Positions 1-64,000 of a stretch of DNA of 64,000 bases are shown here, piece by piece. The DNA is taken from contig DASZXC010000008.1 in NCBI GenBank assembly GCA_035546035.1, positions 5,202 to 69,201 on the forward strand. Reading direction: 5' to 3'. Numbering within the stretch: the stretch's first letter is position 1; each line of letters begins with the position of its first letter. This stretch comes from Minisyncoccota bacterium (GTDB lineage: Bacteria; Patescibacteriota; Minisyncoccia; Phycocordibacterales; UBA6065). The notes beneath the pieces are model-generated. The model was not told the origin of the DNA, searched no databases, and saw nothing but the letters and a program-made list of their open reading frames with translations. The position numbers were made by a program, and so were the translations under genes.

Positions 1-188
1 TTGCAGTTCGAGATAACCTCGAAGTCGTCAGTGGAAACATAGAGCCACGGCTTTTCTCCCGCGGATTCCCAGACAATGAAAGGGGGCAGCTGTACGACCG
101 CCCCCTTGAGAGCGTCCGCCGCTTTCGCGGCAGAGAGTCCGAAGACAGCCCAGAGGACTGCCGTAAGGACGCGAAATTGCGAATTCAC
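1..188 (-). CDS. Partial CDS (N-terminus only; continues beyond window start): hypothetical secreted protein with signal-peptide-like N-terminus (VNSQFRVLTAVLWAVFGLSAAKAADA...)
   Basis: Open frame to window edge on minus strand. GTG start at 186-188 is preceded by an AGGAGG Shine-Dalgarno (plus-strand cctcct at 195-200). The N-terminus is hydrophobic. The ORF-track 73-aa ORF 28..249 is in a different frame and looks like a shadow. Confidence 0.3.
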   Translation of the reverse strand, partial: MNSQFRVLTAVLWAVFGLSAAKAADALKGAVVQLPPFIVWESAGEKPWLYVSTDDFEVISNC

Positions 189-274
189 GACTAACCTCCT
201 TTGTTATGTATGGTTTGTGACCCTTTGGTATTAAAGAGCCTTCATCCAAACTCTACTCCTCTATAGGGGATTGT

Positions 275-682
275 CTATACCCCCTTGTTAGTACGTCCGG
301 CAACCGAAAAACGGCCTGCTCCGGTCGCGATAAGCGAGAGCGCGGCCGCGAATATGGCGATAGTCGGCATAATGGCCTGGGATACGGGCATATTCATAGC
401 AGGAGCCATCTGGTAGCTGTAATACGTCGCGCCGATCATGATGATGGCCAGGCCCGTAGAAGCGAGCTCGGTCCAAAGGCCTATAACGAGGGCGATGCCG
501 CCGAGGATCTCAGCATACGAGATCACGTACGCGAGGAACGAAGGAAGGCCGAGCTGGCTGAAGAAGCCCAAGGTCATAGTCATATCCGAGGCCTTCACCC
601 ATCCCGCGAAAATGAATATACCGCCGATGATGAGGCGTACAATGAGGCTGATAATATCCGCGCGCTTGCTGTTCATAGACAA
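275..682 (-). CDS. DoxX-family small membrane protein
   Basis: 135 aa with 4 predicted TM helices and DoxX-like composition (GGIFIFAGWVK..., LGLPSFLAYVISYAEILGGIALVIGLW). Confidence 0.5.
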   Translation of the reverse strand: MSMNSKRADIISLIVRLIIGGIFIFAGWVKASDMTMTLGFFSQLGLPSFLAYVISYAEILGGIALVIGLWTELASTGLAIIMIGATYYSYQMAPAMNMPVSQAIMPTIAIFAAALSLIATGAGRFSVAGRTNKGV

Positions 683-775
683 AAATAAGCTGCTTGTAAT
701 GCATATATGATATCAGAAAAGGAAAGGCGCCGCTCCTGACAGGAGCGGCGCCTTATTCCCCTTCTCAAGCAGAGA

Positions 776-1465
776 CTATTCGCGGGACTTGATCTCCTCG
801 CGCGTCCTCTCGATCCAGTGAGCCGCGGCGTTCTGGCCGCCCAGACCGAATGCGAGACCGAATGCGAGCGAGAGCGCTACGACGACTCCGGTGAAGAGCG
901 TCTGGATGAAGGTGACCGCGATGCCGAGCTGCACGAGCGCGGTAAGGAGGCCGAAGATCCAGATAGCCCATTTCGTGACGGCACCGAGGAAGTTGGCCGA
1001 CCTCACGCCGGTAGCGCGAGCCGAGCCGGAGACGACCTTCGAAAGCGCGTCAGCGATGACGACGGAGACGAGGAGGATGAGGACCGCCACTATCACCTGC
1101 GGGAGATAGAGCAATACGACGCTCTGGAGGAAGACGTTGACCTGATTGAGGCCGAGGACTTCGAACGAAGCGACGAGGAAGGCTACGATGATGAACCACT
1201 CGACGAGGCCGCCGATGAAGGCGCCCGAGTTGAGCGAGAAGCCCGCCCTCTTTACTACCGATCCAAAGCCGGCCTGCTCAAGGGCCGCGTCGAGCTTTAT
1301 CGAGCGGATGAGATGAGCGATGAGGCGACCGATGAGAGCGCCGACGATCCAGCCAATGACGAAAATGACGATGGCCGCGAGCAGATTAGGAAGAATGGAA
1401 GCGGTGCCTGCCCAGATGCCCTGGAAAGCGCCCGTAACCGAGTTTCCCCATGCTTGAAGTACCAT
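776..1465 (-). CDS. Integral membrane protein with conserved TM-helix repeats (MscS N-terminal-like family)
   Basis: 229 aa, very hydrophobic, with repeated amphipathic/TM segments. Weak family recognition only. Confidence 0.45.
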   Translation of the reverse strand: MVLQAWGNSVTGAFQGIWAGTASILPNLLAAIVIFVIGWIVGALIGRLIAHLIRSIKLDAALEQAGFGSVVKRAGFSLNSGAFIGGLVEWFIIVAFLVASFEVLGLNQVNVFLQSVVLLYLPQVIVAVLILLVSVVIADALSKVVSGSARATGVRSANFLGAVTKWAIWIFGLLTALVQLGIAVTFIQTLFTGVVVALSLAFGLAFGLGGQNAAAHWIERTREEIKSRE

Positions 1466-1571
1466 AAAACTTAAAAGATTAACGGAATAATGCCTAATAA
1501 TTTAACCTCAATAATTATAGCAATTAAAAATCCCGCAAGCGCAAGGCTTGGGGATAAAGAAACGGCCTTGT

Positions 1572-2195
1572 TTAGCGGGCTATTCCGATCTTGTCGAGCA
1601 AGACCATATGCGGAAAATCGATGACGTCGCGCACGAGCTTATCATTCATGGATACGCGGTATGCATAATCAGGGCCTGAAAGCACCGTATAGCGTATATC
1701 CTTGCCCATATCGGACTCTATCCCCTTTACGATCCGGTCCATAGAGGAATTCTTGACGTTATCGCCCACGACGAAGAGGTCGAGGCGGCTGTCCGTATTT
1801 CCCGTGAATATCCCCGACACGACGACGGCTTTGATGCGGCCGGCTTTCTCGAGCCTCTTGATGACGGCTCTGTTTTCGAGCGAATGGGTCTTGAGGAGGA
1901 AATCCGCAAGCGCTTCGCGATATTTAAAGCGATGATCGAGGGCGAATGCACGGACTTTGGCCCTTTTCTCTATTACCTGCCTGCCCTTCTTTATTTTTAT
2001 GATGCGGACGGCGCGGACTTTCTTCAAGAGGCCCATTTTCACGAATGCCGCCGCCTCTTTTTCTATGTCCCTCGGCTTCTCGCCCGTCTTCGCGACGATC
2101 TCGCTCGCATCGAATTCCCTGTCCGGATTAAAGAGGAAAAGCCTCATCATCCGTACGCGGAGCTCGCTGCCGAGAAGGTTTGAGAGTATGGTCAT
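1572..2195 (-). CDS. Hypothetical protein
   Basis: 207-aa ORF immediately downstream of rplL after a strong hairpin. It is basic and has no family I recognise. It is not uL1. Confidence 0.4.
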   Translation of the reverse strand: MTILSNLLGSELRVRMMRLFLFNPDREFDASEIVAKTGEKPRDIEKEAAAFVKMGLLKKVRAVRIIKIKKGRQVIEKRAKVRAFALDHRFKYREALADFLLKTHSLENRAVIKRLEKAGRIKAVVVSGIFTGNTDSRLDLFVVGDNVKNSSMDRIVKGIESDMGKDIRYTVLSGPDYAYRVSMNDKLVRDVIDFPHMVLLDKIGIAR

Positions 2196-2253
2196 GAGGT
2201 CGTGGAGTTAAGCGGTTAGTACGGACGAAGTATACCTCAACAGAGAACCCCCG

Positions 2254-2300
2254 CACAATATAAAATCACCCAGCACTCAGCGGGGTGATTTTATATTGTG
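2254..2300. terminator. Long perfect hairpin between rplL and the next gene; likely intrinsic terminator
   Basis: 18-bp stem, cacaatataaaatcaccc / gggtgattttatattgtg, with an 11-nt loop. It sits just 3' of the rplL stop. Confidence 0.5.
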
Positions 2301-2307
2301 CGCGGTC

Positions 2308-2688
2308 TTACTTAAGTTCGACCTTTCCGCCTGCCGCCTCGATATCCTTCTTGAGCTTCTCTGCGTCCTCTTTTTTGACGCCTTCCTTGAGAACCTTCGG
2401 AGCGCCGTCGACGAGATCCTTAGCCTCCTTGAGGCCGAGGCCGAGGGCCTCCTTAACGACCTTGATGACGTTGATCTTCGAAGCGCCGCCGTCCTTGAGC
2501 TCTACGGTGAACGTAGACTTCTCTTCGCCGCCCGCTGCTGCTGCGCCGGCTGCCGGAGCTGCCGCTACCGCCGCTGCGGATACGCCGAACTTCTCCTCGA
2601 GGTGCTTCACGAGCTCGTGAAGGTCGAGAACCGACATCGTCTCGAGACCGTCGACGATTGCCTTGAACTTTGCTGGGGTGTCTGCCAT
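2308..2688 (-). CDS. rplL: 50S ribosomal protein L7/L12
   Basis: 126 aa. Ala-rich flexible hinge followed by a C-terminal domain ([34 protein letters not shown]). Located directly after rplJ. Confidence 0.95.
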
Positions 2689-2710
2689 ATGATTTTTATA
2701 ATTTGAGTAA

Positions 2711-3229
2711 TTATGCCGCCGGGGTCTCTGCCGGAGCCGCCGTTCCCTTCTTCTTCGCTATCTCGCTGATCGCGATGACGCTGCGCTGGATAGGAGAATT
2801 GAAGAGATTGACGATCTGGGCATAGAGCGTCTCCCTGCTTGGGATCGAGCTGTAGGTCACGACCTCGTCCTTCGAGATGTACTTTCCTTCGAAAATACCG
2901 CCGAGGATGGAGAGCATGCCCTTGTTCTTCTTGAGGAATCCGCCGACTTCTCGGGACGAAGCGAGATTTTCGGTCGCGTATGCGACTGCGACTTCGCCGG
3001 CCATGTCAGGCTTTGCGCCTTCGATCTTTGCCGCGTCGAGAGCTCGGTTGAGGAGAGTCTTCTTGGCTACGATGTAACCGACGCCCTGGGCTTTGAAAGC
3101 CAAGCGCATCTTGTTAGCGTCGTTCACCTTGAGGCCTTTGAAGCCTACGAAGACCGCGCCCTTAGAATCCTTCAAGACAGCTTCGAGCTCTTTGACGAGC
3201 TCCTTCTTCTTGTCTTTGGTGATTGGCAT
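2711..3229 (-). CDS. rplJ: 50S ribosomal protein L10
   Basis: 172 aa, L10-like, upstream of rplL in the conserved order. Confidence 0.85.
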
Positions 3230-3442
3230 TATTTCAATGCTTTACCTGCTTATAAATAAAAGGCCGCCGGAAGTTCCCATGAACTATGGCGGAGGAGTTG
3301 AGATCAGCGCGCGCAGAGCGCGACGCTGAATTCGACCTCGAGCGGGCTTGCCCGGGCTTTCGCCCCTAGGATTATGGCTCTTTCGAGCCGCCGCGCTTTC
3401 TCCGGCCTTTCGGAATCCATACTACCAAAATCGGCGATTCTG

Positions 3443-4741
3443 TCAAAATACGGATTTTACGGCCGCGATCAGATCCGTCGAACGGAAATAGGTCGAAAGC
3501 TCGCTCTTCCAATTCGGATCTTTTATGGAAACGTCGGGCACGACGCCGTTCGATTCGACAGGCTGATTGTCGTCGCGGAGCGTAAGGCTGTGAACGAGGA
3601 GCATCGAGTATCTCTCGCTCGGATCGATGACGGTCTCGATCGGAAACGTATTCTCGACGGTGCCCCATCCGCGCGTCGTTTCCCCGACCGAATGCGCGAG
3701 GCCGAGGCGCTTCATGGCGGCGGTCGTCACTTCAGCCGTCGACTGGCTCGCCCCATCGGTCAATATGGCGATCTCTTTGTATCGTCCGAGCTCGGCGAAT
3801 TTCGGCGCGGTCGTGCGCTGCGGCTTGTATTCGCCCTGATGGTACAGGTCATATGCGTACTGATTCTCTCCTATGAAAAGCCCGACGAATGCGGCCGCGA
3901 AGTCGAGCGATCCGCCCAGATTGCCGCGAAGGTCTATGATCATACTCGATAGGCCGGGCGTAGTCGTCGCTGACAGGATCGTCCTACCGAATTCGATGAA
4001 CGTCGTCGGCGATATGCTTGAAATGCTCACGTAAAGCGTCTTCCCTACCGCTTTGCTTTTGACCGTCGGCTCTATACCGCCCGCGTCATAGAGGTCTTTG
4101 GTATTCGGATTGGCGAGCACCTCCTTTGCATACGACACCTGTTCGAGCTCCTTTCGCGCTTCGGACGATGTCTTGGCTTCTGCGGCAAGGACCTTCTGCT
4201 TTTCCTCTGCTGCTTTGTTCACGTCTTCGGCGCTCGCGCCTGCGGCCAAGCCGAGGTCCTGATAGAGATTCTTCTCCGGATGGATATTGCTTACCCCCTG
4301 GCGCAGTTCGGTTTCCTGTACGGCGGAAAGGAGCTGCCCATGCCCCACGGGCTGCAGGTTATAGAGAGCGATGATGAGCGTATCCACGACCATCTGCTTT
4401 TTTGCGGCAGTGGACGTCGCGGCATCGATCGCGGTCTTGAGCATTTCTGCCGTCCCGACGCGGTTGCGAGTCGCGAGAAGCGGCACGACGGGGCTATTCA
4501 GGGCTTTCTGGAGCGAAAGCTGGAAATGGTCCGCCACCTGCTCTTCCGTCGTCGAAGCCCAGTAATTCTCGCGGATCTTGTCGTACGCTTCCATACCGAA
4601 ACGCACGTATGGGTCGGATTCTTCAGGAGTTTTATATGTCGCTTCAGCGGCGCGAGAATTCAGGCTGTGGAGCGTTGCGAACACGGCACCGCCGGCAAGT
4701 GCGAGAGAAAGGACAATAACGACGATACGTTTCAATGACAT
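3443..4741 (-). CDS. C-terminal processing (tail-specific) peptidase, S41 family, with N-terminal TM anchor and a J-domain-like insert
   Basis: S41 motifs are present (IIDLRGNLGG, TDGASQSTAEV). Confidence 0.75.
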   Translation of the reverse strand: MSLKRIVVIVLSLALAGGAVFATLHSLNSRAAEATYKTPEESDPYVRFGMEAYDKIRENYWASTTEEQVADHFQLSLQKALNSPVVPLLATRNRVGTAEMLKTAIDAATSTAAKKQMVVDTLIIALYNLQPVGHGQLLSAVQETELRQGVSNIHPEKNLYQDLGLAAGASAEDVNKAAEEKQKVLAAEAKTSSEARKELEQVSYAKEVLANPNTKDLYDAGGIEPTVKSKAVGKTLYVSISSISPTTFIEFGRTILSATTTPGLSSMIIDLRGNLGGSLDFAAAFVGLFIGENQYAYDLYHQGEYKPQRTTAPKFAELGRYKEIAILTDGASQSTAEVTTAAMKRLGLAHSVGETTRGWGTVENTFPIETVIDPSERYSMLLVHSLTLRDDNQPVESNGVVPDVSIKDPNWKSELSTYFRSTDLIAAVKSVF

Positions 4742-7317
4742 GTAGAGGGGGCATTAGTAATTCCTCGAAGGAGGCAGAAGCATATGGCCCGGAGCGAAGA
4801 AAAGAGTTTAGTCAGTATTGTGCACGCGAGCTTATAGGCTTCAGTATACCAGAAAGACGGCGCGGTCCTTGAAATTATGGCCGCGGAAATGGATGCATTC
4901 GCAGGCTTTTCATTATCTTCTTCCACGTCGTTGGTAAAAATCACGACCTTTTCGTGAGAATTGTCGTGAATAGTATCAGAAGTTGCGCTAGGCATAGCGA
5001 CAAGAGCTTTTCTGCTTGGTGGCATAGGCCTCAACGCCGCACCTGGCTCCGTATCCGTTGGGACTGGCGGAGCAGGCGCTTCCGCCGAGGTCCCTCTTTC
5101 TTCAATTCCCTGCACCGCACCATCAATAATTTTCAATTCCAGGCTTCTACTTTCGCTGGGCGTGATCTGATCAGTAAAACTTGAAAAAGACGAGGTTGCA
5201 TCGGAGACAGACTCGGTCTCGACGGTATATTCACCATATCCAGTGCCTTGAACTTCGATTTCATATGTTCCGTCTATTGGATCAGGGATAGATATGAAGT
5301 GGATTTCAGCGTCATCGCCTGAATAAAATACTCCCGGAGTATCGAGGGCATCTTCTCCTACCGGAGATAGGACGCTCATCTTCGCCGGAGAATGCATAGA
5401 TATAATGAGGATATCTCGAGGCATAAAAAACGGACCTGATGAAGAGATAGGCGTAGTCGTCGCGCCGAGCATATCCAAGACGAGCGATGCCGCCTTGTCA
5501 GGCAATTCAGAATGAGTCGATGCGATCGGCGTATCTGACCCCATATAAAGAAAGGCGCTCCGCATAGGCACCGTGCCATCGCCGAGATCATATTCAAAAC
5601 CGATCGGCGTTCCATGCATCCATTTTTCAGAGGTCGTCGCGCCCTTGTCCGCGGTGATGATCGAAAGAGTATTCGTACCGCTATTCCCGACGATATTGCC
5701 TACCCTCAATGATGGATTGCTTAAAGAGTTTTTATTTCGATCGAGATTCTCAAGGAAAAGATTCGCCGGATAGCCGTCAGGATAGAAGGCCGGCTTATTG
5801 TAATCAGTCGTATCGATATATCCGTATATGGGCAGAAGCTCACTTACGGAAGGAACTTCGCCGCTTCGCATATAGCTCAAAGCACCCTTATATCCATGTG
5901 CCCGGGCATAGAGATCGATGAGGATTTTAAGCACCCTGTCCCACAGAGAATTACTGCCCATCTCCCCTCCTTCAGCCATAAGATATGCCAAAGGAGCGCC
6001 GTGCTGGGGAGTGCCAAGGAATATAAGATCGGCCACGTCGTTTCTGTAATCGACGGATTCTATGTACGATCTGACCGCGAGACCTCCCATCGAGTGAGCG
6101 ACGACGTCTACTTTCGGGCAGCCGCAGATATGTTTTATCTCCTCGATCCTATCTTTTAGAGCATTGCCTGTATCCACGTTCGATCTTCTCCAATCATACG
6201 GAAAGGTAAAAAGGGTCGAGGTCCCGTAGCCGACCCTCTCAAGCACGGTCACGAGTCCGTCGTATGTATGGAAGACGGGATCTAAAATCCATTTAGTTCC
6301 TAATTGAAATGAGCCGAGGATACCAGGAACGATGACGACCGGCCTTTTAAGAGAGGACTCTCCGAGATTCTGCTCTAACGCAGCCGTTTTTTCGGTTGAA
6401 GTCGCTCCGACATCGGGAGAATATGTGAGCCATGGGAAAAAATCGGTTCGCGGAAAGATCCATGACCCTATGCCTGCAATATTATCGCTATATCTCGGCC
6501 CTGACTGGTCTCCCCACCAATTGTTAATTGCCGTAACAGTTCCAGCGTAGGCAGAGAGCACATCGACCCCATTCTCTATACCGATGAAACTCGAGTTCTG
6601 TATAGAGATATCGCCTCCTTCGATATGCACCCCTTCTTTTCCATTAAGAAAGAGCGAATCGGTGATTCTAAGGACTCCCGTAGATTCTACGGACAGAGCT
6701 GCCCATGCGGGCGCGTTGAATGTAGAATACGTTACCGACAGATTGCCCCTCACAAGGATCATCGGCAGATCAGTGCAGCCGGTATGACAGGAATGCTCGC
6801 CTCCATATTCGACGACCACGTGAGAAAAGATGCTTTGGGAACCTGCGTCTATGATGATCGGATCTTCCCAATCCCCGGCAATGGGATTTTGAGAATTCGA
6901 TGTAAAGACAATCGGCTCTTCGGCAGTTCCACGAGCCTCGATATTGCCGAGCGCATCGAGGAAAAAGCCGTCGGCCATACGGACCTCGACTCCGGGTTCG
7001 ATTGAGAGCGTTAAGTCCTCCGGGATATTGAGGCCTCGATCTAATATATAAGGACTTCCCTCCTTTATCCATGAAGTGGAAGAAGCGAGAGTCTCGTCAG
7101 CGATTACTGTCGAAGCATGAGCAAAATCGGCCCATGACCAAGCACATATAATAAGAAGGAGGGGACGGAGAAAATGACTACCGTACGGTCGCAGTCTGCG
7201 CTGATTCTCCTTTTTCCTGAAAATGTCCGGTGATATAGAGGATACCGAGAGACGCCAGGATGATAGCGCCGAGGCCGAGAGCGAATCTAAAGAAATCTTT
7301 GTCGAACATGGCTTCAT
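4732..7317 (-). CDS. Membrane-anchored extracellular LCAT-like alpha/beta-hydrolase (lipase/acyltransferase) fused to an N-terminal parallel beta-helix domain
   Basis: 861 aa. A TM/signal-anchor segment lies at about aa 55-75. Beta-helix-like repeats follow. The hydrolase domain has FPYDWRRS, nucleophile elbow VVAHSMGG and GDGTVP. A Ser/Thr-rich C-terminal region ends the protein. Confidence 0.65.
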   Translation of the reverse strand: MKPCSTKISLDSLSASALSSWRLSVSSISPDIFRKKENQRRLRPYGSHFLRPLLLIICAWSWADFAHASTVIADETLASSTSWIKEGSPYILDRGLNIPEDLTLSIEPGVEVRMADGFFLDALGNIEARGTAEEPIVFTSNSQNPIAGDWEDPIIIDAGSQSIFSHVVVEYGGEHSCHTGCTDLPMILVRGNLSVTYSTFNAPAWAALSVESTGVLRITDSLFLNGKEGVHIEGGDISIQNSSFIGIENGVDVLSAYAGTVTAINNWWGDQSGPRYSDNIAGIGSWIFPRTDFFPWLTYSPDVGATSTEKTAALEQNLGESSLKRPVVIVPGILGSFQLGTKWILDPVFHTYDGLVTVLERVGYGTSTLFTFPYDWRRSNVDTGNALKDRIEEIKHICGCPKVDVVAHSMGGLAVRSYIESVDYRNDVADLIFLGTPQHGAPLAYLMAEGGEMGSNSLWDRVLKILIDLYARAHGYKGALSYMRSGEVPSVSELLPIYGYIDTTDYNKPAFYPDGYPANLFLENLDRNKNSLSNPSLRVGNIVGNSGTNTLSIITADKGATTSEKWMHGTPIGFEYDLGDGTVPMRSAFLYMGSDTPIASTHSELPDKAASLVLDMLGATTTPISSSGPFFMPRDILIISMHSPAKMSVLSPVGEDALDTPGVFYSGDDAEIHFISIPDPIDGTYEIEVQGTGYGEYTVETESVSDATSSFSSFTDQITPSESRSLELKIIDGAVQGIEERGTSAEAPAPPVPTDTEPGAALRPMPPSRKALVAMPSATSDTIHDNSHEKVVIFTNDVEEDNEKPANASISAAIISRTAPSFWYTEAYKLACTILTKLFSSLRAICFCLLRGITNAPSTCH

Positions 7318-7344
7318 AGTAGCATTCTTGGTAAGGCTTATAAA

Positions 7345-8619
7345 TCATTTCTCGAGCGCTCTTATGAGACGGGATCTCACCTCTTCGAGAGTGAGATCTC
7401 CTGCATAAGGTTGAACCGACGTCTGGGCGATCACTTTTCCTGACGGATTTGCTATGCGGATGAAATCCTTGGGTGAGTCGATATTGACCATATCGAGAGG
7501 GATCTCAATGGATGAAAGCGGGAGAATAATCGTGTCTTGAGGGAATGCGAACCTCTTTTCAGAGTCTTCAAGGATAAATCCGCCGATATTCACTTCTCCT
7601 TTACCTTGATTCGACAGCAGCATCCGTCCAGGTAAAAGGGATAGCGCTATGGAGGGTTCGATTATCCTGACCTTCACCTTGGCGACAGCGTGGAATCCTC
7701 CATAATCAGTATTCGTAATCACGATATAATCGCCAGGATACTGATATGCATGCGAAACGATCTGTCCGATGAGAAGCGACCCGTCCCCCATCGTCCATAC
7801 GCTTCGCAGGCCAGAACCGACGGCAACGTCTTTCGACTTCTTTACCTTTGCTTCAAAGGAGAGCGGCGCGCCGACGAAGCCTATGCGCGGTCTTCCTGCG
7901 GTCACTTCGAATTGAGGAGCGTCATAGGAAGTGTTGGCGACCTCCTGACTGCTATGAGCCGAGGTATCCGAATCACCAGACGATGAAGAGCTTCCGCTGT
8001 CTGAGCCCATGGAATCGCCTGATTGATCATCGGTACTTCCGCCTTCTTCAGCGGGAGGAGCCGCGGATTCCGTTGCGATCGTCACCGATCCGACCGATAC
8101 GGCAGCGGCGATCCACTCTCCTGTTCCTGTTTTCTGCAAGGTATTTCCGTCACCGGCAGCGCCAATCATTGGATCATAAGAGACGCTATCCATAGATACG
8201 CCCGTATCATCATCAATGCTGATCGTCTCGCCTTCATTGCTCAAGGAAAAAGCGCTGTCGAAAAGAAGTCCTGAAAATCCCGGATTATCGATCTTGAACT
8301 TATCAGGATTGTCAGCGATGACTGCGAATCCGCCTGCCGGGAGAAGCGATTCGCCGATCACGGAAATCTTGTGATTTACGCCGCCCTCGACGAATCTCCA
8401 TGTTGAAAGGTCTACGGATTCCGATCCGGTATTCTGTACTTCGACCCATTCCCTGCCGGAATCGGTTCCCGGCGCGTCATACATGATTTCGGTTATCGCC
8501 GCGGCCGCTGAAACACCTAGAGGTATAGACGCAAAAAGCCAAACGAAAAGCATGAGTCTCCACGCCGCCGTGTCGGAAAATTTCGCCGGATATTTTTTAC
8601 GATAAGAAAGAGTCCGCAT
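7345..8619 (-). CDS. Secreted lamin-tail-domain (LTD) protein with PKD-like domain
   Basis: N-terminal signal peptide. LTD signature ITEIMYDAPGTDSGREWVEVQNTGSESVDLSTWRF. A Ser/Asp-rich linker follows. PKD-like motif TMGDGS...HAYQYPGDYIV. Confidence 0.65.
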   Translation of the reverse strand: MRTLSYRKKYPAKFSDTAAWRLMLFVWLFASIPLGVSAAAAITEIMYDAPGTDSGREWVEVQNTGSESVDLSTWRFVEGGVNHKISVIGESLLPAGGFAVIADNPDKFKIDNPGFSGLLFDSAFSLSNEGETISIDDDTGVSMDSVSYDPMIGAAGDGNTLQKTGTGEWIAAAVSVGSVTIATESAAPPAEEGGSTDDQSGDSMGSDSGSSSSSGDSDTSAHSSQEVANTSYDAPQFEVTAGRPRIGFVGAPLSFEAKVKKSKDVAVGSGLRSVWTMGDGSLLIGQIVSHAYQYPGDYIVITNTDYGGFHAVAKVKVRIIEPSIALSLLPGRMLLSNQGKGEVNIGGFILEDSEKRFAFPQDTIILPLSSIEIPLDMVNIDSPKDFIRIANPSGKVIAQTSVQPYAGDLTLEEVRSRLIRALEK

Positions 8620-8664
8620 GGAAACATGTTCGCATGCGGACTCTTAAGAGAGAGTGAGGGAAAT

Positions 8665-9630
8665 TTAATAACTTATACGGTCGACAATCAAACCGGAAAC
8701 ATCATACAAAGTAATAGTCTCTTTGTTCGCCGCCCACAATTCCCTCCCTTTGCCCAAGAATATGCGCCACTTTTTCAGGGAAAAGCCCGCGTCGTTCCTG
8801 TGGACCGCCACGCAGGCGGGATAGCTTAATCGCCCCGCCATGAATGCCCTGCACTGCGCCGTCTGCAGGTCATAATTGGTCTTGTCGTATTTGTACGGAT
8901 CCTCGCAACGGTTCAAAGACTGCATATAGTCATAGCATTCGCTCGTCACCGTGTTTATAGCCGGGTCGTTCGTCGGATACGGGCAGCGCTGCTCGAGGGC
9001 CGGCTCGAATGGATAGTTCTTCAGGTATCCTTCGCAGATATTCTCGCGGAACGAGGTAGAAATGGAATAAGGGAATTGGGAAAAAGCCTGACCCGTCGTA
9101 ACGACGGCCGTATCGCCCGCCGCCAAAAGGATATGCCCGACCTGGAACGATCCCGACGGATCGAGGAACTGCGTGCCCTGCCCGATCGTCGCCGAATCCG
9201 CCGTCGGATATATGTAGCTGTTCTGGCTTGTCTGGATCGGACGGGTTCCCTTGCCGTTGGTCAGCGTCCAACCCGTGATGTCAACCGACGTCTGGCCGTA
9301 GTTCTGGAGCGTCACGTATTCTTCGAACGGCTGTATAGAATAGCTCGCATTTCCCATGCCGAGCGACACTCTGCCCGCGTATGCCGATCGCTGCCCCGCG
9401 GGGATGTCGTCCGAATTGCCTCCGGAGCCGTAACTCGATCCGCCGCCCGTGCCCCCCGACCCGCCGTCGAGGAAGCCCAGAAGCGGGTTGTTGCCGCCGC
9501 TCGTCTGGCCGTATCCGCCCGGCGAATTGATGCTGCCTCCTCCGCCGATATTCGTCGGCACGTATTTCGCTGCCGATGCGAGGACGATGAAAATGACGCA
9601 GACCATGACGACGATGAGTGCGATCTTCAT
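8665..9630 (-). CDS. Secreted LTD-like protein with Gly-rich N-region and Cys-rich C-terminal domain (paralog of 61944..62816)
   Basis: The likely start is the internal Met (MKIALIVV...). The ORF track extends to 9690. LTD-like motif EEYVTLQNYGQTSVDITGWTL. The C-terminus CEGYLKNY..CPYP..YPACVAV..WRIFLGKGRELW..ITLYDVSG.IVDRISY is shared with the 290-aa protein at 61944. Confidence 0.6.
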   Translation of the reverse strand: MKIALIVVMVCVIFIVLASAAKYVPTNIGGGGSINSPGGYGQTSGGNNPLLGFLDGGSGGTGGGSSYGSGGNSDDIPAGQRSAYAGRVSLGMGNASYSIQPFEEYVTLQNYGQTSVDITGWTLTNGKGTRPIQTSQNSYIYPTADSATIGQGTQFLDPSGSFQVGHILLAAGDTAVVTTGQAFSQFPYSISTSFRENICEGYLKNYPFEPALEQRCPYPTNDPAINTVTSECYDYMQSLNRCEDPYKYDKTNYDLQTAQCRAFMAGRLSYPACVAVHRNDAGFSLKKWRIFLGKGRELWAANKETITLYDVSGLIVDRISY

Positions 9631-9769
9631 GATGAATCCTCTCTGCGCGGAAAGCCTGTTCTTCATGGATTCATTATATCCATACAACACAAAAGCCGCA
9701 TCTTGCGATGCGGCTTTTGCCGAAACTTACGTCAAACCTTTCGGTTGAAGTAGGCTCTGTACGCTACCG

Positions 9770-11656
9770 TTAAGGGAGCGATACAGCTGCCGTCCTCCAA
9801 GCCGTCTGGCCTGCCATGAAGTTCGAAGTGGTCGTACCAGTACCGTCAGTGTTCTTGCTCCACGCAACCGACTCGAGACCTACGGCGTAGGAACCGGTCG
9901 AAAGGAGAGAACCAGCGGTCGTCCTACCCTCGAAGACGAAGTCTACAGGGATAGTGACCGAGTTGTTCTGAGCGAGCTTGAATGCCTGAGGGCCTGCGAG
10001 ATCCGTAACACCCGACGATGGCGTAGACCATGCAACGCTGGTGTTGTTGCTCAAGCTGGTCTTAGCACCGTTCTGGTAGATACCGAAGGTGAAGGTGTTG
10101 TTAGGAGCCTGGTCTGCGAAGACGATGTCGCCGCCGACTGCGGTGATCGTGAGGTTGAACGTTGCATCTGCGGTCGAGGTCGAGAAGTTGTTCTGAGATG
10201 CAGTCGCCGACTTCGTGATCGTAGCCGAGTTGAGCGTGAAGACAGGGCCTACGCTTCGGACGTTGAAGGTGTTACCCGTAGCAGTACCCGATGGGTTGAC
10301 CGTCGAGCCCTGAGTGTTCTGAGCGACTGGGCCGTTAGCGGCGACAGTGGCGTTGAACGTAGAGTTCGAGGTGCCTGCGTTCTGAATATCAGCCTTGATC
10401 GTGAGGACCTTAGTGGTGTCCTGAGGTACCCAGTAGTTGATGTTCGAGAATACAGCCTTACCCGTCGAGGTGTTGACCGATGCCGAGCCGATCAAGGTCG
10501 AACCGTCATAGAGGTAAGCAGCGGTTGCAGTAGCAGCGCCGGTACCGTTGACGGTTGCCGTGAGGTCGGTGATCTCAACCTGGTCCTTCTGAGCGCGAAC
10601 GTCGAACGCGAGGAGAGGGAGCTTGTCGTACTGGTTGTTGTTTGCACCAGCAGAAGCTACGACATCCGAAGCGAGGAAGTTAGCAGCGTCAGTCGAGACG
10701 AGGAGCTGAGCGTTATCGGTGAGCGAACCCGAGACGGTGACCGTCTGCGAGAACTGCGAGATAGGACCGTACTGGTCGATGCCAGCGCCGTCCGTACCGC
10801 GAACCGCGTTCGAAGGAACCGTGATGGTTCGAGAACCGAGGTCGCCAGACTTGATCGACGAGTAGAGGTCAGCCTTGATGGTCAAGTACTTCGTAGAGTC
10901 CTTTGGAACATTGTAGCTGAAGCCGCCGAGGGTGAGGAGGTAGTCGGTACCAGACTTAACAACAGTGTTGCTGTTGAGGTCAGCCTGCGCGAGAACCTTA
11001 CCCGAGTCGTCTACTACATACATGGTCTTGAAGACCTTGGTGTAGATAGTCGTGTTCGTGCCAAGATCGAGCTGAACGCGCTGGACGTTGATGTCCGAGA
11101 GCTTCGACTGGAGCTTGAGAGAAACGACAGGGATCATCGTCTGTCCTTCGTAGACCGTGATGTTCGAGATCGAACCCTGGTCAACGGTGAGGATGCCTTC
11201 AACGCCAGAGTTTACTACTGGGTTAGAGGAACCGCCGGTGGTGCCGGTCGACGAGGTGCCGTTGAGCGATGCGCGGGTGAGAGGGCCTACGTAACCCGTT
11301 GCTGGGATGCCGTGTGCCGACTGGTACGCGACGACAGCCGCCTTCGTGATCGAACCGAAGTAGCCAGTTGCTGGCGATACTCCGAGAGCGTTCTGGAGAG
11401 CGGTGACGTCAGCGCCCGACGAACCGACCGTGAGGTCCTTCGTGAACGAAACCGACGACGACGAGTTCACTGCTGCCAACGCGGCCTGGGCCTTGTCAGG
11501 AGAGATGATACCCATCTGGATAAAGAGGTTGACGAGCTGCGTCAAGGTCATTGCCTGTGCCGAAGCTGCCGAAGCCCCTACTGCTGCGAAGACCGTGAGA
11601 GCCATCGTGAAACCGATGACTGCTGCAACAACCTTCGAAGTTGTTTTAATTTGCAT
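9770..11656 (-). CDS. Large secreted surface (S-layer-like) protein with N-terminal peptidoglycan-binding domain and Ser/Thr/Asn-rich repeats
   Basis: 628 aa with a signal peptide. PG_binding_1-like segment (DVTALQNALGV...GYFGSITKAAVVAYQSAHGI). Internal repeats are visible (TKYLTIKADLYSS / TKVLTIKADIQNAG). Very low K/E content. Confidence 0.6.
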   Translation of the reverse strand: MQIKTTSKVVAAVIGFTMALTVFAAVGASAASAQAMTLTQLVNLFIQMGIISPDKAQAALAAVNSSSSVSFTKDLTVGSSGADVTALQNALGVSPATGYFGSITKAAVVAYQSAHGIPATGYVGPLTRASLNGTSSTGTTGGSSNPVVNSGVEGILTVDQGSISNITVYEGQTMIPVVSLKLQSKLSDINVQRVQLDLGTNTTIYTKVFKTMYVVDDSGKVLAQADLNSNTVVKSGTDYLLTLGGFSYNVPKDSTKYLTIKADLYSSIKSGDLGSRTITVPSNAVRGTDGAGIDQYGPISQFSQTVTVSGSLTDNAQLLVSTDAANFLASDVVASAGANNNQYDKLPLLAFDVRAQKDQVEITDLTATVNGTGAATATAAYLYDGSTLIGSASVNTSTGKAVFSNINYWVPQDTTKVLTIKADIQNAGTSNSTFNATVAANGPVAQNTQGSTVNPSGTATGNTFNVRSVGPVFTLNSATITKSATASQNNFSTSTADATFNLTITAVGGDIVFADQAPNNTFTFGIYQNGAKTSLSNNTSVAWSTPSSGVTDLAGPQAFKLAQNNSVTIPVDFVFEGRTTAGSLLSTGSYAVGLESVAWSKNTDGTGTTTSNFMAGQTAWRTAAVSLP

Positions 11657-12219
11657 GATTTGTGTGTACTTCTAGTAATGAGGAAACGAAGGCTTTGATT
11701 GATAAACGATGCTTCGCTTCCTGATTAACCGACTGAATAATCTTTCACTCCCTCCCCCGATTTCGACTTCGTGGGGAGGAAATGCGGACCAAGAGCTTTC
11801 GCCCGCGGTCCTCGACTATTCCCCTGGGATTTATTTTCCCAGCGCTCTGGCTTCGAACCATCTGGATGAACAGACCGGCTCGAGTTCAGAACGCTGGGTC
11901 GACTCGACCCCAAAGGCATAGTTATAAGGGTGATGAGGTGCGGCTGAAATTCTGTAGACCGTCCGGGACGAACGGATCGCCTGAAACTTTTTTGATCGCT
12001 ATGCGGTTTTCAATGGTCGAGAAGACGGAAAGAAGCTGCGGTTCTGTAGCCTGTCAATTATATGATGGTTCCCTTAAGGGCACCACCTATAACGATGTGG
12101 ATAAAGCGGGACGGGGCCTTATATAAGGCCTTTTTCCTGGATATATGCCACTTCTATATATTATACGAAAAAAGGCCAAAAAGCAAGTCATCCTCGATAG
12201 GGCCGGCAAGGGACCGATA

Positions 12220-13074
12220 CTAGGGGTTTTGGGCCAAAGAATAGGTGCTCCAACGCCTCTCCCCCTCTTTTTTAAGGACTCCCGAAGCGACCATAGCGAG
12301 AAGCTCGCGCTGGATGGTCTTTTCGCTCACGCCCTTGATGTTGCCTACGAAGTCCTTTACGCCAAGGCCGCTTTTCTTGGAAAGGAGCTTGATAATGATG
12401 GCCTGGCGACTGTCTTTAGAGTCATATGTCTTTGACGTCCGTGCCTCGGTGTCTTTTGGGAGAAGATGTTCGTGCTTTCGGGCCGGGACCGGAGCCTCGG
12501 CCGAAGGAGCCTGTGTCCTTGATTGCGACACCGTCTGTCCTTTATGAGCGGACAGCGGCTCGGGAACGGCTTCCGGGGCGCGCGGAGCGGTTCGGAGAGG
12601 CTCCGGTTCGCCCGCGGCGAAGAACGACGGGTCGAGTATGACGGTCTCTTCGTTCGCCTGCTTGTTCTCATCCTTTTCTATGACGGAGACAAGGCCGTTG
12701 AATTCGCGGGAAAGGATATGGAAATTCATCTCGGAAATAAGGCCTGCGTGGGATGCGACGCTCGAAAGCGATACGATCTCGAGAGCAAGCGCGCGGTATT
12801 CGCGGAGAAGCTCGCGGCGCTCGGCGAGCGATACCGAAACCCAGTCCAGATTAAGCTCCATGAGAGAAAGAGCCGCCTCGCGGATCTTCCATTTCAGAGG
12901 CTCGTTATCCTTTATGAAATTGGTGATCATATAGATCGCCGTGACGAGCTTTTCTGTCTTTTTGTATATAAAAGCGAAGTGGCGATTCGGCCCAAAGACG
13001 ATACCGGCATTGAGCCCCCTTTCGGTAGCCCGCGGTTCGAGGCTTTTATCCTGATTGTGCGGCGTCCCTTCCAT
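12220..13074 (-). CDS. Putative DNA-binding protein with C-terminal winged-helix domain
   Basis: 284 aa. The C-terminal segment IIIKLLSKKSGLGVKDFVGNIKGVSEKTIQRELLAMVASGVLKKEG looks like a wHTH. It is divergent from ftsK. Confidence 0.45.
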   Translation of the reverse strand: MEGTPHNQDKSLEPRATERGLNAGIVFGPNRHFAFIYKKTEKLVTAIYMITNFIKDNEPLKWKIREAALSLMELNLDWVSVSLAERRELLREYRALALEIVSLSSVASHAGLISEMNFHILSREFNGLVSVIEKDENKQANEETVILDPSFFAAGEPEPLRTAPRAPEAVPEPLSAHKGQTVSQSRTQAPSAEAPVPARKHEHLLPKDTEARTSKTYDSKDSRQAIIIKLLSKKSGLGVKDFVGNIKGVSEKTIQRELLAMVASGVLKKEGERRWSTYSLAQNP

Positions 13075-13307
13075 ATGCTTGTAAAATAAGGTTTATTTTG
13101 GTGTCTTTTATAATCTTGTCCTTTAATTTCGGTCTTCGTCCGGTCGAAAAAAGTGTCTTTTATAATAATGTCTTTTAAGAAATCCGTCAAGGGGGACGCT
13201 GTCCATTATATGCTCGCCATAAAGGACGTAAAGACCGGGAGCCGCGCGCGGGATGTTGCGCGGCGGCGATCAGTAGAAGCGCGCGGCAGATGATATAATT
13301 CATCATC

Positions 13308-15647
13308 ATGGCCAAACGAAAAAACGAGGAGTCTGACATCGAAGAAACCGAAGAAACGGAGAAGCCTGAAAAACGCCCGAAGAAGCAGGCAAAGAAAGAG
13401 AAGAGGGGCTTCCTCCGAAGCCTTCCCGACGAGACCGTCCAGGGCATATCGGCGGTGGTATTCTTTGTCCTCGCTATTTTCGTGAGCCTCACTATATGGG
13501 ATAAAGCCGGCCGCGCCGGCCACTGGATATTCTGGGCTTTCTATCACCTCCTCGGCGTGGGCTACTACCTCCTCCCTCTCATGTTCGTGGTCCTCGGCCT
13601 CACCTTCCTCCGCAACCTTCACAGGCATTTCGACACCGCAAAGATATACGGATCGCTCCTTTTCCTAATATCCATCCTTGGTATCATCCACATCGTCGCC
13701 CCCGCGACGGCAGGCAGCCTTCCGAACGGCGGCTATATCGGCATAGGCGTCGCATGGCCTTTCGTTAAATTGTTCGATACGTCGGCGTCGCTTATCTTCC
13801 TGTCGGCGCTCGTCGTCATATCGGTGCTCGTCGCCTTCAATGACGAATTGGACCTCAAATCGCTCGTAAGCTTCAGCCGAAGGAATGAGGGGAAAGACGA
13901 GGATGAGGACAAAGAATATGAGGAAGAGGTAGAGGTGAAATTGGCCCTTCCTCTTGAAGAGCCGTCCGTGATCAAGAGAGACAAGGCCACCGAAAAGCCG
14001 AAGGAGGAGAAGAGGGCGAAAGACCTCAAGGTCTTTGCTCCGGAAGAAGAATCGAAGGATTTCATCCGTACCGCGCCTAAAAAAGACGCCGGGCCATATA
14101 CCCCTCCCCCTCTTTCGCTCCTCGAGCGCGACAAGGGCAAGCCTGAAGTGGGCGACGTCAAAGCCAATGCCAACATCATAAAGAGAACGCTTTCGAATTT
14201 CGGCATAGACGTCGAGATGGACGAGGTGTCCATCGGCCCTTCGGTCACGCGATATGCCCTTAAGCCCGCCGAGGGCGTGAAGCTCTCGCGCATCGTCGCC
14301 CTTCAGAACGACCTTTCCCTCGCTCTGGCGGCTCATCCCCTTCGTATCGAAGCTCCTATCCCCGGAAAATCGCTCGTGGGCATCGAAATACCGAATACCA
14401 CAAAGACCACCGTCGGTTTGGGCACCCTTTTCAGCACGGAAGAGTTTCAGACCTCGGAAAAACCGCTCCTCGTGTCGCTCGGCAAGGGCATTTCGGGCAA
14501 ATCGCATTTCGCCAACGTGGCTAAAATGCCCCATCTCTTGATCGCCGGCGCTACCGGTTCTGGTAAATCGGTGACGATCCACGCCCTCATCGTTTCCCTG
14601 CTCTATCGCCTCGGCCCGGACAAGCTCAAATTCATCATGATAGACCCGAAGCGCGTCGAGCTTACCCTTTATAACAAGATCCCTCACCTTTTGACGCCTG
14701 TTATCACCGACGCCAAGAAAGCCATCCTGTCCCTGAAATGGGCCGCAAAGGAAATGGACAGGCGCTATGATATCCTTCAGGGCCACGGCGTGCGCGATAT
14801 AGAGTCGTACCACAAGAACGTATTCGAGCCCGCCCAGAAAAAGGTAAAAGTTAAGAAAGACGGCGAAGAAGGAGCTGAAAAGCCTTTGGACCCGATGCCG
14901 TATATCGTCGTCATCATAGACGAGCTCGCCGATATCATGCAGACATATCCGCGCGAATTGGAAGCCGGCATCGTGCGCCTCGCCCAGATGAGCCGCGCCG
15001 TCGGCATCCATCTGATGCTTTCGACCCAGAGGCCGTCGGTCAACGTCATCACCGGCCTTATCAAGGCGAATATCCCTGCCCGCCTCGCCCTCCAGGTGGC
15101 TTCGCAGATAGACTCGCGCACCATTTTAGACCAGCCGGGCGCGGAAAAGCTCCTCGGCGCCGGCGATATGTTGTATCTCTCAGGCGAGATGTCCAAGCCG
15201 ACCCGTATCCAATGCGCATACATCTCTGAAAGCGAGGTAAAGAAAGTGGCGAAGTTCCTTGCTGACAGCCATATCGAAGAACTCTCTGACGAGATAAACC
15301 TCTCGGAGAACGCCGTAAAGAATGACAACGCCATATTCTCGGCCACGCTCGACGATTCCCTGTCCGACCCTCTCGGCTCTATGGACGAAGGCGGCGGAGA
15401 CGGCGGCGATGATGATATGTACGAAGAGGCCAAGCGCGTCGTGATCGAAGCCGGCAAGGCGTCCACGTCGTATATCCAACGCAAGCTCCGCGTCGGCTAT
15501 TCCCGTGCGGCGCGATTGATGGACCTCCTCGAAGAGAAAGGCGTCATCGGCCCTGCGGACGGATCGAAACCGCGAACGGTCATCGGCGGCGACAACGCGC
15601 CTGAAGGAGCTCCGGCTGGAACGATGGGCAACGAAGAGCCTTCATAA
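13308..15647 (+). CDS. ftsK: DNA translocase FtsK/SpoIIIE
   Basis: 779 aa. N-terminal TM helices. Walker A LLIAGATGSGKSV. C-terminal gamma wHTH (ASTSYIQRKLRVGYSRAARLMDLLEEKGVIG). Confidence 0.9.
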   Translation: MAKRKNEESDIEETEETEKPEKRPKKQAKKEKRGFLRSLPDETVQGISAVVFFVLAIFVSLTIWDKAGRAGHWIFWAFYHLLGVGYYLLPLMFVVLGLTFLRNLHRHFDTAKIYGSLLFLISILGIIHIVAPATAGSLPNGGYIGIGVAWPFVKLFDTSASLIFLSALVVISVLVAFNDELDLKSLVSFSRRNEGKDEDEDKEYEEEVEVKLALPLEEPSVIKRDKATEKPKEEKRAKDLKVFAPEEESKDFIRTAPKKDAGPYTPPPLSLLERDKGKPEVGDVKANANIIKRTLSNFGIDVEMDEVSIGPSVTRYALKPAEGVKLSRIVALQNDLSLALAAHPLRIEAPIPGKSLVGIEIPNTTKTTVGLGTLFSTEEFQTSEKPLLVSLGKGISGKSHFANVAKMPHLLIAGATGSGKSVTIHALIVSLLYRLGPDKLKFIMIDPKRVELTLYNKIPHLLTPVITDAKKAILSLKWAAKEMDRRYDILQGHGVRDIESYHKNVFEPAQKKVKVKKDGEEGAEKPLDPMPYIVVIIDELADIMQTYPRELEAGIVRLAQMSRAVGIHLMLSTQRPSVNVITGLIKANIPARLALQVASQIDSRTILDQPGAEKLLGAGDMLYLSGEMSKPTRIQCAYISESEVKKVAKFLADSHIEELSDEINLSENAVKNDNAIFSATLDDSLSDPLGSMDEGGGDGGDDDMYEEAKRVVIEAGKASTSYIQRKLRVGYSRAARLMDLLEEKGVIGPADGSKPRTVIGGDNAPEGAPAGTMGNEEPS

Positions 15648-15683
15648 TTATTTAATCTCGGTCTTATATTCTGATAAACGGCT

Positions 15684-16037
15684 ATGACTGACAGGAGGAA
15701 AGTAAAAAGACTCATGAGCATATGGATTGCTATAGGCGCGATCGCTATCGTCGTGGGCTATGGAGCTTTCCGAGCCAAGGATCTCGCCGAAGGACCGATG
15801 CTTTCCGTCGAATTTCCCGCGAACGGCGCCAGGGTGTCCGATTCGCTCGTAGAGATCGGCGGAACGGCTAAAAATATCGCCTTTTTGACGCTGAACGGGG
15901 ACAAGATATTTACGGACGAATCAGGCGCCTATCGCGAGAAGATCCTCGTCGCTCCCGGGTATAATACAATTACGCTTGAAGCCCGCGACCGATTCGGGAG
16001 AATAGCCAGAAAGACATTACAATTAACCTACAACTAG
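15684..16037 (+). CDS. Small membrane-anchored hypothetical protein
   Basis: 117 aa with an N-terminal TM helix and a beta-rich ectodomain. Confidence 0.4.
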
Positions 16038-16038
16038 C

Positions 16039-17100
16039 ATGCCAGCAAAGAAGAAAGACGCGGTAAAGGAAGCGGCGGAAGCGATCGAAACGGCCCCCGC
16101 CCCCAAGGAGCGCGCGAACATAGACGACACGCTCAACGCCATCAAGACCAAATTCGGCGACGAAGCCATCATGAAGCTCGGCGAAAAGCCGAAAGTGAAC
16201 GTGAACGCCATTCAGACCGGCTCGATCGGCCTCGATGCGGCCCTCGGCATCGGCGGCGTGCCGCGCGGACGCATTATCGAGATCTTCGGCCCTGAATCGT
16301 CAGGCAAGACTACTCTTTCTCTCCATATCATCGCGGAAGCCCAGAAAACGGGCGGCATATGCGCATTCATAGATGCAGAGCATGCTATGGACCCCGAATA
16401 CGCCAAACGCATCGGCGTAAAGACCGACGAGCTCCTTATCTCCCAGCCTGATACGGGCGAACAGGCTCTCGAGATCGTCGAATCGCTCGTCCGATCGGGC
16501 AAGCTCGACGTGATCGTGATAGACTCGGTGGCCGCCCTCACCCCGAAGGACGAGATCGAGGGCGATATGGGCGCCATGCACGTCGGCAAGCAAGCACGTC
16601 TGATGTCCCAGGCATTGCGCAAACTAACTGCCATCACGGCGAAATCGAAGACCGTCGTCATATTCATAAACCAGATCCGTATGCAGATCGGCGTCATGTT
16701 CGGCAATCCAGAGACTACCCCGGGCGGCAAGGCGCTTAAATTCTATACGTCGGTACGCCTCGACATACGCCGAATCGCTCAAATTAAAAAAGGAGAAGAG
16801 GTCGTCGGCGGCCGCGTGCGCGTCAAAGTGGTCAAGAATAAAGTCGGAGCGCCTTTCAAGCAGACCGAATTCGACCTCATGTACAACGAAGGCATCAGCC
16901 GCGAGGGCGAGATCATCGCATTGGGCGAAGTCCACGGCATCATCTCGAAGTCCGGCGCTTCGTATTCATATCAGCCTGAAGGAAGCGAAAAGATAGCCCT
17001 GGGCCGAGGCTATGACGCTACGCGCCAGTTCCTCAAGGAGAATGCCAAGATCACGAACGAGATCCTGAAGAAGATCAGGACGAAGCTGAAGGAGATATAA
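16039..17100 (+). CDS. recA: Recombinase RecA
   Basis: 353 aa. Walker [10 protein letters not shown]. The RecA core is conserved throughout. Confidence 0.95.
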
Positions 17101-17124
17101 TCGCCCATTCGTTCCTTCCACAGA

Positions 17125-17158
17125 AAAGCCGCCTTCGGACATCGCCGGGGCGGCTTTT
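17125..17158 (+). terminator. Hairpin plus T-run downstream of recA
   Basis: gccgcc ... ggcggc stem followed by tttt. Confidence 0.4.
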
Positions 17159-17334
17159 CTGCACTTGGTTACTTCATCTTGGAAAAGAGCTCCTCCGTAG
17201 AAGAGGATAAAAAAGCGGTAGTTAAGAAATAATGAAGATTTTCCGGCATCTGTGGACAACCTGCTGTTCATGAGCTAGGATAAAGCCCTATTAAGCCGTA
17301 TTTAGAAATTAAGCCTCTTTTTTAATCCCCTGCC

Positions 17335-17925
17335 ATGGCACTCCTTGAATACAACGAAGTAACCGCGCGAAAGTACATCATCTTCGAAGGCGAGCCCTAC
17401 GAAGTCGTCGAGAACAATATCTTCCGCATGCAGCAGCGCAAGCCGCAGAACAAGACGAAGATCAAGAATCTTCTGAACGGCCGCGTCGTCGAGGCGACGT
17501 TCCACGCATCCGACAAGGTCGAGGAAGCCGAGATCACGAGCGAGGAAGCGAAGCACCTCTACGCCAACAAGGGCGAATACTGGTTCTGCGACGCAGAGGA
17601 TCCGTCGAAGCGCTTCAAGATATCTACCGAGGTGCTCGGCAACCAGGCGCTTTTCCTCAAGGCGAACACGATATACGAGACCAAGATCTTCGTAGACCCT
17701 GAGACCGAGGAAAAGACCATATTCGGCGTGAAGCTCCCTCCTACCGTCGATTTGAAGGTCGTCGAGGCCCCTCCGGGCATCAAAGGCGACACCGCCCGCG
17801 GCGGCAACAAATTGGTCAAGGTAGAGACCGGCGCCATGATCTCCGCTCCCCTCTTCGTGAACGAAGGCGAGACTATCCGCATCAATACCGAGACCGGCGA
17901 ATACCGCGAGCGTGTCACCAAATAG
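17335..17925 (+). CDS. efp: Elongation factor P
   Basis: 196 aa with the EF-P three-domain pattern. Confidence 0.9.
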   Translation: MALLEYNEVTARKYIIFEGEPYEVVENNIFRMQQRKPQNKTKIKNLLNGRVVEATFHASDKVEEAEITSEEAKHLYANKGEYWFCDAEDPSKRFKISTEVLGNQALFLKANTIYETKIFVDPETEEKTIFGVKLPPTVDLKVVEAPPGIKGDTARGGNKLVKVETGAMISAPLFVNEGETIRINTETGEYRERVTK

Positions 17926-17956
17926 AGCAAAAAACCGCCTTTGGGCGGTTTTTTGT
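17926..17956. terminator. Bidirectional intrinsic terminator between efp (+) and rpsR (-)
   Basis: aaaaaaccgcc ttt gggcggtttttt: a GC stem flanked by an A-run and a T-run. Confidence 0.65.
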
Positions 17957-18160
17957 TTATCGAGCTACATACGGGAGGAGCCCCATGAACCTTGCCCTCT
18001 TAACGGCGAGAGCGAGCTTGCGCTGGTTCGTCGCAGAAACGTTGGTACGCTTCTTGCCCTGGATGCGGGCATGAGGGTTCAAGAATTTCTTGAGGATATC
18101 CGTGTCCTTATAGTCGATGTGCTCGATGTTGTGCTGCTTGAAGAAACACTGTTTGCTCAT
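17957..18160 (-). CDS. rpsR: 30S ribosomal protein S18
   Basis: 67 aa. IDYKDTDILKKF...QRKLALAVKRARFMGLLPY. Confidence 0.9.
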   Translation of the reverse strand: MSKQCFFKQHNIEHIDYKDTDILKKFLNPHARIQGKKRTNVSATNQRKLALAVKRARFMGLLPYVAR

Positions 18161-18191
18161 AATGGTTGCTTTAATTGCTTGGTAACTGGCT

Positions 18192-18662
18192 TTAGAATGG
18201 GATGTCCTCCGGGTTGATATCTTCGCTCGGATATTCGATCGTGTCTACGGCTGCTGCTTTGGAAGCGCTACCGGACTTGCCGCCCGTCGGAGCTTCAGAG
18301 GTTCCCGCGCCTGCCCCGCCGCTGAATCCTCCGGCCTTCGCGCCAAACTGGACGCGGTCTGCGACGATCTCGGTGCGGTATTTCTTCTCGCCCGAAGTCT
18401 TGTCGTCCCATGATCGGGTCTGGATACGGCCTTCCACCATCACCTGTTGGCCCTTTTTAAGGTACTGCGCCGAGGTCTCTGCCTGGCGGCCGAAGACGAC
18501 TATATTATGGAACTGAGTGTCTTCCTTCTTGTTGCCGTCCTTGTCGCGCCAGACGCTGTTCGTCGCGACCGAGAGCGATACCACCTGCATGCCCGAAGGC
18601 AATGCGCGGAGCTCCGGGTCTCGGGTGAGGTTTCCTACGATGAGTGCTTTGTTGAGATACAT
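18192..18662 (-). CDS. ssb: Single-stranded DNA-binding protein
   Basis: 156 aa with an OB fold, a Gly-rich linker and a C-terminal DIPF tail. Confidence 0.9.
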   Translation of the reverse strand: MYLNKALIVGNLTRDPELRALPSGMQVVSLSVATNSVWRDKDGNKKEDTQFHNIVVFGRQAETSAQYLKKGQQVMVEGRIQTRSWDDKTSGEKKYRTEIVADRVQFGAKAGGFSGGAGAGTSEAPTGGKSGSASKAAAVDTIEYPSEDINPEDIPF

Positions 18663-18718
18663 GTTATTTGGAGAGTTGGTTGATTAATCGATGAGAACCA
18701 AGTTTCCCCTATTGTATC

Positions 18719-19180
18719 TTAGGCGACGAGCTTGTCGATAGACTTGTCGAGGTCCTCTGCGGATGCCGGCTTGCCGTCCTTCACGGCGTCAGCCTTTGCC
18801 TCCTTCTTCTCTTCGGCGAGGATCTTTGCTCCGTAGAGCGTATTCTCGCGGACCGTCTTTACGATGAGGTGGCGGAGCACTTTCTCCGAACCCTTCATCG
18901 CCTTGTCGAGCTCCGCGACCGCGTCGGTCGGAGCCTCGAACTTGATCCAGCCGAAATAGGCCGTATCGAACCTATGTCGAGCCGGTCCGATCGGCTTGAT
19001 CATGGTATAGGCAAGATTGCGAAGCTTGGGGAATTCTTCCGATATGATCGTTGCCTGCTGCGCTCCGAGGACGGCCTTGATGGCGTCTACCTCCTTAGGG
19101 AGATTCTCTGGAGAAACAGTGGGGACGATGTGGAAGCCCACTTCGTAGACGGTGCCTGCCGTCTTAGCTGTCTCTGTCAT
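18719..19180 (-). CDS. rpsF: 30S ribosomal protein S6
   Basis: Its position in the conserved rpsF-ssb-rpsR order supports the call, and it has an acidic/basic C-terminal tail. Sequence similarity is moderate. Confidence 0.75.
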   Translation of the reverse strand: MTETAKTAGTVYEVGFHIVPTVSPENLPKEVDAIKAVLGAQQATIISEEFPKLRNLAYTMIKPIGPARHRFDTAYFGWIKFEAPTDAVAELDKAMKGSEKVLRHLIVKTVRENTLYGAKILAEEKKEAKADAVKDGKPASAEDLDKSIDKLVA

Positions 19181-19327
19181 TGTTGTTATGACTAGCTTAT
19201 AAAGCCCTTTTGAGGCGAACCGTCCTTGCTATAAGCCGTTTCCTTGGCAGAAAACATTCCAAAGCAAGTACCAGCCATACTACCTGAAAACGGCCGATTT
19301 GCAACGTTATGCGAGGAAAAGGCACGA

Positions 19328-20125
19328 TTAGAGCCTCCAAAGCCTGAAAGCGTTGTCTACGAGCTGTTTCCTGCCCTCTTCGAGACCGAGACCCTTCATT
19401 CCGATAAGATGATCAGCGGTATGGATCACGAACGACGGCTCATTGCGCTTGCCGCGCTCGGGAACAGGCGCGACATAAGGGCAGTCTGTTTCGGACATGA
19501 TGCGGTCGATCGGCGTAGCTGCGACGAGTTCTTTGTATTGACTTGCAAATGTCACGACACCTGTATAGGAAAGACAGAAACCGAAGCCGAGAAATTCTTT
19601 TGCATCCTTGACGCTGCCCGCAAAGAAATGCGCGTCGCCGCGGAGCTTGTCTCCGTACTTTTCCTTGTATGGCTTCAGCATATTTATGACGTCCTCATAG
19701 GCATTTCCACCCTCGCCCGAACGGATATGGAGCATGAGCGGCAGGTCGAGCTCGAGAGCCAATTCGATCTGACCGACAAACGCCGCTTTCTGGCGGGCGC
19801 GCTCTTCGTCGCTTGGATTGCGATAGTAATCGAGGCCGCATTCGCCTATGCCCACGACCTTGGCGCCGTTTTTTGCGAGAGAGCGATAGAAATCGGCGTT
19901 GAAAGCCTCTTCGTTCGCATGCATCGGATGAAGGCCGATGATGGCGTATACGCCGACAGGATTTTCAGCCGTCATGTATACAGCCTTTTTGGACGACTCC
20001 TCCCCTATGCCGATATTGATCATCCACACGCCGGCATCGAGGGCGCGTTTTATGACCTCGCCCCGGTCGGCATCGAAAACAGCGAAGTTCGTGTGAGCGT
20101 GAATGTCTACGAATCGCGGGCGCAT
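19328..20125 (-). CDS. tatD: TatD-family metal-dependent DNase/hydrolase
   Basis: 265 aa. VDIHAHT..., GECGLDYY, LHIRSG and the other TatD motifs. Confidence 0.85.
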   Translation of the reverse strand: MRPRFVDIHAHTNFAVFDADRGEVIKRALDAGVWMINIGIGEESSKKAVYMTAENPVGVYAIIGLHPMHANEEAFNADFYRSLAKNGAKVVGIGECGLDYYRNPSDEERARQKAAFVGQIELALELDLPLMLHIRSGEGGNAYEDVINMLKPYKEKYGDKLRGDAHFFAGSVKDAKEFLGFGFCLSYTGVVTFASQYKELVAATPIDRIMSETDCPYVAPVPERGKRNEPSFVIHTADHLIGMKGLGLEEGRKQLVDNAFRLWRL

Positions 20126-20132
20126 GGGTCTT

Positions 20133-21578
20133 TTAGTCTTTCCTCAAGAAAAGCGGCGTATCGGGCATCTTATGCTCTCGGACGAGTTCCTGAATAGCCT
20201 TGGCGGCCGCCGGCATGAACGGCTCGAGCTCGATGCCTATCTTCAAGACCTCCTTACCCAGGTACTGAAGATCTTTTTCGGCTCCTTCCTTATCTGTCTT
20301 TACCTTTTCGAAAGGGCGATTCTCCTGAATGAATTTATTGAGATCATCAATTCGGCCCCATATCTCATCGATCGCCGCTTTTATATCGAATCTTTCAAGT
20401 GCTTTCGAGGCGTATGACTTCTCTAAAAGCCAATCGCCTGGTTTTACGTCATACGTCTTCCTCATCTTCATGACGCGCGAGACGAGGTTACCGAGGCCGT
20501 TTGCTAGATTGGTGTTGTACGCGTTCTTAAATCGCTCCATAGTGAATGGAGAGTCTTCGAACGAGCTGATCTCGCGTGCGACGAAATAGCGCAGGGCATC
20601 GGTTCCGTACTCTTTTACGACGTCGACGGGATTCACGACGTTGCCGAGAGATTTGGACATCTTTATGCCCCCTTCGCCCGTGACGAAGCCGTTCACGACG
20701 ACGGTATGGGTCGGCGGCAATCCAGCGGCCAGAAGCATCGCCTGCCACATGACGGACTGGAATCGGGTATTGTCTTTGCCGCAGTACTGGGTCGGCGTGC
20801 CTTTTGCCCAGAATCTTTCGAAATCCTTCGCGTCTTCAGGCCAGCCGAGCGTCGAAATATAGTTCACGAGCGCATCGAACCAGACATACATCACGTGGCT
20901 GTCGTCGTCCGGCACGGGAACGCCCCAGGACATCTTTGATTTAAGGCGCGATATGCTGAAATCTTCCAGGCCGCGCTTGACGAATTCGCGCATCTCGTTC
21001 ATGCGGAAATCAGGGACGATATGATGACGCTTTGCATCGTCTTTGGCATCGTACAGCGCTAAAAGCTTGTCGCTGAACGCGCTGAATCTGAAGAAATAGT
21101 TCTCTTCGCTTATAGTCTCGATCTCGAGATTCGGATGGATCGGGCATTTGCCGTCTACGAGCTCTGAATCGGTCTTGGTCTCTTCGCAGCCTATGCAGTA
21201 TTTCGATTGATAGTTCTTTTTGTAGATAAAGCCGTTCTTCGCGACCCTCTTCCAGAACTCCTGCGCCGCCGTTTCATGATGAGGATCGGTCGTGCGGATA
21301 AAATGGACGTCTTCAGATATGCCGAGCGCGGGCAAAAGGGTCTTGAAGCTCACCGCGCTCTGGTCGACGAATTCCTGGACGGGCATGCCGGCCTTTTCGG
21401 CGGCCTTAAAGAGCTTCTGTCCGTGCTCGTCGGTGCCGGTATTGAAGAAGACCTCATAGCCGGAAAGCTTCTTCCAGCGGGCTATGATGTCGGCGCGCAC
21501 GAATTCGAGCGCGTGTCCCATATGAGGCTCTGCGTTCACATATGGCAGGGTCGTCGTTATATAGAAAGTCTTGGACAT
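20133..21578 (-). CDS. metG: Methionyl-tRNA synthetase (minimal form)
   Basis: 481 aa. PYVNAEPHMGH (HIGH-type). KMSKS (GIKMSKSLGNVV). Zn-knuckle cysteines CIGCE...GKCP. Confidence 0.85.
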   Translation of the reverse strand: MSKTFYITTTLPYVNAEPHMGHALEFVRADIIARWKKLSGYEVFFNTGTDEHGQKLFKAAEKAGMPVQEFVDQSAVSFKTLLPALGISEDVHFIRTTDPHHETAAQEFWKRVAKNGFIYKKNYQSKYCIGCEETKTDSELVDGKCPIHPNLEIETISEENYFFRFSAFSDKLLALYDAKDDAKRHHIVPDFRMNEMREFVKRGLEDFSISRLKSKMSWGVPVPDDDSHVMYVWFDALVNYISTLGWPEDAKDFERFWAKGTPTQYCGKDNTRFQSVMWQAMLLAAGLPPTHTVVVNGFVTGEGGIKMSKSLGNVVNPVDVVKEYGTDALRYFVAREISSFEDSPFTMERFKNAYNTNLANGLGNLVSRVMKMRKTYDVKPGDWLLEKSYASKALERFDIKAAIDEIWGRIDDLNKFIQENRPFEKVKTDKEGAEKDLQYLGKEVLKIGIELEPFMPAAAKAIQELVREHKMPDTPLFLRKD

Positions 21579-21590
21579 AGAAATGAGCCT

Positions 21591-22718
21591 TTAGGTCTTA
21601 GGCTGCTTTTTGGTGCGGCCTCGCTCCATATCGTCTATAAGCTCGACGAGAAGGGTCGAAGCCGGGACAGAGAGGATGATACCAAGGAATCCAGCGAGCT
21701 TGTAGCCGACGAGGAGCGATATGATGACGAGGATCGGATGGACGCCCACGATCTTCTTCACGACGAGAGGATATATGAGATGATTTTCGAACTGATGGAC
21801 GATCAGATACAGGCCTGCGACGATGAGGGCCGACGACGTCCCCCCATCGTTATACGACGCTGCTACCGCAGGGACGGCGGCAAGTATCGGGCCGAAGAGA
21901 GGGATCATCTCGAGCGCGGCCGCAAGAACGGCGAAGAGGAGCGCGTTCTTGACGCCAAGGACGAGAAGACCGAGATACACCAGAATGCCGACCAGAAGCG
22001 CGAGCACGATCTGACCCTGCATCCAGAGGCCGATCTTGGTACGGACCCTCCTCCAGAGGTTTATGGCATACGATTCGTCCGGATCAGGGATTATGACGCG
22101 CATCAATTTTTCAACGCCGTCTTCCTGGACGGCGAGATAGAACGAGAGCACGACGATGAGGATGAACGACAGCACGCCGCCGAACACCGAGCTCGCCGAA
22201 TGCACGAATCCTGCGGAGACCGAGCTTATAGCTTCATCGATGGACTGGAGAACGCCCTGGATGGAGTATTCGTCCGGCTGGACTCCGGTAGCGGTGATAA
22301 GGAGCTTATTCTGGGCCGTTGTCTGGACGCCATGGGAGATATTCGCTGCGACCACAGAAGTAGGCTCGTTCGCGGGATTGCCGAGAGGATTCCAAAGGGA
22401 CGAAGATTCGATGTATTGCGGCACCGAGCTCAAGAATTCCGACGTATCCTCGAGAAGCCGAGGGATAACGGTATAGAACGCGCTGACGACGAGGGCCGCG
22501 ACGGCTCCATAGATAATAAGCGCCGAAAAGATGCGCGGGATCTTCTTGTCCATGAGCCAGTGGATGCCCGGCTCGATCGCTGACGCGATGACGACTGCCG
22601 TCAAGACGACGAGGATGATGTCTTTGAGGGCGAACATCGCTATCGTGAGGAGCGCGAGAAGTATTGCCCTGGCTATGGTGCCGGTCGTTATTTCGATCCT
22701 CGTTCCCGGATTCTTCAT
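21591..22718 (-). CDS. AI-2E family transporter (PerM/UPF0118-like permease)
   Basis: 375-aa polytopic membrane protein with AI-2E-like topology and motifs. Confidence 0.65.
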   Translation of the reverse strand: MKNPGTRIEITTGTIARAILLALLTIAMFALKDIILVVLTAVVIASAIEPGIHWLMDKKIPRIFSALIIYGAVAALVVSAFYTVIPRLLEDTSEFLSSVPQYIESSSLWNPLGNPANEPTSVVAANISHGVQTTAQNKLLITATGVQPDEYSIQGVLQSIDEAISSVSAGFVHSASSVFGGVLSFILIVVLSFYLAVQEDGVEKLMRVIIPDPDESYAINLWRRVRTKIGLWMQGQIVLALLVGILVYLGLLVLGVKNALLFAVLAAALEMIPLFGPILAAVPAVAASYNDGGTSSALIVAGLYLIVHQFENHLIYPLVVKKIVGVHPILVIISLLVGYKLAGFLGIILSVPASTLLVELIDDMERGRTKKQPKT

Positions 22719-22730
22719 GACGTAATGATA

Positions 22731-23999
22731 CTACGATACGGCCTTGATAACAGCCTCTCTGTCTATTCCTTTTCCTATCGCCGCGACAGTGAGCCTGTCC
22801 TTGTCAAAGACGACCTTTGCGACGCGCATAATGTCTTCGGCCGTTATCTTGTTCGCGATCGCCTCAAATTCTTCGGGAGTGAGTATCTCGCCGTCATATG
22901 CTTCCTGGTCGCCACAATATGACGCCACGTCGTCAGAGGTTTCGAGCGACATCAATCGGTGGGCACGGGTGAATTCTTTGACCTTATCGAGCTCGTCCTT
23001 AGTAATCGGCTCGTTTTTGAGCTTTTCCGTCTCCGCGACGATGGCAGCGACTATCTCCGGGACACGAGCGTGCGTCGTGCCCGTCGTGATAGCGAAGAAG
23101 CCGAAGCTGGTATGAAGCGCCTGCGCGGCAGATATGTAGTATCCCGATCCCATCTCATCGCGCAGGCGCATGAAGAGGCGCGAGCTCATGCCGCTCTTGA
23201 GGATATTCTTTATGATACGGGCTATGTCACGGTCGGGATGCTTCCTGTCGAACGTCCTCCAGACCATGACGATATGCGCCTGATCGGTGTCTTTGTCCAC
23301 GAAGACAGATTCGGGCGCCTTCTGGTCTTTGTTCATCGTCAGGAATTCCGGTCGCGGCTTTTCGGACGAAAGGCTGGAGAAGCTCTCAGTCGCCCATGCG
23401 AGCATATCGGATTCGTTGACGCCTCCGGCGATGGTCACGACGACGTTCGGGGCTGTATACTGCGAAGTCCTGTATGCGACGAGCGCCTCGCGCGTGATGG
23501 CCTGTACGCTCTCTTTAGTTCCCAAGATATCGCGCTCGGCAGGCTGGCCTTTGAACATATGCTCGGCGACGGCGCGGCCGATCTTTTCCTGCGGATCGTC
23601 CTTGTACATGTCTATCTCGCCCATGACGACGCCCTTCTCTACCTCGATCTCCTTTTCAGGGAAGGTCGAGTTCTTGAATATGTCGGCGACGATGTCGGCA
23701 ATGCGGCTGAAATGCCTGGTATCGGCCTTGGCCCAGTATCCCGTCACCTCCTGGGACGTATAGGCATTGTAGACGGCTCCGATGGAATCGAGCTCCGTCG
23801 TTATCATGCGTGCCGACGGGCGTTTGACCGTGCCTTTGAAGCACATATGCTCGAGAAAATGAGAGAGGCCCGCCTGATCGGGAAGCTCGTAGAACGAGCC
23901 CGTATTCACGGAAACCATCACCGTGACGGTCGGATTGTCTTTCATCGGAGCCGTGACGACCCTGACTCCGTTCGGCAGTATGGTTTTCTTGAATAGCAT
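22731..23999 (-). CDS. M16-family zinc peptidase (insulinase/pitrilysin-like)
   Basis: 422 aa with the inverted zinc motif HFLEHMCFKGT near the N-terminus. Confidence 0.8.
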   Translation of the reverse strand: MLFKKTILPNGVRVVTAPMKDNPTVTVMVSVNTGSFYELPDQAGLSHFLEHMCFKGTVKRPSARMITTELDSIGAVYNAYTSQEVTGYWAKADTRHFSRIADIVADIFKNSTFPEKEIEVEKGVVMGEIDMYKDDPQEKIGRAVAEHMFKGQPAERDILGTKESVQAITREALVAYRTSQYTAPNVVVTIAGGVNESDMLAWATESFSSLSSEKPRPEFLTMNKDQKAPESVFVDKDTDQAHIVMVWRTFDRKHPDRDIARIIKNILKSGMSSRLFMRLRDEMGSGYYISAAQALHTSFGFFAITTGTTHARVPEIVAAIVAETEKLKNEPITKDELDKVKEFTRAHRLMSLETSDDVASYCGDQEAYDGEILTPEEFEAIANKITAEDIMRVAKVVFDKDRLTVAAIGKGIDREAVIKAVS

Positions 24000-24022
24000 G
24001 CGCCTAGTGTATAGGCGAACGG

Positions 24023-25372
24023 CTATTTATTCAATTTCTGGGCGAGATACGAGACGAGGTCCTTGAGGGCGATCTTCTCCTGATTGCCCGTGTCGCGGTC
24101 GCGGATTGTGAGAGGACTGCCGTCCTTTTCGATGGTATCGAAATCGACCGTGACGCAGAACGGCGTGCCGATCTCGTCCTGGCGGCGGTACCTCTTGCCT
24201 ATCGAACCGGCTTCGTCGTACTCGACAGCGCCGAATTCGGTGCGGAGGACCTTGTAAATTTCGCGCGCCTTTTCCGTGAGGGCTTCCTTGTTTTTAAGGA
24301 GCGGGAATACGGCGACTTTGACCGGAGCGACGTTCGGGGAAAGCTTCAGATAGACGCGCTTCTCGCCGCCGAGCTCGTCTTCGCGGTATGCGTCGGCGAG
24401 GATGGCGAGGATGGTCCGATCGACGCCGAACGAAGGCTCGATGACGTGCGGCACGAAGCGAACCTTCGCCTCTTCATCGAAATACGAGAGGTCTACGTTC
24501 GACATGGCGGCATGGGCCTTCAAATCGAAATCGGTGCGGTATGCGAGGCCGTAGAGCTCTTTCCTGCCGAACGGATAGTCGTATTCGAAATCGATCGTGC
24601 GCTTGGAATAGTGAGCCAAAGAATCAGCCGGCACTTCGAGCTCGTGGACCTTTTCCTTCGAAAGGCCGACGTCGTCCGTGAACGCGTGGACCTGTTCGAC
24701 GAAATGCTCGAACGTCGGCTTCCAATCCTTCGGGTCGACGAAATACTCGATCTCCATCTGTTCAAATTCGCGGACGCGGAATATGAAATCTCGCGGAGCG
24801 ATCTCGTTTCGGAACGCCTTGCCTATCTGCGCCATGCCGAACGGAAGCTTCGGGTGAAAGGTGTCTATGACGTTTTTGAAATTGACGAACATGCCCTGCG
24901 CCGTCTCCGGGCGGAGGTACGAGACCGCTGCTTCGTCTTCAGTAGCGCCGACGTAGGTCTTGAACATCATGTTGAACTGCTTTTCCGCGCCCAATTTGCC
25001 GCCGCATTCAGGGCATAGGCTCTTGGCTCGATTCTCTTCAGGGAGCTGATCGGCGCGGAAACGCCTCTTGCATTTCGAGCATTCGACGAGAGGGTCCGAG
25101 AATCCCGCGACATGTCCCGACGCCTTCCATGCCGTCTGATTCATAAGGATTGCAGCGTCCATGCCGTACATGTCTTCCCTGTCGGTGACGAAGCGCTTCC
25201 ACCAGAGGTTTTTCACGTTGTTCTTCAGGGCGACGCCGAGAGGGCCGTAGTCCCAGGTACCGGCCAGGCCGCCGTATATCTCAGAGCCCTGGAATATATA
25301 TCCGCGCCTCTTTGCGAGAGAGATGATGCTCTCCATTACCTGATTCGTCTGCTCTTTTTTCTTAGTTGCCAT
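24023..25372 (-). CDS. glyQS: Glycyl-tRNA synthetase (class II, alpha2 type)
   Basis: 449 aa. Its beginning (ESIISLAKRRGYIFQGSEIYGGLAGTWDYGPLG) is characteristic of GlyRS. Confidence 0.9.
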   Translation of the reverse strand: MATKKKEQTNQVMESIISLAKRRGYIFQGSEIYGGLAGTWDYGPLGVALKNNVKNLWWKRFVTDREDMYGMDAAILMNQTAWKASGHVAGFSDPLVECSKCKRRFRADQLPEENRAKSLCPECGGKLGAEKQFNMMFKTYVGATEDEAAVSYLRPETAQGMFVNFKNVIDTFHPKLPFGMAQIGKAFRNEIAPRDFIFRVREFEQMEIEYFVDPKDWKPTFEHFVEQVHAFTDDVGLSKEKVHELEVPADSLAHYSKRTIDFEYDYPFGRKELYGLAYRTDFDLKAHAAMSNVDLSYFDEEAKVRFVPHVIEPSFGVDRTILAILADAYREDELGGEKRVYLKLSPNVAPVKVAVFPLLKNKEALTEKAREIYKVLRTEFGAVEYDEAGSIGKRYRRQDEIGTPFCVTVDFDTIEKDGSPLTIRDRDTGNQEKIALKDLVSYLAQKLNK

Positions 25373-25385
25373 TGTGATTTCCTGA

Positions 25386-27305
25386 CTATTTTTGCACCGT
25401 CTCGTCGCCGTTCTTGTAGAAGAGGTCGCTCGTTATCCTGGTCGAAAGGTCAGGGCTCGTATTCTTAAGGCTCGAGCTCGTGAATACGTCCGTACCCGTA
25501 ATCGCTTGCTGAAGTATGAGCGTAGGCACCATGCCTGACTGATTCGCCGACGGGCGAAGCGATATCTGGAACGCCACCTGCTTTGCCCCCGATCCGACAT
25601 CGGCGTTTCGCGGCACATCGCCCACATCCCAGGTTATGGTGTCGGCCTGGTCGTCATAGCTGATATTGGCGTCTGCGGGGCTCACCGTACCCGTCCAGGT
25701 CACATAGGGAGGCAATACGGCCGTTACCTTCGCTCCCGTGATGGTATTCGAAGTATTCGTTACTGTCCAGATAACGGTATAGGTCGTCGGCTGGTCTACG
25801 CGCGGCGGTACAGGGCCGCTGTTACTGATGGGACCCTGGGAATGCACGGCGCGAGCAGAAAGGGAGAGGTTCGAGACAAGCCTGATCGCGCGCGAAACGG
25901 CAGTGTTCACGGACTGCGGGGCGCCAGTCTCGTCCACGCGGCTGCCCTGCGCCGACACAGAGATCGTGATGCGAGGATCGGACGTAGATTGGCCGAGCGA
26001 CGGCAAAAGCGACGAGACGGTAAAGCTTACCCTGCCGTCTGCGCCCGGAGCTATGGTCGTAAGGCTACCCGCCCTTCCCGCTTCCCAGATGACCGAATCA
26101 GTGAGCGAATCATAATAGCCGCCGTCGCTCACGGTCACGGAATTGCGGTCGAGCACCGGACCGGAAAGCTTAGCGACGATGCGGGCATTGGTTATCTGGC
26201 TCGCGCTGTTATTCGTCCACAGCACGTCGGCATGAACGGTGCGGCCTGCGGCCGAAGCGATATCGGCGCGATTGCCGTCGAGAGCAAGATCGACGCCGAG
26301 GAACGGCTTTTCGATGATGAACGTGTGGTCCTGGGTGACGATCGTCGTCGCTATCTCGCGCTCGTTCGTCGCGCTCTGGATGCCGACATCGGCATGGACG
26401 GCTTTTTCTTCCCCGTCCGTTCCCGAAGCGGTCGCGCGAAGCGTGATGACGCGCTTGCTGCCCGGAGCAAGGTCGCCGATGCGCCACGTATTGTCGCCGT
26501 ACGCGGCGGCAGGATTCGACGAGACGACGGAGAATCCGAACGGATAGTCGAGGGAGAGCAAGAGATCCTTGACCGGGGATGCCGTATTCGAGGAAACGGT
26601 TATGGTCATGTCGAACGACTCGCCGCCAAGCACCTTGTCGAGCGTATCTATGGCGACGACGATCGGAGAGGAAGAAATAGTGACATGATATACCTTCTCC
26701 TTGAAGAAGATCGCGTTCGATCCCGCGGTCCGGTATTCGGCGGTGAATTTGATGTCTTTGACATCGCCTTCCTGGCCATAGAGGAGGGCAGAAAGGCTCT
26801 TCTGGGCGACCGACTGGGAATCTACGTCTCCCATGGATACGCGCGTCTGGGTCAGGTCTTTCGAAGGGTCAGCGGGATCTTTGGTGCCGTCAGGATATTC
26901 GGCGATGAGGTCTACGAGCTGGATCGCTGTCTGGTTCTTGTTCGCGACGGTGACGCCCAGACGGAGCTCCTCCCCTCCGGAAACGGTCGCCGGACCCTCG
27001 ACGAGGATGTCTACGTTGTCCACCGATACGAAATTCCCTCCGGAAAGGAAGGTGTAGGCCGCTATGATAAGAGCGGCGAAAAGAAAGAGCGCCGAGCAGA
27101 CGAAGACTATCTTGTAGGCATAGCGGCGCTCGGAAGTGAGCGTCGGGACTTCGGCCGAATGGTCTTCAGGTCGATCCCATGATTCAGGGACCGCTTCGCC
27201 GCCCGCATGTATATCGTGGCGCGGAGCCTCCGTCTGGGAGACATTGCGCGAATAGAGGCCTTTCTTGAGCCGGTCGAGCGGGCTTTTCTTGTCGGATTCG
27301 AACAT
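25386..27305 (-). CDS. Large membrane-anchored extracellular protein with repeated beta-rich (DUF11/CARDB-like) domains
   Basis: 639 aa. A TM helix lies near aa 60-85. Ser/Thr/Val-rich repeated segments follow. Confidence 0.5.
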   Translation of the reverse strand: MFESDKKSPLDRLKKGLYSRNVSQTEAPRHDIHAGGEAVPESWDRPEDHSAEVPTLTSERRYAYKIVFVCSALFLFAALIIAAYTFLSGGNFVSVDNVDILVEGPATVSGGEELRLGVTVANKNQTAIQLVDLIAEYPDGTKDPADPSKDLTQTRVSMGDVDSQSVAQKSLSALLYGQEGDVKDIKFTAEYRTAGSNAIFFKEKVYHVTISSSPIVVAIDTLDKVLGGESFDMTITVSSNTASPVKDLLLSLDYPFGFSVVSSNPAAAYGDNTWRIGDLAPGSKRVITLRATASGTDGEEKAVHADVGIQSATNEREIATTIVTQDHTFIIEKPFLGVDLALDGNRADIASAAGRTVHADVLWTNNSASQITNARIVAKLSGPVLDRNSVTVSDGGYYDSLTDSVIWEAGRAGSLTTIAPGADGRVSFTVSSLLPSLGQSTSDPRITISVSAQGSRVDETGAPQSVNTAVSRAIRLVSNLSLSARAVHSQGPISNSGPVPPRVDQPTTYTVIWTVTNTSNTITGAKVTAVLPPYVTWTGTVSPADANISYDDQADTITWDVGDVPRNADVGSGAKQVAFQISLRPSANQSGMVPTLILQQAITGTDVFTSSSLKNTSPDLSTRITSDLFYKNGDETVQK

Positions 27306-27325
27306 GGATTGAATTATAGCACTCG

Positions 27326-27838
27326 TTAGAGCTGCGTTTCCTGGAGTGCTTTATTTATAGCCTGAATGACCTCCCTTTCGGCCTTGCCTTCGAGAGCGGC
27401 GAGGTCGAGATAGCCGAGAGAGGAAAGTATGCCGGAAAGAACATTGGTTTCTTTAGGCGGAACGTCGGAAGTAAGGGCGATAAGAGCCTGAAAGAGGGCA
27501 TCGTTGCGTTCTTGGCCTTGGACGAGGCGTCGGACGAGCGACAGCACCCTCGCGCGAGCGCGGAACGAATCGGCGTCTTTTCGCGAGATGTCGAGGTTTT
27601 CGGCGCCCGTAAGCCTCCAGACCTCCTTTCCTTTTACGAGCGAAAGGGTACAAAAGGCGTAGTCGTCAAGGTTATAGCGCAGTTTCGACTGCGCGAGGCG
27701 CACTCCCTGGGCCTTGGCGCGTATGAGGCCGAAGTCTTCGGTATAGACCGAATATATCTTGGACGCTTCGCCGGAAGGACCGCTCCCGACGATGAAACCC
27801 CTCGTGCTGTAGACCGCGTATGACATGACAGGCTGCAA
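27326..27838 (-). CDS. recO: RecO-like DNA repair protein (short form)
   Basis: 170 aa with an N-terminal OB-like region resembling RecO. It directly abuts the ileS stop. Confidence 0.4.
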   Translation of the reverse strand: MQPVMSYAVYSTRGFIVGSGPSGEASKIYSVYTEDFGLIRAKAQGVRLAQSKLRYNLDDYAFCTLSLVKGKEVWRLTGAENLDISRKDADSFRARARVLSLVRRLVQGQERNDALFQALIALTSDVPPKETNVLSGILSSLGYLDLAALEGKAEREVIQAINKALQETQL

Positions 27839-30800
27839 TTAGCGGCGCAAAGCTATGCGAAACGAGTATTCTTCCACCTTCATTTCTTCAGCCTGCGGGA
27901 GATGGGCATGCTCTATGCCCGTGACGAGCGTTATCCTCTTTATATCGTGAAGGAACGCATGCGCGAGCTCTTTGCCCTTCTCATCCGAATCAAGGGCAAG
28001 GGAGACCTTGTCGTCCACGGTCAGATTCTCTTTCTTGCGAAGCTCCTGGACCGAGCGTATGAGGTCTCGGATCACGCCCTCCTTGCGGAGCCCTTCAGTC
28101 ACGTCCGTATCGAGAGCCGTTTCAGCGGCTATCGTATGGTCCACGCCGACGGCTTTGACGTTCACTTCGTCTTTGATGAGGTCGATGAGGTCGGCGCCCA
28201 GCGAGGCGTTCTTGATGACCAGCTTGGCGAGAGGCTGGCGGACCTTGATGTTCGCCTTCGATCGTTCCTGGAGAGCGATCGTCACGATCTTCCGCGTCTC
28301 TTCCATCGCCTTCACGATTTTTCCATCGACGGAGGCTTCTGCCGGCCAATCTGCGAGGTGTACGCTTTCGGGATCGTTCGAACGCCTGATACGGCTGAAG
28401 AGATAGTCGGCGTAGAAAGGAATGAAGGGCGCGGCTATTTTCGCGAATTCGGCGAGGACGAATCGGGTCGTGGAAAGAGCCGCCTCTTTGTCGGCGCGGT
28501 TGTCAGATTTGAATCGGTCGCGCGATCGGCGCAGGTACCACGTCGAAAGGTCGTCTACGAACGACATCAACGGTCGCGCGGCCTTATCGAGCTGATAGAA
28601 ATCGAGATATTCGGTCATCTCGTTTCTTGTCTCATTGAGGCGCGCGCGTATCCAGAGGTCAAGAACGCTCTTTGAATCGGTTCTCGATGCCTTTTCGCTC
28701 TCTCCCCTGTTCGCGTACATCTCATAGAAAGCGAGGACGTTGTCGAGGCGCTGGATGAGCTTCTTGGACACTTCGTCTACGCCTTTTTCAGAGAAGCAGA
28801 GGTCCTGAGCGGCCACGACCGGAGAGGAAAGCAGATAATAGCGGAGAGAGTCGGCGCCATATTTGCCGATGACTTCGAGCGGGTCGGGATAGTTATTGAG
28901 GCGCTTGGACATCTTCTCGCCGTCTTCAGCCAAGATGATGCCGTTCACGACGACGTTCTTGTACGGGCTCTTTCCGAAGAGACCGACGCCGAGGACCATC
29001 ATGGAATAGAACCAGCCGCGAGTCTGGTCTAGGCCTTCGGCGATGAAATCGGCGGGATAGCCCTTTACGCCGCCCAAAAGACCTCCAAGCCTGCCGTTCG
29101 GATCGAAATGCTCCAAAGCCTTGCCGCGATAGTTCGATTCGCCGTACGGCATCGAGCCCGATTCGAACCAACAGTCGAATACTTCCGCTACGCGGACAAG
29201 CTTTTCGCCGTCCGGCGCGACGCATTCGACCGTATCTATATACGGCCTATGGAGGTCGAGATCGAATCCCCTGTTATGCGGCAAGCGAACAAAGTCGAAC
29301 GGATGGCATTCGCCCGTTTTTTGGAAATAGCGGCGCTCGTCGTGGAGGATCTTGTCCTCGGACGCGGTCTCGCCTATCCCATGAAGGATCGTGTTCAGAG
29401 GCGAGCCGTGGCTCACGATGAGGATCTTCTTGCCCGAATATTTTCTATCTATATCGAACATCGCTTCGAAGACGCGCTTCTTCAAATCCACCGGCGTTTC
29501 CATACCCGGGAAGAGCCCGTGCGTGCGGACGTGACGATCCGTCTCGGCCCACAGCTTGCCTTCCCTGTCGGGACCGACGTTGTATTCGCGGAGGCGGACG
29601 TCATAGACGATCTCGTTCTCCGGTATGCCGCAGGCATCGGCTATCATGCGCGCCGTCTCTTTGGTGCGCTCGAAATCGGACGCGACGATGACGTCGACGC
29701 CTTGCGCGGCGATCTTTTTGGCGGCTTCAGCGATCTGCTGTCTGCCCTTTTCGGTGAGGCCGTAATTTTTGGAGAGACTTATGTTCGAATTCGAAACGCC
29801 GAGAGCGTTCGCCTTCGATTCGCCGTGGCGGATGAGCGTATATGAATTGCCTGATCGCTGTATGAGCTTCGCCAGATCGGATATACCCCCGATCGGATAG
29901 AGCTTGCCCGAATCGACTCCCTTCCAGACAGGGATAGGGGCGCCCCAGAAGCGCGAGCGCGATATGGCCCAGTCGCGGGCGCCTTCGAGCCATTTGCCGA
30001 AGCGCCCGTCGCGGATATCGTCCGGCGTCCAAGAGACTTTTTTGTTCGCAGCGACGAGCTTGTCCTTGAACAACGTGACGCGGACGAACCACGATGACGC
30101 AGCGTAATTGAGGAGCGGCGTGTCGCAGCGCCAGCAGTGGGGGTACGAGTGGACGATCTTCTTCTTGTCGAAGAGAAGGCCGTGATGAGCGAGCCATTTG
30201 ACAATCTCGATATCGGTCTTCTGATGACCGTCCTTTTCATCAGACTTGGGCTTGACCGGCTGACCCGCGAAATCGGCGACTTCCGGCTTGAACGTTCCGT
30301 TCATAGCCACGTGCTGGATGAAAGGCAGGTCGTTCGCCTGGCCGAGCTTCATGTCATCGTCGCCGAACGCCGGCGCTATATGCACGATGCCGGTACCGTC
30401 TTCGGTCGTGACGAAATCGGCGGCATATACCTTGAATCCGTTCTTTTCATCCTTGAGAGAGCCGTCGAGATAGTATGAGAACGCCGGCTCGTATCCGTCG
30501 CCGACGAGCTCGCGGCCCTTTATGACGGAGACGAGCGCGTGCTCCTTGCCCGCGAATACGTCGGCGACGCGGTCGCGCGCGACGATATATGTCGCATTCT
30601 CGTACGATACGCGGGCGTAATCGATATCAGCGCCTACGGCCAAGGCGACGTTTCCGGGAAGCGTCCACGGCGTCGTGGTCCAGGCGATGAAGTATTCATT
30701 CGGAGGAGTCCCCTTCCTCTTCATTTTGACGAATACGGATATGTCGGTGATGTCCTTGTATCCCTGATTCACCTCGAAATTGGCGAGCGTCGTCTCGCAT

Positions 30801-31363
30801 CGCGGACATATCTGCATAGACTTGAAGCCTTCGTAGACGAGACCTTTGTCGAAGAGCGTCTTGAACGCCCACCAGACGGACTGGGTGTATGCCGCGTCCA
30901 TGGTGCGATAGTCGTCATCCATGTCTACCCAGCGGCCGATGCGGGGTATGATCTTTCTCCAGTCATGGGCGTATCGAAGGACGCTCTCTTCCGCCACGGC
31001 ATTGAATCTCTCCATGCCGTAATCGACGATGTCTTTTCGCGATCTGAGGCCGAGCTCCTTTTCGACCAAGTTCTCTACCGGCAGGCCGTGACAGTCCCAG
31101 CCCCAGCGCCGCGCGACATGATACCCGCGCATAGTCTTGTAGCGCGGAACGGCGTCTTTGATGAACGAAGCCAGCATGTGGCCGTAATGTGGAAGGCCGT
31201 TCGCGAACGGCGGGCCGTCATAAAAGACGAATTCCTTGCCTTTTTTGTCGAGAGATTTCTGGAAGATCTCCTTTTCGTTCCAAAAAGAAAGTATCTTTTC
31301 CTCTATTTCGACCAGTTTGGTCTTCGGCTTGGTTTCCGGTTGGGTTTTGGGAGCGTCTGCCAT
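27839..31363 (-). CDS. ileS: Isoleucyl-tRNA synthetase (type 2) with an inserted histidine-phosphatase-like domain
   Basis: 1174 aa. PHYGH, WAISRSRFWGAPIPVW and KMSKR motifs are present. Confidence 0.9.
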   Translation of the reverse strand: MADAPKTQPETKPKTKLVEIEEKILSFWNEKEIFQKSLDKKGKEFVFYDGPPFANGLPHYGHMLASFIKDAVPRYKTMRGYHVARRWGWDCHGLPVENLVEKELGLRSRKDIVDYGMERFNAVAEESVLRYAHDWRKIIPRIGRWVDMDDDYRTMDAAYTQSVWWAFKTLFDKGLVYEGFKSMQICPRCETTLANFEVNQGYKDITDISVFVKMKRKGTPPNEYFIAWTTTPWTLPGNVALAVGADIDYARVSYENATYIVARDRVADVFAGKEHALVSVIKGRELVGDGYEPAFSYYLDGSLKDEKNGFKVYAADFVTTEDGTGIVHIAPAFGDDDMKLGQANDLPFIQHVAMNGTFKPEVADFAGQPVKPKSDEKDGHQKTDIEIVKWLAHHGLLFDKKKIVHSYPHCWRCDTPLLNYAASSWFVRVTLFKDKLVAANKKVSWTPDDIRDGRFGKWLEGARDWAISRSRFWGAPIPVWKGVDSGKLYPIGGISDLAKLIQRSGNSYTLIRHGESKANALGVSNSNISLSKNYGLTEKGRQQIAEAAKKIAAQGVDVIVASDFERTKETARMIADACGIPENEIVYDVRLREYNVGPDREGKLWAETDRHVRTHGLFPGMETPVDLKKRVFEAMFDIDRKYSGKKILIVSHGSPLNTILHGIGETASEDKILHDERRYFQKTGECHPFDFVRLPHNRGFDLDLHRPYIDTVECVAPDGEKLVRVAEVFDCWFESGSMPYGESNYRGKALEHFDPNGRLGGLLGGVKGYPADFIAEGLDQTRGWFYSMMVLGVGLFGKSPYKNVVVNGIILAEDGEKMSKRLNNYPDPLEVIGKYGADSLRYYLLSSPVVAAQDLCFSEKGVDEVSKKLIQRLDNVLAFYEMYANRGESEKASRTDSKSVLDLWIRARLNETRNEMTEYLDFYQLDKAARPLMSFVDDLSTWYLRRSRDRFKSDNRADKEAALSTTRFVLAEFAKIAAPFIPFYADYLFSRIRRSNDPESVHLADWPAEASVDGKIVKAMEETRKIVTIALQERSKANIKVRQPLAKLVIKNASLGADLIDLIKDEVNVKAVGVDHTIAAETALDTDVTEGLRKEGVIRDLIRSVQELRKKENLTVDDKVSLALDSDEKGKELAHAFLHDIKRITLVTGIEHAHLPQAEEMKVEEYSFRIALRR

Positions 31364-31417
31364 ACGTGGCCTTCAGAGTATCAATTTTCAGGGATTTTTG
31401 AAAGAAAAAGGTCCCGC

Positions 31418-31969
31418 CTATGCGGAACCCTTGTATCGGACCATTATCGCGTCCGAGAGAAGCAGCTTATCGTCGAGAGGAGTGCTTATTTTTCGGAGGA
31501 ACAGCTTCCCTCTTTCGAGCGACAAGACTGCCGCGAACGCTCCTGACTGATTGAGCTGGTCGCGGCCATAAGCGACGATCCTGTGAAAGCGGAGGAACCT
31601 CCTGAGCGCGGCGCGATTGGCGAGATAGACGCCGAGGAGCTCGCGAACCGTCGCGTATTCCCGCGGAGACCTGATCGGGACGACGATCTCGTCGGTGCCG
31701 GGCATGGCCGTGAAGAGCCTATAGCGCGAATACTCGGAATATCCTCCCGATTTCTCGAAATCCTGGCGGATCCAGGCCTTAAGATATTCATCCGGATCTT
31801 CGACGCCGGACTGATCGAGGAGCGCCGGAAAATTATCGGTTCTTGGATTGACGCTCTGGTATTCCCGGGCGGCTTTCGCCTTTAAAGCTCTATCGAGCAG
31901 CTCTCCGACGTTATGAAAGGAATCTTGAGCGGAAGAATGTAAAGAGATCATATTCCCTTCCATTCTCAT
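31418..31969 (-). CDS. Hypothetical protein
   Basis: 183-aa ORF between argS and ileS on the same strand. No family recognised. Confidence 0.4.
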   Translation of the reverse strand: MRMEGNMISLHSSAQDSFHNVGELLDRALKAKAAREYQSVNPRTDNFPALLDQSGVEDPDEYLKAWIRQDFEKSGGYSEYSRYRLFTAMPGTDEIVVPIRSPREYATVRELLGVYLANRAALRRFLRFHRIVAYGRDQLNQSGAFAAVLSLERGKLFLRKISTPLDDKLLLSDAIMVRYKGSA

Positions 31970-31989
31970 CTTGAAGGGATAAAAGTCAA

Positions 31990-33711
31990 CTACATCCTCT
32001 CCGGCACCTTCATGCCGAGGAGCTTCGCGCCGTTCACGAGCACGATGCGTACGGCCTGGGTCAGAGCGACCTTGTACGGCGATTCGCCGTCATCTTTGCC
32101 GACGATAGGCACGTTCGCATACCAGGAATTGAATACCGACGAGAGCTCGATGAGATACGTCGCGATGTGGTGCGGCGCCTCTTCGCGCGCCGATCGGCCG
32201 ACGACTTCAGGGAATCGGGCAAGCGCCTTTTCGAGAGGACCGACAATGACTCCCTTTCTTTCGATCCTCGGTTTCACGCCCTCTTTCTTCGCTTTATCCA
32301 AAACGGATTGAGCGCGGACGGCGGTATAGAGGAGATACGGGCCCGAATCGCCTTCGAACGATATGGACTTATCAAAATCATAGATGATATCCGACGACGT
32401 GACCTGTCGCAGGATCGAATATTTGATGGCGGCGACGGCGACGGCCTCGGTCGCCTCGGCCTTTTGCTTGTCGGTCATTTCGCGGGCCGCGAGCTTTTCC
32501 GTGACCATCTTTTCGACGTCGGCGATGAGCGACTCGCCCGTGATGACGTTGCCCTTTCGCGACGACATCTTGCCTTCGGCGAAGCGGAGCATGCCGTGGG
32601 CGATGTGCTTGGTTACCCGGGCGGCTTCAGGCTCGATGATCTCGAGCGCCTTCAGGACGACGCGGAAATAATCGCTCTGCTCGTTCGCGGTGATGATGAT
32701 AGACTCGTCAGGCCTGACCTTCTTCCATTTTTTGGTATTGAGGCCGAGCTCTTTCGTTTCATACGTCGGAATGCCCTGCGAGTTTATGAATACGCGGGTG
32801 TGGAGCTTTGGATCGTATCTCTCGCCCTTAAATACCGTCGCGCCGTCAGATTTTTCGAATACGCCTTTGCCCAGCCACTCTTCGACGAGCGCCACGCCGT
32901 CATGCGCGACCTCGGATTCGAGATAGAAATAGTCGAATTTGGTGCCGAGCTTTTCATATATGCCGTCGAAATGATCGAGGCTCCATTTCTTGCCGAGCTT
33001 ATAGAGCTTCATGAGCTTGCGCTCCTTTCCTTCGAAGACTTTCTTGTTGATCGCTTCGATCACCTCTTTTGCCGCGGGATCGTCTTCGAACGCGCGCGAG
33101 CCTTCGACGTATGAAGCGCCGAGGAATGCGATGCGCTCCTCTAGAGGAGCGCGCTTCGATGGCATACTCGCCTCGTTCTTCTGCATCGCCCAAAGAGCCT
33201 TGGCTACGTGCATGCCGAAATCGCCCTGATAGCACATGCGGCGGATCTTGGCGCCCTGCGACGCAGTGAGGCGCGCGATCGATTCGCCGATAGCGTTCGA
33301 CATGAGGTGACCGATATGGAATTCCTTGAACGGATTCGGATCGGTGTATTCGATGAGCACTTTCCTGCCTCTCCATTCGTTCGAATTGCCGTAGAGATCT
33401 TTACGCTTGAGTATCGTTTCGAGCTCTTTCGTATAGAAACTCGACGCCAAATAGAAATTGACGAAGCCGGGACCGGCGACGTCTATCCTTTCGACCGATT
33501 CGATGTGCTGGGCGCGCAAAGCCTCTGCGAGCTTCATGCCGAGCTCGCGCGGATTCTGTTTGGCCTGCTTCGCGAGAGCCATCGCCACGTTCGTCGCAAA
33601 ATCGCCGTTCGCGGCGTCGGCAGGATGCTCGATGACGATCTCGCCGGCGGACATGCCGAGAGATTTCAGAGCGCCCTCTATTCCCGTCCGTATCTTAGTC
33701 TCTATATCCAT
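31990..33711 (-). CDS. argS: Arginyl-tRNA synthetase
   Basis: 573 aa. ArgRS N-terminal domain, HIGH (FHIGHL) and a KMSK-like region. Confidence 0.9.
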   Translation of the reverse strand: MDIETKIRTGIEGALKSLGMSAGEIVIEHPADAANGDFATNVAMALAKQAKQNPRELGMKLAEALRAQHIESVERIDVAGPGFVNFYLASSFYTKELETILKRKDLYGNSNEWRGRKVLIEYTDPNPFKEFHIGHLMSNAIGESIARLTASQGAKIRRMCYQGDFGMHVAKALWAMQKNEASMPSKRAPLEERIAFLGASYVEGSRAFEDDPAAKEVIEAINKKVFEGKERKLMKLYKLGKKWSLDHFDGIYEKLGTKFDYFYLESEVAHDGVALVEEWLGKGVFEKSDGATVFKGERYDPKLHTRVFINSQGIPTYETKELGLNTKKWKKVRPDESIIITANEQSDYFRVVLKALEIIEPEAARVTKHIAHGMLRFAEGKMSSRKGNVITGESLIADVEKMVTEKLAAREMTDKQKAEATEAVAVAAIKYSILRQVTSSDIIYDFDKSISFEGDSGPYLLYTAVRAQSVLDKAKKEGVKPRIERKGVIVGPLEKALARFPEVVGRSAREEAPHHIATYLIELSSVFNSWYANVPIVGKDDGESPYKVALTQAVRIVLVNGAKLLGMKVPERM

Positions 33712-33712
33712 A

Positions 33713-34147
33713 TTATTTTCCGGTGCTTCCGAAGCCTCGCTCGCCGCGCGCGGATTCGGAGAGCCCGCCTTCCTTCACTTCCTTGAACTCAACCTCTTCA
33801 TACGAATGGATGATCATCTGCGCTACCTTGTCGCCCGGCTCGAATATATGGGTCTCTTTGCCGAGATTCATGACGCCGACCTTTACTTCGCCCCTGTAGC
33901 CCGAATCTATTACGTTTCCATATGTGATGATACCGTGTTTGAACGAAAGGCCCGATTTTTCATATATGATCCCGACGCAACCCTTTGGAATCTCCATTTT
34001 GAGCCCCGTATTGATGGAAGCGCGTTCCATAGGCGCGAGCGTGATCTTTTCGCCTACGTAAAGGTCGAAGCCCGCATCGCCCGGAAGCGCGTATCGAGGC
34101 ACCGGCACGCCCTCGCGCATGAGGATTATTTTGAGGGTCTTTTTCAT
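33713..34147 (-). CDS. dut: dUTP diphosphatase
   Basis: 144 aa with dUTPase motifs (GDAGFDL, IDSGYRGEV, RGERGFGSTG). Confidence 0.9.
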   Translation of the reverse strand: MKKTLKIILMREGVPVPRYALPGDAGFDLYVGEKITLAPMERASINTGLKMEIPKGCVGIIYEKSGLSFKHGIITYGNVIDSGYRGEVKVGVMNLGKETHIFEPGDKVAQMIIHSYEEVEFKEVKEGGLSESARGERGFGSTGK

Positions 34148-34848
34148 TATTTCAGTATATAGGACGAGAGCATCGAATCAACCTCCGCGAAGACTTCGTC
34201 TTTCGAGCGATTCGCGTCAACGAACCTGACCTCTCCGGGGAAAAGCTTTCCGAAGGTTCGATACGCTTTCATGACTCGCTCGTGAAAATCGCGCTTACGC
34301 TCGTCGAAATGGTTTATCTCGCCCTTTCGTGCGGCAACGCGGCGGGCGCCTTCCTTCGGATCGACTTCTAGGATTATATGAAGATCGGGACGGATATTTT
34401 TATACACGGCCTTTCGCACTGCGAAGAAAAGTTTTTTGACGTTATATCCGCCCTCCTGCCCGCCTATCTGATAGCCCCATGACGTCGAATCGGATCGGTC
34501 GGTGACGAAATGTCTTCCGGAAGCGATGACCTCCTCGGCTTTTCTTGCCATATGATCGGCGCGACCGGCGGATACGAGCAGGAATTGCGTGATCGCATTG
34601 GCTTCTTTCGCATATTTCGACTGGAGCATCACGGCGCGAATCTCTTCAGCATACGGCGTGCCGCCAGGCTCTCGCGAGAATTCGATCGCGGGATATTTTC
34701 CCTTGAGCCTCTCTATGACCGTGCCCTTTCCCGATCCTTCGCCTCCGTCTATAACGATGAAATAGCCTTCCGAGGGATCATGCCTCTTGAATGCCTTGGA
34801 TATGGCGTTCGTTAAAAAGACTTTCGAGTAGAGAAACGCCGTTCTCAT
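34147..34848 (-). CDS. tmk: Thymidylate kinase
   Basis: 233 aa. P-loop IDGGEGSGKGT. REPGGT. An N-terminal extension of about 30 aa. Confidence 0.8.
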   Translation of the reverse strand: MRTAFLYSKVFLTNAISKAFKRHDPSEGYFIVIDGGEGSGKGTVIERLKGKYPAIEFSREPGGTPYAEEIRAVMLQSKYAKEANAITQFLLVSAGRADHMARKAEEVIASGRHFVTDRSDSTSWGYQIGGQEGGYNVKKLFFAVRKAVYKNIRPDLHIILEVDPKEGARRVAARKGEINHFDERKRDFHERVMKAYRTFGKLFPGEVRFVDANRSKDEVFAEVDSMLSSYILK

Positions 34849-34849
34849 G

Positions 34850-36019
34850 TTATTTCGCCCGCAAGACCCTATCTATCTGCTTCGCGAGGACGATCATGTC
34901 TTTCTCTTTCTTGCCGCGCGTGGTCTCACCAGCAGTACCGAGTCTGATACCTGATGGATCAACAGGCGGTCGCGCATCGAACGGAATGGCGTTCTTGTTC
35001 ACGATTATGCCGGCCTTTTCGAGCTTATCGGACGCTTCCCTGCCGCTGACACCCTGTGATGCCACGTCGAGAAGTATCAGATGGCTGTCAGTGCCGCCTG
35101 AAATGACCCTCCAGCCGAGCTTTACGAGCTCTGCAGCCAGCGTCCGCGCGTTTTTAATGACTTGCGCGGCATATTTTTTGAATGCGGGAGACGCAGCTTC
35201 TCTCAGGGCCACGGCGATGGCGGCCGTCTGATTCATATGAGGGCCGCCCTGGAGACCCGGGAATATAGCCTTGTCTATCTTCTTGTTGAGCTCGCGGGCG
35301 TCCTTTTTCGCGAAGACGAGAGCGCCGCGCGGGCCGCGGAGCGTCTTATGGGTCGTGGTCGTGACAATGTCGGCAAACGGGAATGGCGACGGATATGCCT
35401 TGCCCGCGACGAGACCCGCGATATGGGACATGTCGACCATGAGATATGCGCCGCACGCATCGGCGATCTCGCGAAATCTCTTCCAGTCGACGATACGCGG
35501 ATACGCCGTGAAGCCGGCGATGATCATCTTCGGCTTTTCGCGCAGAGCGATATCGCGCAACTCCGCATAGTCGAGGACTTCGGTTTCTTTCGAAACGCCA
35601 TATGGCACCTGGGTCCAGAATTTGCCCGTGGCAGAGACTTTATGGCCGTGAGTCAGATGTCCGCCTTGATCCAAAGACATGCCCATGACCTTTTCTCCTT
35701 TTTCCAAAAGCGCGACGTATACAGAGAGATTCGCCGGCGAACCGGATAATGCCTGCGTGTTTACATGCCATTCCTCCGGGTTAAGGCCGAATAACTTGAG
35801 AGCACGTTCAGCGGCCATGTCCTCTACCTTATCCACGATCGCATTGCCGCCGTAATAGCGCTTACCCGAATAACCTTCGGCATATTTATTCGTGAGCTCG
35901 GAACCGAGAGCGTCGAGTACGTCCTTCGACACATAGTTCTCCGACGCGATGAGATTGACGACCGATTTCTGCCTCTTCTGCTCCGCCTTGATCAGCTTTT
36001 CTGCCTGTTTGTCTTTCAT
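34850..36019 (-). CDS. glyA: Serine hydroxymethyltransferase
   Basis: 389 aa. LIASENY. The PLP-lysine region THKTLRGPRG. Confidence 0.95.
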   Translation of the reverse strand: MKDKQAEKLIKAEQKRQKSVVNLIASENYVSKDVLDALGSELTNKYAEGYSGKRYYGGNAIVDKVEDMAAERALKLFGLNPEEWHVNTQALSGSPANLSVYVALLEKGEKVMGMSLDQGGHLTHGHKVSATGKFWTQVPYGVSKETEVLDYAELRDIALREKPKMIIAGFTAYPRIVDWKRFREIADACGAYLMVDMSHIAGLVAGKAYPSPFPFADIVTTTTHKTLRGPRGALVFAKKDARELNKKIDKAIFPGLQGGPHMNQTAAIAVALREAASPAFKKYAAQVIKNARTLAAELVKLGWRVISGGTDSHLILLDVASQGVSGREASDKLEKAGIIVNKNAIPFDARPPVDPSGIRLGTAGETTRGKKEKDMIVLAKQIDRVLRAK

Positions 36020-36045
36020 AAGCCCATTCTATTACAATAAGCAGC

Positions 36046-37341
36046 ATGAGAGAAATCATCATCGTAGACGACCTTTCACCGGAGCCTGGAGCGATGGTGC
36101 AAGCGCTTTATTCCCGCGATCCCCGCAGCGTCAAAGACCATTTGGTCCAAGTCCGCGAGAAAGGCGCCGAGAAATTCATGTCATCGTATTACGTCGGCTA
36201 TGGGCACAAGTCCATCGGCGACTGCGGCACGACGTCTATATTCGCCGAGAACGTTTCGATGCTCGTCGCCAAGGCTATCCAGGATTGGCCTTTGTATAAC
36301 GGCCAGGAAGCCTCGACGCGATATCTCGATATGGCTGCGCAAGAAGTCGTCGATCCTGTCGGCACCCCTGACAGCAAGGCTATCCAGGACGAATGGATGC
36401 GATTCTATCGCTATGCCCTCGACAAGCTCGTGCCTGTCCTGAAACAGCGCTTCCCTATCCAGCCCGAACAGAAGGAGACAGTATATGAGAAAGCGGTCAA
36501 AGCTCGCGCATTCGACATCGCCCGCGGCTTCCTGCCTGCCGGCGTAACGACGTACGCCGCATGGCACACCAACCTCCGCCAGGCATACGATCACATCAAA
36601 GAGATGCGCCACCATCCATTGGCCGAAGTGCGCGAGACTGCCGCTTTGATCCATGACGAGCTCAAGAAAAAATATGCGTCGAGCTTCTCCCACAAGGAAT
36701 ATCCGATGGAAGAAGCATATGTCGAGGAGAGCATGAGGCAATTCGCGTTCTTCGACGATGCGGAAGCTGTCAAAGGGTTCTCATATGACGCGCGCATGCT
36801 CGACCTGAACGGCCTCGCAAAGCACCAGAAGCTCCTCGCCGAGAGGCCTGCGAAGGCAGAATTGCATCAGCGCATGCGCCAGTACGGCAATATAGTATTC
36901 GCTTTCCCTCTCGATTTCGGCTCGTACCGCGACCTTCAGCGCCACCGAAGCTGCATCCAGGAGATGCCCCTTCTCTCTACCCGTCACGGCTTCTATCCGT
37001 GGTATCTCGAACAGCTCCCTGAAGACCTGCGCGGCGAAGCCGTAAAGGTATTAAAGGAACAGGAAGATCGCATCGCGAGACTCGATGCGACGCCCGAGAT
37101 CAGGCAATATTACATCGCCATGGGATACACCGTTGCCGTAAAGATGACCGCGCCGCTTCCCGCAGCCGTCTATACCGCCGAATTACGCTCGTCGGACACC
37201 GTACACCCGACGCTTCGCGTCCAAGCGCAGAGGATGGGTGACGCGATCAAGGAAGCCGTTCCCGGCATCGCCATGCATCACGATCTGACGCCTGGCACCT
37301 GGAACATCAAGCGCGGCAATCACGATATCGTGAAGAAATAA
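36046..37341 (+). CDS. thyX: FAD-dependent thymidylate synthase ThyX-like, tandem duplication of two ThyX-like domains
   Basis: 431 aa. Domain 1 (about aa 1-212) has the ThyX-like ...NGQEASTRY block, but DWP sits where RHR is expected. Domain 2 (about aa 213-431) has RHR (aa 298-300, DLQRHRSCIQ) with a divergent downstream motif. Confidence 0.55.
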   Translation: MREIIIVDDLSPEPGAMVQALYSRDPRSVKDHLVQVREKGAEKFMSSYYVGYGHKSIGDCGTTSIFAENVSMLVAKAIQDWPLYNGQEASTRYLDMAAQEVVDPVGTPDSKAIQDEWMRFYRYALDKLVPVLKQRFPIQPEQKETVYEKAVKARAFDIARGFLPAGVTTYAAWHTNLRQAYDHIKEMRHHPLAEVRETAALIHDELKKKYASSFSHKEYPMEEAYVEESMRQFAFFDDAEAVKGFSYDARMLDLNGLAKHQKLLAERPAKAELHQRMRQYGNIVFAFPLDFGSYRDLQRHRSCIQEMPLLSTRHGFYPWYLEQLPEDLRGEAVKVLKEQEDRIARLDATPEIRQYYIAMGYTVAVKMTAPLPAAVYTAELRSSDTVHPTLRVQAQRMGDAIKEAVPGIAMHHDLTPGTWNIKRGNHDIVKK

Positions 37342-37387
37342 TTGACTGGATTCAAAGCCTCCTGTAGGGTGCAGTGAGAATTAAACC

Positions 37388-37395
37388 AAAGGAGG
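37388..37395 (+). promoter_or_regulatory. Shine-Dalgarno (aaaggagg) 6 nt upstream of ATG at 37402
   Basis: Direct reading of the sequence. Confidence 0.5.
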
Positions 37396-37401
37396 TTTGA
37401 A

Positions 37402-37845
37402 ATGGAAAAACTGAAAGTCTACGTCGCCCTGTCTCTGACCCATGTGAAGACGGAAGCGGAGAAAGACGAGGTTCGAGCATTCATGAAATGGCTCCCGGCG
37501 ACATTCGACGTCGAGATCCTGAAATGGGCGTTCGACCTCGAACGCTGGGAGCCCCAACCCGTTGCGGACATCTACGCATACGACACCGAGCGCGTAAAGG
37601 CCGCGGACCTCATGATCGTCCTGTATCTTTCGAACGACGGTTCGGACGGCCGCGGCGGCGAAGTCGTCAATCGGGTCGAGAACGGCGGCGGAAAGCCTGT
37701 CCTCGGCTTTGCCCGGGAAGGCGTGAGAGTGAGCCGCTATGCGGCCGACTGCCTGAAGGGAGCCGGAACGCCTATCCGGACTTTCAAGGAGTTCTCGGAA
37801 ACGGGACCTGCCATTTCCGAAGCCCTCGATCGCCTCCGCCGATGA
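37402..37845 (+). CDS. Nucleoside 2-deoxyribosyltransferase / DNPH1(Rcl)-like protein
   Basis: 147 aa with a Rossmann-like pattern: KVYVALSL..., ADLMIVLYLSNDGSDGRGGEV (candidate catalytic Glu), GKPVLGF. It is embedded in the dTMP cluster. Confidence 0.4.
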   Translation: MEKLKVYVALSLTHVKTEAEKDEVRAFMKWLPATFDVEILKWAFDLERWEPQPVADIYAYDTERVKAADLMIVLYLSNDGSDGRGGEVVNRVENGGGKPVLGFAREGVRVSRYAADCLKGAGTPIRTFKEFSETGPAISEALDRLRR

Positions 37846-37855
37846 TATCCGGAAT

Positions 37856-37886
37856 GCGAAGCCGCCCTTTCGAGGGCGGCTTTTTA
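37856..37886. terminator. Bidirectional terminator between the NDT-like gene (+) and dCMP deaminase (-)
   Basis: gccgccct ttcg agggcggc followed by ttttt. Confidence 0.55.
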
Positions 37887-38435
37887 TTATTTCATATTCG
37901 GATAGGTCTCTACCGACGGATCGACGATATCGAGCTTTACGCCCGCCTCCTTAAAGACCTCCTTGGAGCGCTTCGATGCATGATAGTCTTTAGCGGCCAC
38001 AACGCGGATGATGCCTGAATTTATCAGGATCTTCGCGCAGGTATAGCAGGGCGTCATATGGCAATAGAGCGTCGCGCCGTTCACCGGGACGCCGTCGCGC
38101 GCGGCATTGGCGATAGCGTTCTGCTCGGCATGGGTCGTCCTGATGCAGTGTTTCGACTGCGAGCCGTCTTCATGGACGACCGTGTGCATCTCGTGCCCGG
38201 CTTCGTCGCAGTGAGCGACGCCTGCCGGAGCGCCGACATAGCCGGTGACGAGTATGCGCTTGTCTTTGACGATGACGCAACCGGAACGGCCGCGATCGCA
38301 GGTTGCCCTCTCGCCTACCACGTCGGATATCTTGATAAAATATCCGTCCCACGACGGACGGACATGTTTCGCAGTGACCGGAGAAGGAATCGCCGCGGCT
38401 TTTTTCATGGTTTTCGCTTTGGAGCTTTTTGCCAT
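37887..38435 (-). CDS. dCMP deaminase (cytidine/deoxycytidylate deaminase family)
   Basis: 182 aa with the HAEQNAI and PCYTCAKIL zinc-binding motifs. Confidence 0.85.
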   Translation of the reverse strand: MAKSSKAKTMKKAAAIPSPVTAKHVRPSWDGYFIKISDVVGERATCDRGRSGCVIVKDKRILVTGYVGAPAGVAHCDEAGHEMHTVVHEDGSQSKHCIRTTHAEQNAIANAARDGVPVNGATLYCHMTPCYTCAKILINSGIIRVVAAKDYHASKRSKEVFKEAGVKLDIVDPSVETYPNMK

Positions 38436-38462
38436 GCCCGAATCATACCTTTGTTTGGATAA

Positions 38463-38490
38463 AGAAAAAAGCCTGCTCCGGAGAGCAGGC
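38463..38490 (-). terminator. Minus-strand intrinsic terminator just upstream of the dCMP deaminase start
   Basis: agcctgctc cggaga gcaggct. On the minus strand it is followed by ttttttcttt. Confidence 0.5.
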
Positions 38491-38723
38491 TCGAGAAAAG
38501 GTTATTTGGGGGCCGTGACAGAATCGGCGCGAAGCGGCGGCGACGGAGCTATGGGCGGAACGTGCCCGCCCATCTCCCACGCGGCAAGAGCCGCCAAGCC
38601 TTCGAGCGCGCTTTTGTTCATCACCGAGAGAAGCGGTTTCGCCGGGGAATCGTGCAAAGGGGCATGTGTTTCATTCATAAAGAGGATCATTCGATGAAAG
38701 TATATCATCGCCGAAAGCACAGT

Positions 38724-38762
38724 AAAAAGCCGCGGGTCACTTCCGTGATCCGCGGCTTTTTG
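38724..38762. terminator. Bidirectional terminator-like hairpin
   Basis: aaaaagccgcgg ... ccgcggcttttt. Confidence 0.5.
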
Positions 38763-38763
38763 G

Positions 38764-39096
38764 TTAGTTCGCCGGATCGAGCCAATCGAACGGCACAGCA
38801 AAGCGCCGTCCGCTGCCCGTCCTGCGTTCCGATTGTCGGGGCCAAGACGGCCCGGAGACATCGCTCGCAGCGACGAAGACCTCGACCGTCAGACGGTCGG
38901 GGGCGATCATCGCGGGCATCGAGCGATGCTCGCTCACCGCGCGGGCGATCACCTTCTCCTTTGTCGCCGCTACAGACGGGGCGGCAACGAGAGGCGTGCC
39001 TGCGAGAAGCAAGAACAGCAGTCGAGGAGCAATCACAAAAGGGAGAATACGCCTCTTCCCCGTTTCTTGCAAGCCAGGCCGTGTTGATGAAGACAA
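38764..39096 (-). CDS. Candidate small secreted protein (TTG start), uncertain
   Basis: 110 aa with a signal-peptide-like N-terminus (KRRILPFVIAPRLLFLLLAGTPLVAAPSVAA). The stop lies immediately before the 38724-38762 hairpin. The start is non-ATG and falls inside a hairpin. Confidence 0.3.
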   Translation of the reverse strand: MSSSTRPGLQETGKRRILPFVIAPRLLFLLLAGTPLVAAPSVAATKEKVIARAVSEHRSMPAMIAPDRLTVEVFVAASDVSGPSWPRQSERRTGSGRRFAVPFDWLDPAN

Positions 39097-39148
39097 GAGG
39101 GCTCCGGAGGATCCTCTACATCCGAGTGGATCTTCCGGAGCCCTCTTG
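39094..39148 (-). terminator. Long hairpin immediately 3' of the rplK stop (end of the secE-nusG-rplK unit)
   Basis: 20-bp stem caagagggctccggaggatc / gatcttccggagccctcttg with one mismatch. The plus side is followed by ttttttattt. Confidence 0.5.
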
Positions 39149-39152
39149 TTTT

Positions 39153-39575
39153 TTATTTAACGTCTACGCCCATGTTCCGGGCAGTGCCTTCGATCATCTT
39201 CATCGCGGCGTTCACATCCGCGGTATTGAGGTCAGGGAGCTTCTTCTCGGCGATAGCTTTGACCTGGGCCTTGGTGAGCGTGCCTACCTTTACCGAGTTC
39301 GGCTTGCCCGATCCCAGCTCCTTCTTGAGCGTCTTGAGGATCATTTGGGAAGCAGGCTCGGTCTTGTAGATCATCTTGTAGGTTCGGTCATCGTATACCT
39401 CGATGATGGTAGGGACGGTCTCGCCTACGCGGGTCTTGGTCTCGTCGTTGAATCGCTTCACGAATTCGCCGATGTTGATGCCGGCGCCGCCGAGCGCAGG
39501 GCCGAGAGCCTGGCCGGGAACGGCCTTGCCGCCCGGAATCTGGAGCTTCAATACTTTGGTTACTTTCTTTGCCAT
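39153..39575 (-). CDS. rplK: 50S ribosomal protein L11
   Basis: 140 aa, MAKKVTKVLKLQIPGGKA..., canonical. Confidence 0.95.
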   Translation of the reverse strand: MAKKVTKVLKLQIPGGKAVPGQALGPALGGAGINIGEFVKRFNDETKTRVGETVPTIIEVYDDRTYKMIYKTEPASQMILKTLKKELGSGKPNSVKVGTLTKAQVKAIAEKKLPDLNTADVNAAMKMIEGTARNMGVDVK

Positions 39576-39594
39576 ATAGAGTGCCTAGATTATA

Positions 39595-40140
39595 TTAAAG
39601 CTTCTTAACTTGCAAGAAATCGAGTTCGACCGGGGTTTCGCGGCCGAACATCGAGACGAGGACCTTTACTTTGCCGCGCTCGGTATCCACTTCCGCGACC
39701 TTGCCTTCGAGGTCCTTGAACGGACCGTCGGCGATCTTGACCGCGTCGTCGGTAGCGAGATTGATCTCGTGCTTGACCGAGCTAGTGTCCATACGGCCCA
39801 TGAGATGGTCCATCTCCTTCTGGGTCAAAGGCACCGGATGCACGCCCGAACCGACGAAGCCGGTAACGCGAGGCGTGTTTCGGACGACGAACCATGAATC
39901 GTCGGTCACGATCATATCCACGAGGATATAGCCCGGATAGACCTTCTCCTCTTCCTCGACGCGCTTGCCGCCCTTGACCTTGATCTTCTTCTCTGTAGGG
40001 ACGAGGACGTTGAAGATCTTGTCCGTCATGTTGAGCGAGTCTATGCGCTGGCGGAGGTTTCGCGCGACGGCGTTCTCGTATCCTGCGTACGTATGGATCG
40101 CGTACCAGTGGCGTTCACCGCCTGTTTGCTGTTTCGACAT
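39595..40140 (-). CDS. nusG: Transcription termination/antitermination factor NusG
   Basis: 181 aa with NGN and KOW domains (WYAIHTYAGYEN..., KOW at the C-terminus). Confidence 0.9.
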   Translation of the reverse strand: MSKQQTGGERHWYAIHTYAGYENAVARNLRQRIDSLNMTDKIFNVLVPTEKKIKVKGGKRVEEEEKVYPGYILVDMIVTDDSWFVVRNTPRVTGFVGSGVHPVPLTQKEMDHLMGRMDTSSVKHEINLATDDAVKIADGPFKDLEGKVAEVDTERGKVKVLVSMFGRETPVELDFLQVKKL

Positions 40141-40141
40141 A

Positions 40142-40327
40142 TTATTTGTTGAGAATGAATTTCTCGAGGCCGAGAGAGAAGACGTAGTCCGCGATCGAAA
40201 GGACGACCATCGTCGCGACCGAGACGCCGATGACGAGGAGCGTATAGTTCATCGCCTGGCTTCGGGTCGGCCAATTGACGTGCTTCATTTCGCCGCGGGT
40301 CTCTTTGATATATTCGGTGAGTTTCAT
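40142..40327 (-). CDS. secE: Preprotein translocase subunit SecE
   Basis: 61 aa with a single TM helix and the HVNWPTR motif, directly upstream of nusG. Confidence 0.8.
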   Translation of the reverse strand: MKLTEYIKETRGEMKHVNWPTRSQAMNYTLLVIGVSVATMVVLSIADYVFSLGLEKFILNK

Positions 40328-40418
40328 GGTATAAGGGCTTTCGCCCCTTTTTGTTAATAAAAACCGCCCCGGAGGGCTAGGTTTTTATATGGTATCGCGT
40401 CTTTCGGAAAAAGCAAGC

Positions 40419-41204
40419 CTATCGGATCTCGTACGTGAGCGAGACGTTCGACGTGATCTTGTTCTCTCCCGTAGGAATGGAAGGCGCGGACTGGTTAGCC
40501 GCACCGCCCATGCCGTACGCCATATCCTTTGCGTAGTAGATCGGCGTCGGATAGCCGTAGTTCGATTCGTTAAAGCTTACGAGCCTGACGATCTTTACGC
40601 CGAGGGATTTCGCGAGGATCTCCGCCTGCTCTCGCGCGTCGGCGATAGCCGCGTCGCGAGCCTGGCGCTCGACTTTGACATGGTCGTCGACCGAGAACGT
40701 AAGGCCCGATATATTCGTGGCGCCGTACTCGCCGATGCCCGAAAGGAGCTCGCCTGCCTTGTCGAGGTCGCGCACCTTTACGGTCACGTTCTGCGATACG
40801 ACGTATGCCGCGAGAACCTGCTTGCCGCCGCCATACATCGAGGTCTGGACATAGTCGTAACGAGGATAGATGTTGTACGACTCGGTCTTGATGTCCTTGT
40901 CTTCGATGCCCGCTTTCTTAAGGTAATCGAGGATGGCATTCATGCCGTCAGCCGACTTTTTCTGGGCTTCAGGGACCGAAGCGCCTTCTTTTTCGACCGC
41001 GAACGTGAACGTCGCGATATCCGGAGCGGTCACGACCTCGCCCGTGCCCGAAACGGTGATGGTATCGGAAGACGGAACGCCTGCGCCGATATAGCTCATT
41101 CCCTTGAGCTCCGACACCGTTTTAGCGGCGACGAATGCGATAAGGAGAGCGAGGAGCGCATATGCGAGATTCTTGAACTGCTTCTGACTGAAGAGATTTT
41201 CCAT
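40419..41204 (-). CDS. SIMPL-domain (DUF541/YggE-like) periplasmic protein
   Basis: The likely start is the internal Met (MENLFSQ...). The ORF track extends to 41252 and would overlap folD. It has a signal anchor and the SIMPL pattern. Confidence 0.65.
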   Translation of the reverse strand: MENLFSQKQFKNLAYALLALLIAFVAAKTVSELKGMSYIGAGVPSSDTITVSGTGEVVTAPDIATFTFAVEKEGASVPEAQKKSADGMNAILDYLKKAGIEDKDIKTESYNIYPRYDYVQTSMYGGGKQVLAAYVVSQNVTVKVRDLDKAGELLSGIGEYGATNISGLTFSVDDHVKVERQARDAAIADAREQAEILAKSLGVKIVRLVSFNESNYGYPTPIYYAKDMAYGMGGAANQSAPSIPTGENKITSNVSLTYEIR

Positions 41205-41214
41205 AATTGTTATT

Positions 41215-42090
41215 TTACTCGGGTTTTTCCGCCGAGACCATAAGATTATCAAATAATGCCAGAACAGTCATCGGTCCGACGCCGCCGGGCACGGGAGAGA
41301 TGACTGAAACGATATCCGATACGGCCGCGAAATCGACGTCGCCAGCGAGAGATCGCTTCGGGATCCCTTCTTCCGATTTCGCTCCGGCGACGCTGTTGAT
41401 GCCGACATCGACGACGATGGCGCTCTTTTTTATGAAATCTTTGGTGACGTACGAAGGCTTGCCGATGGCGACGGCGACGATATCGGCTTCGCGGCTTATC
41501 CTCTGAGGCTCGGCTGTTTGAGAATGGATGACGGATACCCTCGCGCCCCTCGATTGAAAAAGTGACGCTATAGGGCCGCCGACGAGGCGCGATCGGCCGA
41601 ATACAGCGGCATTCTTCCCTCTTACGGAGATGTTATAGAAATCGAGGAGCATCATGACGCCCTTCGCGGTAGCGGGAATAAAACGCGGATTGCCCTGTTC
41701 GAGAAGCTTTTGGTTCTCGTCCGTGAGCCCGTCAACGTCTTTTTTCGGATCTATCGCATTTATAAGGGCAAGCTTATTGATATGCGCAGGCACCGGGAGC
41801 TGGACGATGATGCCGTGGATCTTTTTGTCGGCATTAAGAGCGACGATCTCCTCCAAGACGCCGTCCTGCGATGCATCTTCAGAGAATCGAACGTGCTCGA
41901 CCGATACGCCTATGGCCGCGGCGAATTTCTTCTTTTGCTCTATATATATGCTCGATTCCGGATTGTCGCCGATCTGGATTATGGCGAGACATGGCTTGAT
42001 ATGGCGCTTTCTTTCGAACGCGGTAACCCTTTCGGCGAGCTTCGCCTTGTGAAAATCGCGGGCTTTTTTTCCGTCGAGGAGTAATGGCAT
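41215..42090 (-). CDS. folD: Bifunctional methylenetetrahydrofolate dehydrogenase/cyclohydrolase
   Basis: 291 aa, FolD throughout (e.g. GRSRLVG). Confidence 0.9.
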   Translation of the reverse strand: MPLLLDGKKARDFHKAKLAERVTAFERKRHIKPCLAIIQIGDNPESSIYIEQKKKFAAAIGVSVEHVRFSEDASQDGVLEEIVALNADKKIHGIIVQLPVPAHINKLALINAIDPKKDVDGLTDENQKLLEQGNPRFIPATAKGVMMLLDFYNISVRGKNAAVFGRSRLVGGPIASLFQSRGARVSVIHSQTAEPQRISREADIVAVAIGKPSYVTKDFIKKSAIVVDVGINSVAGAKSEEGIPKRSLAGDVDFAAVSDIVSVISPVPGGVGPMTVLALFDNLMVSAEKPE

Positions 42091-42102
42091 GGGCTGAATA
42101 TA

Positions 42103-43158
42103 CTACAGAATGAACATCGCGTCTCCGAAAGAATAGAAGCGATAGCGCCCCTCTATGGCATGACGATAGATATCGAGGATACCTTTCGGAGATTCCTTGA
42201 AATCAAGGAATGCGTCCACGAGGCACATGAGAGACGACCGCGGAACGTGGAAATTGGTGATGAGGCCGTCCGCGACCTTGAAGGCGAAAGGCTTTTTAAT
42301 GAATATGTCGGTCGATATCTCCGCGCCGCGAGCGGACGATTCGAGAGCGCGCAGAGCGGTCGTGCCGACGGCGATGACGGGCCGCCCCTCCCTTTTGGCT
42401 TTCTTGATCGCGGCACGGACATCTTCGGGAACTGTAAAAAATTCTTCGTGGAGCTTGCCGCTGCCGATCTCACGATCAGTCACAGGCGCGAACGTTCCCG
42501 CGCCGACATGGAGCGTGAGGAACGCGGTCTCAACACCTTTTACCCGAAGCTTTTTGAATACGGCATCGGTGAAATGGAGCGATGCCGTCGGCGCGGCTAT
42601 GGAGCCGGGGTTTTTGGCGAACGTGGTCTGATATCGCTCCTTGATCTCCGTTTCAGAAAGAGGCGAATCCTTTATGTATTTCGGGACCGGCATGACGCCC
42701 GAACTTTCCAGGAATCGTAGAAATCCCGCGGGTGCGAGCGCGAGCTTGAACGCGAATATATTTTCATCCTGCCCGACGACAGAACAGATCTGGCACCCGT
42801 CAAAGAAGAGCGAGTCGCCCGCGACGAGCTTGCGGTCGGAAATGCCCGACACTTCGTCTGAAGCCTTATCCCATTCGTTCACAGAGAAGAGTATCTCGAC
42901 CTTGCCTCCCGTCTTTTTAGACAGTACGACGCGCGCAGGGACGACCTTGGTCTCGTTCATGACGAGAAGCGCGCCCTTCGGGATGTAGTCGGCGAGATCA
43001 CGGAAAACAGCGTCCGCCACCATATCCGATCCTACGCCATATACGAGGAGGCGCGCCGAATCCCTCGGCTCCGCAGGCGCATTCGCCACTAATTCCGGCG
43101 GCAACTCATAAGCGTATTCGGGAAGGATATCTTCGGACGATTTCGAGCCTGATTTCAT
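42103..43158 (-). CDS. queA: S-adenosylmethionine:tRNA ribosyltransferase-isomerase
   Basis: 351 aa with the YELPPELVANAPAEPRDSARLLV N-terminal signature. Confidence 0.9.
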   Translation of the reverse strand: MKSGSKSSEDILPEYAYELPPELVANAPAEPRDSARLLVYGVGSDMVADAVFRDLADYIPKGALLVMNETKVVPARVVLSKKTGGKVEILFSVNEWDKASDEVSGISDRKLVAGDSLFFDGCQICSVVGQDENIFAFKLALAPAGFLRFLESSGVMPVPKYIKDSPLSETEIKERYQTTFAKNPGSIAAPTASLHFTDAVFKKLRVKGVETAFLTLHVGAGTFAPVTDREIGSGKLHEEFFTVPEDVRAAIKKAKREGRPVIAVGTTALRALESSARGAEISTDIFIKKPFAFKVADGLITNFHVPRSSLMCLVDAFLDFKESPKGILDIYRHAIEGRYRFYSFGDAMFIL

Positions 43159-43175
43159 GGCTCTAAGCTTATCTA

Positions 43176-43236
43176 TTTTTAGTACCGTAGCAAATATATA
43201 AAAACCACCCCGCCAGGCCTGGGGTGGTTTTTATAT
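43176..43236. terminator. Long palindromic hairpin (about 24-bp stem) between two minus-strand genes
   Basis: tagcaaatatataaaaaccacccc gccaggcct ggggtggtttttatatatttgcta. It shares a core with the 2254-2300 hairpin. Confidence 0.5.
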
Positions 43237-43249
43237 ATTTGCTAGAGGA

Positions 43250-43849
43250 TTAGAAGTTTATATCCTTCGCCGGGTTGAAGGCGCCGTTCTCTACGACCAT
43301 GATCTTGTTCTTTGCCGTGCCGCCCTGCTTGTAGGCCACGGTCACAACGAGGCCGCCCGATACCTCGTCGGCGCGGATGCCGGTGACGGTCACGTTAGAA
43401 CCGATAAGGTTGTACGACTGGTCAGCGAGCGTGCCGTTGTCGGTGAAGAGCACCGCGTATTGATAGGTCGTAGGACCCGTGGTGACGCCGATCGTGGTGA
43501 ATACGTACTTCGAGCCGCCCATGGACGCCTCGACTGCGGTGTCGCCGAGAGCGATCGAGCCTTTGACGCCGTCGGCATTGAAGCTAGCCTTGCCGTTCAC
43601 GAGAGCGACGCGGCTGCCGGTTTCGGCAGCCGAAACCGATACGTTCTTGAGCCTGCCGAGAAGGGACGTGTCGGCGGTGTCGGCTGTGACGGGAGCGAAA
43701 GTGTCCTTCGTCACGCCTTCAGGGACTTCGACGGGGGTCGTAACGACCGGGTTCGAGACGGTCGAAGATCCCTTGCCGCCCCAGACCATATAGCCCGCGA
43801 CGGCGAGGATGATAATAACGATGACTGCGATTATTCCTTTTTTATTCAT
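43250..43849 (-). CDS. Membrane-anchored secreted hypothetical protein
   Basis: The likely start is MNKKGIIAVIV... The ORF track begins at 43879. An N-terminal TM helix precedes a Thr/Val/Gly-rich ectodomain. Confidence 0.45.
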   Translation of the reverse strand: MNKKGIIAVIVIIILAVAGYMVWGGKGSSTVSNPVVTTPVEVPEGVTKDTFAPVTADTADTSLLGRLKNVSVSAAETGSRVALVNGKASFNADGVKGSIALGDTAVEASMGGSKYVFTTIGVTTGPTTYQYAVLFTDNGTLADQSYNLIGSNVTVTGIRADEVSGGLVVTVAYKQGGTAKNKIMVVENGAFNPAKDINF

Positions 43850-43890
43850 AAAATTAATCTTGAATCCTAAGTATAGCACAACCTAACAGC

Positions 43891-44982
43891 TTAATTGACT
43901 TCCGTAAAGAGAGTCTCGCCGCCCGTCGATTCCGCGACCGAGAACGTCATACGGCCGATCAATTGGCCGCGCGGGGTCTCGACGTTCACCCTCCAGAGCC
44001 CTGGCGTGACGTCCTCCATGCGCGAGAACGTGCGGAAACCCTTCTCCCTCCCGCCGGTTATAGAGAGGCCGATGTCGCTCACCGTGGCCCAATCCCTTTT
44101 CTCCGGATCGTATTTCTGCCATTCGTGGATAATATCGGTCGCGAGGTTCGTCGGCGCGAATACCGCCGTGAGCGCGAAGAGCGCCCCATTCGGATCCACG
44201 TGGATGACTGGGTCAGGGGTGAGAATATTGAACCATTGCTGCTTCTCGCCCACCGTGCGATAGGTGCCGTCAGGGAGCCTCTCGATAGACCGGTACACGC
44301 CCGCCTCTTTCAGCGCCAAAGGTATCGGCGGCATCAGATTGGTGAAATAAAGCCCGTTTATAAGGGCAAAAAGCCCTCCAAGGGAGACTATGAGCAACGG
44401 AGCGCTCTTGGACGTGCGGGCCGGAGCGAACCACGAGAGCACGTATACGAACACGCCGGTAATAATAAGACTGGCTATGCCCGACAGGAGGAACATCGCA
44501 TCGCCCATCTTTCCGAATATGACCGGAAGGAAGAATATGAGGTACGAGAAGAGCGCCGTGAAGAAGACGGCGATCTGGAAGCCGAGGCGGATATAGTTCT
44601 TGCGGAGCAGTTCGTTGCCGATGACGTAGCCCGCGATCATGAGGAGGAAGGGCCAGCTCGCTATGATCGAGCCTGACCGCGAATAGAACAGGAAGGACGC
44701 GCTGAAGAGACCGCCGAGGCAGAACTGCATGGTGAACACCGACAGCATGTGGATCGTCTCCGACCTCTCCATCTGCCCGCGGGTCATGCGGCGATGCTCG
44801 TGGAAATTGAGGAGCATGATCGAACCCGCCGACAGGACCAGATAGCTGATGAGGAGGAAGTTGCTATAGAAGACGTCTATCCTGCGCAGGGTAAGGCTGT
44901 CGAAGGTAAAGCCGATGACCAAGGTGACGGGCGAAACGTACCTTTCGTACTTCTTGAAAAATGCCCTGGTTCGTTCGAACAT
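43891..44982 (-). CDS. Polytopic membrane protein with C-terminal extracytoplasmic domain (hypothetical)
   Basis: 363 aa with about 6 TM helices followed by a soluble domain of about 140 aa. Confidence 0.5.
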   Translation of the reverse strand: MFERTRAFFKKYERYVSPVTLVIGFTFDSLTLRRIDVFYSNFLLISYLVLSAGSIMLLNFHEHRRMTRGQMERSETIHMLSVFTMQFCLGGLFSASFLFYSRSGSIIASWPFLLMIAGYVIGNELLRKNYIRLGFQIAVFFTALFSYLIFFLPVIFGKMGDAMFLLSGIASLIITGVFVYVLSWFAPARTSKSAPLLIVSLGGLFALINGLYFTNLMPPIPLALKEAGVYRSIERLPDGTYRTVGEKQQWFNILTPDPVIHVDPNGALFALTAVFAPTNLATDIIHEWQKYDPEKRDWATVSDIGLSITGGREKGFRTFSRMEDVTPGLWRVNVETPRGQLIGRMTFSVAESTGGETLFTEVN

Positions 44983-44985
44983 TGA

Positions 44986-45468
44986 TTACTTTTTCGGGGT
45001 CGTTGTCCCGAGCGTATAGGTTTCGGTCGAGGTCGCCGCGGCCTTCGGGCATGCATAGAGAGGCGCGAGGATATCGATGACATCGTTCGTCGCTTCGCCC
45101 GTCTCCGAGAGGCCGTGATCTTTCTGGAACTCCATGACGGCGGCGCGAGTGGACGGACCGAAGAACGCGCCGGCGTAGACTTTCCCTCCGGTCGTCTCAT
45201 ACGGATCGATATAGAAGCCCTGCTTTTCGAGAGCCTTCTGAAGGGCCGGGACTTCGGGGAGATAATACATGACGCCGCCGGGACCGCCGAAGCCGATATT
45301 CGATGGGTGCTCGACTTTCCTATCGCCGAACTGGGTATCGTGAACGAAATCGAAACAGAACGGAGCCTGCGCCATATGCGGGCCAAAATACAGGAACGCG
45401 GCACCTATAAGAATGACGACGCTAGCTGCGATGACCGAATTCCTGAATATCTTATTCTTCTTTTCCAT
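44986..45468 (-). CDS. Membrane-anchored peptidoglycan-binding-domain protein
   Basis: 160 aa. A TM helix, then a PG_binding_1-like stretch (FGPSTRAAVMEFQKDHGLSETGEAT). Confidence 0.55.
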   Translation of the reverse strand: MEKKNKIFRNSVIAASVVILIGAAFLYFGPHMAQAPFCFDFVHDTQFGDRKVEHPSNIGFGGPGGVMYYLPEVPALQKALEKQGFYIDPYETTGGKVYAGAFFGPSTRAAVMEFQKDHGLSETGEATNDVIDILAPLYACPKAAATSTETYTLGTTTPKK

Positions 45469-45910
45469 GAAGGCATTCTAGCAGATTTCCCGCTTTTAGA
45501 GAGATAATCGCCGGAATCGCCCCTAAGGTTTCAAGAATAAGATCGCCCATGGTATCGGTATTAGTCGGCTGCGCCATTTGATTCGGATCCGTTAGATTTA
45601 TATGGAAAAGGACTATACGGATATGGTCATACGCGAATTCAGCCGCTTCCCATCCGACGGCGACGAGCGCGACCAGAGATAATAGATAGAGCGGGCTTCT
45701 GACCCGGCCCTTGCCGAGCCATGCGAATCCGAACGGCAGAGCGAGACCGTTCAGTATATGGAGGAATCCGTCATATCCGAATATGCCTGCATTGCAGCCG
45801 AAATACGGCAGACACAGGCCGTCGCGCATCAACGAATATCGAAGGCTCAACGCAAAAGCCGCAATGAATACCCCGCCAGTCATGATAAATGCGCGTTTGT
45901 CCCTGTTCAC
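45452..45910 (-). CDS. Hypothetical membrane protein
   Basis: 152-aa hydrophobic ORF. It overlaps the downstream gene by 17 nt. Confidence 0.35.
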   Translation of the reverse strand: MNRDKRAFIMTGGVFIAAFALSLRYSLMRDGLCLPYFGCNAGIFGYDGFLHILNGLALPFGFAWLGKGRVRSPLYLLSLVALVAVGWEAAEFAYDHIRIVLFHINLTDPNQMAQPTNTDTMGDLILETLGAIPAIISLKAGNLLECLHGKEE

Positions 45911-46098
45911 TATTTCTGATGCGGATTTTTCGGCACTTTGGCTCCCGCTTTGCGGGCTTCGGAGAGGCCGATCGCTATCGCCTGCTTCCTGCTGGTCACC
46001 TTTTTGCCGCTTCGCCCCGATTTCAGGTCGCTGCGCTTGTATTCAAGCATAGCCTTTTTCACTTTTGCCTGCGATTTTTTGCCGTATTTTCGTGCCAT
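45910..46098 (-). CDS. Small basic protein (about 62 aa), hypothetical
   Basis: The likely start is MARKYGKKSQAKVKK... The ORF track extends to 46149, into the terminator hairpin. Lys/Arg-rich. Confidence 0.4.
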   Translation of the reverse strand: MARKYGKKSQAKVKKAMLEYKRSDLKSGRSGKKVTSRKQAIAIGLSEARKAGAKVPKNPHQK

Positions 46099-46137
46099 AC
46101 TCGTTTTCGGATTACCCAGTAACCGAAGATAGTACGT

Positions 46138-46171
46138 AAAAAGCCGCACGAGGGGTGCTCAGCGGCTTTTT
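46138..46171 (-). terminator. Intrinsic terminator hairpin
   Basis: aaaaagccgc acgaggggtgctca gcggcttttt. Confidence 0.5.
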
Positions 46172-46327
46172 ACTCACGATGCGCTATTTGATTACCATCA
46201 AGCTAATTCTTCTCTGTGTCCTTATCGTTCATATTGATTGGGTTTAAGGTTAAGAAGAGCCGACATGAGGGTGTTGCGATGATCGGCTCTTGTATATCTA
46301 TACGCATGGGGAAAGAATTTCTTTCCG

Positions 46328-46358
46328 AAAAAAAGCCCGTGCGCATTCGCGCACGGGC
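46328..46358 (-). terminator. Intrinsic terminator just 3' of ORF 46363..46827
   Basis: Perfect 10-bp stem gcccgtgcgc attc gcgcacgggc. On the minus strand it is followed by a T-run. Confidence 0.55.
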
Positions 46359-46362
46359 AGGA

Positions 46363-46827
46363 TTATTTAATTACAGGACATGACTCGCGAAACGACTTCA
46401 AGCTTCCAAAAGCAACAGGCAGGTTCCTCGGCGTTGATCTGGAGTTGTCGCCCCAAATGCATTCCGAGAAATCCTCTATCACCTTGAGATCAGGATGGCC
46501 TTCGCACCAACTCATTCCGACAGGGAGCTCACACCCCTTTTGCCAGATTGGCTTAAGGAGATTGAACGCAAAATTCCCCGGCTTGTAGCGTCCATACCCC
46601 TTATGGGTCTGGAGATCGAGGAACTGGTGCCGCCTCGGATCGAGCTTCTCCGCCTTCGCGATAGCAGCAATGATCTGCTCGGCGAAATTGATGGTAGACC
46701 CGACCCGTCCCTCTTTAGCCGAATGCAGACCGCTGAACACGATCTGCCGACCATATATCACATACACGACTTCGTTGAGAGGAAGAAAACCTCCCGACGA
46801 TTCGTATCTGACCGTTTTTCCTTTCAA
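46363..46827 (-). CDS. Hypothetical protein in a lower-GC patch
   Basis: 154-aa ORF with GC visibly lower than its neighbours. No recognisable family. Confidence 0.45.
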   Translation of the reverse strand: MKGKTVRYESSGGFLPLNEVVYVIYGRQIVFSGLHSAKEGRVGSTINFAEQIIAAIAKAEKLDPRRHQFLDLQTHKGYGRYKPGNFAFNLLKPIWQKGCELPVGMSWCEGHPDLKVIEDFSECIWGDNSRSTPRNLPVAFGSLKSFRESCPVIK

Positions 46828-46892
46828 AGAGAGCCTTTCGTTGAATTGACTATCTGGTTTGCATTATAACATAAACATATATAAAGTCAATA

Positions 46893-47753
46893 TTACTTCC
46901 CGTCTCCTATACGCGCCTCCTTGTGCAAAAGCATGATGAGGATGAAAGAGAAGATCAGGAGCATGTACCACGACGTGAATTTCTGGAATGAAACAGGGTT
47001 CCAGCTGACAGCCTGATTCGGATACACCCAGACGCGCGCGAAGGTGCCGATCTGTTCGGCGAGCCATACGAACAGCGCGAGCAAGGCGTTAGTGAAGAGA
47101 GGATGGAACGTGTATCGCCTATCCGTGAGCTCGACGCGGAGCTTGGTTCTCCAAAAAATGACTATGAGCAGAGCGAAGATGAGCCAACGGACGTCATGGA
47201 CGTAATGGTTCGTGAAGAAATTGATATAGATAAGAAGACCAGCCAGCGACAGCACGATCTTGCTCGGCATATCGGTGAATACGAATTCGTTTATCCTCCA
47301 CGCTCGTGCCATGTACGAGCCGACGGCTGAGTAGAGAAAGCCCGTGAAGAGCGGCACCGTGCCGATCGCGAGCACGGCATGTTCGGGATATGCCCACGAC
47401 CCCACTCCGGGCGACGTCTTGAATATCTCCATGCACATGGCGCAGATATGGAAGACGATGATGGCGATGACTTCGCGGGGCGTTTCCAGTTTCGCGACGA
47501 TGAGGACGACCTGCGTGACGACGGCCAATATGAACAAGAGGTCATACCTCTCTATCCCCGGCACCGACGCGTATTTCGTGGCTAAAAGGAAAAACAGCAT
47601 CAGCCCGCCGAAGAGCGAGCATGAGGCTTGTTTCCTTATGAAGATAAAAAACTCGGAAATCACAGAATCTATAACCACCGCTGAAGAGACAAAGTGTCCA
47701 TTGGAAATATTCAATAGAGCACGTCGCTCTAGGACTTGCGAGAGCGGCGGCAC
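46893..47753 (-). CDS. Polytopic integral membrane protein (hypothetical)
   Basis: 286 aa with about 8 TM helices. Confidence 0.5.
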   Translation of the reverse strand: MPPLSQVLERRALLNISNGHFVSSAVVIDSVISEFFIFIRKQASCSLFGGLMLFFLLATKYASVPGIERYDLLFILAVVTQVVLIVAKLETPREVIAIIVFHICAMCMEIFKTSPGVGSWAYPEHAVLAIGTVPLFTGFLYSAVGSYMARAWRINEFVFTDMPSKIVLSLAGLLIYINFFTNHYVHDVRWLIFALLIVIFWRTKLRVELTDRRYTFHPLFTNALLALFVWLAEQIGTFARVWVYPNQAVSWNPVSFQKFTSWYMLLIFSFILIMLLHKEARIGDGK

Positions 47754-47765
47754 ATCTCTTGGCCT

Positions 47766-49136
47766 CTAGAACTCCTGGAAATTAGGGATGAGAGTCTGAG
47801 AAGAGACCCAAAGGGTATGGCTATCTGTCTGCCCTCCGCCCGACGCGATGAATATAACCGAACAGGATGCGTTGACCCCTGCCGAGAATTTGAGCTGAAC
47901 GGAGAGGCCTATCCTTCCGGAAGGAGCTCTGTAGTTCCCCGCCGAGTCGAACGTCATGACAGCCTGGGGCGCCGCCTCAAAATCCGCTCCGTCGAATGAA
48001 TAAGAGACGTTCGAGCATGTGGTCGAATCGACCCTGACAACGACACTCTGATCAAAAGAGCCGAACGGGTTGACCTCTAGATCCTTCACTGGGCTCGTGC
48101 CGTCCAGATTCGAAGAGAATTTCGCCGAAACAGACGCGTCTCCATCGAGCGTGAACCCGCTCGAGACGTTACCGCCATCATTGGCGCCTCCGCCATCGGT
48201 ATTGTCACTACCATTCCCGCCAGGAGCATAGTCACACGGAAGAAGACCGCCGACATTAACCGCAGCCGCATCCTGGCAGACATTTACGGGAGGATACGAG
48301 CACGGAAGAAGACCGCCGTAATTTAAAGCATTCGAATCCTGACAAGCCGATAGAGGATAGGCGCAATTGACCGCCTCTCCATAATTAATCGCCGCGGGAT
48401 CGGAACAGACGGCAGGCGGTTGCACCACAAGAGCGCAATTCAAAGATTTCCCGCTTCCGGAAAGAGCGGCGTTACCGCCGTCGCCTATATTGATCCCGTA
48501 TGCGTCGATCGCGTGGGCCGAGCCGTCTTTGACGGACACCGGGGTCGGGAAAGAAAAGGCGTGATTGCCGACGTCTCCCCTATAGCCGTCGGCATGAGCC
48601 GCTCCCACGAATGCGCCGTCTGAATAAAAGTGGACATCGATGGCGGCATTAGGGTCGTCAGCATCCGATGCCCAGCCATTGAACGAATCGCACGATGCGG
48701 AATCGAGCCAGCCTTGAGGATTATTAGGATCGGTATGAGTGACCGGCGGCTGATCTACGCAGTTGCCCGCAGCGTCTTTGACCATACCAGGAGGCACGGA
48801 ATCCTGATTTCCTGAAACGTTAGGGCATATGTCGACGGGATTGCCGGAACCTCCGCCAGAGCCGACTTCTGGATTTGCGGGTTCGCCAGAGTACTCATAG
48901 TAAAAATCGGTGATGCCAGAATAGCTGCCGCAGTCGAGGGTTCCCGTTCCGATAGGTCTCCACTCATCGTCAAAACTCCTGCAACCTTCGGAAGTGTCGC
49001 TATCAAATCCGTCGAGATGGAAATCACTGCTTGAGTATTGAGCATTCACCCGCAGAATGGCCACATTGAAGAAAAAGAGGGTGAAGATGATCAGGGCCGC
49101 CCTCAACGAACGCCTCTCTTGAAATTTTCGTGTCAT
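47766..49136 (-). CDS. Secreted protein with triple cysteine-containing tandem repeat and Gly/Asp-rich regions
   Basis: 456 aa with a signal peptide. Three consecutive repeats of about 21 aa lie at aa 240-305, with pattern C-x-D-x(2-3)-A-[ILV]-N-[YV]-G-x(3)-[NP]-C-x-Y-[PA]-P. Confidence 0.6.
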   Translation of the reverse strand: MTRKFQERRSLRAALIIFTLFFFNVAILRVNAQYSSSDFHLDGFDSDTSEGCRSFDDEWRPIGTGTLDCGSYSGITDFYYEYSGEPANPEVGSGGGSGNPVDICPNVSGNQDSVPPGMVKDAAGNCVDQPPVTHTDPNNPQGWLDSASCDSFNGWASDADDPNAAIDVHFYSDGAFVGAAHADGYRGDVGNHAFSFPTPVSVKDGSAHAIDAYGINIGDGGNAALSGSGKSLNCALVVQPPAVCSDPAAINYGEAVNCAYPLSACQDSNALNYGGLLPCSYPPVNVCQDAAAVNVGGLLPCDYAPGGNGSDNTDGGGANDGGNVSSGFTLDGDASVSAKFSSNLDGTSPVKDLEVNPFGSFDQSVVVRVDSTTCSNVSYSFDGADFEAAPQAVMTFDSAGNYRAPSGRIGLSVQLKFSAGVNASCSVIFIASGGGQTDSHTLWVSSQTLIPNFQEF

Positions 49137-50476
49137 ATCTTTTTAATATGCGCTTTAGTCCGAGATATCCGTACCGAGAGCGCATAGACTAGGGTCGCCG
49201 AGACGATAACGATAAAGGACAAGGCCGCCGTGCTCGGCACGGAACCGGCTTCGCCGTGCCGAGAGAGCGAGTAAAGCACGCGCGCGTTTTCGATGGTGCT
49301 CGATGCTTTCAGGATATCACCCTTTAATATAAGGTCTCCGCTATAGTCCGCGTCAGGCGTCAAAAAACCGGAAAAGCCGCTCACGGAGATGCCGCTGAGC
49401 GTGCCAATATCGGCAAAGACGCTGCCGTCAGGCTTTAAAAGCGAGAGATGCACCAAATAATCGCGATCCTCCGCGATGGCATGGTCGGTGAAAGCGCATC
49501 CCGATACCTTTACGACTTTGCCTTTTTCGAGAGGGAAAGAACCGAGGCTCAAAGAGATAAACGTCGCATACGGCGCATCTCTGTTAAAGATCCGGTATGA
49601 GTAGTACGAATTCTTGCCGCCGTCCTTCATTTCGACAAGAACATGGTAGAGAGGATCCGCCAAGGCCGGGATCGCGAACGAGGCTGCGGCTTTTCCGGAT
49701 ACGAATCGGATGTCTTGATCGACAGAGCTTACAAGCTGAGAATCGTCGATGACGTTCGATCGATAGACCTTCCAAGAAATCGAGGCGCCGTGCGTCGTCA
49801 TATCGGTCGATATCAGGCTAAGCGTCGTCGTCGCTGAACGGGATGCGGAAAGAGAAAGCATGCGATTGGGATCAAGAGGCTTTTCATTCACCCGTATCGA
49901 TGAAGGATCGATGAAGGAAGCTCGGGAAGCCGAAGAGGTAACGGTAAAGAGCGTGCTGGCGCCCGTTTCCCTATCGCTCTGCTCCGCTCCGGCAAGCTCC
50001 AACTCGCCGCTTGATATGAGGAAAGTGCTCGCCTTATACGTCCCGCTGACGAGCTCCGCAGGGACTTTCCACGCGAAAGAGAAAGGGATCGATGCTCCGC
50101 CAAGAACCTGGATATTCGTAAAGGGCACCGCCCTATACACGACATCCGGGGTCTTGGCGTAGAAAGATCCCTGGCTCTGGGCTATCTTTTCTATTCGAAT
50201 GACAAGAGAACCGTCCGTTACAGGGGCAAGCGCCGAATTGCGGATGCTTCCTGAGAATATCGCCGAATCTCCTGAAACAAGGGAATGGATAGGCAGGAGC
50301 GTCACTGTTACGGGACTTTTTGAGATGATACAAGACCTTGAGATGAAAATATCATTATTTGCCGGCAATGTGGCGCCCGAAACTGGATACGCAACAATCC
50401 CGACCGCTAAGCCGACAGCAGAGGCGCATGCAAGAAGTATCGAGAGAAAAGAGGCTGATCTTTGTGATATCATCAT
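49133..50476 (-). CDS. Surface protein with N-terminal signal peptide and C-terminal TM anchor plus basic tail (hypothetical)
   Basis: 447 aa. It overlaps the downstream gene by 4 nt (operon). The C-terminus is FIVIVSATLVYALSVRISRTKAHIKKI. Confidence 0.55.
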   Translation of the reverse strand: MMISQRSASFLSILLACASAVGLAVGIVAYPVSGATLPANNDIFISRSCIISKSPVTVTLLPIHSLVSGDSAIFSGSIRNSALAPVTDGSLVIRIEKIAQSQGSFYAKTPDVVYRAVPFTNIQVLGGASIPFSFAWKVPAELVSGTYKASTFLISSGELELAGAEQSDRETGASTLFTVTSSASRASFIDPSSIRVNEKPLDPNRMLSLSASRSATTTLSLISTDMTTHGASISWKVYRSNVIDDSQLVSSVDQDIRFVSGKAAASFAIPALADPLYHVLVEMKDGGKNSYYSYRIFNRDAPYATFISLSLGSFPLEKGKVVKVSGCAFTDHAIAEDRDYLVHLSLLKPDGSVFADIGTLSGISVSGFSGFLTPDADYSGDLILKGDILKASSTIENARVLYSLSRHGEAGSVPSTAALSFIVIVSATLVYALSVRISRTKAHIKKI

Positions 50477-50581
50477 GCGCTTTAACGGCTTAGAGCTTTA
50501 CTAAGTATAATTCGTCCCACTCTCAAATGGAAAGTGGATTAAAAAACTCCCGCGCTATACGGGAGTTCGAAAGGCTCAGGC

Positions 50582-51130
50582 CTATTTTCGGGCAGAACCG
50601 CCTTCGCCGACGACGGATAAGGTCCACATGGCGAGAAGGCGGCTGTCCCGATCGATGATCGGGGCGTGGACCAGAGGCCGGATCGGATTATGCTTTTGCA
50701 CCGAAGCAAGCCATTCCATGTAACCGTTCTCGACAAACTGCAGGGCTTTGCCGAGATTCAGCTTCTTGTCGATTTGGTACGGCTGGTCTAGCGGTATGAT
50801 CAGTTGCCTGATCTGAGTCGGCTGACTAACGTTCTTTTGATAGAACACTTTGAAGCCAGTCACGACTATGATAGAGGCTTTGTCGGTTGCTTCCCTTGCG
50901 TAGACCGCTTCGATCTTGTCGATCGCGAGCTTTTTTTCATCCTGCCACCGACAGAGCTCGTCGCCTGCGGACTTCCAATTATCGACCGTGCCGGGAATTC
51001 CGAAGGTCTTACCGATCTTGAATGCGATGGCCTCCGTCTCGGAAGCCAGAGTATCAGCCCGCGATAGAGTCACGACTACGAACTGGCTAATCGCCAGAGC
51101 GATCAAGCTAACGACTTTTTTGATCTTCAT
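50582..51130 (-). CDS. Secreted hypothetical protein (lower GC)
   Basis: 182 aa with a signal peptide. It lies in an AT-richer patch next to the tRNA cluster. Confidence 0.5.
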   Translation of the reverse strand: MKIKKVVSLIALAISQFVVVTLSRADTLASETEAIAFKIGKTFGIPGTVDNWKSAGDELCRWQDEKKLAIDKIEAVYAREATDKASIIVVTGFKVFYQKNVSQPTQIRQLIIPLDQPYQIDKKLNLGKALQFVENGYMEWLASVQKHNPIRPLVHAPIIDRDSRLLAMWTLSVVGEGGSARK

Positions 51131-51388
51131 AACAAAGGGCTTCTGGAGTTTTGGTTTGCTGTCTCGGCAGATTTATATCATAAAATATGCCTACCTGTAA
51201 AGGTATAAAACATTGGTGGAGACAGGTCGGCTATTCTGGGAATATTCAATGATGTTAGATATTTGAGTGTTTTGAAAGAGAAGCTGAGTTTCATCGACTT
51301 ATTTGCATAAAAAGCGCTAAAGGAGTAGTTTCTACCTCGGATTCGTACCAGGTATATCCTGGGTCCAAAACCTCTCTATACGAAAGGA

Positions 51389-52021
51389 TTGCAGATGAAA
51401 AGACAAAAGCTCGTTGAATATCACGCCAAGTTCCAAATCGGCGGTTTGATTAACCCCCGGCTCGGCGGTCCGTATGGATTCGTAAGCCATCTAATCAAGC
51501 CAGGTGAGGACTATTTTGAGATCATCTCAAGAGAAATCGACTTCGTGGCTCCCCGACCCTTCGCCTCCCTCGATCTTGAGGAGAAAGGGCGGTGGACACT
51601 GGATGAACCGTCAAAGGAACTCTTCTCAGGGGAGCTCGAGCCAGCCTACATGAAGCACACCTGCTTCGCCCCAAAGTTCGTAAGCGACGGCAGCATGTTC
51701 ATGCTCATAGGAGACCAGGAGTTCGGGCAAGTCTGCCACGCCCAGCGAATGGATGCCCACTTCACGGCCATAAAGAGCGATGTGTCTGTGACGGAACTCT
51801 TGAAAACTATCCGAGATCTCTATGCGGGAAGATGCCGCGGCGAATTCGGAACCCATTGGTTCAACATTCCCGTGAGAGATTGGCGGCTGAAGCTTGTGAT
51901 CAAGCGTTCTTGGAAAGCCGCAAATCCCGACAAAAGCTCCTACGAGATATTCGTCCCTCCCGTTGAATGGATAAAGGAACACGCCGCGTTCGCCACGAAA
52001 TACGCGACAACATCGTCCTAG
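51389..52021 (+). CDS. Hypothetical protein (lower GC)
   Basis: 210-aa ORF divergent from 50582..51130 across an AT-rich spacer. No family recognised. Confidence 0.45.
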   Translation: MQMKRQKLVEYHAKFQIGGLINPRLGGPYGFVSHLIKPGEDYFEIISREIDFVAPRPFASLDLEEKGRWTLDEPSKELFSGELEPAYMKHTCFAPKFVSDGSMFMLIGDQEFGQVCHAQRMDAHFTAIKSDVSVTELLKTIRDLYAGRCRGEFGTHWFNIPVRDWRLKLVIKRSWKAANPDKSSYEIFVPPVEWIKEHAAFATKYATTSS

Positions 52022-52099
52022 CGTCTCAAGATCGACTTCGGTCGATCTTTTTTATATCGGAATAGCGTATCACCCCCCTCCTAAACCTTCTTATTAGTT

Positions 52100-52172
52100 G
52101 GGTGCCTAATGGGAATCGAACCCATGACGCCGGGACCACAATCCAGCGTTTTACCACTAAACTATAGGCACC
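52100..52172 (-). tRNA. tRNA-His (anticodon GTG) with genomically encoded G-1
   Basis: Manual fold. Extra 5' G opposite discriminator C. Acceptor GTGCCTA/TAGGCAC. Anticodon loop UUGUGGU. T-arm ATGGG/CCCAT. Confidence 0.7.
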
Positions 52173-52182
52173 ATTCTTTTGG

Positions 52183-52218
52183 AAAAGCACCGAACGGACG
52201 TACCGCTCGGTGCTTTTT
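52183..52218. terminator. Hairpin plus T-run between tRNA-His and tRNA-Leu
   Basis: agcaccga ... tcggtgct followed by ttttt. Confidence 0.45.
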
Positions 52219-52223
52219 CCGTG

Positions 52224-52305
52224 TGCGCGGAAGAGGACTTGAACCTCCATGCCTTGCGGCGCTACCACCTCAAGGTAGTGTGTCTGCCAATTCCACCATC
52301 CGCGC
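52224..52305 (-). tRNA. tRNA-Leu (anticodon GAG)
   Basis: Manual fold. Acceptor GCGCGGA/TCCGCGC with discriminator A. Long variable arm. Anticodon loop UUGAGGU. Confidence 0.7.
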
Positions 52306-52377
52306 ATCTATGACCGCGTGGCCATAATAGCCGAGAGCGTCCTCAAAATCAAATCCCGCGCGATGCGCGGGATTTTG

Positions 52378-52794
52378 TTACTTTGCCGGAACCGCTTCCG
52401 CCTTCGGAGCCTCTGCAAGAGGCACAGGCTCTTCCTTTGCCGTACGGAGGTTTCGCATCTGGCGACGGACTGCCTTCGCTGCCTTCTCGCGTACGAAGTA
52501 GAGCTTCGAGCGGCGCACCTTCGAGCGGCGGATCACTTCGATCTCGTCGATCATAGGGGTGTAGAGCGGGAAAATCCTCTCTACGCCGACGCCGTCGATG
52601 ACTTTTCGGACGGTGAACGTAGCACCCGGCTCGTCGCCGTGCTTTCGCGAGAGGATAAGGCCTTCGAACGCCTGGAGGCGGCTCTTGTCGCCTTCCTTGA
52701 TCTTCTGCCAGACGCGGACGGTGTCGCCGGATCGGAGGCCGAGCTTCACTCGAGCCGCCATGTCCACAGGAGAAGTGATGATTTTGCTTTCCAT
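52378..52794 (-). CDS. rplS: 50S ribosomal protein L19
   Basis: 138 aa. GDTVRVWQKIKEGDKSRLQAFEG...TFTVRKV..GVGVERIFPL...IEVIRRSKVRRSKLYF. Confidence 0.9.
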   Translation of the reverse strand: MESKIITSPVDMAARVKLGLRSGDTVRVWQKIKEGDKSRLQAFEGLILSRKHGDEPGATFTVRKVIDGVGVERIFPLYTPMIDEIEVIRRSKVRRSKLYFVREKAAKAVRRQMRNLRTAKEEPVPLAEAPKAEAVPAK

Positions 52795-52912
52795 GCTGGT
52801 AATTTCTTGGTCTTTAAACGTGGACGTTAATCTAACACACGGCCTTAATTATCGCAAGAAAGTTGAGTTTTTAGGCGAAATTGGGTATCTTTGCTACGCG
52901 GTTGCTTCATAT

Positions 52913-52988
52913 GCGCCCTTAGCTCAGTTGGTAGAGCAGCTCATTTACACTGAGAAGGTCGGGGGTTCAAGTCCCTCAGGGCGCACCA
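52913..52988 (+). tRNA. tRNA-Val (anticodon TAC), CCA encoded
   Basis: Manual fold. Acceptor GCGCCCT/AGGGCGC with discriminator A and CCA. Anticodon loop UUUACAC. Confidence 0.8.
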
Positions 52989-52998
52989 GAGAGAAGGC

Positions 52999-53035
52999 GC
53001 GAAAAAGCCCGGCGTACGCCGGGCTTTTTCGCGCA
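52999..53035. terminator. Perfect palindromic bidirectional terminator
   Basis: gcgaaaaagcccggcg ta cgccgggctttttcgc. Confidence 0.6.
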
Positions 53036-53037
53036 TG

Positions 53038-53109
53038 TCCCCTCGGTTGGAATCGAACCAACATAACCGGCTTAGAAGTCCGGTGTTCTATCCATTGAAC
53101 TACAAGGGG
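53038..53109 (-). tRNA. tRNA-Arg (anticodon TCT)
   Basis: Manual fold. D-arm GTTC/GAAC. Anticodon loop CUUCUAA. T-arm GTTGG/CCAAC. Acceptor CCCCTTG/CGAGGGG, which implies an unusual C1:G72 pair. Confidence 0.55.
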
Positions 53110-53144
53110 GTCAAAGTGAGGATAGCAAGGAAAACCCTCCCCTG

Positions 53145-53426
53145 CTATATAGACGGATCCTGTATGGATCTCGCGGCGGCTGACGCCGAAACCGATTCCC
53201 TCTGCGACAGGCCTGCGGCGACAGAACTTATATCCGCGCGATTCAGGATATTCTGCGGAGCGGCTGCGCCCATGGCCGAATCCCCCGCCGATACGAGCGA
53301 GCGATAGAGGGCGAAATCTGCGAGAGCGACGATGGCGAGGCCGAGCGCGAGGCATGCGAGGCACATATACCAGTCGGTCGCCGGATCCTTCGCGAACTTA
53401 TTGAATGTGAGGCGCGTCTTTTTCAT
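53145..53426 (-). CDS. Small membrane-anchored protein, last gene of the pilus-assembly operon (PilP-like position)
   Basis: 93 aa with one TM helix, downstream of the pilO-like gene. Confidence 0.35.
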   Translation of the reverse strand: MKKTRLTFNKFAKDPATDWYMCLACLALGLAIVALADFALYRSLVSAGDSAMGAAAPQNILNRADISSVAAGLSQRESVSASAAARSIQDPSI

Positions 53427-53427
53427 A

Positions 53428-53952
53428 TCAATCGGCGACGTATATGACGAGGTCAGCGTTAAAGCTCCATTCCTTGTCCTGGCCCTTGCCGAGGGCGACG
53501 TCGTCTACGCGGAGCGCGTACGGCATCGCTTCTACGGCCGCAAGGAATCCGACGATGTCATTCCAGGAGCCCGAGCCGCCCATATGAAACGTCAGGGGCC
53601 GCGGCAATGCCGGGTCGCCGCTCTCGTCGAGGTCGAGCGAGCTTAAGTCGGCCTTTATTCCTGCGGATCTGGCGCGCGCTTCGACGGTATCTATGAATGC
53701 GGGTATGCCGTCTTTGGTTATGAAATGGCCGTCGATCGTCGCAAGCTCGTCTTTAGAATCGCGAAGCGCGTCTTTGATGGAGATGAGATACGCGTCGTTC
53801 GCTGCGGCGTTCTCCGCCTGCGCCGATATCGCCGCGATATCGGACTTCATGGCATTGCTCTTGTATGCGATGAATATCCATGCCGCGAGGAACGCGACCG
53901 CGAGGATTGCGGATATAGTGACGAACGCGGTATACGGAGTGCGGAGCTTCAT
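53428..53952 (-). CDS. pilO: Type IV pilus assembly protein PilO-like
   Basis: 174 aa, bitopic with a coiled-coil then a ferredoxin-like C-terminal domain. Its position after pilN supports the call. Confidence 0.5.
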   Translation of the reverse strand: MKLRTPYTAFVTISAILAVAFLAAWIFIAYKSNAMKSDIAAISAQAENAAANDAYLISIKDALRDSKDELATIDGHFITKDGIPAFIDTVEARARSAGIKADLSSLDLDESGDPALPRPLTFHMGGSGSWNDIVGFLAAVEAMPYALRVDDVALGKGQDKEWSFNADLVIYVAD

Positions 53953-53959
53953 ATATTAG

Positions 53960-54493
53960 TTAGAAGGATGAATCGATAGTGATACTGAAGCCGATATTCG
54001 ACGATTTCGCGAGGCTCGACACCGGCAGGGCTACGTTCTGGAACGAAGGCTCGCCCTGAAGGCTCTTGGAAAAGGCGACGAGCGCGTCGCGGGTCGCGGC
54101 AGAGCCGGAGACGAGTATGCCGCCCGGGCCTTCTGAGCGCTTGAGCGTCATGCCCGTGAGGATTATCCCTGGCGTGATCTGGCCGACAAGGCGGTCCAGG
54201 ACGGATACGATCGACTTCGAATCGGCGACCGTCTTAAGGACGCCGATCTTCGCCTTGATGTCTCTGATCCTCGATTCGAGGGATGCGTTCCCTTCCGCGC
54301 CGGCGGCCGTCGTCTTCGTCGCGGATAGAGAGGCTGCCGCCCTTTTCGCTGACAGGATTATGTACGACGGCGCCGCGAGGGCGGCGGCCGAAAGCATGAG
54401 CACCGCGCCTAACGCGAAAGCGACGGCGAATACCCTCTTTCGGTATTCCTTCTCTACTTCAGGCCTGTACGATCGCGGGAGAAACGTGAACAT
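53960..54493 (-). CDS. pilN: Type IV pilus assembly protein PilN-like
   Basis: 177 aa. The N-terminal basic segment, a TM helix and a periplasmic domain are typical of PilN. Confidence 0.5.
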   Translation of the reverse strand: MFTFLPRSYRPEVEKEYRKRVFAVAFALGAVLMLSAAALAAPSYIILSAKRAAASLSATKTTAAGAEGNASLESRIRDIKAKIGVLKTVADSKSIVSVLDRLVGQITPGIILTGMTLKRSEGPGGILVSGSAATRDALVAFSKSLQGEPSFQNVALPVSSLAKSSNIGFSITIDSSF

Positions 54494-54497
54494 ACGA

Positions 54498-55577
54498 TTA
54501 AAGATGAGCGCCTATGAGGGAGCCGTAATCGAGCGACGACCTTTCGTCGAGATCCGGCAGGTCTCTGTCCGGTGACAGGACGTTCGTCCATACTGACCCT
54601 ACCTTTGCGGGCACTTTCGACGACAGCGACACGTATCGCGCAAGCCCCGGCACGCGTGCCGCGCTTCCGGCCAAAATGATATCCGCGACGTCCTCCGCCC
54701 CCCCGTTCTTGCGAGCCTCGGTGTGGAAATAGATTATCACTTTGCCGAGCTCGTCGCGGAGCGTCGAGAAGACCGGAAGCATGGCGTCAAAGAATTCCGC
54801 GTCAGGAACCTGCTTTGACGCAGGCGCGCCTGAAACCAAGGCTTTCGCATCTTCGGACGAGACATCGAACGTCTTTCCGACCGCGGTCTCGAGGTCGTTC
54901 GAGCCGACTTCGATCGAAGAGCTGAAAACGACCTTGCCTTTCTCTACGATGAAGACAACCGAATGGCGCGTATGGATATGGAGCACCGCATGGGCCCCCT
55001 TGTCGCCCTGCGGAACGAGCGCTCGCGCGAGCGAGCGCGACTCGGTCTCGAACGAGACGGGCATCAAGCCTCCGGACGAGAGGATATCCAAATATTGCTG
55101 GACGACGACTTCGGAGACGGCCGATACGGCGACATGGGTCTCGCCGCGGACTTCGTCGACGGCGATGACGTCGTATTCGAACAATGCCTCCGAAGGCGGG
55201 ATCGGCACGTTCTCTTCCAAAGCCGATTCGATCGCCGGGCGGATCTCCGCAGGGCTCATCGTCGGTACTTTCAGTTTGAATACGTACGCGTCGCCTTCAT
55301 GGATGACGACGCGGACCGCGCCGTATCGCTTGTCGTCCGCGAACGATTTAAGCGCCGCGGCCGCTTCGGCGAGAGCCTTATCGCCCTTCTCCTCCTTGGA
55401 GCTCATATGGATGCGCGGAAAAGGCAGGATGCCGTACGCTTTCGGCCTGACCTTGCCTTTGGATCGGGAGACTTCGAAATACCGGAGGGTGCCGTCGGTG
55501 ATATCCACTGACACGTTCGAGAGCACGAGGAGCTTAGGAACCGGAAATGCCCTTTTGATAAAGACTGCGGGTTTCAC
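54498..55577 (-). CDS. pilM: Type IV pilus assembly protein PilM (actin-like ATPase fold)
   Basis: 359 aa. Actin/FtsA-like fold signatures. Located upstream of pilN and pilO. Confidence 0.6.
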   Translation of the reverse strand: MKPAVFIKRAFPVPKLLVLSNVSVDITDGTLRYFEVSRSKGKVRPKAYGILPFPRIHMSSKEEKGDKALAEAAAALKSFADDKRYGAVRVVIHEGDAYVFKLKVPTMSPAEIRPAIESALEENVPIPPSEALFEYDVIAVDEVRGETHVAVSAVSEVVVQQYLDILSSGGLMPVSFETESRSLARALVPQGDKGAHAVLHIHTRHSVVFIVEKGKVVFSSSIEVGSNDLETAVGKTFDVSSEDAKALVSGAPASKQVPDAEFFDAMLPVFSTLRDELGKVIIYFHTEARKNGGAEDVADIILAGSAARVPGLARYVSLSSKVPAKVGSVWTNVLSPDRDLPDLDERSSLDYGSLIGAHL

Positions 55578-55589
55578 GCAGAGATTATA

Positions 55590-56204
55590 CTACATTTTCG
55601 GAGCTCCTTTCGGGCGCCTGCCGCGCAGCCATTCGACGGCGACGGGTATAAGCGAGACGAGGATGATGCCGAGGATTATGTATTCCAAATAGTTTTCCGC
55701 CGGCGGGTATGCGATACCGAGAAAGTAGCCAAAGAGCGTCAAAAGGAGCACCCAAAGCGTGCCGCCGATGATATTGAACGTCACGAACGTGCCGTATCTC
55801 ATCGTGCCTATACCGGCGACGATCGGAGCGAACGTGCGCACGACCGGGACGAAGCGGGCCAGGACGATAGCCTTGGGGCCATGCTCTTCATAGAACTTGC
55901 GCGACCTTTCGACGTGCTTTTTATGGAAAAAGAACGAATCCTCGCGGGAGAAAAGCGCCGGGCCGGTCCTTCGCCCGAATGCGTATCCCACATTGTCGCC
56001 GATAACGGCCGCGAGAGCGCAGCCGATGACGAGCCAGACGATGCTAAAATGTCCCTGCGACGCGAAGAGTCCCGCGGTAAAGAGAAGCGAGTCGCCTGGC
56101 AGGAAGAAGCCGAAAAAGAGCCCCGATTCAGCAAAGACTACGGCGAATATGCCGATAAGCCCTACGGCGGTTATAAGGTGTTGAGGTTCAAGATATTGGA
56201 GCAT
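55590..56204 (-). CDS. DedA-family (VTT/SNARE-associated domain) membrane protein
   Basis: 204 aa with the LPGDSLLFTAG motif and conserved DedA topology. Confidence 0.75.
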   Translation of the reverse strand: MLQYLEPQHLITAVGLIGIFAVVFAESGLFFGFFLPGDSLLFTAGLFASQGHFSIVWLVIGCALAAVIGDNVGYAFGRRTGPALFSREDSFFFHKKHVERSRKFYEEHGPKAIVLARFVPVVRTFAPIVAGIGTMRYGTFVTFNIIGGTLWVLLLTLFGYFLGIAYPPAENYLEYIILGIILVSLIPVAVEWLRGRRPKGAPKM

Positions 56205-56217
56205 AGAGATAGAACAG

Positions 56218-56619
56218 CTACTTCGCCCTGGTCCCTTCAGGGATGTCGCCCTGCGGTTCGAGGAGCGAGAATTTGCCGTCAGGCGTCGAGACCGCGAAAA
56301 GCATGCCGTTCGAATCGAAGCCTTTGATCTTGCGAGGCTCGAGGTTGGTCACGAACATGCACTTTTTGCCGACGAGCGAGGCTAGTTCTGGAAAATACAT
56401 GGAAATACCCGACACGATCTGGCGGATATCGCGCTTCATCTCGGTCATAGCGACTTCGGCGACGGGCGCGCCTTCGATGGCTATCGTCGCGACCTGTTCG
56501 GACGCAGGGCCGAAATCGACGGAGAGCTTTAAGAGCTTGTCCGTCTCCGGAATCTTCTCGGCGGAAAGTATCTTCCCTACCTTTATCTCGACCTTCGCGA
56601 AATCGTCGTATGAGATCAT
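56218..56619 (-). CDS. tRNA-binding domain protein (CsaA/YgjH family)
   Basis: 133 aa. FAKVEIKVGKILSAEKIPETDKLLKLSVDFG and an OB-fold tRNA_bind domain. Confidence 0.7.
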   Translation of the reverse strand: MISYDDFAKVEIKVGKILSAEKIPETDKLLKLSVDFGPASEQVATIAIEGAPVAEVAMTEMKRDIRQIVSGISMYFPELASLVGKKCMFVTNLEPRKIKGFDSNGMLFAVSTPDGKFSLLEPQGDIPEGTRAK

Positions 56620-56623
56620 GGGT

Positions 56624-57034
56624 TTATGATGATTTTGTCCTGTCTATATAACTCTGCAAGATGATAGAAGCGGCGGACGCGTCTATCATATCCGTTTTTC
56701 CGCTTTTCCCAAGCGTATGCCCGACCTGCGCCGCCTGATGCGACGAAAGCAGCTCCGGCTCATATACCACTACGACGCCGGCCTCGCGTTCGAGCTCGGC
56801 GACGAAGCGCCTGACGTCGGCCATGATCGGATTGTCCTTCATACCGAAGTCTTTCGACTCGCCGACGACGGCCGTGCCGATGCCGTGGCCCTTGATGAGG
56901 TCTTTGAGCTCGCGCATGAGGTAATTGTCGTTCGGCAGAACGGCTTTTGGGAACGCCATCATGGCTTTATCGTCCGAAATGGCGATGCCCACCCTCTTTT
57001 TTCCGTAATCTATGCCCAGGATTCGCATGGTCAT
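56624..57034 (-). CDS. ruvX: Putative pre-16S rRNA nuclease / Holliday junction resolvase YqgF (RuvX)
   Basis: 136 aa. ILGIDYGKKRVGIAISD and the RNase H-like fold motifs. Confidence 0.85.
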   Translation of the reverse strand: MTMRILGIDYGKKRVGIAISDDKAMMAFPKAVLPNDNYLMRELKDLIKGHGIGTAVVGESKDFGMKDNPIMADVRRFVAELEREAGVVVVYEPELLSSHQAAQVGHTLGKSGKTDMIDASAASIILQSYIDRTKSS

Positions 57035-57077
57035 ATAAGTGTACGGGTTCTCGTCCTAAATAAAAAGCTGCGGGTCT

Positions 57078-57653
57078 TTAGGCGGACCGCTGCGCCATGC
57101 GCTTCAGCGACTCTGCGAAATCGGGTAAGGCTGCGCCCACGATAACCGCGTCCGCGCCGTCTCGTATATCTTCGACCGTTCTTATATTGCTCGCCTGGCA
57201 CAGCCAGCCCGCGAATAGCGTTCGAGCCTCTTCGAACGTTTCCCGTTTCAGGCTTCCGTCGGACAGATCCCTGCTGTTCCAGACAACCTTGAGGCTTTTC
57301 GGAACGGCCTTCAACTCCTCGAGCGTAAGGGGCTCGATCAGGCATTTTTCCGCATGCACGCCTGGAATGCGGCCGACCACAAGGACGTAATCGGCCCCAG
57401 CTTTGACGGCTCGGTCGATCTCGCCATCGGTCGCGTGGATGCCTTTGGCGAGAATCGGTTTGCGGGTAAGCGATCTCGCTCTCTCGATCAATGCAAAAGA
57501 TCCGCCCCAGCGCGGGTCGGTATGGACTGAGACCATGTCTCCGATCTCGTTCGCAAGGGAGAACAGCTCGTCCCAGCTCTTCTCGGACTTGAAGCCGAAC
57601 GGCGACCGAGTCTTCACTTCGGCGATAATCTGGACGTTCCTGTGCATATTCAA
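57078..57653 (-). CDS. Indole-3-glycerol-phosphate synthase-like TIM-barrel protein (short form)
   Basis: 191 aa. IIAEVKTRSPFG, KGIHATDGEI, WNSRDL and IVGAALP match IGPS (TrpC) motifs. It lacks the usual N-terminal extension. Confidence 0.5.
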   Translation of the reverse strand: MNMHRNVQIIAEVKTRSPFGFKSEKSWDELFSLANEIGDMVSVHTDPRWGGSFALIERARSLTRKPILAKGIHATDGEIDRAVKAGADYVLVVGRIPGVHAEKCLIEPLTLEELKAVPKSLKVVWNSRDLSDGSLKRETFEEARTLFAGWLCQASNIRTVEDIRDGADAVIVGAALPDFAESLKRMAQRSA

Positions 57654-57662
57654 AGATTCGAG

Positions 57663-57749
57663 CGGATGGGGTGAGATTCGAACTCACGGTCCCCTTGCGA
57701 GGACGACAGTTTTCAAGACTGTTCCGTTAGACCGCTCCGGCACCCATCC
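57663..57749 (-). tRNA. tRNA-Ser (anticodon TGA)
   Basis: Manual fold. Acceptor GGATGGG/CCCATCC with discriminator G. Long variable arm. Anticodon loop CUUGAAA. Confidence 0.7.
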
Positions 57750-57790
57750 GTGCCTCAACGTTACAACATATGATGCTATAATCAAGGGCG

Positions 57791-58246
57791 ATGAAAGAGT
57801 TCAGGTGGCAGACCCTCGAATACGTCTATAGCGAGAAAAGCTCCGACTGGTATTGGACCGTCGGGATCGTTTCCGTCGCGATCGCCGTCGTCGCCGTCAT
57901 ATTCGGAGACGCGCTCTTCGGCGTCGTGGTCGCGATCGGCGCGTTCTCGCTCACCATGCTCTCCTCGCGCCAGCCGAAAACAATATCGGTCGAGGTGACC
58001 GACAAGGGCGTCGCGATAGACAAAACCCTGTATCCGTATCCTGCCCTCGACGCGTTTTCGGTGGATGAAGACCATCATCACGGACCGAGGCTCCTCCTTA
58101 AGTCCAAGAAGGTCGTCATGCCCCTCATAACGGTTCAGGTCGCGACAGACCCCGACGCTCTGCGCGCGTTTCTCGTCACGCACCTCAAGCAGGAAACTTT
58201 CGACCAGGGCATCCTACACGCGGCCCTCGAAAGGATCGGATTCTGA
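57791..58246 (+). CDS. Hypothetical membrane protein
   Basis: 151 aa with two TM helices near the N-terminus. Confidence 0.4.
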   Translation: MKEFRWQTLEYVYSEKSSDWYWTVGIVSVAIAVVAVIFGDALFGVVVAIGAFSLTMLSSRQPKTISVEVTDKGVAIDKTLYPYPALDAFSVDEDHHHGPRLLLKSKKVVMPLITVQVATDPDALRAFLVTHLKQETFDQGILHAALERIGF

Positions 58247-58291
58247 ATCTCCTTTTACTTTTCGCGATTTTCCTGTAAGTTAGTCTGGCAC

Positions 58292-58366
58292 GCTCTCGTC
58301 GTTCAATGGATAGGACACTTCCCTGCGAAGGAAGAAATCCAGGTTCGATTCCTGGCGGGAGCACCA
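58292..58366 (+). tRNA. tRNA-Arg (anticodon GCG), CCA encoded
   Basis: Manual fold. Acceptor GCTCTCG/CGGGAGC with discriminator A and CCA. Anticodon stem CTTCC/GGAAG. Anticodon loop CUGCGAA. Confidence 0.6.
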
Positions 58367-58367
58367 A

Positions 58368-58406
58368 ATAGCAAAATCGCCCCATTCAGGGCGATTTTGC
58401 TATTTG
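58368..58406. terminator. Perfect 13-bp hairpin; bidirectional terminator for tRNA-Arg (+) and rpsT (-)
   Basis: agcaaaatcgccc cattca gggcgattttgct. Confidence 0.6.
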
Positions 58407-58663
58407 ATCTTCTTGATGAGAGCCGAGAGGCGGGACTTTTTCCTCGAAGCCGCGTTCGGCTTGATGAAATGGGTCTTTGCGGCTTTGTCGAGTTCTGCGT
58501 ATGCCTTCGGGAGGAGCTTCATAGCCTCGCCCTTATTGCCCTGCGATACGAGCTTCTTGATCTGCTTCGTCACGTCAGAGACCGCGTCGCGGTGATGGAT
58601 ATTGAACACGCGCTTCTTTTTCGATGCGCGGAGGGCCTTCTTTGCTGAAGATGTGATTGCCAT
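58400..58663 (-). CDS. rpsT: 30S ribosomal protein S20
   Basis: 87 aa, MAITSSAKKALRASKKKRVFN... The whole protein is basic and alpha-helical. Confidence 0.9.
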   Translation of the reverse strand: MAITSSAKKALRASKKKRVFNIHHRDAVSDVTKQIKKLVSQGNKGEAMKLLPKAYAELDKAAKTHFIKPNAASRKKSRLSALIKKIK

Positions 58664-58743
58664 ATGTGCGCGTCAGAGTACCAAAAAGCCTGAAAAAATG
58701 CAATGAAACGGCACTTTTTCCGCGGATTCGGTATACTGGGAGC

Positions 58744-59310
58744 GTGATCACGCATATAAAAGGAAGGATAATAGACAAGGAAGAGCGCTCGCTGGTCGTG
58801 GACGTGAACGGCCTCGGATACAAGGCATTCGTCACGGGTGCGACGCTCGAAAAGGCGCGAGACGGCGCTGAAATAGCCCTTTGGACGCACCTCGCCGTCC
58901 GCGAAGACGCGCATACGCTTTTCGGCTTCCCTTCCAAAGACGAGCTCAATTTCTTCGAGCTTCTTATCTCCGTCTCTGGCATCGGGCCGAAGACCGCGCT
59001 CGGCATTTTGAACGTCTCGTCGGTCGCTAACATCCGCAAAGCCGTTTCCACGGGGGATACGTCGCATCTGACCAAAGTCTCCGGCGTCGGAAAAAAGATC
59101 GCCGACAAGATCGTGCTCGAGCTCAAGGGCAAATTCGACGCGGAGGACTCGGCCGGCATATCGCTCCGCGACGAAGTGGACGCCCTCGAGGCTCTCAAAG
59201 CTCTCGGCTTCAAGCATAGCGACGCGCGCGAAGCCCTTAAACAAGTAGACCGGTCCGTTACCGACACCGGCGAGCGCGTCAAAAAGGCTCTCAAGGTTCT
59301 GGGCAAATAG
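58744..59310 (+). CDS. ruvA: Holliday junction DNA helicase RuvA
   Basis: The probable start is GTG (VITHIKGRII...). The ORF-track ATG at 58657 would overlap the rpsT start. HhH motifs are present (LISVSGIGPKTALGIL, LTKVSGVGKKIADKI). Confidence 0.75.
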   Translation: MITHIKGRIIDKEERSLVVDVNGLGYKAFVTGATLEKARDGAEIALWTHLAVREDAHTLFGFPSKDELNFFELLISVSGIGPKTALGILNVSSVANIRKAVSTGDTSHLTKVSGVGKKIADKIVLELKGKFDAEDSAGISLRDEVDALEALKALGFKHSDAREALKQVDRSVTDTGERVKKALKVLGK

Positions 59311-59320
59311 CGATACAGAG

Positions 59321-60598
59321 ATGATCGAATCGATACTCTATTCCCTCAAGAAAGTCATACCTCATTCGATATTCGCATTCTTTCAGCCTGCGTATCACAT
59401 CAGCCTGTCATTCCTCGGCGCGGTCATATACGGATTCCCTTCCCGCAGGCTGAAAGTCGTCGCCGTCACGGGAACCAAGGGCAAAACATCCGTCACCGAG
59501 TTAGTGAACGCCATACTGGAAGAAGCCGGATACGAGACCGCCGTCTCGAATACGATCAGGTTCAAGATCGGCAAGACGAGCGAAGACAACCTCTATAAGA
59601 TGTCCATGCCCGGACGCTTCTTCATCCAGAAATTCCTGAAGAGGGCCGCCGCCGCCGGTTGCACATACGCGGTCATCGAAGTCACGTCCCAAGGCGCATT
59701 GCTCCATCGCCACCGCTTCATCTGCTATGACGCCCTCATATTCACCAACCTGGCTCCTGAACACATCGAAGCGCACGGCTCATATGAAAATTATGTCCGA
59801 GCGAAGCTCGCCATCGCCGAAGCGGCGGCAAAATCCACAAAAAAGCGCACCCTGCTCATCGCCAATGCCGACGACAAAGTCACCGACCTCTTTCTGAAAA
59901 AGGATTTCACTGAAAAGCGCCTCTATTCCCTCGACGATGCCAAGCCGTACGACCTCCATAAGGAAGGCTTCGATATGACGGTTCAGAACGTGAAGATCCA
60001 TTCTAAGCTTTCAGGCGAGTTCAATATATATAACGAGCTCGCGGCCATAACGCTCGCTGACGCAGAGGATATTTCCATAGATACGTCGAAAAAAGCGCTT
60101 GAAAAATTCTCGGGCATCCGAGGGCGCGTCGAAAAAATAGACGCCGGGCAGGATTTCACGGTCATCGTGGACTATGCCCATACGCCCGACTCTCTCCAAA
60201 AGCTCTATAACGTATACAAAGGAACGCGCCGCATATGCGTCCTCGGCAATACCGGCGGCGGGCGCGACACATGGAAGCGCGACGAGATGGCCAAGATCGC
60301 CGAAAGCGAATGCGACGAGATCATCCTGACGAACGAGGACCCGTACGACGACAATCCGCGAAAGATCGTAGACGACATGGCCCAGGCGATCAGTCCCGCA
60401 GCGCGCGAGAAAAAGCTCCGCGTCATCATGGACCGCCGCGAGGCTATAGCGAAAGCGCTCTCCCTCGCCCATTCCGGCGATTCGGTCCTCATCACCGGAA
60501 AAGGCACCGACCCGTATATCATGGGCCCGAACAATGCGAAACAGCCGTGGTCCGATGCGAAAGTAGCGCGAGAAGAATTGGTAAGGATACGGAAATAA
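59321..60598 (+). CDS. Mur ligase family protein (MurE-like central and C-terminal domains) with N-terminal hydrophobic segment
   Basis: 425 aa. P-loop VAVTGTKGKTS. DYAHTPDSL (MurE-type). It lacks the usual N-terminal UDP-binding domain. Confidence 0.55.
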   Translation: MIESILYSLKKVIPHSIFAFFQPAYHISLSFLGAVIYGFPSRRLKVVAVTGTKGKTSVTELVNAILEEAGYETAVSNTIRFKIGKTSEDNLYKMSMPGRFFIQKFLKRAAAAGCTYAVIEVTSQGALLHRHRFICYDALIFTNLAPEHIEAHGSYENYVRAKLAIAEAAAKSTKKRTLLIANADDKVTDLFLKKDFTEKRLYSLDDAKPYDLHKEGFDMTVQNVKIHSKLSGEFNIYNELAAITLADAEDISIDTSKKALEKFSGIRGRVEKIDAGQDFTVIVDYAHTPDSLQKLYNVYKGTRRICVLGNTGGGRDTWKRDEMAKIAESECDEIILTNEDPYDDNPRKIVDDMAQAISPAAREKKLRVIMDRREAIAKALSLAHSGDSVLITGKGTDPYIMGPNNAKQPWSDAKVAREELVRIRK

Positions 60599-60627
60599 AA
60601 AAATAGCCCGGCGAACCGGGCTATTGC
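60597..60627. terminator. Bidirectional terminator
   Basis: aaaaatagcccgg cgaa ccgggctatt. Confidence 0.55.
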
Positions 60628-60638
60628 ATTGATATATT

Positions 60639-60956
60639 TCAGGCGGTAAGCGCCATGTTCTCGTACGAGCCTTCGAACATGACATCGAGCTTGCCGTCCT
60701 TCTGCTTGAAGAACTGCGGGGTCAGCTGATGGGCTTCCAGGAACTCCTTCATCTGGCGAGCCAGACAAGGGCCTTTGTAGGTCATCTTGCGGAGGGCGAT
60801 GCAGAGCGCCCGGCGCTCGCGGGGATCGAGCGGGCGCTCATTCTCGTCCACGAAGCTCCATGGCGGGCCGTCGCCGACGCCCTCGTGGATATTGATCGCG
60901 ACGCCGTTGGAGAGATACCGGACTGACCAGGCTGTAATAAAGAAGAGCAGTTTCAT
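60639..60956 (-). CDS. Small secreted hypothetical protein
   Basis: 105 aa with a signal-peptide-like N-terminus (MKLLFFITAWSV). Confidence 0.35.
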   Translation of the reverse strand: MKLLFFITAWSVRYLSNGVAINIHEGVGDGPPWSFVDENERPLDPRERRALCIALRKMTYKGPCLARQMKEFLEAHQLTPQFFKQKDGKLDVMFEGSYENMALTA

Positions 60957-61009
60957 ATCATTAAATTACCCCGCTTTTCCCATCTGTCAATATATAGTAG
61001 GTTAGAGCC

Positions 61010-61939
61010 ATGCCCGAACTCCCCGAAGTCCAAACGACGGTCAACGGCATCAAAGAGAATCTGGTCGGCCTTTTGATCGAGGACGCCTGGACCGATTATA
61101 AGAGCGCGCATCATATCGGCAAGGACAATATAAAAGATCCGGCATACTTTGCGCATTTCCGCAAAGATATTCTGGGCGCGAAAATAACCGGCTCATCTCG
61201 CCGCGGCAAAAACGTCCTTATCCACCTGTCGAACGGAAAGACGATCCTCATTCACATGAAGATGACCGGCCATGTGATGTATGGGAAATATAAATTAGGC
61301 AAAAACGCCAAGGGCCGCAAAGAATGGACCGCGACGGAGGCCGGCCCCCTGCGCGACGACCCTTTCAATAAGTTCCTGCATTTCGTCCTGGCATTTTCGA
61401 ATGGAAAGCATATGGTCCTTTCGGATATGAGAAAATTCGCGAAAGTCACGCTCGTAGATACCGACAAGATCGCGGAATCGCTCCACCTTTCCGCTCACGG
61501 GCCGGAACCTCTGGAAAAGAGCTTCGATGTTAGAGCGTTGAAAGCCGCTGTATCCAAGCGCCCGAAAGGCCGGATCAAAGCCGTGCTCATGGACCATCAG
61601 ATAATTTCCGGCATCGGCAACATCTATTCCGACGAGATACTCTGGCGCGCCGGCATCCATCCTTTGCAGAAAATCAAAGAGGTTCCGAACGAGAAATGGC
61701 CTCCGATCTGGAAAGCAATGAAGGAGACTTTGAACAAAGGCATCGATTTCGGCGGCGACTCCATGTCGGACTATCGCAATATTCACGGCGAGCGCGGCAA
61801 ATTCCAGGAAAAACATAATGCCTATCGCAAAACGGGCAAGAGATGCGCGAAACCCGGCTGCGGCGGCACCATCGTCCGCATCAAAGTCGGCGGCCGAAGC
61901 GCCCATTTCTGCGACACGCATCAAAAGCTGATACTATAA
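61010..61939 (+). CDS. fpg: Formamidopyrimidine-DNA glycosylase (Fpg/Nei family)
   Basis: 309 aa. The N-terminus is MPELPEVQT (catalytic Pro2/Glu3). H2TH. C-terminal zinc finger CAKPGCGG...HFCDTHQ. Confidence 0.85.
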   Translation: MPELPEVQTTVNGIKENLVGLLIEDAWTDYKSAHHIGKDNIKDPAYFAHFRKDILGAKITGSSRRGKNVLIHLSNGKTILIHMKMTGHVMYGKYKLGKNAKGRKEWTATEAGPLRDDPFNKFLHFVLAFSNGKHMVLSDMRKFAKVTLVDTDKIAESLHLSAHGPEPLEKSFDVRALKAAVSKRPKGRIKAVLMDHQIISGIGNIYSDEILWRAGIHPLQKIKEVPNEKWPPIWKAMKETLNKGIDFGGDSMSDYRNIHGERGKFQEKHNAYRKTGKRCAKPGCGGTIVRIKVGGRSAHFCDTHQKLIL

Positions 61940-61943
61940 AGCC

Positions 61944-62816
61944 ATGGACGATATCAAGGACATATTCAAGGGCCTCTTCGAGCATTTCGGCTGGTTCATA
62001 TGGGCGCTCGTCGGCCTCGGCATCATCTGGTTCTTCACCGGCGGCGCCTATAACGAGAGCGCGCACGAAGGCGCGTACATAAAGCCGCTCGCTCCCCTCG
62101 ATTCCGGCCAAACCTACGGCACGTATTACGCAGGCGCCCCGACAAAACAGAAAGAGACGCTCGATATCCCTGAATCCCCTGCCGATATTGCCCGCAGGGC
62201 GGAGGCCGTCATCACCGACTTCGTCACCCGCGCGAAGCGCGCCGAGACGATCCACGCTAATTCCGCCCTCGCCAAAAGCATATCGTTCGACGGCATAGCC
62301 GGAGCCAAGGGCGATAATCCGCAGACCGAATACGTCCGCATTATATCGAGCGAAGGCGCAGCTGATCCCATAAAGCTTTCGGGTCTGACGCTCGTCGGCA
62401 CGGGCCTACCTGAAGGCATATCGATCCCGAAAGGCGTCTTCGCCTATATGACGAATCAGAAGAACGCCAATGAAGATGTGTACCTCGCGCCGGGCGGCCG
62501 GGCGATCGTTTCGTCGGGAGTGTCCCCTCTCGGCGCTTCATTCCAGATCAATAAATGCTCCGGATACCTGAACGAGATCGGCGCGTTCACGCCGGCGCTC
62601 CGAAACGAATGCCCTGACGGATCGAACTGCCGTTCGAATGCGTATCGCGGCTACACATACAATGCCTGCGTCGCCGCGTACCAAAAGGATGCGGATTTCT
62701 ATTCCCATGAATGGAGGATATTCCTCGGCTCGCCATATGAGCTCTGGAAAAATAGCCGCGAGGTCATAGAGCTCCTCGATGCCAAGGGAAATATCATAGA
62801 CGCGATCACGTACTGA
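61944..62816 (+). CDS. Secreted protein paralogous to 8665..9630 (shared Cys-rich C-terminal domain)
   Basis: 290 aa with a signal anchor. The C-terminus CSGYLNEIGAFTPALRNECP...YNACVAAYQKDADFYSHEWRIFLGSPYELW...ELLDAKGNIIDAITY aligns with the protein at 8665. Confidence 0.6.
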   Translation: MDDIKDIFKGLFEHFGWFIWALVGLGIIWFFTGGAYNESAHEGAYIKPLAPLDSGQTYGTYYAGAPTKQKETLDIPESPADIARRAEAVITDFVTRAKRAETIHANSALAKSISFDGIAGAKGDNPQTEYVRIISSEGAADPIKLSGLTLVGTGLPEGISIPKGVFAYMTNQKNANEDVYLAPGGRAIVSSGVSPLGASFQINKCSGYLNEIGAFTPALRNECPDGSNCRSNAYRGYTYNACVAAYQKDADFYSHEWRIFLGSPYELWKNSREVIELLDAKGNIIDAITY

Positions 62817-62825
62817 TCGCGCGAT

Positions 62826-63302
62826 CTAAGCGCGGTCGAACCACCTGAATAGAGCGATCCCTGCCGAAACCGAAACATTGAGAGACTCTTTTTTGCCGCG
62901 CATAGGGATTTCGGCTATGACGTCGGTTTTAGAGAGGATCGATTTCGAGACGCCGGAGACTTCGTTCCCGAATACGACGAGCACCTTGGCGCCGGGGCGA
63001 AGCTTCTTGTAATCACGGCTCTCGGCGTTCTGTTCGAGGGCGATGACTTCGAATCCTTCTTTTTTAAGGTCTGCGATGATCTTGCCCGGCATCTTCGCAT
63101 ATTCCCACGGAACGGTCTTCTCGGAACCGAGAGCGCATTTGGCGAAATCGGCGCGCGGCTGATCGAAACGATCCACGGGCGTCGGCGAATAGCCGGAGAG
63201 ATATATCTTCGACGCGCCGATAGCGTCGGCCGTCCTGAATATGGCGCCGACATTATACACGGAGCGGATATCGTGGAGAAGGATGCGGACGTCCTGTTTC
63301 AT
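62826..63302 (-). CDS. SpoU/TrmH-family tRNA/rRNA 2'-O-methyltransferase (TrmL-like)
   Basis: 158 aa with the SPOUT motifs (HDIRSVYNVGAIFRTADA, VVFGNEVSGVS, SLNVSVSAGIALF). Confidence 0.8.
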   Translation of the reverse strand: MKQDVRILLHDIRSVYNVGAIFRTADAIGASKIYLSGYSPTPVDRFDQPRADFAKCALGSEKTVPWEYAKMPGKIIADLKKEGFEVIALEQNAESRDYKKLRPGAKVLVVFGNEVSGVSKSILSKTDVIAEIPMRGKKESLNVSVSAGIALFRWFDRA

Positions 63303-63309
63303 TTCGATG

Positions 63310-63382
63310 TCCGCCCACCAGGAATCGAACCTGGGACCATCTCCTTAAAAGGGAGCTGCTCTACCGACTGAGCTATGGGCGG
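63310..63382 (-). tRNA. tRNA-Lys (anticodon TTT)
   Basis: Manual fold. D-arm GCTC/GAGC. Anticodon loop CUUUUAA. T-arm CCAGG/CCTGG. Acceptor CCGCCCA/TGGGCGG with discriminator A, giving an unusual C1:G72. Confidence 0.65.
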
Positions 63383-63504
63383 AATATGGCGATAATAGCG
63401 CAAAAGGCTTGGAATCTCAATTTTAGTGTGGTATTTTCATTCGGTCGGCCCATGTCGGGCAGGCGCTCGCAGGAGCAACCAAGAGCTGTTCTTTAATATA
63501 CGTT

Positions 63505-63873
63505 ATGCCCCTCAAATGCATTCAGAGCGGTTCAAAGCTCGCCGGAAAGTTCTACGTGACTGATCGCTTCCGGGATCACGTCATTTGCCCCCTTTCTGCC
63601 GAGATCATCGACAAGATCCCCGAATCGGCCCGTCGCCAGGCGCGCTGCGAGGATCTTGAGGACTATCTCGGCATCGACGTCTCAGTCGGCAAGGCGAATG
63701 AAGACGCCGAGAACGGAGGATACCTCGATATCCCGCTCGCATCGGGAAAATTCCAGTTCTCGATCAGCAGGGAGAACATGTATCGCTATATCGGCCGCCT
63801 CGTCGAGTATTTTCCGGAGAGGCGGGCGCCGCAGAGGAGATTCCATCGCGGTCCGACCAGGATCGTCGCTTGA
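63505..63873 (+). CDS. Hypothetical protein
   Basis: 122-aa ORF with no recognisable family. Confidence 0.3.
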   Translation: MPLKCIQSGSKLAGKFYVTDRFRDHVICPLSAEIIDKIPESARRQARCEDLEDYLGIDVSVGKANEDAENGGYLDIPLASGKFQFSISRENMYRYIGRLVEYFPERRAPQRRFHRGPTRIVA

Positions 63874-64000
63874 ATCGCTTCCGGCATAGCTTCGGCCCCG
63901 CGACGTACGTCGCGGGGCCTTTTCTTTTCCCTATCTTCCCGCGCCTTAAATATCCAGCGCTAATTTTTCGAGCTCTATGGCGAAATCCGCCTGGCCGCGA

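Follow-up and report, generated by a model that had tools for sequence, protein, structure and literature searches.

The window, a 64,000-nucleotide stretch of contig from a Minisyncoccota bacterium, encoded two ancient paralogues (hereafter A and B) whose head is, on the predicted structures, a single lamin tail domain (LTD) Ig-like beta-sandwich interrupted by a cysteine-rich helical lobe. The fold family is already known, while the six-Cys inserted lobe, the one-domain transmembrane (TM)-anchored architecture and the two-paralogue arrangement are undescribed: none of them was found in the domain libraries or the literature searched, and literature searches on lamin tail with CPR or with ComEC yielded nothing relevant. 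From their architecture and gene context, A and B are probably envelope-anchored proteins that display a binding or scaffolding head at the surface. Confidence is much higher for the anatomy of the two proteins (Table 1) than for this general role.

The similarity between A and B was well beyond chance. In BLASTP the two proteins aligned over 156 columns (A167-321 / B179-290) at 65.9 bits, E 6e-17 and 31% identity; part of the module is missing from B, which opens a gap of about 30 aa. Orthologues were collected (56 for A, 73 for B), aligned and used for structure prediction, and comparison of the two orthologue profiles with hhalign gave a probability of 100 and E 3.5e-48 over 219 columns. 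Both open reading frames described in the first-pass annotation were present, all the peptide strings it quoted were recovered in the translations, and the pairwise alignment reached well past the quoted residues. The annotation had also proposed a shared C-terminal module of about 110 aa behind diverged N-terminal halves. The similarity of the module is real, but at the profile level homology starts at the first LTD strand and reaches the C-terminus; anchor and stalk have diverged past recognition, whereas the LTD part of the N-terminal halves is homologous, being covered by the 219-column match. A six-frame HMM scan of the window with a profile of the shared segment retrieved exactly two copies, A and B, and no match of the module profile to the LTD-PKD protein at 7345-8619. 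Members of both families were found together, one of each, on several long contigs, so the duplication is old. On the Paceibacteria contigs examined, A and B co-occurred at fixed chromosomal positions.

Table 1. Positions of paralogues A and B, of their parts and of neighbouring genes in the window (residues of A are numbered from the internal ATG 9630, 321 aa).
Feature	Position	Strand	Details
Upstream neighbour of A, exported 628-aa protein with N-terminal PG_binding_1	9770..11656	-	Pfam 45.4 bits
Paralogue A, whole gene	8665..9666	-	ORF; 333 aa from ATG 9666; stop codon 8665-8667
A, N-terminal TM/signal-anchor helix (residues 2-23)	9562..9627	-	AF2 helix 2-23, pLDDT >90
A, Gly-rich low-confidence stalk (residues 30-71)	9418..9543	-	pLDDT <50 at 30-52 and 54-71
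A, N-terminal part of LTD sandwich (residues 79-198)	9037..9396	-	EEYVTLQN...ITGWTL...SFREN
A, Cys-rich helical insertion (residues 199-283)	8782..9036	-	C199, C216, C232, C242, C260, C273
A, last three LTD strands (residues 284-321)	8668..8781	-	WRIFLG, ITLYD, LIVDRISY; AF2 strands 284-291, 305-309, 315-320
Upstream neighbour of B, murE	59321..60598	+	TIGR01085 316.7 bits vs cut-off 257.3 (NCBIfam)
fpg, between murE and B	61010-61939
Paralogue B, whole gene	61944..62816	+	ORF; 290 aa plus stop
B, Trp-rich TM helix (residues 15-31)	61986..62036	+	FGWFIWALVGLGIIWFF; AF2 helix 2-31
B, conserved juxtamembrane motif (residues 45-62)	62076..62129	+	YIKPLAPLDSGxxYGxYY
B, long stalk helix (residues 79-109)	62178..62270	+	AF2, pLDDT about 71-88
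B, N-terminal part of LTD sandwich (residues 110-204)	62271..62555	+
B, shortened Cys-rich insertion (residues 205-252)	62556..62699	+	C205, C223, C229, C242; mixed alignment A3
B, last three LTD strands (residues 253-290)	62700..62813	+	WRIFLG, VIELLD, IIDAITY; AF2 strands 253-260, 274-278, 284-289

The maximal open reading frame of A covered 8665-9690 on the minus strand, and translation had earlier been placed at 9630 or 9690. The frame was retained, but these starts are less likely; ATG 9666 is the most likely start, because an identical gene on an independent contig and assembly was called as 333 aa and because the family N-terminus MK...GFI, which lies upstream of ATG 9630, is kept at the protein level. 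Orthologues of A were found in Paceibacterota MAGs at 47-82% identity, and B was 100% identical to VHE10_01670 from a Candidatus Paceibacterota MAG (NCBI). In A, a basic stub precedes the N-terminal helix, and a hydrophobic stretch of about 20 aa was present in 55 of the 56 family members. It is followed by a stalk of some 45 residues that was weakly conserved (A-family alignment A1). The AF2 model of A (mean pLDDT 84.8, mostly >90 from residue 80 to the end) displayed six strands (88-197), six short helices (200-203, 230-238, 245-248, 250-254, 258-265 and 270-277, pLDDT mostly >90 in the insertion) and three final strands, the protein ending in a conserved terminal Tyr.

Paralogue B showed the same order of elements with a shorter helical part (mean pLDDT 82.8, head mostly 84-97), its insertion containing only helices 206-211 and 239-246. 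A short stub leads into a Trp-rich TM helix and a conserved GG; in the B-family alignment A2, W17, W29, G33 and G34 of this anchor were conserved at ≥90%, as were P48, P51, D53, G55, Y58 and G59 of the juxtamembrane motif. Despite this conserved motif, the linker (residues 43-76) was modelled with pLDDT <50.

The fold of the head was identified by Foldseek against PDB libraries. The top 15 matches were lamin Ig-folds, the sole ones at probability ≥0.96, with about 235 query columns aligned, and the Ig-like sandwich superposed on the lamin tail better than on other sandwiches. Pfam supported the assignment unevenly. The LTD model (PF00932) matched A at 39.4 bits (gathering threshold 34.3) over profile positions 22-72 only. 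For B the score was 19.7 bits, below the threshold, and the match extended over residues 121-290, corresponding to profile positions 16-107/109, bridging the Cys-rich stretch and reaching position 107/109 at residue 290. Precomputed PF00932 matches were found on most A-family orthologues and were absent from most B-family members. Neither protein contained a contiguous LTD of about 110 aa. Insertions of 85 aa (A) and 48 aa (B) split the sandwich, the lobe (canonically about 85 aa) lying between the strand ending in SFRxN and the strand WRIFLG, and in the models this split sandwich is a variant LTD architecture still within the fold.

An LTD followed by an independent Cys-rich C-terminal domain of about 110 aa, usable alone or elsewhere, would agree with the restriction of the BLASTP match to the last 156 columns and with the Pfam match of A, which ends at profile position 72 and so short of the Cys-rich part. 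Such an arrangement is highly improbable. In the AF2 models and the Foldseek superpositions, the LTD sandwich is closed by the strands that follow the helices, the Pfam match of B runs across the segment, and profile homology spans the whole LTD. Moreover, the module was always at the extreme C-terminus in the best 150 of 1,329 representatives; full-length proteins among these were about 220-410 aa long (most about 260-410 aa, typically about 300 aa), and the few much shorter entries were apparently truncated fragments, not free-standing modules or recombinations with other domains. The free-standing domain of the first-pass annotation is thus contradicted by the fold data: in the AF2 models it resolves into the helical excursion and the three final strands of the one LTD sandwich.

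The insert itself could not be named, as the first-pass annotation had also found, and was without Pfam, NCBIfam or PDB sequence match. No NCBIfam model matched A or B, and searches of PDB sequences returned noise only, both with the module profile (a Mycoplasma hypothetical protein at E 0.021, a TFIID subunit at E 1) and with the full A-family profile. A Pfam scan of module-only segments from 35 members (E≤10) gave weak LTD matches in the terminal strands, and a match to the twin-Cx9C family Cmc1 in 3 of the 35 (best E 0.098). The family differs from PF00932 in the helical six-Cys lobe of about 85 residues (shortened in B), which lies between two strands and outside the Pfam model, and from typical LTDs in that a TM-anchored protein has the LTD as its sole globular domain and terminates exactly with the last strand.

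Cysteines were almost confined to the insert, with hardly any elsewhere in the family proteins. Among 352 distinct family sequences, compiled from database matches and translated loci, all six Cys of the canonical form were present in 331. Nine sequences, including B of the window, kept C1, C2, C5 and C6 only, the C2-C5 segment being deleted, and three further shortened ones kept C1 and C6 only. Loss of any single Cys was seen in 0 of the 352, all losses being en-bloc deletions that left four or two; P0178, an N-terminally cut sequence, showed C2-C6 only. The module had been described as having four Cys, which is the number common to A and the shortened B; A has six, all of them invariant. In B, C205, C223, C229 and C242 correspond to C1, C2, C5 and C6, and the C3/C4 hairpin is deleted. 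The insert followed the pattern C-x16/17-C-x15-20-C-x9-C-x13-29-C-x12-C, in which C3-x9-C4 was kept in 331/331 sequences and C5-x12-C6 in 330/331, while the C1-C2, C2-C3 and C4-C5 spacings varied in length. The C-terminus, an almost invariant Tyr, lay 48 aa past C6 in 307/331 sequences.

Three extracellular disulfides are the most likely arrangement of the six Cys, because these are conserved in even blocks, no CxxC motifs occur and the location is predicted to be extramembrane. A nested pairing (C1-C6, C2-C5, C3-C4) would be the simplest explanation of the deletion series from six to four to two Cys, and we infer it on that ground. As the Cx9C lies in or beside a helix, a CHCH-like cross-helix pairing of the Cx9C and Cx12C motifs may explain the pattern no less well than a C3-C4 bond. 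Binding of a metal or cofactor (Zn or Fe-S), which would make the head a redox or metal-sensing module, would account for the absolute conservation of the Cys and would suit the many Paceibacteria of anoxic groundwater, a setting in which disulfides outside the cell are less certain to form. It is nonetheless a poor candidate: the insert contained no CxxC or CxxxC pair, the closest spacing being x9, the Cys were lost only in even-numbered blocks, as disulfide pairs would be, and the only weak Pfam resemblance was to the disulfide-bonded twin-Cx9C family. Metal binding was accordingly disfavoured, on the absent CxxC motifs and the paired Cys loss.

CHCH hairpins (Cmc1), saposin-like domains and the insert are all small helical units stapled by disulfides, presumptively so in the insert. 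The likeness to Cmc1-type twin-Cx9C proteins lies in the invariant Cx9C spacing, of which the insert has only one, the other pair being Cx12C; it is thus not a twin-Cx9C unit. The likeness to saposins, whose disulfide pattern is C1-C6, C2-C5, C3-C4, lies in the six Cys and a possibly nested pairing. A saposin-like or lipid-handling lobe serving host lipid uptake by lipid-auxotrophic Paceibacteria, together with an LCAT-like lipase, would fit the six Cys within about 85 helical residues, the nested deletion series and the conservation of an LCAT/PGAP1-type lipase two genes from A. Membrane targeting has also been proposed for bacterial LTDs (Mans et al. 2004, in the part quoted in PMC6085458). 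The insert lacked both the SapB_1/SapB_2 sequence match and the four or five long amphipathic helices of saposins, and saposin identity was rejected on sequence and helix lengths; a lipid-handling role is rather improbable.

A hydrophobic N-terminal helix was kept in both families, and both helices would be N-in/C-out membrane anchors, because their hydrophobic stretches exceed the usual length in cleavable signal peptides and no AxA site is conserved. In the proposed organization, each protein would be a bitopic envelope protein composed of a short cytoplasmic stub, one N-terminal TM helix, a stalk and an extracytoplasmic head, the stalk being Gly-rich and predicted to be disordered in A, and carrying the conserved linear motif and a putative 30-residue helix in B. 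That A would instead be a type IV pilin-like subunit, with a class III signal cleaved after a conserved Gly and the hydrophobic helix and LTD head assembled into a filament, is suggested by the G-F and hydrophobic helix of the A family, and is hardly credible: Lys stands at +3/+4, there is no Glu at +5, a pattern search found no canonical class III signal motif, and the N-terminus of the B family differs again from that of A.

Genes around A formed a recurrent cluster for exported proteins. The A-type order was ftsK(-), a wHTH protein, the PG_binding_1 protein, A, the LTD-PKD protein and the LCAT-like lipase, followed by an S41 peptidase, and the PG_binding_1 protein, which A always followed, adjoined A-type genes in 11 loci (L001-L004, L041, L045, L046, L068, L071, L074 and L084). 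Co-transcription of A with its neighbours is improbable in this genome: strong hairpins (dG -24.5 and -23.8 kcal/mol, z -5.8 and -7.0) flank the gene on both sides, and a TATAAT -10 box of its own was found. Synteny was strikingly stable for both paralogues: B-type genes stood in ruvA-murE-(fpg)-B together with a convergent spoU in most of 80 loci, and the arrangement persisted at 25-30% identity. Because this operon mixes the DNA-repair genes ruvA and fpg with murE, it is a weak guide to the function of B.

PG_binding_1 (PF01471) was absent from A and B in Pfam searches, and was fused to the module in two of about 150 representatives. P0270 displayed a TM helix, then PG_binding_1 (31 bits, cut-off 23), then the module, while P0222 displayed a signal peptide, PG_binding_1 (28.5 bits, cut-off 23) and the module. 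The first 160 residues of P0222 were homologous to the N-terminus of the PG_binding_1 neighbour in the window (E 5e-18). A search with P0222 for more PG_binding_1 fusions returned none, P0222 being a singleton; its gene adjoins another PG_binding_1 gene.

The PG_binding_1 neighbour and fusions, murE and the exported-protein cluster point loosely to the cell wall or envelope. This pointer is weakened by the hairpins and -10 box that set A apart, by the DNA-repair genes in the B operon and by the partial deletability of the lobe. Anchors appear to be interchangeable, a TM helix being used here and PG_binding_1 taking its place in P0222. That at least one rare relative uses a wall-binding domain where A and B have a TM helix suggests that the head must be displayed within the wall zone or on the cell surface, with no requirement for the membrane itself. 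No catalytic motif was recognised in the head, whose conserved polar residues are part of ordinary LTD strand motifs, and this lack of a catalytic signature, together with the interchangeable envelope anchors, argues for a binding or scaffolding module. Its recognition face would comprise the disulfide-stapled lobe and the conserved aromatic and charged residues beside it (GY-L, Y-x-x-C-V, F, W-R-x-F-L and E-L-W). The lobe cannot be the sole functional site, since it is partly deleted in the sub-lineage that includes B of the window.

In other bacterial proteins the LTD is likewise a non-catalytic module of exported or envelope-associated proteins, as in the Shewanella nuclease ExeM and in the LTD-PKD protein of the window. 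There it is uninterrupted and accessory to enzymes or other repeats, whereas in A and B it constitutes the whole head, with an insert and without an enzyme domain. The role of bacterial LTDs has been described as experimentally unresolved, with targeting to membranes or structures proposed (PMC6085458). A head that captures extracellular DNA, for uptake or scavenging in nucleotide-auxotrophic CPR, would agree with the presence of LTDs in extracellular nucleases, with the lower in-vitro DNA degradation by ExeM without its LTD (PMC6085458) and with the place of B in an operon with ruvA and fpg. However, the ectodomains were near neutral (median net charge -1 and 0) and the insert acidic (pI about 5), and DNA binding was rejected on charge. 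Besides, neither a nuclease nor an OB-fold domain was found in A or B, RuvA and Fpg act in the cytoplasm, and the LTD of ExeM was dispensable in vivo for extracellular DNA degradation, its role being described as unresolved (PMC6085458). DNA capture is thus quite unlikely, and the preferred reading is an envelope module for binding or scaffolding that is displayed at the surface.

Paceibacteria (Parcubacteria) are the largest class of CPR/Patescibacteria. To our knowledge, they are unable to make lipids or nucleotides, and little has been described of their envelope architecture or of their contact with hosts. The lobe could, though this is unlikely, be an undescribed ligand-binding subdomain carried on two paralogous stalks that recognises or extracts a host molecule, such as a surface glycan or a membrane lipid; it would then act with the LCAT-like lipase, the LTD-PKD protein and the wall-bound PG_binding_1 protein. 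If so, the near-universal pair would be a core part of the host-interaction machinery of this class. By itself, the family reveals no new mechanism. Its definition corrects the domain boundaries (one split LTD, not an LTD plus a C-terminal domain), and the Cys-stapled lobe within the LTD sandwich provides a precise domain definition that would suit a new profile model for proteins currently annotated as "hypothetical" or just "LTD". The family also offers a well-defined subject for work on structure and localisation in those few relatives that can be cultivated.

The family is large, with two conserved paralogues on several Paceibacteria contigs and about 1,300 clusters at 50% identity: the module profile retrieved 1,329 representatives among such clusters, 1,217 of them at E≤1e-10. 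Searching one genome per GTDB species with the B-family alignment A2 yielded 93 confirmed loci, all in Patescibacteria-type MAGs (Paceibacterota, Parcubacteria, Taylor-, Lloyd- and Kaiserbacteria, Minisyncoccia, and some with generic "Saccharibacteria" labels). One of these loci lay on a 6.6-kb contig labelled "Nitrospira", which displayed the same synteny and was probably mis-binned.

The C-terminal end of the family to which A and B belong, i.e., the two paralogues carrying the LTD module with a Cys-rich helical insertion, was highly uniform in length and terminal residue. In the mixed alignment of both families (A3), the distance from the last Cys to the protein end was exactly 48 residues in 307 of 331 sequences, and the C-terminal residue was almost invariably Tyr. 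For a free C-terminus, this constraint is unusually strict.

Positions of the features discussed (window coordinates unless a locus is named)
Feature	Position	Strand	Remark
S41 peptidase	3443-4741	-	downstream of A
861-aa protein with LCAT/PGAP1-type lipase core	4732-7317	-	downstream of A
LTD-PKD protein	7345-8619	-	downstream of A
16-bp hairpin	8608-8645	-	immediately past gene A stop codon
14-bp hairpin, then UUUUGUGUU	within 9664-9725	-	directly 3' of PG_binding_1 gene
MurE gene	59321-60598	+	adjoins ruvA
Motif YIKPLAPLDSGxxYGxYY	62076-62129	+	protein B residues 45-62
P0222	locus L090, 7001-8188		PG_binding_1 + LTD-insert module
P0270	locus L089, 508-1743		PG_binding_1 + LTD-insert module

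Gene A was flanked by a hairpin on each side. The upstream one, between the PG_binding_1 gene and gene A (folding energy -24.5 kcal/mol, z -5.8), was followed by a perfect TATAAT (9678-9673, minus strand) lying 6 nt 5' of ATG 9666. This arrangement suggests that gene A may have its own transcript, with a leaderless or near-leaderless mRNA. A Shine-Dalgarno-like AGAGAGGA preceded the internal ATG 9630, making the use of two start codons (ATG 9666 and ATG 9630) conceivable. The downstream hairpin (-23.8 kcal/mol, z -7.0) could be a terminator, or else a structure masking the start codon of the LTD-PKD gene, whose AUG (8619) fell inside its 3' arm.

Downstream of A, the minus strand carried a run of genes for exported proteins (3443-8619). 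The LTD-PKD and lipase genes kept this position in distant relatives, e.g., loci L003 and L074, and in L001 and L002 the S41 gene likewise lay downstream of A, at a distance of a few kb. A gene between ftsK and recA (15684-16037, plus strand) encoded a protein of 117 aa that has a Glucodextran_B-like domain; this order was also kept in L001 and L003.

In two rare relatives, P0222 and P0270, the LTD-insert module was preceded by a fused PG_binding_1 domain. P0222 was without a transmembrane anchor. Next to its gene were another PG_binding_1 gene and, in divergent orientation, a gene for apolipoprotein N-acyltransferase (Lnt).

In protein B, motif residues P48, P51, D53, G55, Y58 and G59 were at least 90% conserved (72 sequences), and the linker holding the motif had AlphaFold pLDDT below 50; the motif looks like a short linear interaction motif.

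Near B, the ruvA-murE pairing was kept in nearly all loci examined. MurE of the window seems to be missing its usual N-terminal domain, since Pfam matched only the central and C-terminal domains of Mur ligases; its TIGR01085 match began at profile position 69. A 6.6-kb contig labelled Nitrospira sp. (L051, JBEBJM010000032.1) displayed the Paceibacteria-type ruvA-fpg-B-spoU order, and is most likely a Patescibacteria contig mis-binned into a 'Nitrospira' MAG.

What the first reader, a model, noticed from the sequence alone, without database searches (positions are those of the whole stretch)
29279..29911. Histidine-phosphatase (PGAM-like) catalytic domain inserted in-frame inside isoleucyl-tRNA synthetase
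The 1174-aa IleRS (PHYGH at aa 57-62; KMSKR further downstream) carries about 210 extra residues. They sit between the conserved WAISRSRFWGAPIPVW block (about aa 465-480) and the DLDLHRPYID...DCWFESGSMP block (about aa 700 onward). The extra residues read as a complete histidine-phosphatase fold. They include LIRHGESKANALG (catalytic RHG), TEKGRQQ, ASDFERTKETARMI and a second His motif ILIVSHGSPL. The insert is in frame with no stop codon, and both catalytic histidines are retained. I know of no aaRS with an embedded phosphatase-fold enzyme domain. It is not an intein: there is no Cys/Ser at the N-junction and no HN-Cys/Ser/Thr at the C-junction. A phosphatase in IleRS could in principle act on aminoacyl-adenylate, on alarmones such as Ap4A, or on the tRNA 3' end, but that is speculation.
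Basis: partly seen in the sequence, partly recalled or inferred. Interest (0 to 1): 0.85.

Follow-up and report, generated by a model that had tools for sequence, protein, structure and literature searches.

The report
Active phosphatase nested inside isoleucyl-tRNA synthetase
An essential translation enzyme (isoleucyl-tRNA synthetase) of a tiny Paceibacteria/CPR bacterium carries a complete, apparently active histidine-phosphatase enzyme spliced into one of its surface loops; this arrangement is shared by hundreds of related bacteria, replaces a separate phosphatase gene that sits just upstream of ileS in sister lineages, and was not described in any paper I could find.

Summary
ORF 27839-31363 (-) encodes a 1174-aa type-2 IleRS with all synthetic and editing motifs. 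About 197 extra residues (aa ~501-697, nt 29273-29863) lie inside the CP3 subdomain. They form a complete branch-1 histidine phosphatase (Pfam E=1e-27; AF2 pLDDT 91; closest PhoE/PspA/CobC, not dPGM mutases).

It is not a chimera. All 120 best full-length homologs (53-100% identity) share the architecture. The catalytic set R512/H513/N519/R566/E593/H652 is identical in 210 of 238 embedded copies.

New findings:
- In 79 of 80 species-representative loci, the phosphatase is either nested in ileS (60) or a separate cistron wedged between argS and ileS (19). It is never both.
- Other lineages carry it at three other IleRS sites or as 2-4 copies, all catalytically intact, in unrelated neighbourhoods.
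- Rare fusions to ArgRS and to TsaC/Sua5 also exist.

Best reading: a catalytically active accessory phosphatase, physically coupled to adenylate-forming tRNA enzymes, that acts on a small phosphorylated ligand. AMP-like or PPi is inferred, not shown. A neutral "hitch-hiker" fusion remains a serious rival. I found no paper describing it. I rate it a new variant of multidomain aaRS, interest 0.7.

The parts
27839..31363 (-). ileS ORF: 1174-aa type-2 isoleucyl-tRNA synthetase with nested phosphatase (end coordinate includes the stop codon)
   Evidence: ORF. TIGR00392 ileS scores 839 bits against a cutoff of 621; best PDB match is 8c8v, Priestia IleRS2, E=2.9e-213; no internal stops.
31178..31192 (-). 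HIGH signature (PHYGH, aa 58-62)
   Evidence: P58, H59 and G61 are invariant in 52 homologs.
30134..30763 (-). CP1 editing domain (aa ~201-410), including WTTTPWT (30662-30682) and APAFGDDD (30353-30376)
   Evidence: The editing motifs are invariant, which implies that proofreading is retained.
29942..29980 (-). CP2-CP3 linker ARDWAISRSRFWG (aa 462-474). It corresponds to ScIleRS 453-ARDWNVSRNRYWG-465, which lines the reveromycin/tRNA CCA-end pocket.
   Evidence: PMC7955072.
29864..29941 (-). N-terminal remnant of the CP3 subdomain (aa 475-500, ...PIPVWKGVDSGKLYPIGGISDLAKL). The CxxC zinc knuckle seen in relatives has been lost.
   Evidence: alignment with insert-free and insert-bearing relatives. 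CP3 is defined in PMC7191050 and PMC7955072.
29273..29863 (-). Inserted segment (aa ~501-697): a whole histidine-phosphatase protein plus the C-terminal LPHN linker
   Evidence: ordinary IleRS2 joins the flanks with about 7-15 residues. Stand-alone homologs of 185-205 aa match it end to end.
29372..29839 (-). Pfam His_Phos_1 (PF00300) core, aa 509-664
   Evidence: E=9.6e-28. AF2 pLDDT 91, pTM 0.89. Foldseek TM 0.74-0.77 to PhoE 1h2e/1ebb.
29822..29830 (-). RHG motif: R512, H513 (predicted phospho-accepting nucleophile) and G514
   Evidence: Invariant. The RH(G/A) pattern is present in essentially all 238 embedded copies.
29807..29809 (-). N519 (phosphate-pocket Asn of RHGxxxxN)
29666..29668 (-). 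R566 (second phosphate-binding Arg, in SDFERTKETA)
   Evidence: Invariant.
29585..29587 (-). E593 (predicted general acid/base)
   Evidence: Invariant. It is E, or rarely D.
29408..29410 (-). H652 (second catalytic His, in IVSHG)
   Evidence: Invariant.
29273..29284 (-). LPHN linker motif, specific to embedded copies (LP[H/Y/F]N). Stand-alone proteins end just before it.
29234..29257 (-). DLHRPYID: the IleRS (CP3) sequence resumes here
28901..28915 (-). KMSKS signature (KMSKR, aa 817-821)
   Evidence: K817 and K820 are invariant.
28226..28660 (-). Anticodon-binding domain (Anticodon_1, aa 902-1046)
   Evidence: E=4.4e-29.
27845..28192 (-). C-terminal DUF5915 domain typical of type-2 IleRS (aa 1058-1173)
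   Evidence: E=1.4e-17.
31990..33711 (-). argS (ArgRS), the upstream member of the conserved argS-(His_Phos)-ileS-recO block
   Evidence: Synteny.
27326..27838 (-). recO-like gene immediately downstream of ileS (conserved block)
   Evidence: Synteny.

Best explanation
The gene encodes a two-enzyme polypeptide. The host is a fully equipped type-2 IleRS, with its HIGH and KMSKR signatures, CP1 editing site, anticodon-binding domain and C-terminal domain all present. A complete PhoE/PspA/CobC-like branch-1 histidine phosphatase is nested in its peripheral, structurally variable CP3 subdomain.

The insert is the in-frame version of a gene that sister Paceibacteria keep as a separate cistron, packed between argS and ileS. 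The two states replace each other.

The phosphatase is expected to work by the standard two-step mechanism. H513 attacks a phosphoryl group held by R512, N519, R566 and H652. E593 protonates the leaving group. The phospho-histidine intermediate is then hydrolysed.

I infer that it is a genuine catalytic accessory of adenylate-forming tRNA enzymes, kept at 1:1 or higher stoichiometry and in physical proximity. Its likely substrate is a small phosphorylated ligand that these enzymes share. The most plausible candidates are a nucleotide-type monoester such as 5'-AMP, or PPi.

What is shown: the architecture, the fold, the intact catalytic set, the clade-wide conservation, the mutually exclusive operon and embedded states, and the recurrence at other sites and in other hosts. 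What is inferred: that the domain is active, that its function is coupled to the host, and the identity of the substrate.
For: Identity and fold.

Real and ancient: all 120 best homologs, down to 53% identity and from many assemblies, share the architecture. Dozens of 50%-identity clusters appear in the exhaustive search.

Selection on catalysis:
- The insert evolves faster than the IleRS core (35-40% versus 60-80% identity), yet R512, H513, G514, R566, E593 and H652 are invariant in 52 homologs and N519 is conserved in at least 90%; the core identity comparison is.
- 210 of 238 embedded copies have the exact RHGNREH pattern and the rest differ conservatively.
- Every extra copy is also intact.

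Rosetta-stone and synteny evidence:
- Of the 80 loci from GTDB species-representative genomes, 60 are embedded, 19 are stand-alone directly between argS and ileS, none has both, and none lies elsewhere.
- The stand-alone genes are separate ORFs whose stop codon abuts or overlaps the ileS start.

Recurrence independent of that synteny:
- Insertions occur at sites B, C and D, and as tandem or quadruple copies.
- These lie on contigs up to 1.06 Mb, in lineages labelled Peregrinibacteria/Peribacteria, with unrelated neighbours.

Other hosts: an ArgRS C-terminal fusion, in a block from which ileS is missing, and a Sua5/TsaC fusion. All three hosts make an adenylate and release PPi and then AMP (established enzymology).

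Small-molecule type: the domain keeps the cap region, and its nearest relatives are small-molecule phosphatases (PhoE 1.5e-30, PspA, CobC).

Site: CP3 follows the linker that lines the CCA-end pocket.
Against: - No activity or substrate has been measured. AMP and PPi are guesses based on what the hosts have in common.
- I know of no branch-1 histidine phosphatase established as a pyrophosphatase (own knowledge). Hydrolysing AMP would waste nucleotides in an organism that lives by salvage.
- The ArgRS fusion can be explained trivially by loss of an overlapping stop codon between neighbours. The TsaC fusion rests on a single 3.7-kb contig.
- Multiple copies per polypeptide fit a dosage effect for an independent enzyme at least as well as they fit action in cis.
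- Gene order in this whole block is conserved in Paceibacteria anyway, so adjacency alone is weak evidence.
- No coordinates or PAE were available from the model, so the geometry between the two active sites is unknown.
Confidence: 0.5

Rival explanations
1. Neutral or merely co-expressed hitch-hiker. The phosphatase is an independent housekeeping metabolite phosphatase, for example for a sugar phosphate, phosphoserine or a cofactor precursor. Its gene happens to lie in the argS-ileS operon and has been captured by neighbouring ORFs. IleRS serves only as an expression vehicle, and the permissive CP3 loop tolerates the insertion.
For: - The closest characterised relatives act on metabolites.
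- CP3 is the most variable and peripheral part of IleRS.
- The insert evolves faster than the host.
- A fusion to the other neighbour, ArgRS, also occurs.
- Tandem copies suggest simple dosage.
- The whole block is syntenic in this clade.
Against: - Nested in-frame insertion is mechanistically hard, yet it occurred at four or more different IleRS sites, including in lineages where ileS has unrelated neighbours.
- No simple N-terminal read-through fusion to IleRS is seen, although the stop and start codons abut.
- None of the 79 loci that could be resolved has the gene away from ileS.
- The third host, TsaC, is again an adenylate-forming enzyme of the tRNA system.
Confidence: 0.3
2. Repair enzyme acting on a macromolecule in cis. 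The tethered phosphatase would remove a phosphate either from the tRNA (a 3'/2'-phosphorylated acceptor end left after nuclease damage) or from the synthetase itself (for example a phosphorylated KMSKS-loop serine, the site that HipA/HipT-type toxin kinases target in GltX and TrpS; own knowledge).
For: - The insertion sites (CP3 next to the CCA pocket, the second Rossmann half, and the region just after the KMSKS domain) surround the catalytic body and the tRNA-binding face.
- Tethering makes most sense for a substrate bound to the enzyme.
- Members of the histidine-phosphatase superfamily include protein phosphatases such as SixA, PGAM5 and Sts (own knowledge).
Against: - The domain keeps a PhoE-like cap typical of small-molecule phosphatases, unlike the open SixA-type site (SixA scores only 22 bits).
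- TsaC does not bind tRNA.
- No kinase or nuclease partner was seen in the neighbourhoods examined.
- Multiple copies are not explained.
Confidence: 0.1
3. Embedded glycolytic cofactor-dependent phosphoglycerate mutase (dPGM), which would supply a missing glycolytic step.
For: The best NCBIfam names are dPGM_arch and GpmB. The superfamily contains dPGMs.
Against: - All dPGM models fall far below their cutoffs (65 versus 225 bits; TIGR01258 28 versus 81.7).
- dPGM structures align only over the N-terminal half in the profile search.
- The size is about 190 aa, against about 230-250 aa for dPGM.
- By my recollection, dPGM-specific motifs (RHGxxxWN, the RR pair, HGNS) are absent from the sequence.
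Confidence: 0.04
4. Non-catalytic structural expansion of CP3 (a scaffold or extra tRNA-binding surface), or an artefact such as a chimeric assembly, a frameshift that hides a separate gene, or an intein.
For: CP3 varies in topology among IleRS enzymes. The window protein has lost the CP3 zinc-knuckle cysteines, so the insert could compensate structurally.
Against: - The catalytic residues are invariant across hundreds of copies while the rest of the domain diverges.
- The same in-frame architecture appears in over 100 independent assemblies.
- There is no compositional break and no internal stop.
- No intein family is hit and the junctions are not intein-like.
Confidence: 0.03

Closest known systems
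Type-2 (eukaryote-like) bacterial IleRS, e.g. Priestia megaterium IleRS2 (PDB 8c8v) and Thermus thermophilus IleRS (1ile)
   Same: The full set of IleRS domains and motifs is present. The query aligns over residues 18-481 and 700-1076 at E=2.9e-213. The C-terminal DUF5915 domain is present. The TIGR00392 score is above its cutoff.
   Different: About 195 extra residues replace a roughly 25-residue loop of CP3 (chain residues 458-484 in 8c8v). The CP3 zinc-knuckle cysteines present in relatives and in T. thermophilus IleRS are lost here.
PhoE/YhfR broad-specificity phosphatase of Geobacillus stearothermophilus (PDB 1h2e/1ebb), plus PspA phosphoserine phosphatase (4ij5) and CobC alpha-ribazole phosphatase (6nru/6e4b)
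   Same: Same compact fold of about 200 aa with a cap, and the same catalytic R-H...N...R...E...H set. The subfamily profile gives E=1.5e-30 for PhoE, 2e-28 for PspA and 2e-25 for CobC. Foldseek TM is 0.67-0.77.
   Different: Identity is only 20-27%. Scores are below every equivalog cutoff. This copy is nested in another enzyme, or encoded in an aaRS operon. Its substrate is unknown.
NCBIfam NF040702, 'isoleucine--tRNA ligase, N-acetyltransferase domain-containing' (ileS_w_GNAT)
   Same: It is a precedent for an IleRS that carries an additional enzyme-fold domain (the model is listed).
   Different: The extra domain is different (GNAT, not a phosphatase). The window protein scores 305 bits against a cutoff of 1999, so it is not a member. 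I found no paper on that family either.
CP1 editing domains of class Ia aaRS as nested catalytic inserts (e.g. the LeuRS editing domain, PF13603; PMC13114784)
   Same: A second hydrolytic active site is nested inside the Rossmann fold of a class Ia synthetase, and the nested arrangement is conserved.
   Different: CP1 is universal and hydrolyses mis-acylated products. This insert is clade-specific, sits in CP3, has a phosphatase fold, and also exists as a free-standing gene.
Rv2228c-type bifunctional RNase H / acid phosphatase (NCBIfam NF005567)
   Same: A branch-1 histidine phosphatase is fused to a nucleic-acid enzyme. The model hits the insert at 62-67 bits.
   Different: That is a terminal fusion, not a nested one, and the partner is different. 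The score is far below the 326-bit cutoff.

Membership tests
Isoleucyl-tRNA synthetase (TIGR00392 ileS; type 2) | Whole-protein score above the curated equivalog cutoff | tested here: met
   839.4 bits against a cutoff of 621.4.
Isoleucyl-tRNA synthetase (TIGR00392 ileS; type 2) | Class I signatures HIGH and KMSKS | tested here: met
   PHYGH at aa 58-62 and KMSKR at aa 817-821. Both are conserved in 52 homologs.
Isoleucyl-tRNA synthetase (TIGR00392 ileS; type 2) | CP1 editing domain with the Thr-rich and GTG..H.AP..G..D motifs | tested here: met
   WTTTPWT at aa 228-234 and APAFGDDD at aa 330-337 are invariant. The query also matches isolated editing-domain structures (1wk8, 1udz).
Isoleucyl-tRNA synthetase (TIGR00392 ileS; type 2) | Type-2 C-terminal architecture (Anticodon_1 plus DUF5915), closest to IleRS2 and eukaryotic enzymes | tested here: met
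   the best PDB matches are 8c8v (IleRS2), yeast/Candida IleRS and 1ile. Type-1 enzymes (1ffy, 8c9e) score much lower.
Isoleucyl-tRNA synthetase (TIGR00392 ileS; type 2) | Isoleucylation of tRNA(Ile) | not testable with these tools
   This needs an enzyme assay.
Histidine phosphatase superfamily, branch 1 (Pfam PF00300) | Score above the Pfam gathering threshold | tested here: met
   97.6 bits (102.4 for the excised segment) against a cutoff of 21.7.
Histidine phosphatase superfamily, branch 1 (Pfam PF00300) | Catalytic core: RHG nucleophile His, two phosphate-binding Arg, Asn, acid/base Glu and second His | tested here: met
   R512, H513, N519, R566, E593 and H652 are all present. The pattern is identical in 210 of 238 embedded copies.
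Histidine phosphatase superfamily, branch 1 (Pfam PF00300) | Alpha/beta fold of the superfamily | tested here: met
   AF2 pLDDT 91; 276 PDB matches with E<=1e-3, all top matches are family members, and TM reaches 0.77.
Histidine phosphatase superfamily, branch 1 (Pfam PF00300) | Phosphatase activity through a phospho-histidine intermediate | not testable with these tools
   This needs biochemistry.
Cofactor-dependent phosphoglycerate mutase (dPGM; TIGR01258, NF038349 and related models) | Score above the curated cutoffs and full-length match to the mutase | tested here: not met
   65-70 bits against 225, and 28 against 81.7; dPGM structures match only positions 5-~110 of the profile.
Specific characterised phosphatases (CobC TIGR03162, PspA NF045917, SixA TIGR00249, GpmB NF002901) | Equivalog cutoff | tested here: not met
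   62-67 against 162.9, 34-41 against 350, 22 against 74.5, and 63-67 against 261.
Intein | Hint/intein splicing domain, N-terminal Cys/Ser, and C-terminal His-Asn followed by Cys/Ser/Thr | tested here: not met
   no intein, Hint or LAGLIDADG hit; the N-junction reads ...KLIQRSGNSY. The C-junction LPHN is followed by Arg and varies among relatives (LPYN/LPFN plus K, E or D).
Mupirocin-resistance IleRS MupA/MupB (NF000257/NF000258) | Exception-model cutoff | tested here: not met
   702 and 750 bits against a cutoff of 1900. This reflects general type-2 similarity only.
ileS_w_GNAT (NF040702) | Model cutoff and presence of a GNAT domain | tested here: not met
   305 bits against 1999. No acetyltransferase family is hit.

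The most novel reading that the evidence does not exclude
The phosphatase is a dedicated, previously unrecognised catalytic partner of adenylate-forming tRNA enzymes (IleRS, ArgRS, TsaC) in Patescibacteria. It would be a third active site on an aaRS that either clears a reaction product (AMP or PPi) at the source or repairs a phosphorylated tRNA end or synthetase loop. It would be important enough that evolution repeatedly welded it into IleRS at different positions and in multiple copies. That would be a new class of aaRS accessory activity and a new minimal-genome strategy.
Probability: 0.35. Interest if true: 0.85.

Novelty: new variant of a known kind. Interest (0 to 1): 0.7.

Why it matters
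Aminoacyl-tRNA synthetases are among the best-studied enzymes. Their known nested catalytic insert is the editing domain. An intact second enzyme of a different chemistry (phosphoryl transfer), nested in CP3 next to the CCA-end pocket and conserved across a large part of the Patescibacteria, is unexpected.

The comparative pattern has four parts:
- Operon-partner and nested states are mutually exclusive.
- Insertions occur at several IleRS sites.
- Some proteins carry two to four active copies.
- Fusions to ArgRS and to TsaC also exist.

This is a ready-made Rosetta-stone case that points to an unknown link between phosphate-ester hydrolysis and aminoacylation or tRNA metabolism in organisms with minimal genomes. 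It is directly testable with recombinant protein.

Two practical points follow. The insert evidently degrades automatic annotation, because PGAP names these essential genes 'class I tRNA ligase family protein' or even 'histidine phosphatase family protein'. It also supplies a natural example of a permissive domain-insertion site in IleRS for protein engineering.

Tried and rejected
- **Chimera, frameshift or recent transfer:** rejected. The ORF is continuous, there is no GC break, and the same architecture occurs in 120 of 120 top homologs.
- **Intein:** rejected.
- **dPGM mutase:** rejected on model cutoffs and partial alignment.
- **orf183 (31418-31969) as a decayed stand-alone phosphatase:** rejected. 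The HMM gives no signal even with filters off, and there is no second His_Phos anywhere in the window.
- **Short two-domain proteins on long contigs (P0021, P0032) as natural split IleRS genes:** they are fragmented gene calls of a normal embedded ileS, in assemblies where neighbouring genes are also fragmented. They are probably frameshift errors. I did not pursue this.
- **N-terminal read-through fusion in the 'stand-alone' loci:** checked and rejected. All 19 are separate ORFs.
- **Resolving internal duplication from re-acquisition of the domain:** failed. Pairwise identities are about 30-35% in all categories, and the domain distances are saturated.
- **IleRS-backbone NJ tree:** it suggests that embedded is ancestral with at least 5 switches, but support is weak (bootstrap 51 for the main clade). 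I do not rely on the number.
- **Pattern scan with the 27-sequence domain alignment:** It was replaced by a 7-sequence stand-alone cluster.
- **afdb50 fold library:** unavailable.
- it had a column-mapping bug and is superseded.
- **Literature probes:** searches found no description of the architecture and nothing on pyrophosphatase content of these bacteria.
- **Rfam and promoter/terminator scans:** they gave only tRNAs and one hairpin.
Full report
**1. The observation**

The window contains one uninterrupted minus-strand ORF, 27839-31363, of 1174 aa. It has no internal stop.
- Pfam finds tRNA-synt_1 split in two, Anticodon_1 and DUF5915. Between the two synthetase halves it finds His_Phos_1 at aa 509-664, with E=9.6e-28.
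- NCBIfam places the protein above the ileS equivalog cutoff, at 839 against 621 bits.
- GC content is continuous across the segment.

**2. Where exactly the insert sits**

The best solved relative is Priestia IleRS2 (8c8v). Query residues 18-481 and 700-1076 align to chain residues 11-458 and 484-851, so about 195 extra residues replace a roughly 25-residue loop.

I built HMMs of the host segments and ran them on the homologs. Ordinary type-2 IleRS joins the flanking segments with about 7 residues. Alignment with insert-free relatives gives the two consensus forms:
- Insert-free: WGxPLPIW-ECxxC...IGSxxEL-(8-15 aa)-DLHRPxID.
- Insert-bearing: the whole phosphatase plus an LP(H/Y/F)N linker lies between IGSxxDL and DLHRPYID.

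In this protein that corresponds to aa ~501-697.

Published IleRS structures define this region as the CP3 subdomain (CaIleRS 473-534, ScIleRS 459-526). CP3 differs in topology between IleRS enzymes. It follows the CP2-3 linker ARDWNVSRNRYWG, which helps form the reveromycin/tRNA CCA-end pocket (PMC7191050 and PMC7955072). The window protein has ARDWAISRSRFWG at aa 462-474, and it has lost the CP3 CxxC knuckles that relatives keep.

**3. What the insert is**

Modelled alone with a 40-sequence alignment, the insert folds confidently (pLDDT 91, pTM 0.89). In the full-length model both the host and the insert are well predicted, with a mean of 83 and insert blocks at 90-97.
- Foldseek's best PDB matches are compact phosphatases of about 200 aa: PspA, PhoE/YhfR (TM 0.74-0.77), CobC, mycobacterial GpgP-type hydrolases and a riboflavin-pathway phosphatase.
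- A profile of the subfamily hits PhoE at 1.5e-30, PspA at 2e-28 and CobC at 2e-25. dPGM mutases align only over the N-terminal half.
- All dPGM and specific-phosphatase NCBIfam models are far below their cutoffs.

The insert is therefore a generic PhoE-like phosphatase, not a mutase, and it is not a member of any characterised equivalog.

**4. It is real, old and under selection**

The identical protein is already in NCBI, from a 380-kb Candidatus Paceibacterota contig. All 120 best full-length hits, from 100% down to 53% identity and 1123-1226 aa long, carry PF00133+PF00300+PF08264+PF19302. They come from NCBI, JGI, ENA and Logan assemblies, with source names including Paceibacterota, Parcubacteria and Taylorbacteria.

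The insert diverges faster than the IleRS core: 35-40% against 60-80% identity in the deeper comparisons. Even so, conservation of the catalytic set is very high:
- R512, H513, G514, R566, E593 and H652 are invariant in 52 homologs. N519 is conserved in at least 90% of them.
- The set is retained in homologs whose insert is only 24-38% identical.
- 210 of 238 embedded domains have exactly RHGNREH, and the rest differ conservatively.

This pattern is what is expected of an active enzyme and not of a scaffold.

**5. The operon-partner state**

A stand-alone 191-aa homolog (P0119) lies between argS and an insert-free 916-aa ileS, followed by recO, a DUF11 protein and a class II aaRS. That is the same block as in the window.

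I scanned GTDB species representatives with a cluster of true stand-alone proteins and kept the best 80 loci. My HMM mapping of those loci gave:

| State | Loci |
|---|---|
| Nested in ileS at the CP3 site | 60 |
| Separate gene directly between argS and ileS | 19 |
| Unresolved (short contig) | 1 |
| Both states together | 0 |
| Located elsewhere | 0 |

The 19 stand-alone genes are distinct ORFs whose stop codon abuts or overlaps the ileS start. The stand-alone proteins end at ...GELRKL. That is exactly where embedded copies continue into the LPxN linker.

An NJ tree of the IleRS backbone suggests that embedded is ancestral. A nested clade holds most stand-alone cases plus a few embedded ones, including this window. 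Parsimony needs at least 5 switches, but support is weak. The domain tree is saturated. I therefore claim only that the two states interconvert and substitute for each other.

**6. Recurrence beyond this synteny**

The exhaustive HMMER search gave 6071 hits at E<=1e-3. By my HMM mapping, most of its top 150 (about 100 of the 146 new representatives) carry IleRS segments. It revealed further architectures:
- Tandem doubles at the CP3 site (P0337 type, 1468-1489 aa).
- An insert inside the second Rossmann half (site C; P0394, 1276 aa).
- Inserts at site C plus a site just before the anticodon domain (site B; P0278 type, 1419 aa).
- Inserts at site A plus site B (P0357).
- A fragment with four copies, one of them between CP1 and CP2 (P0242).

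These variants recur in independent assemblies. The P0278 type has six members on contigs up to 1.06 Mb. Some carry the source labels Peregrinibacteria or Peribacteria. Where context could be read, ileS there is not next to argS or recO. Every extra copy keeps the catalytic set.

**7. Other hosts**

Two top hits have different hosts.
- P0370 is an ArgRS with the phosphatase fused to its C-terminus. It lies in the same block (smpB, argS::HP, recO, DUF11-like, class II aaRS, M16, AI-2E), but ileS is missing from that block. This is seen in two samples.
- P0305 is a Sua5/YrdC (TsaC) phosphatase fusion on a short contig.

The phosphatase is therefore tied to this aaRS operon and to adenylate-forming tRNA enzymes, not to IleRS alone.

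**8. Interpretation**

Shown: the architecture, the fold, the intact catalytic machinery, the clade-wide conservation, the complementary operon and nested states, and the recurrence at several sites and hosts.

Inferred: the domain is an active phosphatase whose function is coupled to its hosts. The arguments for coupling are these:
- Nested in-frame insertion is hard to achieve, yet it happened at several IleRS sites and in lineages with unrelated gene neighbourhoods.
- The easy N-terminal read-through fusion is never seen.
- All three hosts share the chemistry ATP to acyl-AMP plus PPi, followed by release of AMP.

This makes a shared small ligand the most economical guess for the substrate. 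AMP is one candidate. By my recollection PhoE hydrolyses AMP among other esters, and CobC acts on a ribose-5'-phosphate. PPi is the other. I rate the whole statement 0.5.

The main rival, rated 0.3, is a co-expressed but mechanistically independent housekeeping phosphatase captured by its neighbours. The ArgRS fusion, the tandem copies and the permissive CP3 site all fit it.

Lesser rivals are repair of a phosphorylated tRNA end or KMSKS loop (0.1), an embedded dPGM (0.04), and a structural-only role or an artefact (0.03).

**9. Comparison with what is known, and novelty**

The host is an ordinary type-2 IleRS, and the guest is an ordinary PhoE-like histidine phosphatase. The combination is what is unusual.

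Precedents of the same kind exist: the CP1 editing domains as nested catalytic inserts (PMC13114784), the NCBIfam ileS_w_GNAT model, and RNase H/phosphatase fusions. I therefore classify this as a new variant of a known kind.

Nine literature probes found no description of it. The sequences themselves are public but generically annotated.

Interest is 0.7. An aaRS specialist would find it surprising, and it is directly testable, but its function is still open.

Noticed in passing
window 31418-31969 (-): A 183-aa ORF with no Pfam hit sits between argS and ileS, exactly where relatives have the stand-alone phosphatase gene. It is not a decayed His_Phos (the HMM finds nothing) and has no homolog in the 80 related loci.
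   Followed up: partly
window 31407-31432 (-): A strong terminator-like hairpin (11-bp stem, 6 GC pairs, T-rich tail) lies at the end of orf183, about 45 nt upstream of the ileS start. In this genome ileS may therefore be transcribed separately from argS. This is a consensus match only.
   Followed up: no
window 29864-29941 and 29180-29233 (-): The window's IleRS has lost both CxxC zinc-knuckle motifs of CP3 (KGVDSG and ECVAPDGEK here). Insert-free relatives, and the other insert-bearing relatives shown, retain them.
   Followed up: partly
L087/L088 7001-9070; L089 977-2140: The same phosphatase subfamily is fused to the C-terminus of ArgRS (689 aa, with ileS absent from the otherwise conserved block) and to Sua5/YrdC (TsaC, 387 aa).
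   Followed up: partly
P0242, P0278/L086 7001-11260, P0337, P0357, P0394: Some IleRS variants carry 2-4 phosphatase domains or carry the domain at other sites (the second Rossmann half, before the anticodon domain, between CP1 and CP2). Some are labelled Peregrinibacteria/Peribacteria, and all copies are catalytically intact.
   Followed up: partly
L018, L027, L036, L038, L055, L063, L082: A clade of seven stand-alone loci has 100% bootstrap support. Six of them share a visibly different IleRS subtype (WLISKK.YWGLALP...PHRPW.D...DVGNPWLDAG), and L038 is intermediate. This may be a replaced ileS that still keeps the phosphatase gene directly upstream.
   Followed up: no
L003 4337-7857; L004 4942-8016; L005: In these assemblies the embedded-type ileS is called as 4-5 short ORFs. 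In L004/L005, neighbouring genes are fragmented too. These look like frameshift or assembly errors and not natural split genes.
   Followed up: partly
window 20133-33711 (-): Four aaRS genes are clustered: MetRS (481 aa, short), a class II aaRS (449 aa), IleRS and ArgRS. They are interleaved with an AI-2E transporter, an M16 peptidase, a DUF11 surface protein and recO. This block is syntenic across Paceibacteria.
   Followed up: partly
window 36046-37341 (+): A ThyX-like ORF of 431 aa in which the Thy1 domain covers only aa 22-209. The protein is about twice the usual ThyX length, and the C-terminal half is unassigned.
   Followed up: no
window 47766-49136 and 49133-50476 (-): Two adjacent, overlapping ORFs of about 450 aa with no Pfam family at E<=1e-5.
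   Followed up: no
P0121 and relatives; P0010, P0019: Public annotation of these essential genes is degraded by the insert. NCBI names them 'class I tRNA ligase family protein' or 'histidine phosphatase family protein', and JGI names one fragment 'broad specificity phosphatase PhoE'.
   Followed up: no

Follow-up and report, generated by a model that had tools for sequence, protein, structure and literature searches.

A conserved thymidylate-supply module of Paceibacterota with a predicted DNPH1-like deoxynucleoside-5'-monophosphate N-glycosidase

DNPH1 (Rcl) of human and rat, which now attracts attention as a target in human cancer, is a 5-hydroxymethyl-dUMP/dNMP N-hydrolase. The related MilB and BlsM proteins of Streptomyces are N-glycosidases of CMP and hydroxymethyl-CMP, and MilB, which serves antibiotic biosynthesis, owes its ribose preference to Phe17 and its substrate recognition to Arg23. 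The roles of the DNPH1 catalytic triad residues have been described, and the 5'-phosphate is bound by S98 and S128' of human DNPH1 and by S97 of MilB (PMC10603095, PMC10483697). A tyrosine instead of a phenylalanine at the MilB F17 position accompanies a preference for deoxyribose (PMC10603095). A phage member of the NDT/DNPH1 fold, DmtZ, is a DNPH1-like dAMP N-glycosidase of Z-genome phages that removes one specific dNMP and is encoded beside, or fused to, a dUTPase-family gene in a nucleotide-metabolism cluster (PMC12884076).

Here we compare with these systems a 64,000-nucleotide stretch of DNA from a Minisyncoccota bacterium (the window), in which a 147-aa protein of the NDT superfamily is encoded among genes of thymidylate metabolism. 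The window belongs to a MAG of Candidatus Paceibacterota, a CPR bacterium with a tiny genome. We favour, with moderate confidence, the reading that the region is a conserved Paceibacterota thymidylate-supply module and that the 147-aa protein is a predicted DNPH1-like dNMP N-glycosidase. DmtZ provides a precedent for such a glycosidase inside a nucleotide-metabolism cluster, although its host, its partner genes and presumably its base specificity differ from those of the 147-aa protein.

Gene content and gene order of the cluster

The initial annotation had grouped genes for dUTPase, thymidylate kinase, SHMT, a ThyX-like protein, the 147-aa protein and dCMP deaminase at 33713-38435. Every one of these ORFs was found where it had been placed, most of them scoring above curated family thresholds. 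The genes form a packed minus-strand run, glyA-tmk-dut(-argS), that is divergent from a plus-strand pair consisting of thyX and the 147-aa gene. The run begins with glyA (34850..36019), encoding serine hydroxymethyltransferase (SHMT; PF00464, E=4e-160; NF000586, 533 bits versus 335), and continues with tmk (34147..34848), whose product is a dTMP kinase with an N-terminal extension of ~26 aa (PF02223, E=4.5e-28; TIGR00041, 104.5 bits versus 83.25). Base 34147 is common to the tmk stop and the start of dut (33713..34147), which encodes a dUTPase of the trimeric type (PF00692, E=9e-30; NF001862, 134.4 bits versus a cutoff of 103). NCBIfam equivalog or subfamily cutoffs were passed by all three enzymes. 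A gap of one base separates the dut stop from argS (31990..33711, minus strand), a 573-aa ORF for arginyl-tRNA synthetase and the last gene of the run that was checked; in three related loci (L004, L007 and L016) the equivalent position is occupied by a protein with Arg_tRNA_synt_N, tRNA-synt_1d and DALR_1 domains.

On the plus strand, thyX (36046..37341) encodes a long ThyX-family protein of 431 aa and is followed by the 147-aa gene (37402..37845), with no terminator-like site in the interval between them. The pair ends at a strong, terminator-like hairpin with an 11-bp stem and a T tract (37858..37883), which is shared with the convergent minus-strand gene for a dCMP deaminase of the ComEB/DCTD type (37887..38435; PF00383, E=1.3e-21, 76.8 bits versus 25). 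The zinc motifs HAE (THAEQN) and PCxxC (PCYTC) are present in the translation of the deaminase, and its score of 115 bits against TIGR02571 ComEB lies under the cutoff of 219. Scans of the cluster with Rfam and ARAGORN detected no RNA element.

The order argS-dut-tmk-glyA<>thyX><dCMP-deaminase-rplK-nusG-secE was found again in related genomes, the recurrence being counted in loci L002, L004, L007, L008, L015 and L016, and the proposal that thymidylate supply is preserved here as a co-located module is supported. A grouping by chance is rejected. Because the same order recurs in related genomes, the cluster itself is ordinary for the clade; it is a standard Paceibacterota arrangement and no peculiarity of this genome. 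The folD gene for CH2-THF dehydrogenase/cyclohydrolase, which had been listed as a nearby member, is indeed present on the minus strand 3 kb beyond the cluster (41215..42090; PF02882 and PF00763 both matched), but its proximity is not kept in relatives: the corresponding site in L001, L004, L006 and L007 does not carry it. The proximity of folD is probably incidental.

Family, predicted fold and active site of the 147-aa protein

When the 147-aa protein was searched against Pfam no match passed threshold, PF05014 scoring 12.8 bits versus a gathering score of 28.8 (E=0.13), and sequence searches of the PDB with phmmer and with a profile gave no useful match. The family is rare. A profile search detected 58 relatives, and PF05014 was matched at E<=0.01 by 22 of 53 profile-detected relatives (best 4.7e-9). 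The structure predicted for the protein (pLDDT 94.7) has the fold of the NDT/DNPH1 superfamily, with MilB, NDTs and DNPH1 as the best matches. The close family alone (alignment A1) gave no hhalign signal with DNPH1 or NDT, the link being made only through the wider alignment A3, which matched the PDB-verified human DNPH1 sequence at 96.7% probability with the triad and both phosphate serines aligned. Residues Y7, D61 and E87 of the 147-aa protein correspond in hhalign to Y24, D80 and E104 of DNPH1 and to Y7, D72 and E98 of NDT. This triad is invariant in 21/21 close relatives, and among 53 wider relatives the tyrosine is kept in 48, the aspartate in 42 and the glutamate in 48. The two phosphate-binding serines of DNPH1, S98 and S128, are aligned to S81 and S111, which are conserved in 21/21 and 20/21 members of the close family, respectively. 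The gene had been described as NDT/DNPH1-like, and the fold and, by way of its wider relatives, the catalytic residues place it in the superfamily; the residues nevertheless resemble those of a 5'-monophosphate N-glycosidase and not those of a nucleoside transferase.

This last point bears on the alternative that the protein is a true nucleoside 2'-deoxyribosyltransferase, which would serve salvage by exchanging the bases of deoxynucleosides. The 147-aa protein has its fold, Glu nucleophile and Tyr/Asp helpers in common with L. leichmannii NDT/PDT (PF05014), but its Pfam score is sub-threshold, and MilB and DNPH1 score equal to or above the NDTs. In NDTs Asp92 contacts the 5'-OH. This aspartate (PDB-verified 1f8x sequence) is aligned to Ser81, as are the phosphate-binding S98 of DNPH1 and S97 of MilB, and the second phosphate serine is kept as well (S111 = S128'). 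Furthermore, the C-terminal Tyr that in NDTs inserts into the partner site is absent, the alignment stopping before it. We therefore regard a deoxyribosyltransferase as unlikely, and the best reading of the sequence is that of a predicted deoxynucleoside-5'-monophosphate N-glycosidase with a link to dUMP/dTMP metabolism.

The resemblance to DNPH1 does not extend to the base. Identity to DNPH1 is ~16% in the profile alignment, and the loop that reads PSLGVGYELG in DNPH1 is replaced by the motif G80-S-D-G-R-G-G-E87 (GSDGRGGE), with D82, R84 and R91 invariant. Since W42 and T13 stand where DNPH1 has its base-recognition residues H56 and R30, the DNPH1 substrate is not transferable by homology. 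Judged by its sequence, the 147-aa protein is not to be filed as a DNPH1 orthologue. It also differs from human and rat DNPH1 in being bacterial (CPR) and in being encoded within a thyX/dCMP-deaminase cluster. The predicted base pocket (W42, T13/H14 and W49) is unlike those of both DNPH1 and MilB, the positions of MilB F17 and R23 being occupied by Tyr7 and Thr13.

A defence or phage origin of the protein was also considered and rejected, since tblastn against 50,697 phage records gave no match and neither PADLOC nor PHROGs detected it.

Proposed role in dUMP/dTMP metabolism

CPR bacteria (Patescibacteria) live on scavenged nucleotides. The route dCMP/dUTP -> dUMP -> dTMP -> dTDP with one-carbon supply by SHMT, which the initial annotation had put forward, fits the established roles of the families found, and the flow described here is inferred from those roles. 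Both dCMP deaminase (dCMP -> dUMP) and dUTPase (dUTP -> dUMP + PPi) would yield dUMP, which the long ThyX would methylate to dTMP with CH2-THF; SHMT would recharge THF to 5,10-CH2-THF, and Tmk would phosphorylate dTMP to dTDP. In the 147-aa enzyme, Glu87, aided by Tyr7 and Asp61, would cut the N-glycosidic bond of a 2'-deoxynucleoside 5'-monophosphate whose phosphate is held by Ser81 and Ser111, and the products would be the free base and deoxyribose 5-phosphate. Because the base pocket is distinct and the neighbours are thyX and a gene for a cytosine-deoxynucleotide deaminase, a dUMP-type nucleotide is the most likely substrate of this predicted chemistry. One candidate is a non-canonical nucleotide such as 5-hydroxymethyl-dUMP, arising when scavenged modified dCMP is deaminated, in which case the enzyme would act as a pool sanitiser; the other is dUMP or dTMP itself.

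A different use of the same neighbours would be a pair of the MilA/MilB kind, in which the ThyX-like protein modifies a pyrimidine (ribo)nucleotide and the glycosidase releases the modified free base, with no part in dTMP supply. Against such a pair, thousands of Paceibacterota have the long ThyX but no glycosidase, and its gene there has dut, tmk, glyA and dCMP deaminase as neighbours, as would suit a dTMP synthase with a housekeeping role. The 147-aa protein sits in a housekeeping dTMP cluster, in contrast to MilB, and its Tyr7 and Thr13 at the MilB F17 and R23 positions point to deoxyribose substrates. We consider the pair improbable.

The setting of the 147-aa gene within the module was examined in its relatives. 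In six loci (the window, L002, L004, L008, L015 and L016) thyX is immediately followed by the homologue, identity in the latter five being 37-65%, and wherever the contig continues in these loci the convergent dCMP deaminase gene follows. In relatives that lack the 147-aa gene, thyX and the dCMP deaminase gene converge directly, and the 147-aa gene is therefore an insertion into a pre-existing module. The protein is a lineage-restricted addition. This pattern could also be read as an inherited gene order without functional meaning into which the 147-aa gene was neutrally inserted: the core order is simply kept across the clade, the proximity of folD is not conserved, and one homologue (P0019, in L005) is situated outside any nucleotide cluster. 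However, in L003, where the order is rearranged, the gene for a 36%-identical relative still accompanies nucleotide genes, lying between genes for DHFR and a dCTP-deaminase-family protein (DCD) and adjoining thyX-glyA-tmk, and the predicted active-site residues of the family are under strong purifying selection. A neutral insertion thus appears to us a poor explanation. The contexts of three distant relatives (P0161, P0165 and P0150) consist of short contigs, of which only a DCD fragment in L014 is informative, placing a DCD neighbour again beside a family member. Finally, that the protein is a TIR/SLOG-like or regulatory flavodoxin-fold protein, for example an NAD-cleaving or ligand-sensing one, that came into the cluster by chance is highly improbable.

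Returning to the predicted dNMP N-glycosidase, we offer one extension only tentatively, as a doubtful but specific proposal: the family may be a previously undescribed bacterial DNPH1-like branch that forms, with dCMP deaminase and ThyX, a prokaryotic DCTD-DNPH1 pool-sanitising axis. Deamination of scavenged modified deoxycytidylates, such as 5hm-dCMP originating in phage or foreign DNA, would give hmdUMP-type nucleotides, and the glycosidase would destroy these before they enter DNA; alternatively, the glycosidase might remove side-products of ThyX. If true, a dNMP N-glycosidase in a thymidylate operon would be a concrete quality-control or catabolic step for dNTP pools, by which a scavenging-dependent symbiont would be protected from base-modified nucleotides, and the DNPH1 type of enzyme would gain bacterial members whose base pocket differs.

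The two halves of the long ThyX

The 431-aa protein represents the long ThyX that is standard in Paceibacterota; it has >4500 homologues, of which the close ones are named FAD-dependent thymidylate synthase at NCBI. Its relatedness to ThyX was upheld by the domain search, in which Pfam Thy1 (PF02511) matched with 60.2 bits versus 24.8, over aa 22-209 only, and it has the three-dimensional fold of ThyX; its 22.1 bits against the NCBIfam thyX equivalog TIGR02170 did not reach the cutoff of 87.9. PDB sequence searches (phmmer and profile) gave only a marginal match to C. glutamicum ThyX, and our literature search found no paper on CPR or tandem ThyX. The canonical homotetrameric enzymes, T. maritima TM0449 and M. 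tuberculosis ThyX, are half as long as the window protein. They also differ from it in that its RHR is absent from the half that matches Thy1 and confined to the degenerate C half, so that the ThyX signature (RHRxxS followed by SxRY) is split between the two halves. A clear Thy1 domain makes up the N half (aa 1-225), which has D80-W-P at the expected RHR site and keeps S90-T-R92-Y93, whereas R299-H-R301-S302 belongs to the C half (aa 226-431), a degenerate and putatively ThyX-like sequence. Across the family the C half reads R-H/Q-R-S, with R299-x-R301-S302 invariant and a variable residue where R90 would be.

A 'duplicated thyX' had been suggested. There is a single thyX ORF and not two genes, and the duplication is only partly supported, as an internal, two-half architecture with weak evidence in the second half. 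The secondary-structure pattern repeats across the two halves, and Thy1 matches in the C halves are weak yet collinear (E 0.004-0.09, in 4/11 C halves). No hhalign signal was obtained between the N and C halves or between the C half and T. maritima ThyX, and the scores that an HMM of the C half gave to T. maritima and C. glutamicum ThyX did not exceed those of 3000 shuffles; an internal duplication therefore cannot be shown by sequence. A second ThyX domain in the C half is plausible. The two-half architecture is internal, highly asymmetric and common to thousands of CPR proteins.

Active-site residues were compared with those of T. maritima ThyX, their assignment to subunits being based on the T. 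maritima structures. The N half keeps equivalents of H53, S88/R90/Y91, R147 and N163/R165, and the C half has those of R174/H178 by motif-based alignment. The long ThyX is probably a fused pseudo-dimer, in which the C half would supply the RHR together with the R174/H178 equivalents, and two chains may restore a tetramer of the ThyX kind in which fewer of the active sites are complete. With its signature residues split over the halves, the protein is an experiment of nature that bears on the number of ThyX active sites, out of four, that is required; the remainder of the cluster is ordinary housekeeping.

Gene content and order of the thymidylate cluster

The ORF listing and family scans recovered every gene that the initial annotation had assigned to a compact dTMP cluster. 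On the minus strand, argS (31990-33711), dut (33713-34147; dUTPase, 134 bits against a cutoff of 103), tmk (34147-34848; dTMP kinase, 104.5 bits, cutoff 83.25) and glyA (34850-36019; SHMT, 533 bits in the family scan) form a tightly packed run with gaps of 0-1 bases or a one-base overlap. The plus-strand ORF of a 431-aa ThyX protein (36046-37341) is divergent from glyA at a distance of 26 bp and is followed after 60 bases, on the same strand, by the ORF of a 147-aa protein (37402-37845), with no terminator-like site found between the two. A terminator-like hairpin with an 11-bp stem and a T tract (37858-37883) faces the convergent, minus-strand gene of dCMP deaminase (37887-38435; PF00383, 76.8 bits), in which HAE and PCxxC motifs are visible. 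The tmk product is extended at its N terminus by about 26 residues ahead of the P-loop (the Pfam match begins at aa 33), and its length is similar in related loci from other contigs (L002, 233 aa; L008, a 237-aa ORF; L015, 234 aa; L016, 232 aa).

The established functions of these gene families essentially support the proposed dTMP supply pathway, that is, a route from dCMP or dUTP through dUMP and dTMP to dTDP in which SHMT recycles THF to CH2-THF. The product of ThyX is THF and not DHF, so DHFR is unneeded. Co-location of these genes as a module was borne out by synteny comparison: the order argS-dut-tmk-glyA, divergent thyX, then dCMP deaminase, small ORFs and rplK-nusG-secE was found again in L002, L004, L007, L008, L015 and L016, and in L006 with insertions. 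The order is therefore a conserved arrangement of the clade, probably ancestral in it, rather than specific to this genome, and a cluster of this kind is nothing unusual in Paceibacterota. The nearby folD is a real gene by ORF listing and family scans (41215-42090); from the cluster to folD there follow about 700 bp in which no ORF is conserved, then rplK-nusG-secE and a SIMPL gene. However, L001, L004, L006 and L007 do not have folD at the equivalent site, so that its proximity here is probably incidental.

A DNPH1-like protein encoded downstream of thyX

The 147-aa sequence is identical to a database entry, hypothetical protein VHE10_01455 on a 380-kb contig of a Candidatus Paceibacterota MAG, which places the window in a CPR bacterium. 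Searches against Pfam, NCBIfam, PHROGs and PADLOC gave nothing at threshold, the single trace being a sub-threshold Nuc_deoxyrib_tr match (E=0.13). The family is rare, with 21 clusters at 90% identity among 5.8 billion proteins, 58 representatives (E<=1e-3) among 1.84 billion, and members in 3 of 185,579 GTDB species genomes. For comparison we used the sequences of human DNPH1 and L. leichmannii NDT, both confirmed as identical to their PDB chains (4p5e and 1f8x). The widened family alignment matched DNPH1 with 96.7% and NDT with 92% probability over the whole length in hhalign, and 22 of 53 relatives matched PF05014, in support of the NDT/DNPH1-like label of this gene. Distant profile matches carry the classical P-S-x-G-x-G-x-E loop. 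In one distant relative, P0189 (250 aa), the full domain is preceded by a further, partial NDT/DNPH1-like segment at the N terminus that has a loop of its own, S-Q-P-A-T-G-L-G-I-E-I-G; this protein may represent a tandem or fused variant of the family.

In DNPH1 structures the catalytic triad consists of Y24/D80/E104, and the 5'-phosphate is held by S98 and by S128' of the partner subunit (PMC10603095, PMC10483697). The hhalign alignment placed Y7, D61 and E87 of the 147-aa protein at the triad positions and S81 and S111 at those of S98 and S128, and within the close family all five are strictly or almost strictly conserved. In NDT the position of S81 is occupied by Asp92, which argues for a nucleotide over a nucleoside substrate. 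The related enzyme MilB has a Phe at the position of Tyr7, resulting in ribose preference, and also uses Arg23 (PMC10603095), whose counterpart here is Thr13. The base-recognition residues H56 and R30 of DNPH1 are replaced by invariant W42 and T13, and base specificity therefore likely differs from that of DNPH1, as judged from the alignment. H14, W49, R84 and R91 are family-invariant too.

Six loci (the window, L002, L004, L008, L015 and L016; homologues 37-65% identical) have the gene immediately after thyX in the same orientation, and in every case where the contig extends further a convergent dCMP deaminase gene follows. In genomes that lack the 147-aa gene, thyX is directly convergent with dCMP deaminase; the gene is a lineage-restricted insertion. 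A divergent subgroup (P0021, P0150) showed a different arrangement, with the NDT-like gene convergent with a PF22769 DCD gene that replaces dCMP deaminase (L003 135-3293; L014 730-909). In L003, where the relative is 36% identical, the neighbourhood is rearranged: the gene lies between DHFR and the dCTP-deaminase-family gene, beside thyX, glyA and tmk, in a cluster without dut. The L014 fragment again has the DCD neighbour, and another homologue, P0019, occurs in an unrelated context. That the gene accompanies thymidylate and deoxycytidylate-deaminase genes despite reordering is a good argument that they are functionally linked.

From its fold, its conserved catalytic and phosphate-binding residues and its synteny, all shown here, we infer that the 147-aa protein is a divergent, rare, thyX-linked predicted dNMP N-glycosidase of DNPH1/MilB type, a characterisation that is new for a former 'hypothetical protein'. 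It would hydrolyse a 2'-deoxynucleoside 5'-monophosphate by DNPH1-type double displacement, with Glu87 as the putative nucleophile, releasing the free base and deoxyribose 5-phosphate. A uracil-type substrate is favoured because of the partner genes. This could be non-canonical hmdUMP, formed by dCMP deaminase acting on scavenged modified dCMP, an option that mirrors the human DCTD-DNPH1 axis, or else dUMP or dTMP itself, in which case the enzyme might act as a valve for catabolism or overflow. The phage dAMP N-glycosidase DmtZ, whose gene lies beside a dUTPase-like gene or is fused to it (PMC12884076), is a recent precedent for a DNPH1-like enzyme within a nucleotide-metabolism cluster. With tblastn, no similarity of the 147-aa protein to any phage record was detected.

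The long ThyX of the cluster

The 431-aa protein exceeded the Pfam Thy1 threshold over aa 22-209 only, reached only 22 bits with the NCBIfam equivalog model of thyX (cutoff 87.9) and had no phmmer match among solved structures. Databases contain more than 4500 clusters of similar proteins about 430 aa long, the named ones being 'FAD-dependent thymidylate synthase' of Paceibacterota, Taylorbacteria or Parcubacteria. It is the standard ThyX form of the Paceibacterota clade, already annotated in databases. The N half (window 36046-36720) was also matched by the PHROG profile phrog_36506, 'thymidylate synthase' (491 positions, E 2e-11), indicating that long forms are not restricted to CPR and occur in phages as well.

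We aligned the N half by family profile to C. glutamicum ThyX and by hhalign to the PDB-verified T. maritima ThyX. It has invariant equivalents of T. maritima H53, S88/R90/Y91 (S90-T-R92-Y93), R147 (R160) and N163/R165 (N176/R178), with D80-W-P at the expected position of the signature RHR. It is the C half that carries the RHR, as invariant R299-x-R301-S302, together with an invariant E-L-R381...H387 aligned by motif to R174/H178. This split of signature residues between two halves is a new observation. The initial annotation had read the gene as a duplicated thyX, and this reading stood only in part. Collinear sub-threshold Thy1 matches in the C half of 4 of 11 members (E 0.004-0.09) and a secondary-structure pattern repeated from the N half hint that the C half may be a second ThyX domain, but hhalign of the two halves gave no signal and the C-half profile scored no better than shuffles against two ThyX sequences. 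A fused pseudo-dimer with complementary residue loss in its halves would be an attractive model; literature searches found no papers describing such a ThyX.

Other features of the window

In the interval that separates dCMP deaminase from rplK (38436-39152, about 700 bp), tblastx against related loci revealed no conserved ORF, and there was no Rfam match; a leader, or a small gene that escaped annotation, could lie here. On the minus strand the interval contains a promoter-like site (38726-38699) and a strong terminator-like hairpin (38492-38469); the hairpin lies directly upstream of the deaminase start, just past the stop codon of a doubtful 119-aa ORF. Between ileS and argS lies a 183-aa ORF (31418-31969, minus strand) without a match in Pfam, NCBIfam, PHROGs or PADLOC; L007 has an unannotated 165-aa ORF at this position. 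Rfam families within the 64-kb window were limited to tRNA, with seven genes (His, Leu, Val, Arg-TCT, Ser, Arg-GCG and Lys) at 52100-53109, 57662-58366 and 63309-63382. In ileS (27839-31363, minus strand; 1174 aa) a PF00300 His_Phos_1 domain (97.6 bits, aa 509-664, with a visible RHGES motif) is inserted inside the class-I catalytic domain, and the same architecture was observed in the Taylorbacteria locus L007.

Follow-up and report, generated by a model that had tools for sequence, protein, structure and literature searches.

A fused two-domain ThyX with complementary losses of active-site motifs, a predicted thymidylate synthase of a large family

Introduction

In many bacteria thymidylate is made solely by ThyX, a drug target whose mechanism remains under debate. 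Canonical ThyX is a homotetramer with subunits of about 220-250 aa, whereas one gene in the window (the whole stretch of DNA that was analysed, 64 kb) encodes a single polypeptide, about 430 aa long, whose two domains are not equivalent. The preliminary description of this DNA read the product as a tandem-duplicated ThyX, whose first half keeps the EASTRY block and has DWP where RHR is expected, and whose second half keeps RHR with a shifted and divergent downstream motif. It proposed that a fused protein with such complementary losses keeps only a subset of the active sites. This locus raises the question of whether both halves are ThyX and whether a chain in which neither half carries the whole motif can still build an active site.

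The residues to be looked for are given by the structure of ThyX from Mycobacterium tuberculosis (Mtb), in which site 1 is built from three subunits (PMC6514825). Subunit A provides R95-H96-R97, which contact the FAD phosphates, ribityl and isoalloxazine and dUMP, and R199, which contacts dUMP (PMC6514825). Subunit B provides S71 and R190, which bind the FAD phosphates, and subunit C provides R87, S105 and R107 for dUMP, the backbone of Q103 and the lid Y108 (PMC6514825). We refer to these contributions as roles A, B and C. The ORF is present as the preliminary description gave it, together with the peptide strings that it cited, and is listed here with its two halves.

36046..37341, forward strand: fused two-domain ThyX gene, ATG start, 431 aa plus stop
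36046..36681, forward strand: half 1 (aa 1-212), ThyX domain keeping roles B and C, RHR absent (by Pfam Thy1 and hhalign)
36682..37338, forward strand: half 2 (aa 213-431), highly divergent ThyX domain with role A only (by AF2 and Foldseek)

Both halves are ThyX folds

Profile searches revealed two stretches in the whole protein that match Pfam Thy1 (PF02511), with 60 bits. Half 1 alone scored 51 bits (E 2e-13), and half 2 alone scored 13.4 bits (E 0.065), which is below the threshold, over profile positions 48-190. The NCBIfam thyX equivalog TIGR02170 gave 22.1 bits, under its cut-off of 87.9, and phmmer with the whole 431-aa protein found no ThyX match among PDB sequences. These weak scores and the missing phmmer match indicate that the 431-aa protein is a very divergent relative of ThyX.

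The family profile of half 1 matched Mtb and Corynebacterium glutamicum ThyX (E about 7e-6), and hhalign of half 1 with Mtb ThyX gave a probability of 94% (E 1e-7). The family profile of half 2 found no ThyX match among PDB sequences by HMM search, and hhalign of half 2 against a mycobacterial ThyX alignment of low diversity (sequences about 90% identical) was not significant (E 0.57). Fifteen of 30 half-2 homologues individually match Pfam Thy1, the best with E 2e-6, and no other family recurs among them. A GGACT identity for half 2 (Pfam, E 0.004) was rejected, as it was found in only one of the 30 homologues.

Structure prediction placed half 2 more clearly. The AF2 model of half 2 alone (30 homologues) has a pLDDT of 92.8, and Foldseek with this model against the PDB returned 150 matches at E<=1e-3, the best with E 6.8e-6. 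The 50 matches listed of these 150 are all ThyX (PBCV-1, Thermotoga maritima, Thermus thermophilus) or the ThyX-like PolB, with TM scores of 0.55-0.59 at 12-15% identity. The AF2 model of the full protein (50 homologues) has a pLDDT of 89.5 and a pTM of 0.87, which suggests a defined packing of the two halves in the model. Both halves run through the same elements in the same order: strand, helix, motif, long helices, strand, helix, helix. Foldseek with the full model against the PDB found ThyX structures only, each aligned over about 220 columns, which corresponds to one half. Thus, both halves are ThyX folds. When each half was compared with ThyX (PF02511) separately, ThyX was recognised in both and not in one half only, half 1 by Pfam and hhalign and half 2 by AF2, Foldseek and the 15 of 30 homologues that match Thy1.

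Complementary distribution of active-site residues

Residues of half 1 were mapped by aligning half-1 family alignments to Mtb ThyX, with both profile and hhalign, and conservation was scored across 347 full-length family members aligned with MAFFT. The mapping of half 2 rests on fold, motif register and conservation, since its profile and hhalign comparisons with ThyX were not significant. The resulting features, all on the forward strand, are listed below with family conservation.

36205..36213, forward strand: H54-K55-S56, equivalent to Mtb H69/S71, role B, FAD phosphate contact; H 98%, S 99%
36283..36291, forward strand: D80-W81-P82 at the canonical RHR position, role A lost; D 90%, W 49% (variable), P 71%
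36307..36324, forward strand: E88-A-S90-T-R92-Y93, role C, dUMP loop and Tyr lid; E 99%, S 100%, R 100%, Y 97%
36523..36525, forward strand: R160, equivalent to Mtb R172 by alignment; R 97%
36577..36579, forward strand: R178, equivalent to Mtb R190 by alignment, role B, FAD phosphate; R 92%
36928..36948, forward strand: R295-D296-L-Q-R299-H300-R301, RHR motif, role A, FAD and dUMP contacts; R295, D296, R299 and R301 100%
36976..36987, forward strand: S311-T-R-H314, degenerate remnant at the position of the S-x-R-Y loop, role C lost; variable
37186..37218, forward strand: R381...H387...R391, equivalent to Mtb R199/T. maritima R174 (uracil-binding Arg, role A) and the following helix, by hhalign register; R381 100%, H387 100%, R391 97%
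37300..37329, forward strand: conserved C-terminal tail W-x-I/V-K-R423-G-x-Q-D-I, of low pLDDT in the monomer model; R423 100%, G424 98%

In half 1, D80-W81-P82 lies exactly under R95-H96-R97 of Mtb ThyX, as the preliminary description had read from the motif, and S90/R92/Y93 lie under S105/R107/Y108. The set E88/S90/R92/Y93 corresponds to T. maritima E86/S88/R90/Y91 and to Mtb Q103/S105/R107/Y108. M72 stands at R87, and the position of R199 is non-conserved. In half 2, R295-D296-L-Q-R299-H300-R301 corresponds to T. maritima R74-Q75-x-x-R78-H79-R80 and is preceded by a strand-helix unit, as is the RHR position of half 1. The S-T-R that follows lies 10 residues past R301, compared with 8 in canonical ThyX and in half 1 (an offset of +2), and it is not conserved in the family (T57/S20 and K28/R21). 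This agrees with the earlier reading of the downstream motif as shifted and divergent. The optimal alignment of half 2 to Mtb ThyX, whose score is not significant, sets RHR on RHR, R381 on R199, Q354 on R172 and P372 on R190. The T. maritima motif A73-R74-Q75-W-F-R78-H79-R80...E86-L-S88-G-R90-Y91 was confirmed in the PDB sequence; its first part is matched by half 2 and its second part by half 1.

The three roles are thus divided between the halves. Role A is carried by half 2 with R299, R301, R381, R295 and D296, which are all 100% conserved (n=347), and is lost from half 1, where the R199 equivalent is variable. Role B belongs to half 1 (S56, R178, H54) and is lost from half 2, which has P372 at the R190 position. 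Role C also belongs to half 1 (S90, R92, Y93, E88) and is lost from half 2, where residues 311-314 vary. The equivalent of R172 is an arginine in half 1 and Q354 in half 2. The equivalents of H69, S71, RHR, S105, R107, Y108, R190 and R199 are present over the two halves and are 92-100% conserved except for H300. Of the canonical ligands, Mtb R87 alone, which binds the dUMP phosphate, has no equivalent in either half; M72 of half 1 stands at this position and is M, I or L in 93% of the family. No canonical ThyX counterpart was assigned to the C-terminal tail.

The contiguous motif RHRxxSxxxxSxR occurs in neither domain; half 1 reads DWP...STRY, and in half 2 RHR is not followed by a conserved SxR. 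The same split is found in phage homologues at 22-35% identity, in which the E/S/R/Y set of half 1 and R381/H387/R391 of half 2 are invariant. The complementary losses seen in the window's protein recur across the family alignment (n=347) and, as judged from the sequences, they are under selection.

The central histidine of the half-2 motif deserves a separate remark. H300 (36943-36945) is part of R-H-R in the window's protein, and most of its closest relatives have R-Q-R. Family-wide, the position is H in 70% and Q in 29%, which suggests that the central His of the ThyX motif is replaceable in the two-domain family.

Predicted assembly and active sites

We consider, with a probability of about 0.7, that the gene encodes the organism's flavin-dependent thymidylate synthase, a single-chain pseudo-heterodimer that forms a dimer of chains with two complete sites. 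Half 2 would be limited to role A and half 1 to roles B and C. Two fused chains would pair into a pseudo-tetramer with the half-2 domains on a diagonal, in which two complete FAD/dUMP sites would form, one per chain, each combining the half 2 of a single chain with the half-1 domains of the two chains. The remaining two of the four pockets would be dead. The predicted reaction is the formation of dTMP from dUMP, CH2-THF and NADPH.

This arrangement comes from D2 symmetry. When site 1 of the canonical tetramer is written as (a:A, b:B, c:C), the others are (B,A,D), (C,D,A) and (D,C,B). Because role a needs half 2 and roles b and c need half 1, placing half 2 at A and D and half 1 at B and C is the only placement that would give complete sites, and by symmetry from the published roles it would give exactly two, sites 1 and 4. 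The earlier proposal that a subset of active sites is kept fits this pattern: with the subunit roles of PMC6514825, symmetry predicts a pseudo-tetramer with two of four sites complete. We infer the dimerisation, the site count and the catalytic activity of the two-domain ThyX.

A functional ThyX could also be assembled in another way, as a monomer, a tetramer of fused chains or some other geometry, still with one site per chain. The invariant R24 and, in the C-terminal tail, the invariant R423 could rebuild the site differently, and the absence of an equivalent of Mtb R87 would be in keeping with such a change. However, both halves keep the complete ThyX fold, and a lone chain cannot occupy the B and C positions, because these come from different canonical subunits and both map to half 1. 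We therefore regard another assembly as unlikely. It is a tentative idea, too, that the degenerate pockets are retained by selection as sites for another ligand, such as NADPH, folate or a regulatory nucleotide, which would make the protein a division-of-labour enzyme; the invariant residues R24, Y320 and H387 and, in the tail, R423 may then serve this second function. If the pockets are re-used, FDTS chemistry would need neither four sites nor the paired-FAD arrangement.

Genomic context and predicted function

The fused thyX gene lies among genes of dTMP synthesis; dUTPase, tmk, glyA, dCMP deaminase and folD are all less than 8 kb away. Neighbours were counted within +/-4 kb in 80 related loci.

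33713..34147, reverse strand: dUTPase (Pfam PF00692), near in 43 of 80 related loci
34147..34848, reverse strand: thymidylate kinase, Tmk (Pfam PF02223), near in 22 of 80
34850..36019, reverse strand: glyA (SHMT), divergent neighbour and supplier of CH2-THF (Pfam SHMT, E 4e-160), in 26 of 80
37887..38435, reverse strand: dCMP deaminase (Pfam PF00383), near in 45 of 80
41215-42090: folD

The dCMP deaminase gene of related loci is often directly upstream of thyX on the same strand. A metagenomic homologue of 704 aa (P0279) joins thymidylate kinase (PF02223) to the fused ThyX in a three-domain dTMP/dTDP enzyme, and the phage homologue Tunturi_5 gp50 adjoins dCMP deaminase and dUTPase. No ThyA or canonical ThyX was detected elsewhere in the 64-kb window, which is weak evidence because the window is just 64 kb long. 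This gene context, the Tmk fusion and the missing second synthase in the window suggest that the protein is probably a functional thymidylate synthase.

Instead of a dTMP synthase, the protein could be a flavin methylase of ThyX type that acts on another substrate or yields another product, for example a PolB-like methylase of UMP or dCMP or an enzyme of base modification. PolB (PDB 4p5a) is among the structural matches, the score is far under the thyX equivalog cut-off, and homologues are carried by jumbo phages, a group with some base-modifying members. On the other hand, the uracil and dUMP ligands S90, R92, Y93, R381, R295 and R299 are invariant, and the tight linkage to the genes for dCMP deaminase, dUTPase, SHMT and Tmk, which recurs in related loci, points, together with the Tmk fusion, to the conversion of dUMP to dTMP. 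No second thymidylate synthase was detected in the window, which counts weakly in the same direction. A changed substrate is thus improbable. PolB itself, a UMP/dUMP C5-methylase of polyoxin biosynthesis, shares the ThyX fold with the fused protein, but it is single-domain, stands in a secondary-metabolite context and has another physiological substrate, and the context here suggests no such role.

Several other features of the window were observed. The start codons of glyA (36019, reverse strand) and thyX (36046, forward strand) diverge with 26 nt between them (36020-36045). This gap implies that their promoters lie inside each other's coding sequence or that transcription occurs in another mode. 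Directly downstream of thyX is an ORF of 147 aa (37402-37845, forward strand) with weak similarity to nucleoside 2-deoxyribosyltransferase (E 0.13) and without an NCBIfam match or a PDB sequence match; it is near thyX in only one of the 80 related loci. The isoleucyl-tRNA synthetase (1174 aa, 27839-31363, reverse strand) contains a histidine-phosphatase domain (PF00300, PGAM-like) at aa 509-664 (E 1e-27). Such an insertion, here between the two tRNA-synt_1 stretches, is unusual in an aminoacyl-tRNA synthetase. The window also contains seven tRNA genes (His, Leu, Val, Arg x2, Ser, Lys) spread across about 11 kb (52100-63382), which is more in keeping with a small bacterial (CPR) chromosome than with a phage.

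Origin of the two halves and distribution of the family

How the two domains came to lie in one chain is less clear than their identity. Comparison of half 1 with half 2 by hhalign was not significant with a close alignment (E 0.23) and marginal with a diverse alignment (E 1.4e-3, probability 17%). With a half-half E of just 1.4e-3, tandem duplication and fusion of already diverged thyX paralogues are not separable. Of the earlier term "tandem-duplicated", therefore, the presence of two ThyX domains in one chain stands, and the duplication itself stays an inference. The extreme divergence of half 2 in sequence might also be expected if a single half made up the entire enzyme and its partner were a pseudo-domain of structural or regulatory function without catalytic residues. 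This is very improbable, since the full residue set is found in neither half: half 1 lacks RHR and the conserved uracil-binding Arg, which are in half 2 (the RHR Arg residues and R381, 100%), and half 2 lacks S-x-R-Y.

The 431-aa protein has more than 4500 word-sharing homologues. The best 120 of these are nearly all 425-453 aa long, three shorter entries being truncated or partial, and they are named FAD-dependent thymidylate synthase and come from Paceibacterota, Parcubacteria or Patescibacteria. At 50% identity, 1911 clusters match with E<=1e-3, of which 489 reach E<=1e-30. Relatives of the two-domain ThyX are encoded in at least 565 GTDB species genomes. The closest 80 of these are mostly CPR (Paceibacterota, Falkowbacteria, Peribacteria/Peregrinibacteria, Gracilibacteria, Uhrbacteria and others) or unclassified MAGs, and a minority are labelled Gammaproteobacteria, Bacillota or Bdellovibrionales. 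Two-domain ThyX is also found in jumbo Vibrio phages, Microcystis phages and the Tunturiibacter phage Tunturi_5, as in the following examples.

L081, 2974-4359: two-domain ThyX of jumbo Vibrio phage vB_VmeM-Yong, annotated hypothetical
L082, 2887-4362: two-domain ThyX of Microcystis phage Ma-LMM01, gp020
L083, 2465-4021: two-domain ThyX of Tunturiibacter phage Tunturi_5, gp50

Superposition of the BFVD entry A0A6B7EUB9 with the full model gives a TM score of 0.91. The search for similar fused proteins in related lineages, which the preliminary description had called for, thus found them widely, in at least 565 species genomes and in phages. An artefact in which a sequencing or assembly frameshift merged adjacent thyX genes is refuted, since thousands of independent homologues have equal length and align over the full length, and the gene is fused in 80 of 80 loci from different genomes and in phage genomes too. 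The fused ThyX is not peculiar to the window's genome but belongs to a very large, already annotated family, and it is apparently the thymidylate synthase that CPR/Patescibacteria normally use.

Comparison with known systems

Canonical ThyX, or FDTS (PF02511, EC 2.1.1.148), known from T. maritima TM0449, M. tuberculosis Rv2754c and PBCV-1 A674R, has the fold of both halves. Its catalytic residue set equals the sum of the two halves except for Mtb R87, and the pathway context is alike. The sum shares RHR, R74, S88, R90, Y91 and R174 in T. maritima numbering and S71 and R190 in Mtb numbering. The fused protein differs from canonical ThyX in that RHRxxSxxxxSxR is split, the Mtb R87 equivalent is absent and the TIGR02170 cut-off is failed. 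Furthermore, canonical ThyX has four sites with paired FADs, whereas symmetry predicts two sites with unpaired FADs here.

A close parallel in evolutionary logic is the monomeric herpesvirus-type dUTPase, in which a homo-oligomeric enzyme with interface sites was duplicated and fused, with complementary motif loss and fewer sites. Fold and reaction are unrelated to those of ThyX, and the dUTPase is a true monomer with one site, whereas the fused ThyX would still need a dimer of chains. The chlamydial ThyX, of about 530 aa, has been assayed and may be of the two-domain fused type, and it has been stated to be too divergent for phylogenies. A homologue search seeded with a 532-aa protein (P0266) gave no chlamydial names among the relatives.

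ThyX domain duplication was noted in Chloroflexi in 2009 by Valas and Bourne, who described it as uncharacterised and present in "a few species" and gave no residue analysis (PMC3224940). Their duplicated ThyX is of the same kind of architecture by description, with two ThyX domains per polypeptide, and the window's family, with at least 565 species genomes, is far wider than the "few species" of that report (PMC3224940). Beyond this 2009 remark, the literature searched contained no account of the two-domain architecture, of its complementary losses or of the number of sites, and no biochemical characterisation of any member of the two-domain family. The two-domain ThyX appears never to have been characterised.

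Significance

The evidence from sequence and predicted structure supports a real enzyme with an ordinary predicted function, dTMP synthesis, and an under-described two-domain architecture in which the domains are complementarily degenerate. Reconstructions of CPR pathways depend on recognising the fused ThyX, because equivalog-level models miss it. The fused ThyX is a clear example of how a homo-oligomer becomes a fused pseudo-heteromer by complementary loss. It also has clear experimental value. In the homotetramer, each mutation strikes all roles in the four sites, so that the roles cannot be mutated independently, whereas in a natural single-chain ThyX with non-equivalent domains roles A, B and C are mutable independently. 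Furthermore, the fused ThyX would show directly whether two isolated sites suffice.
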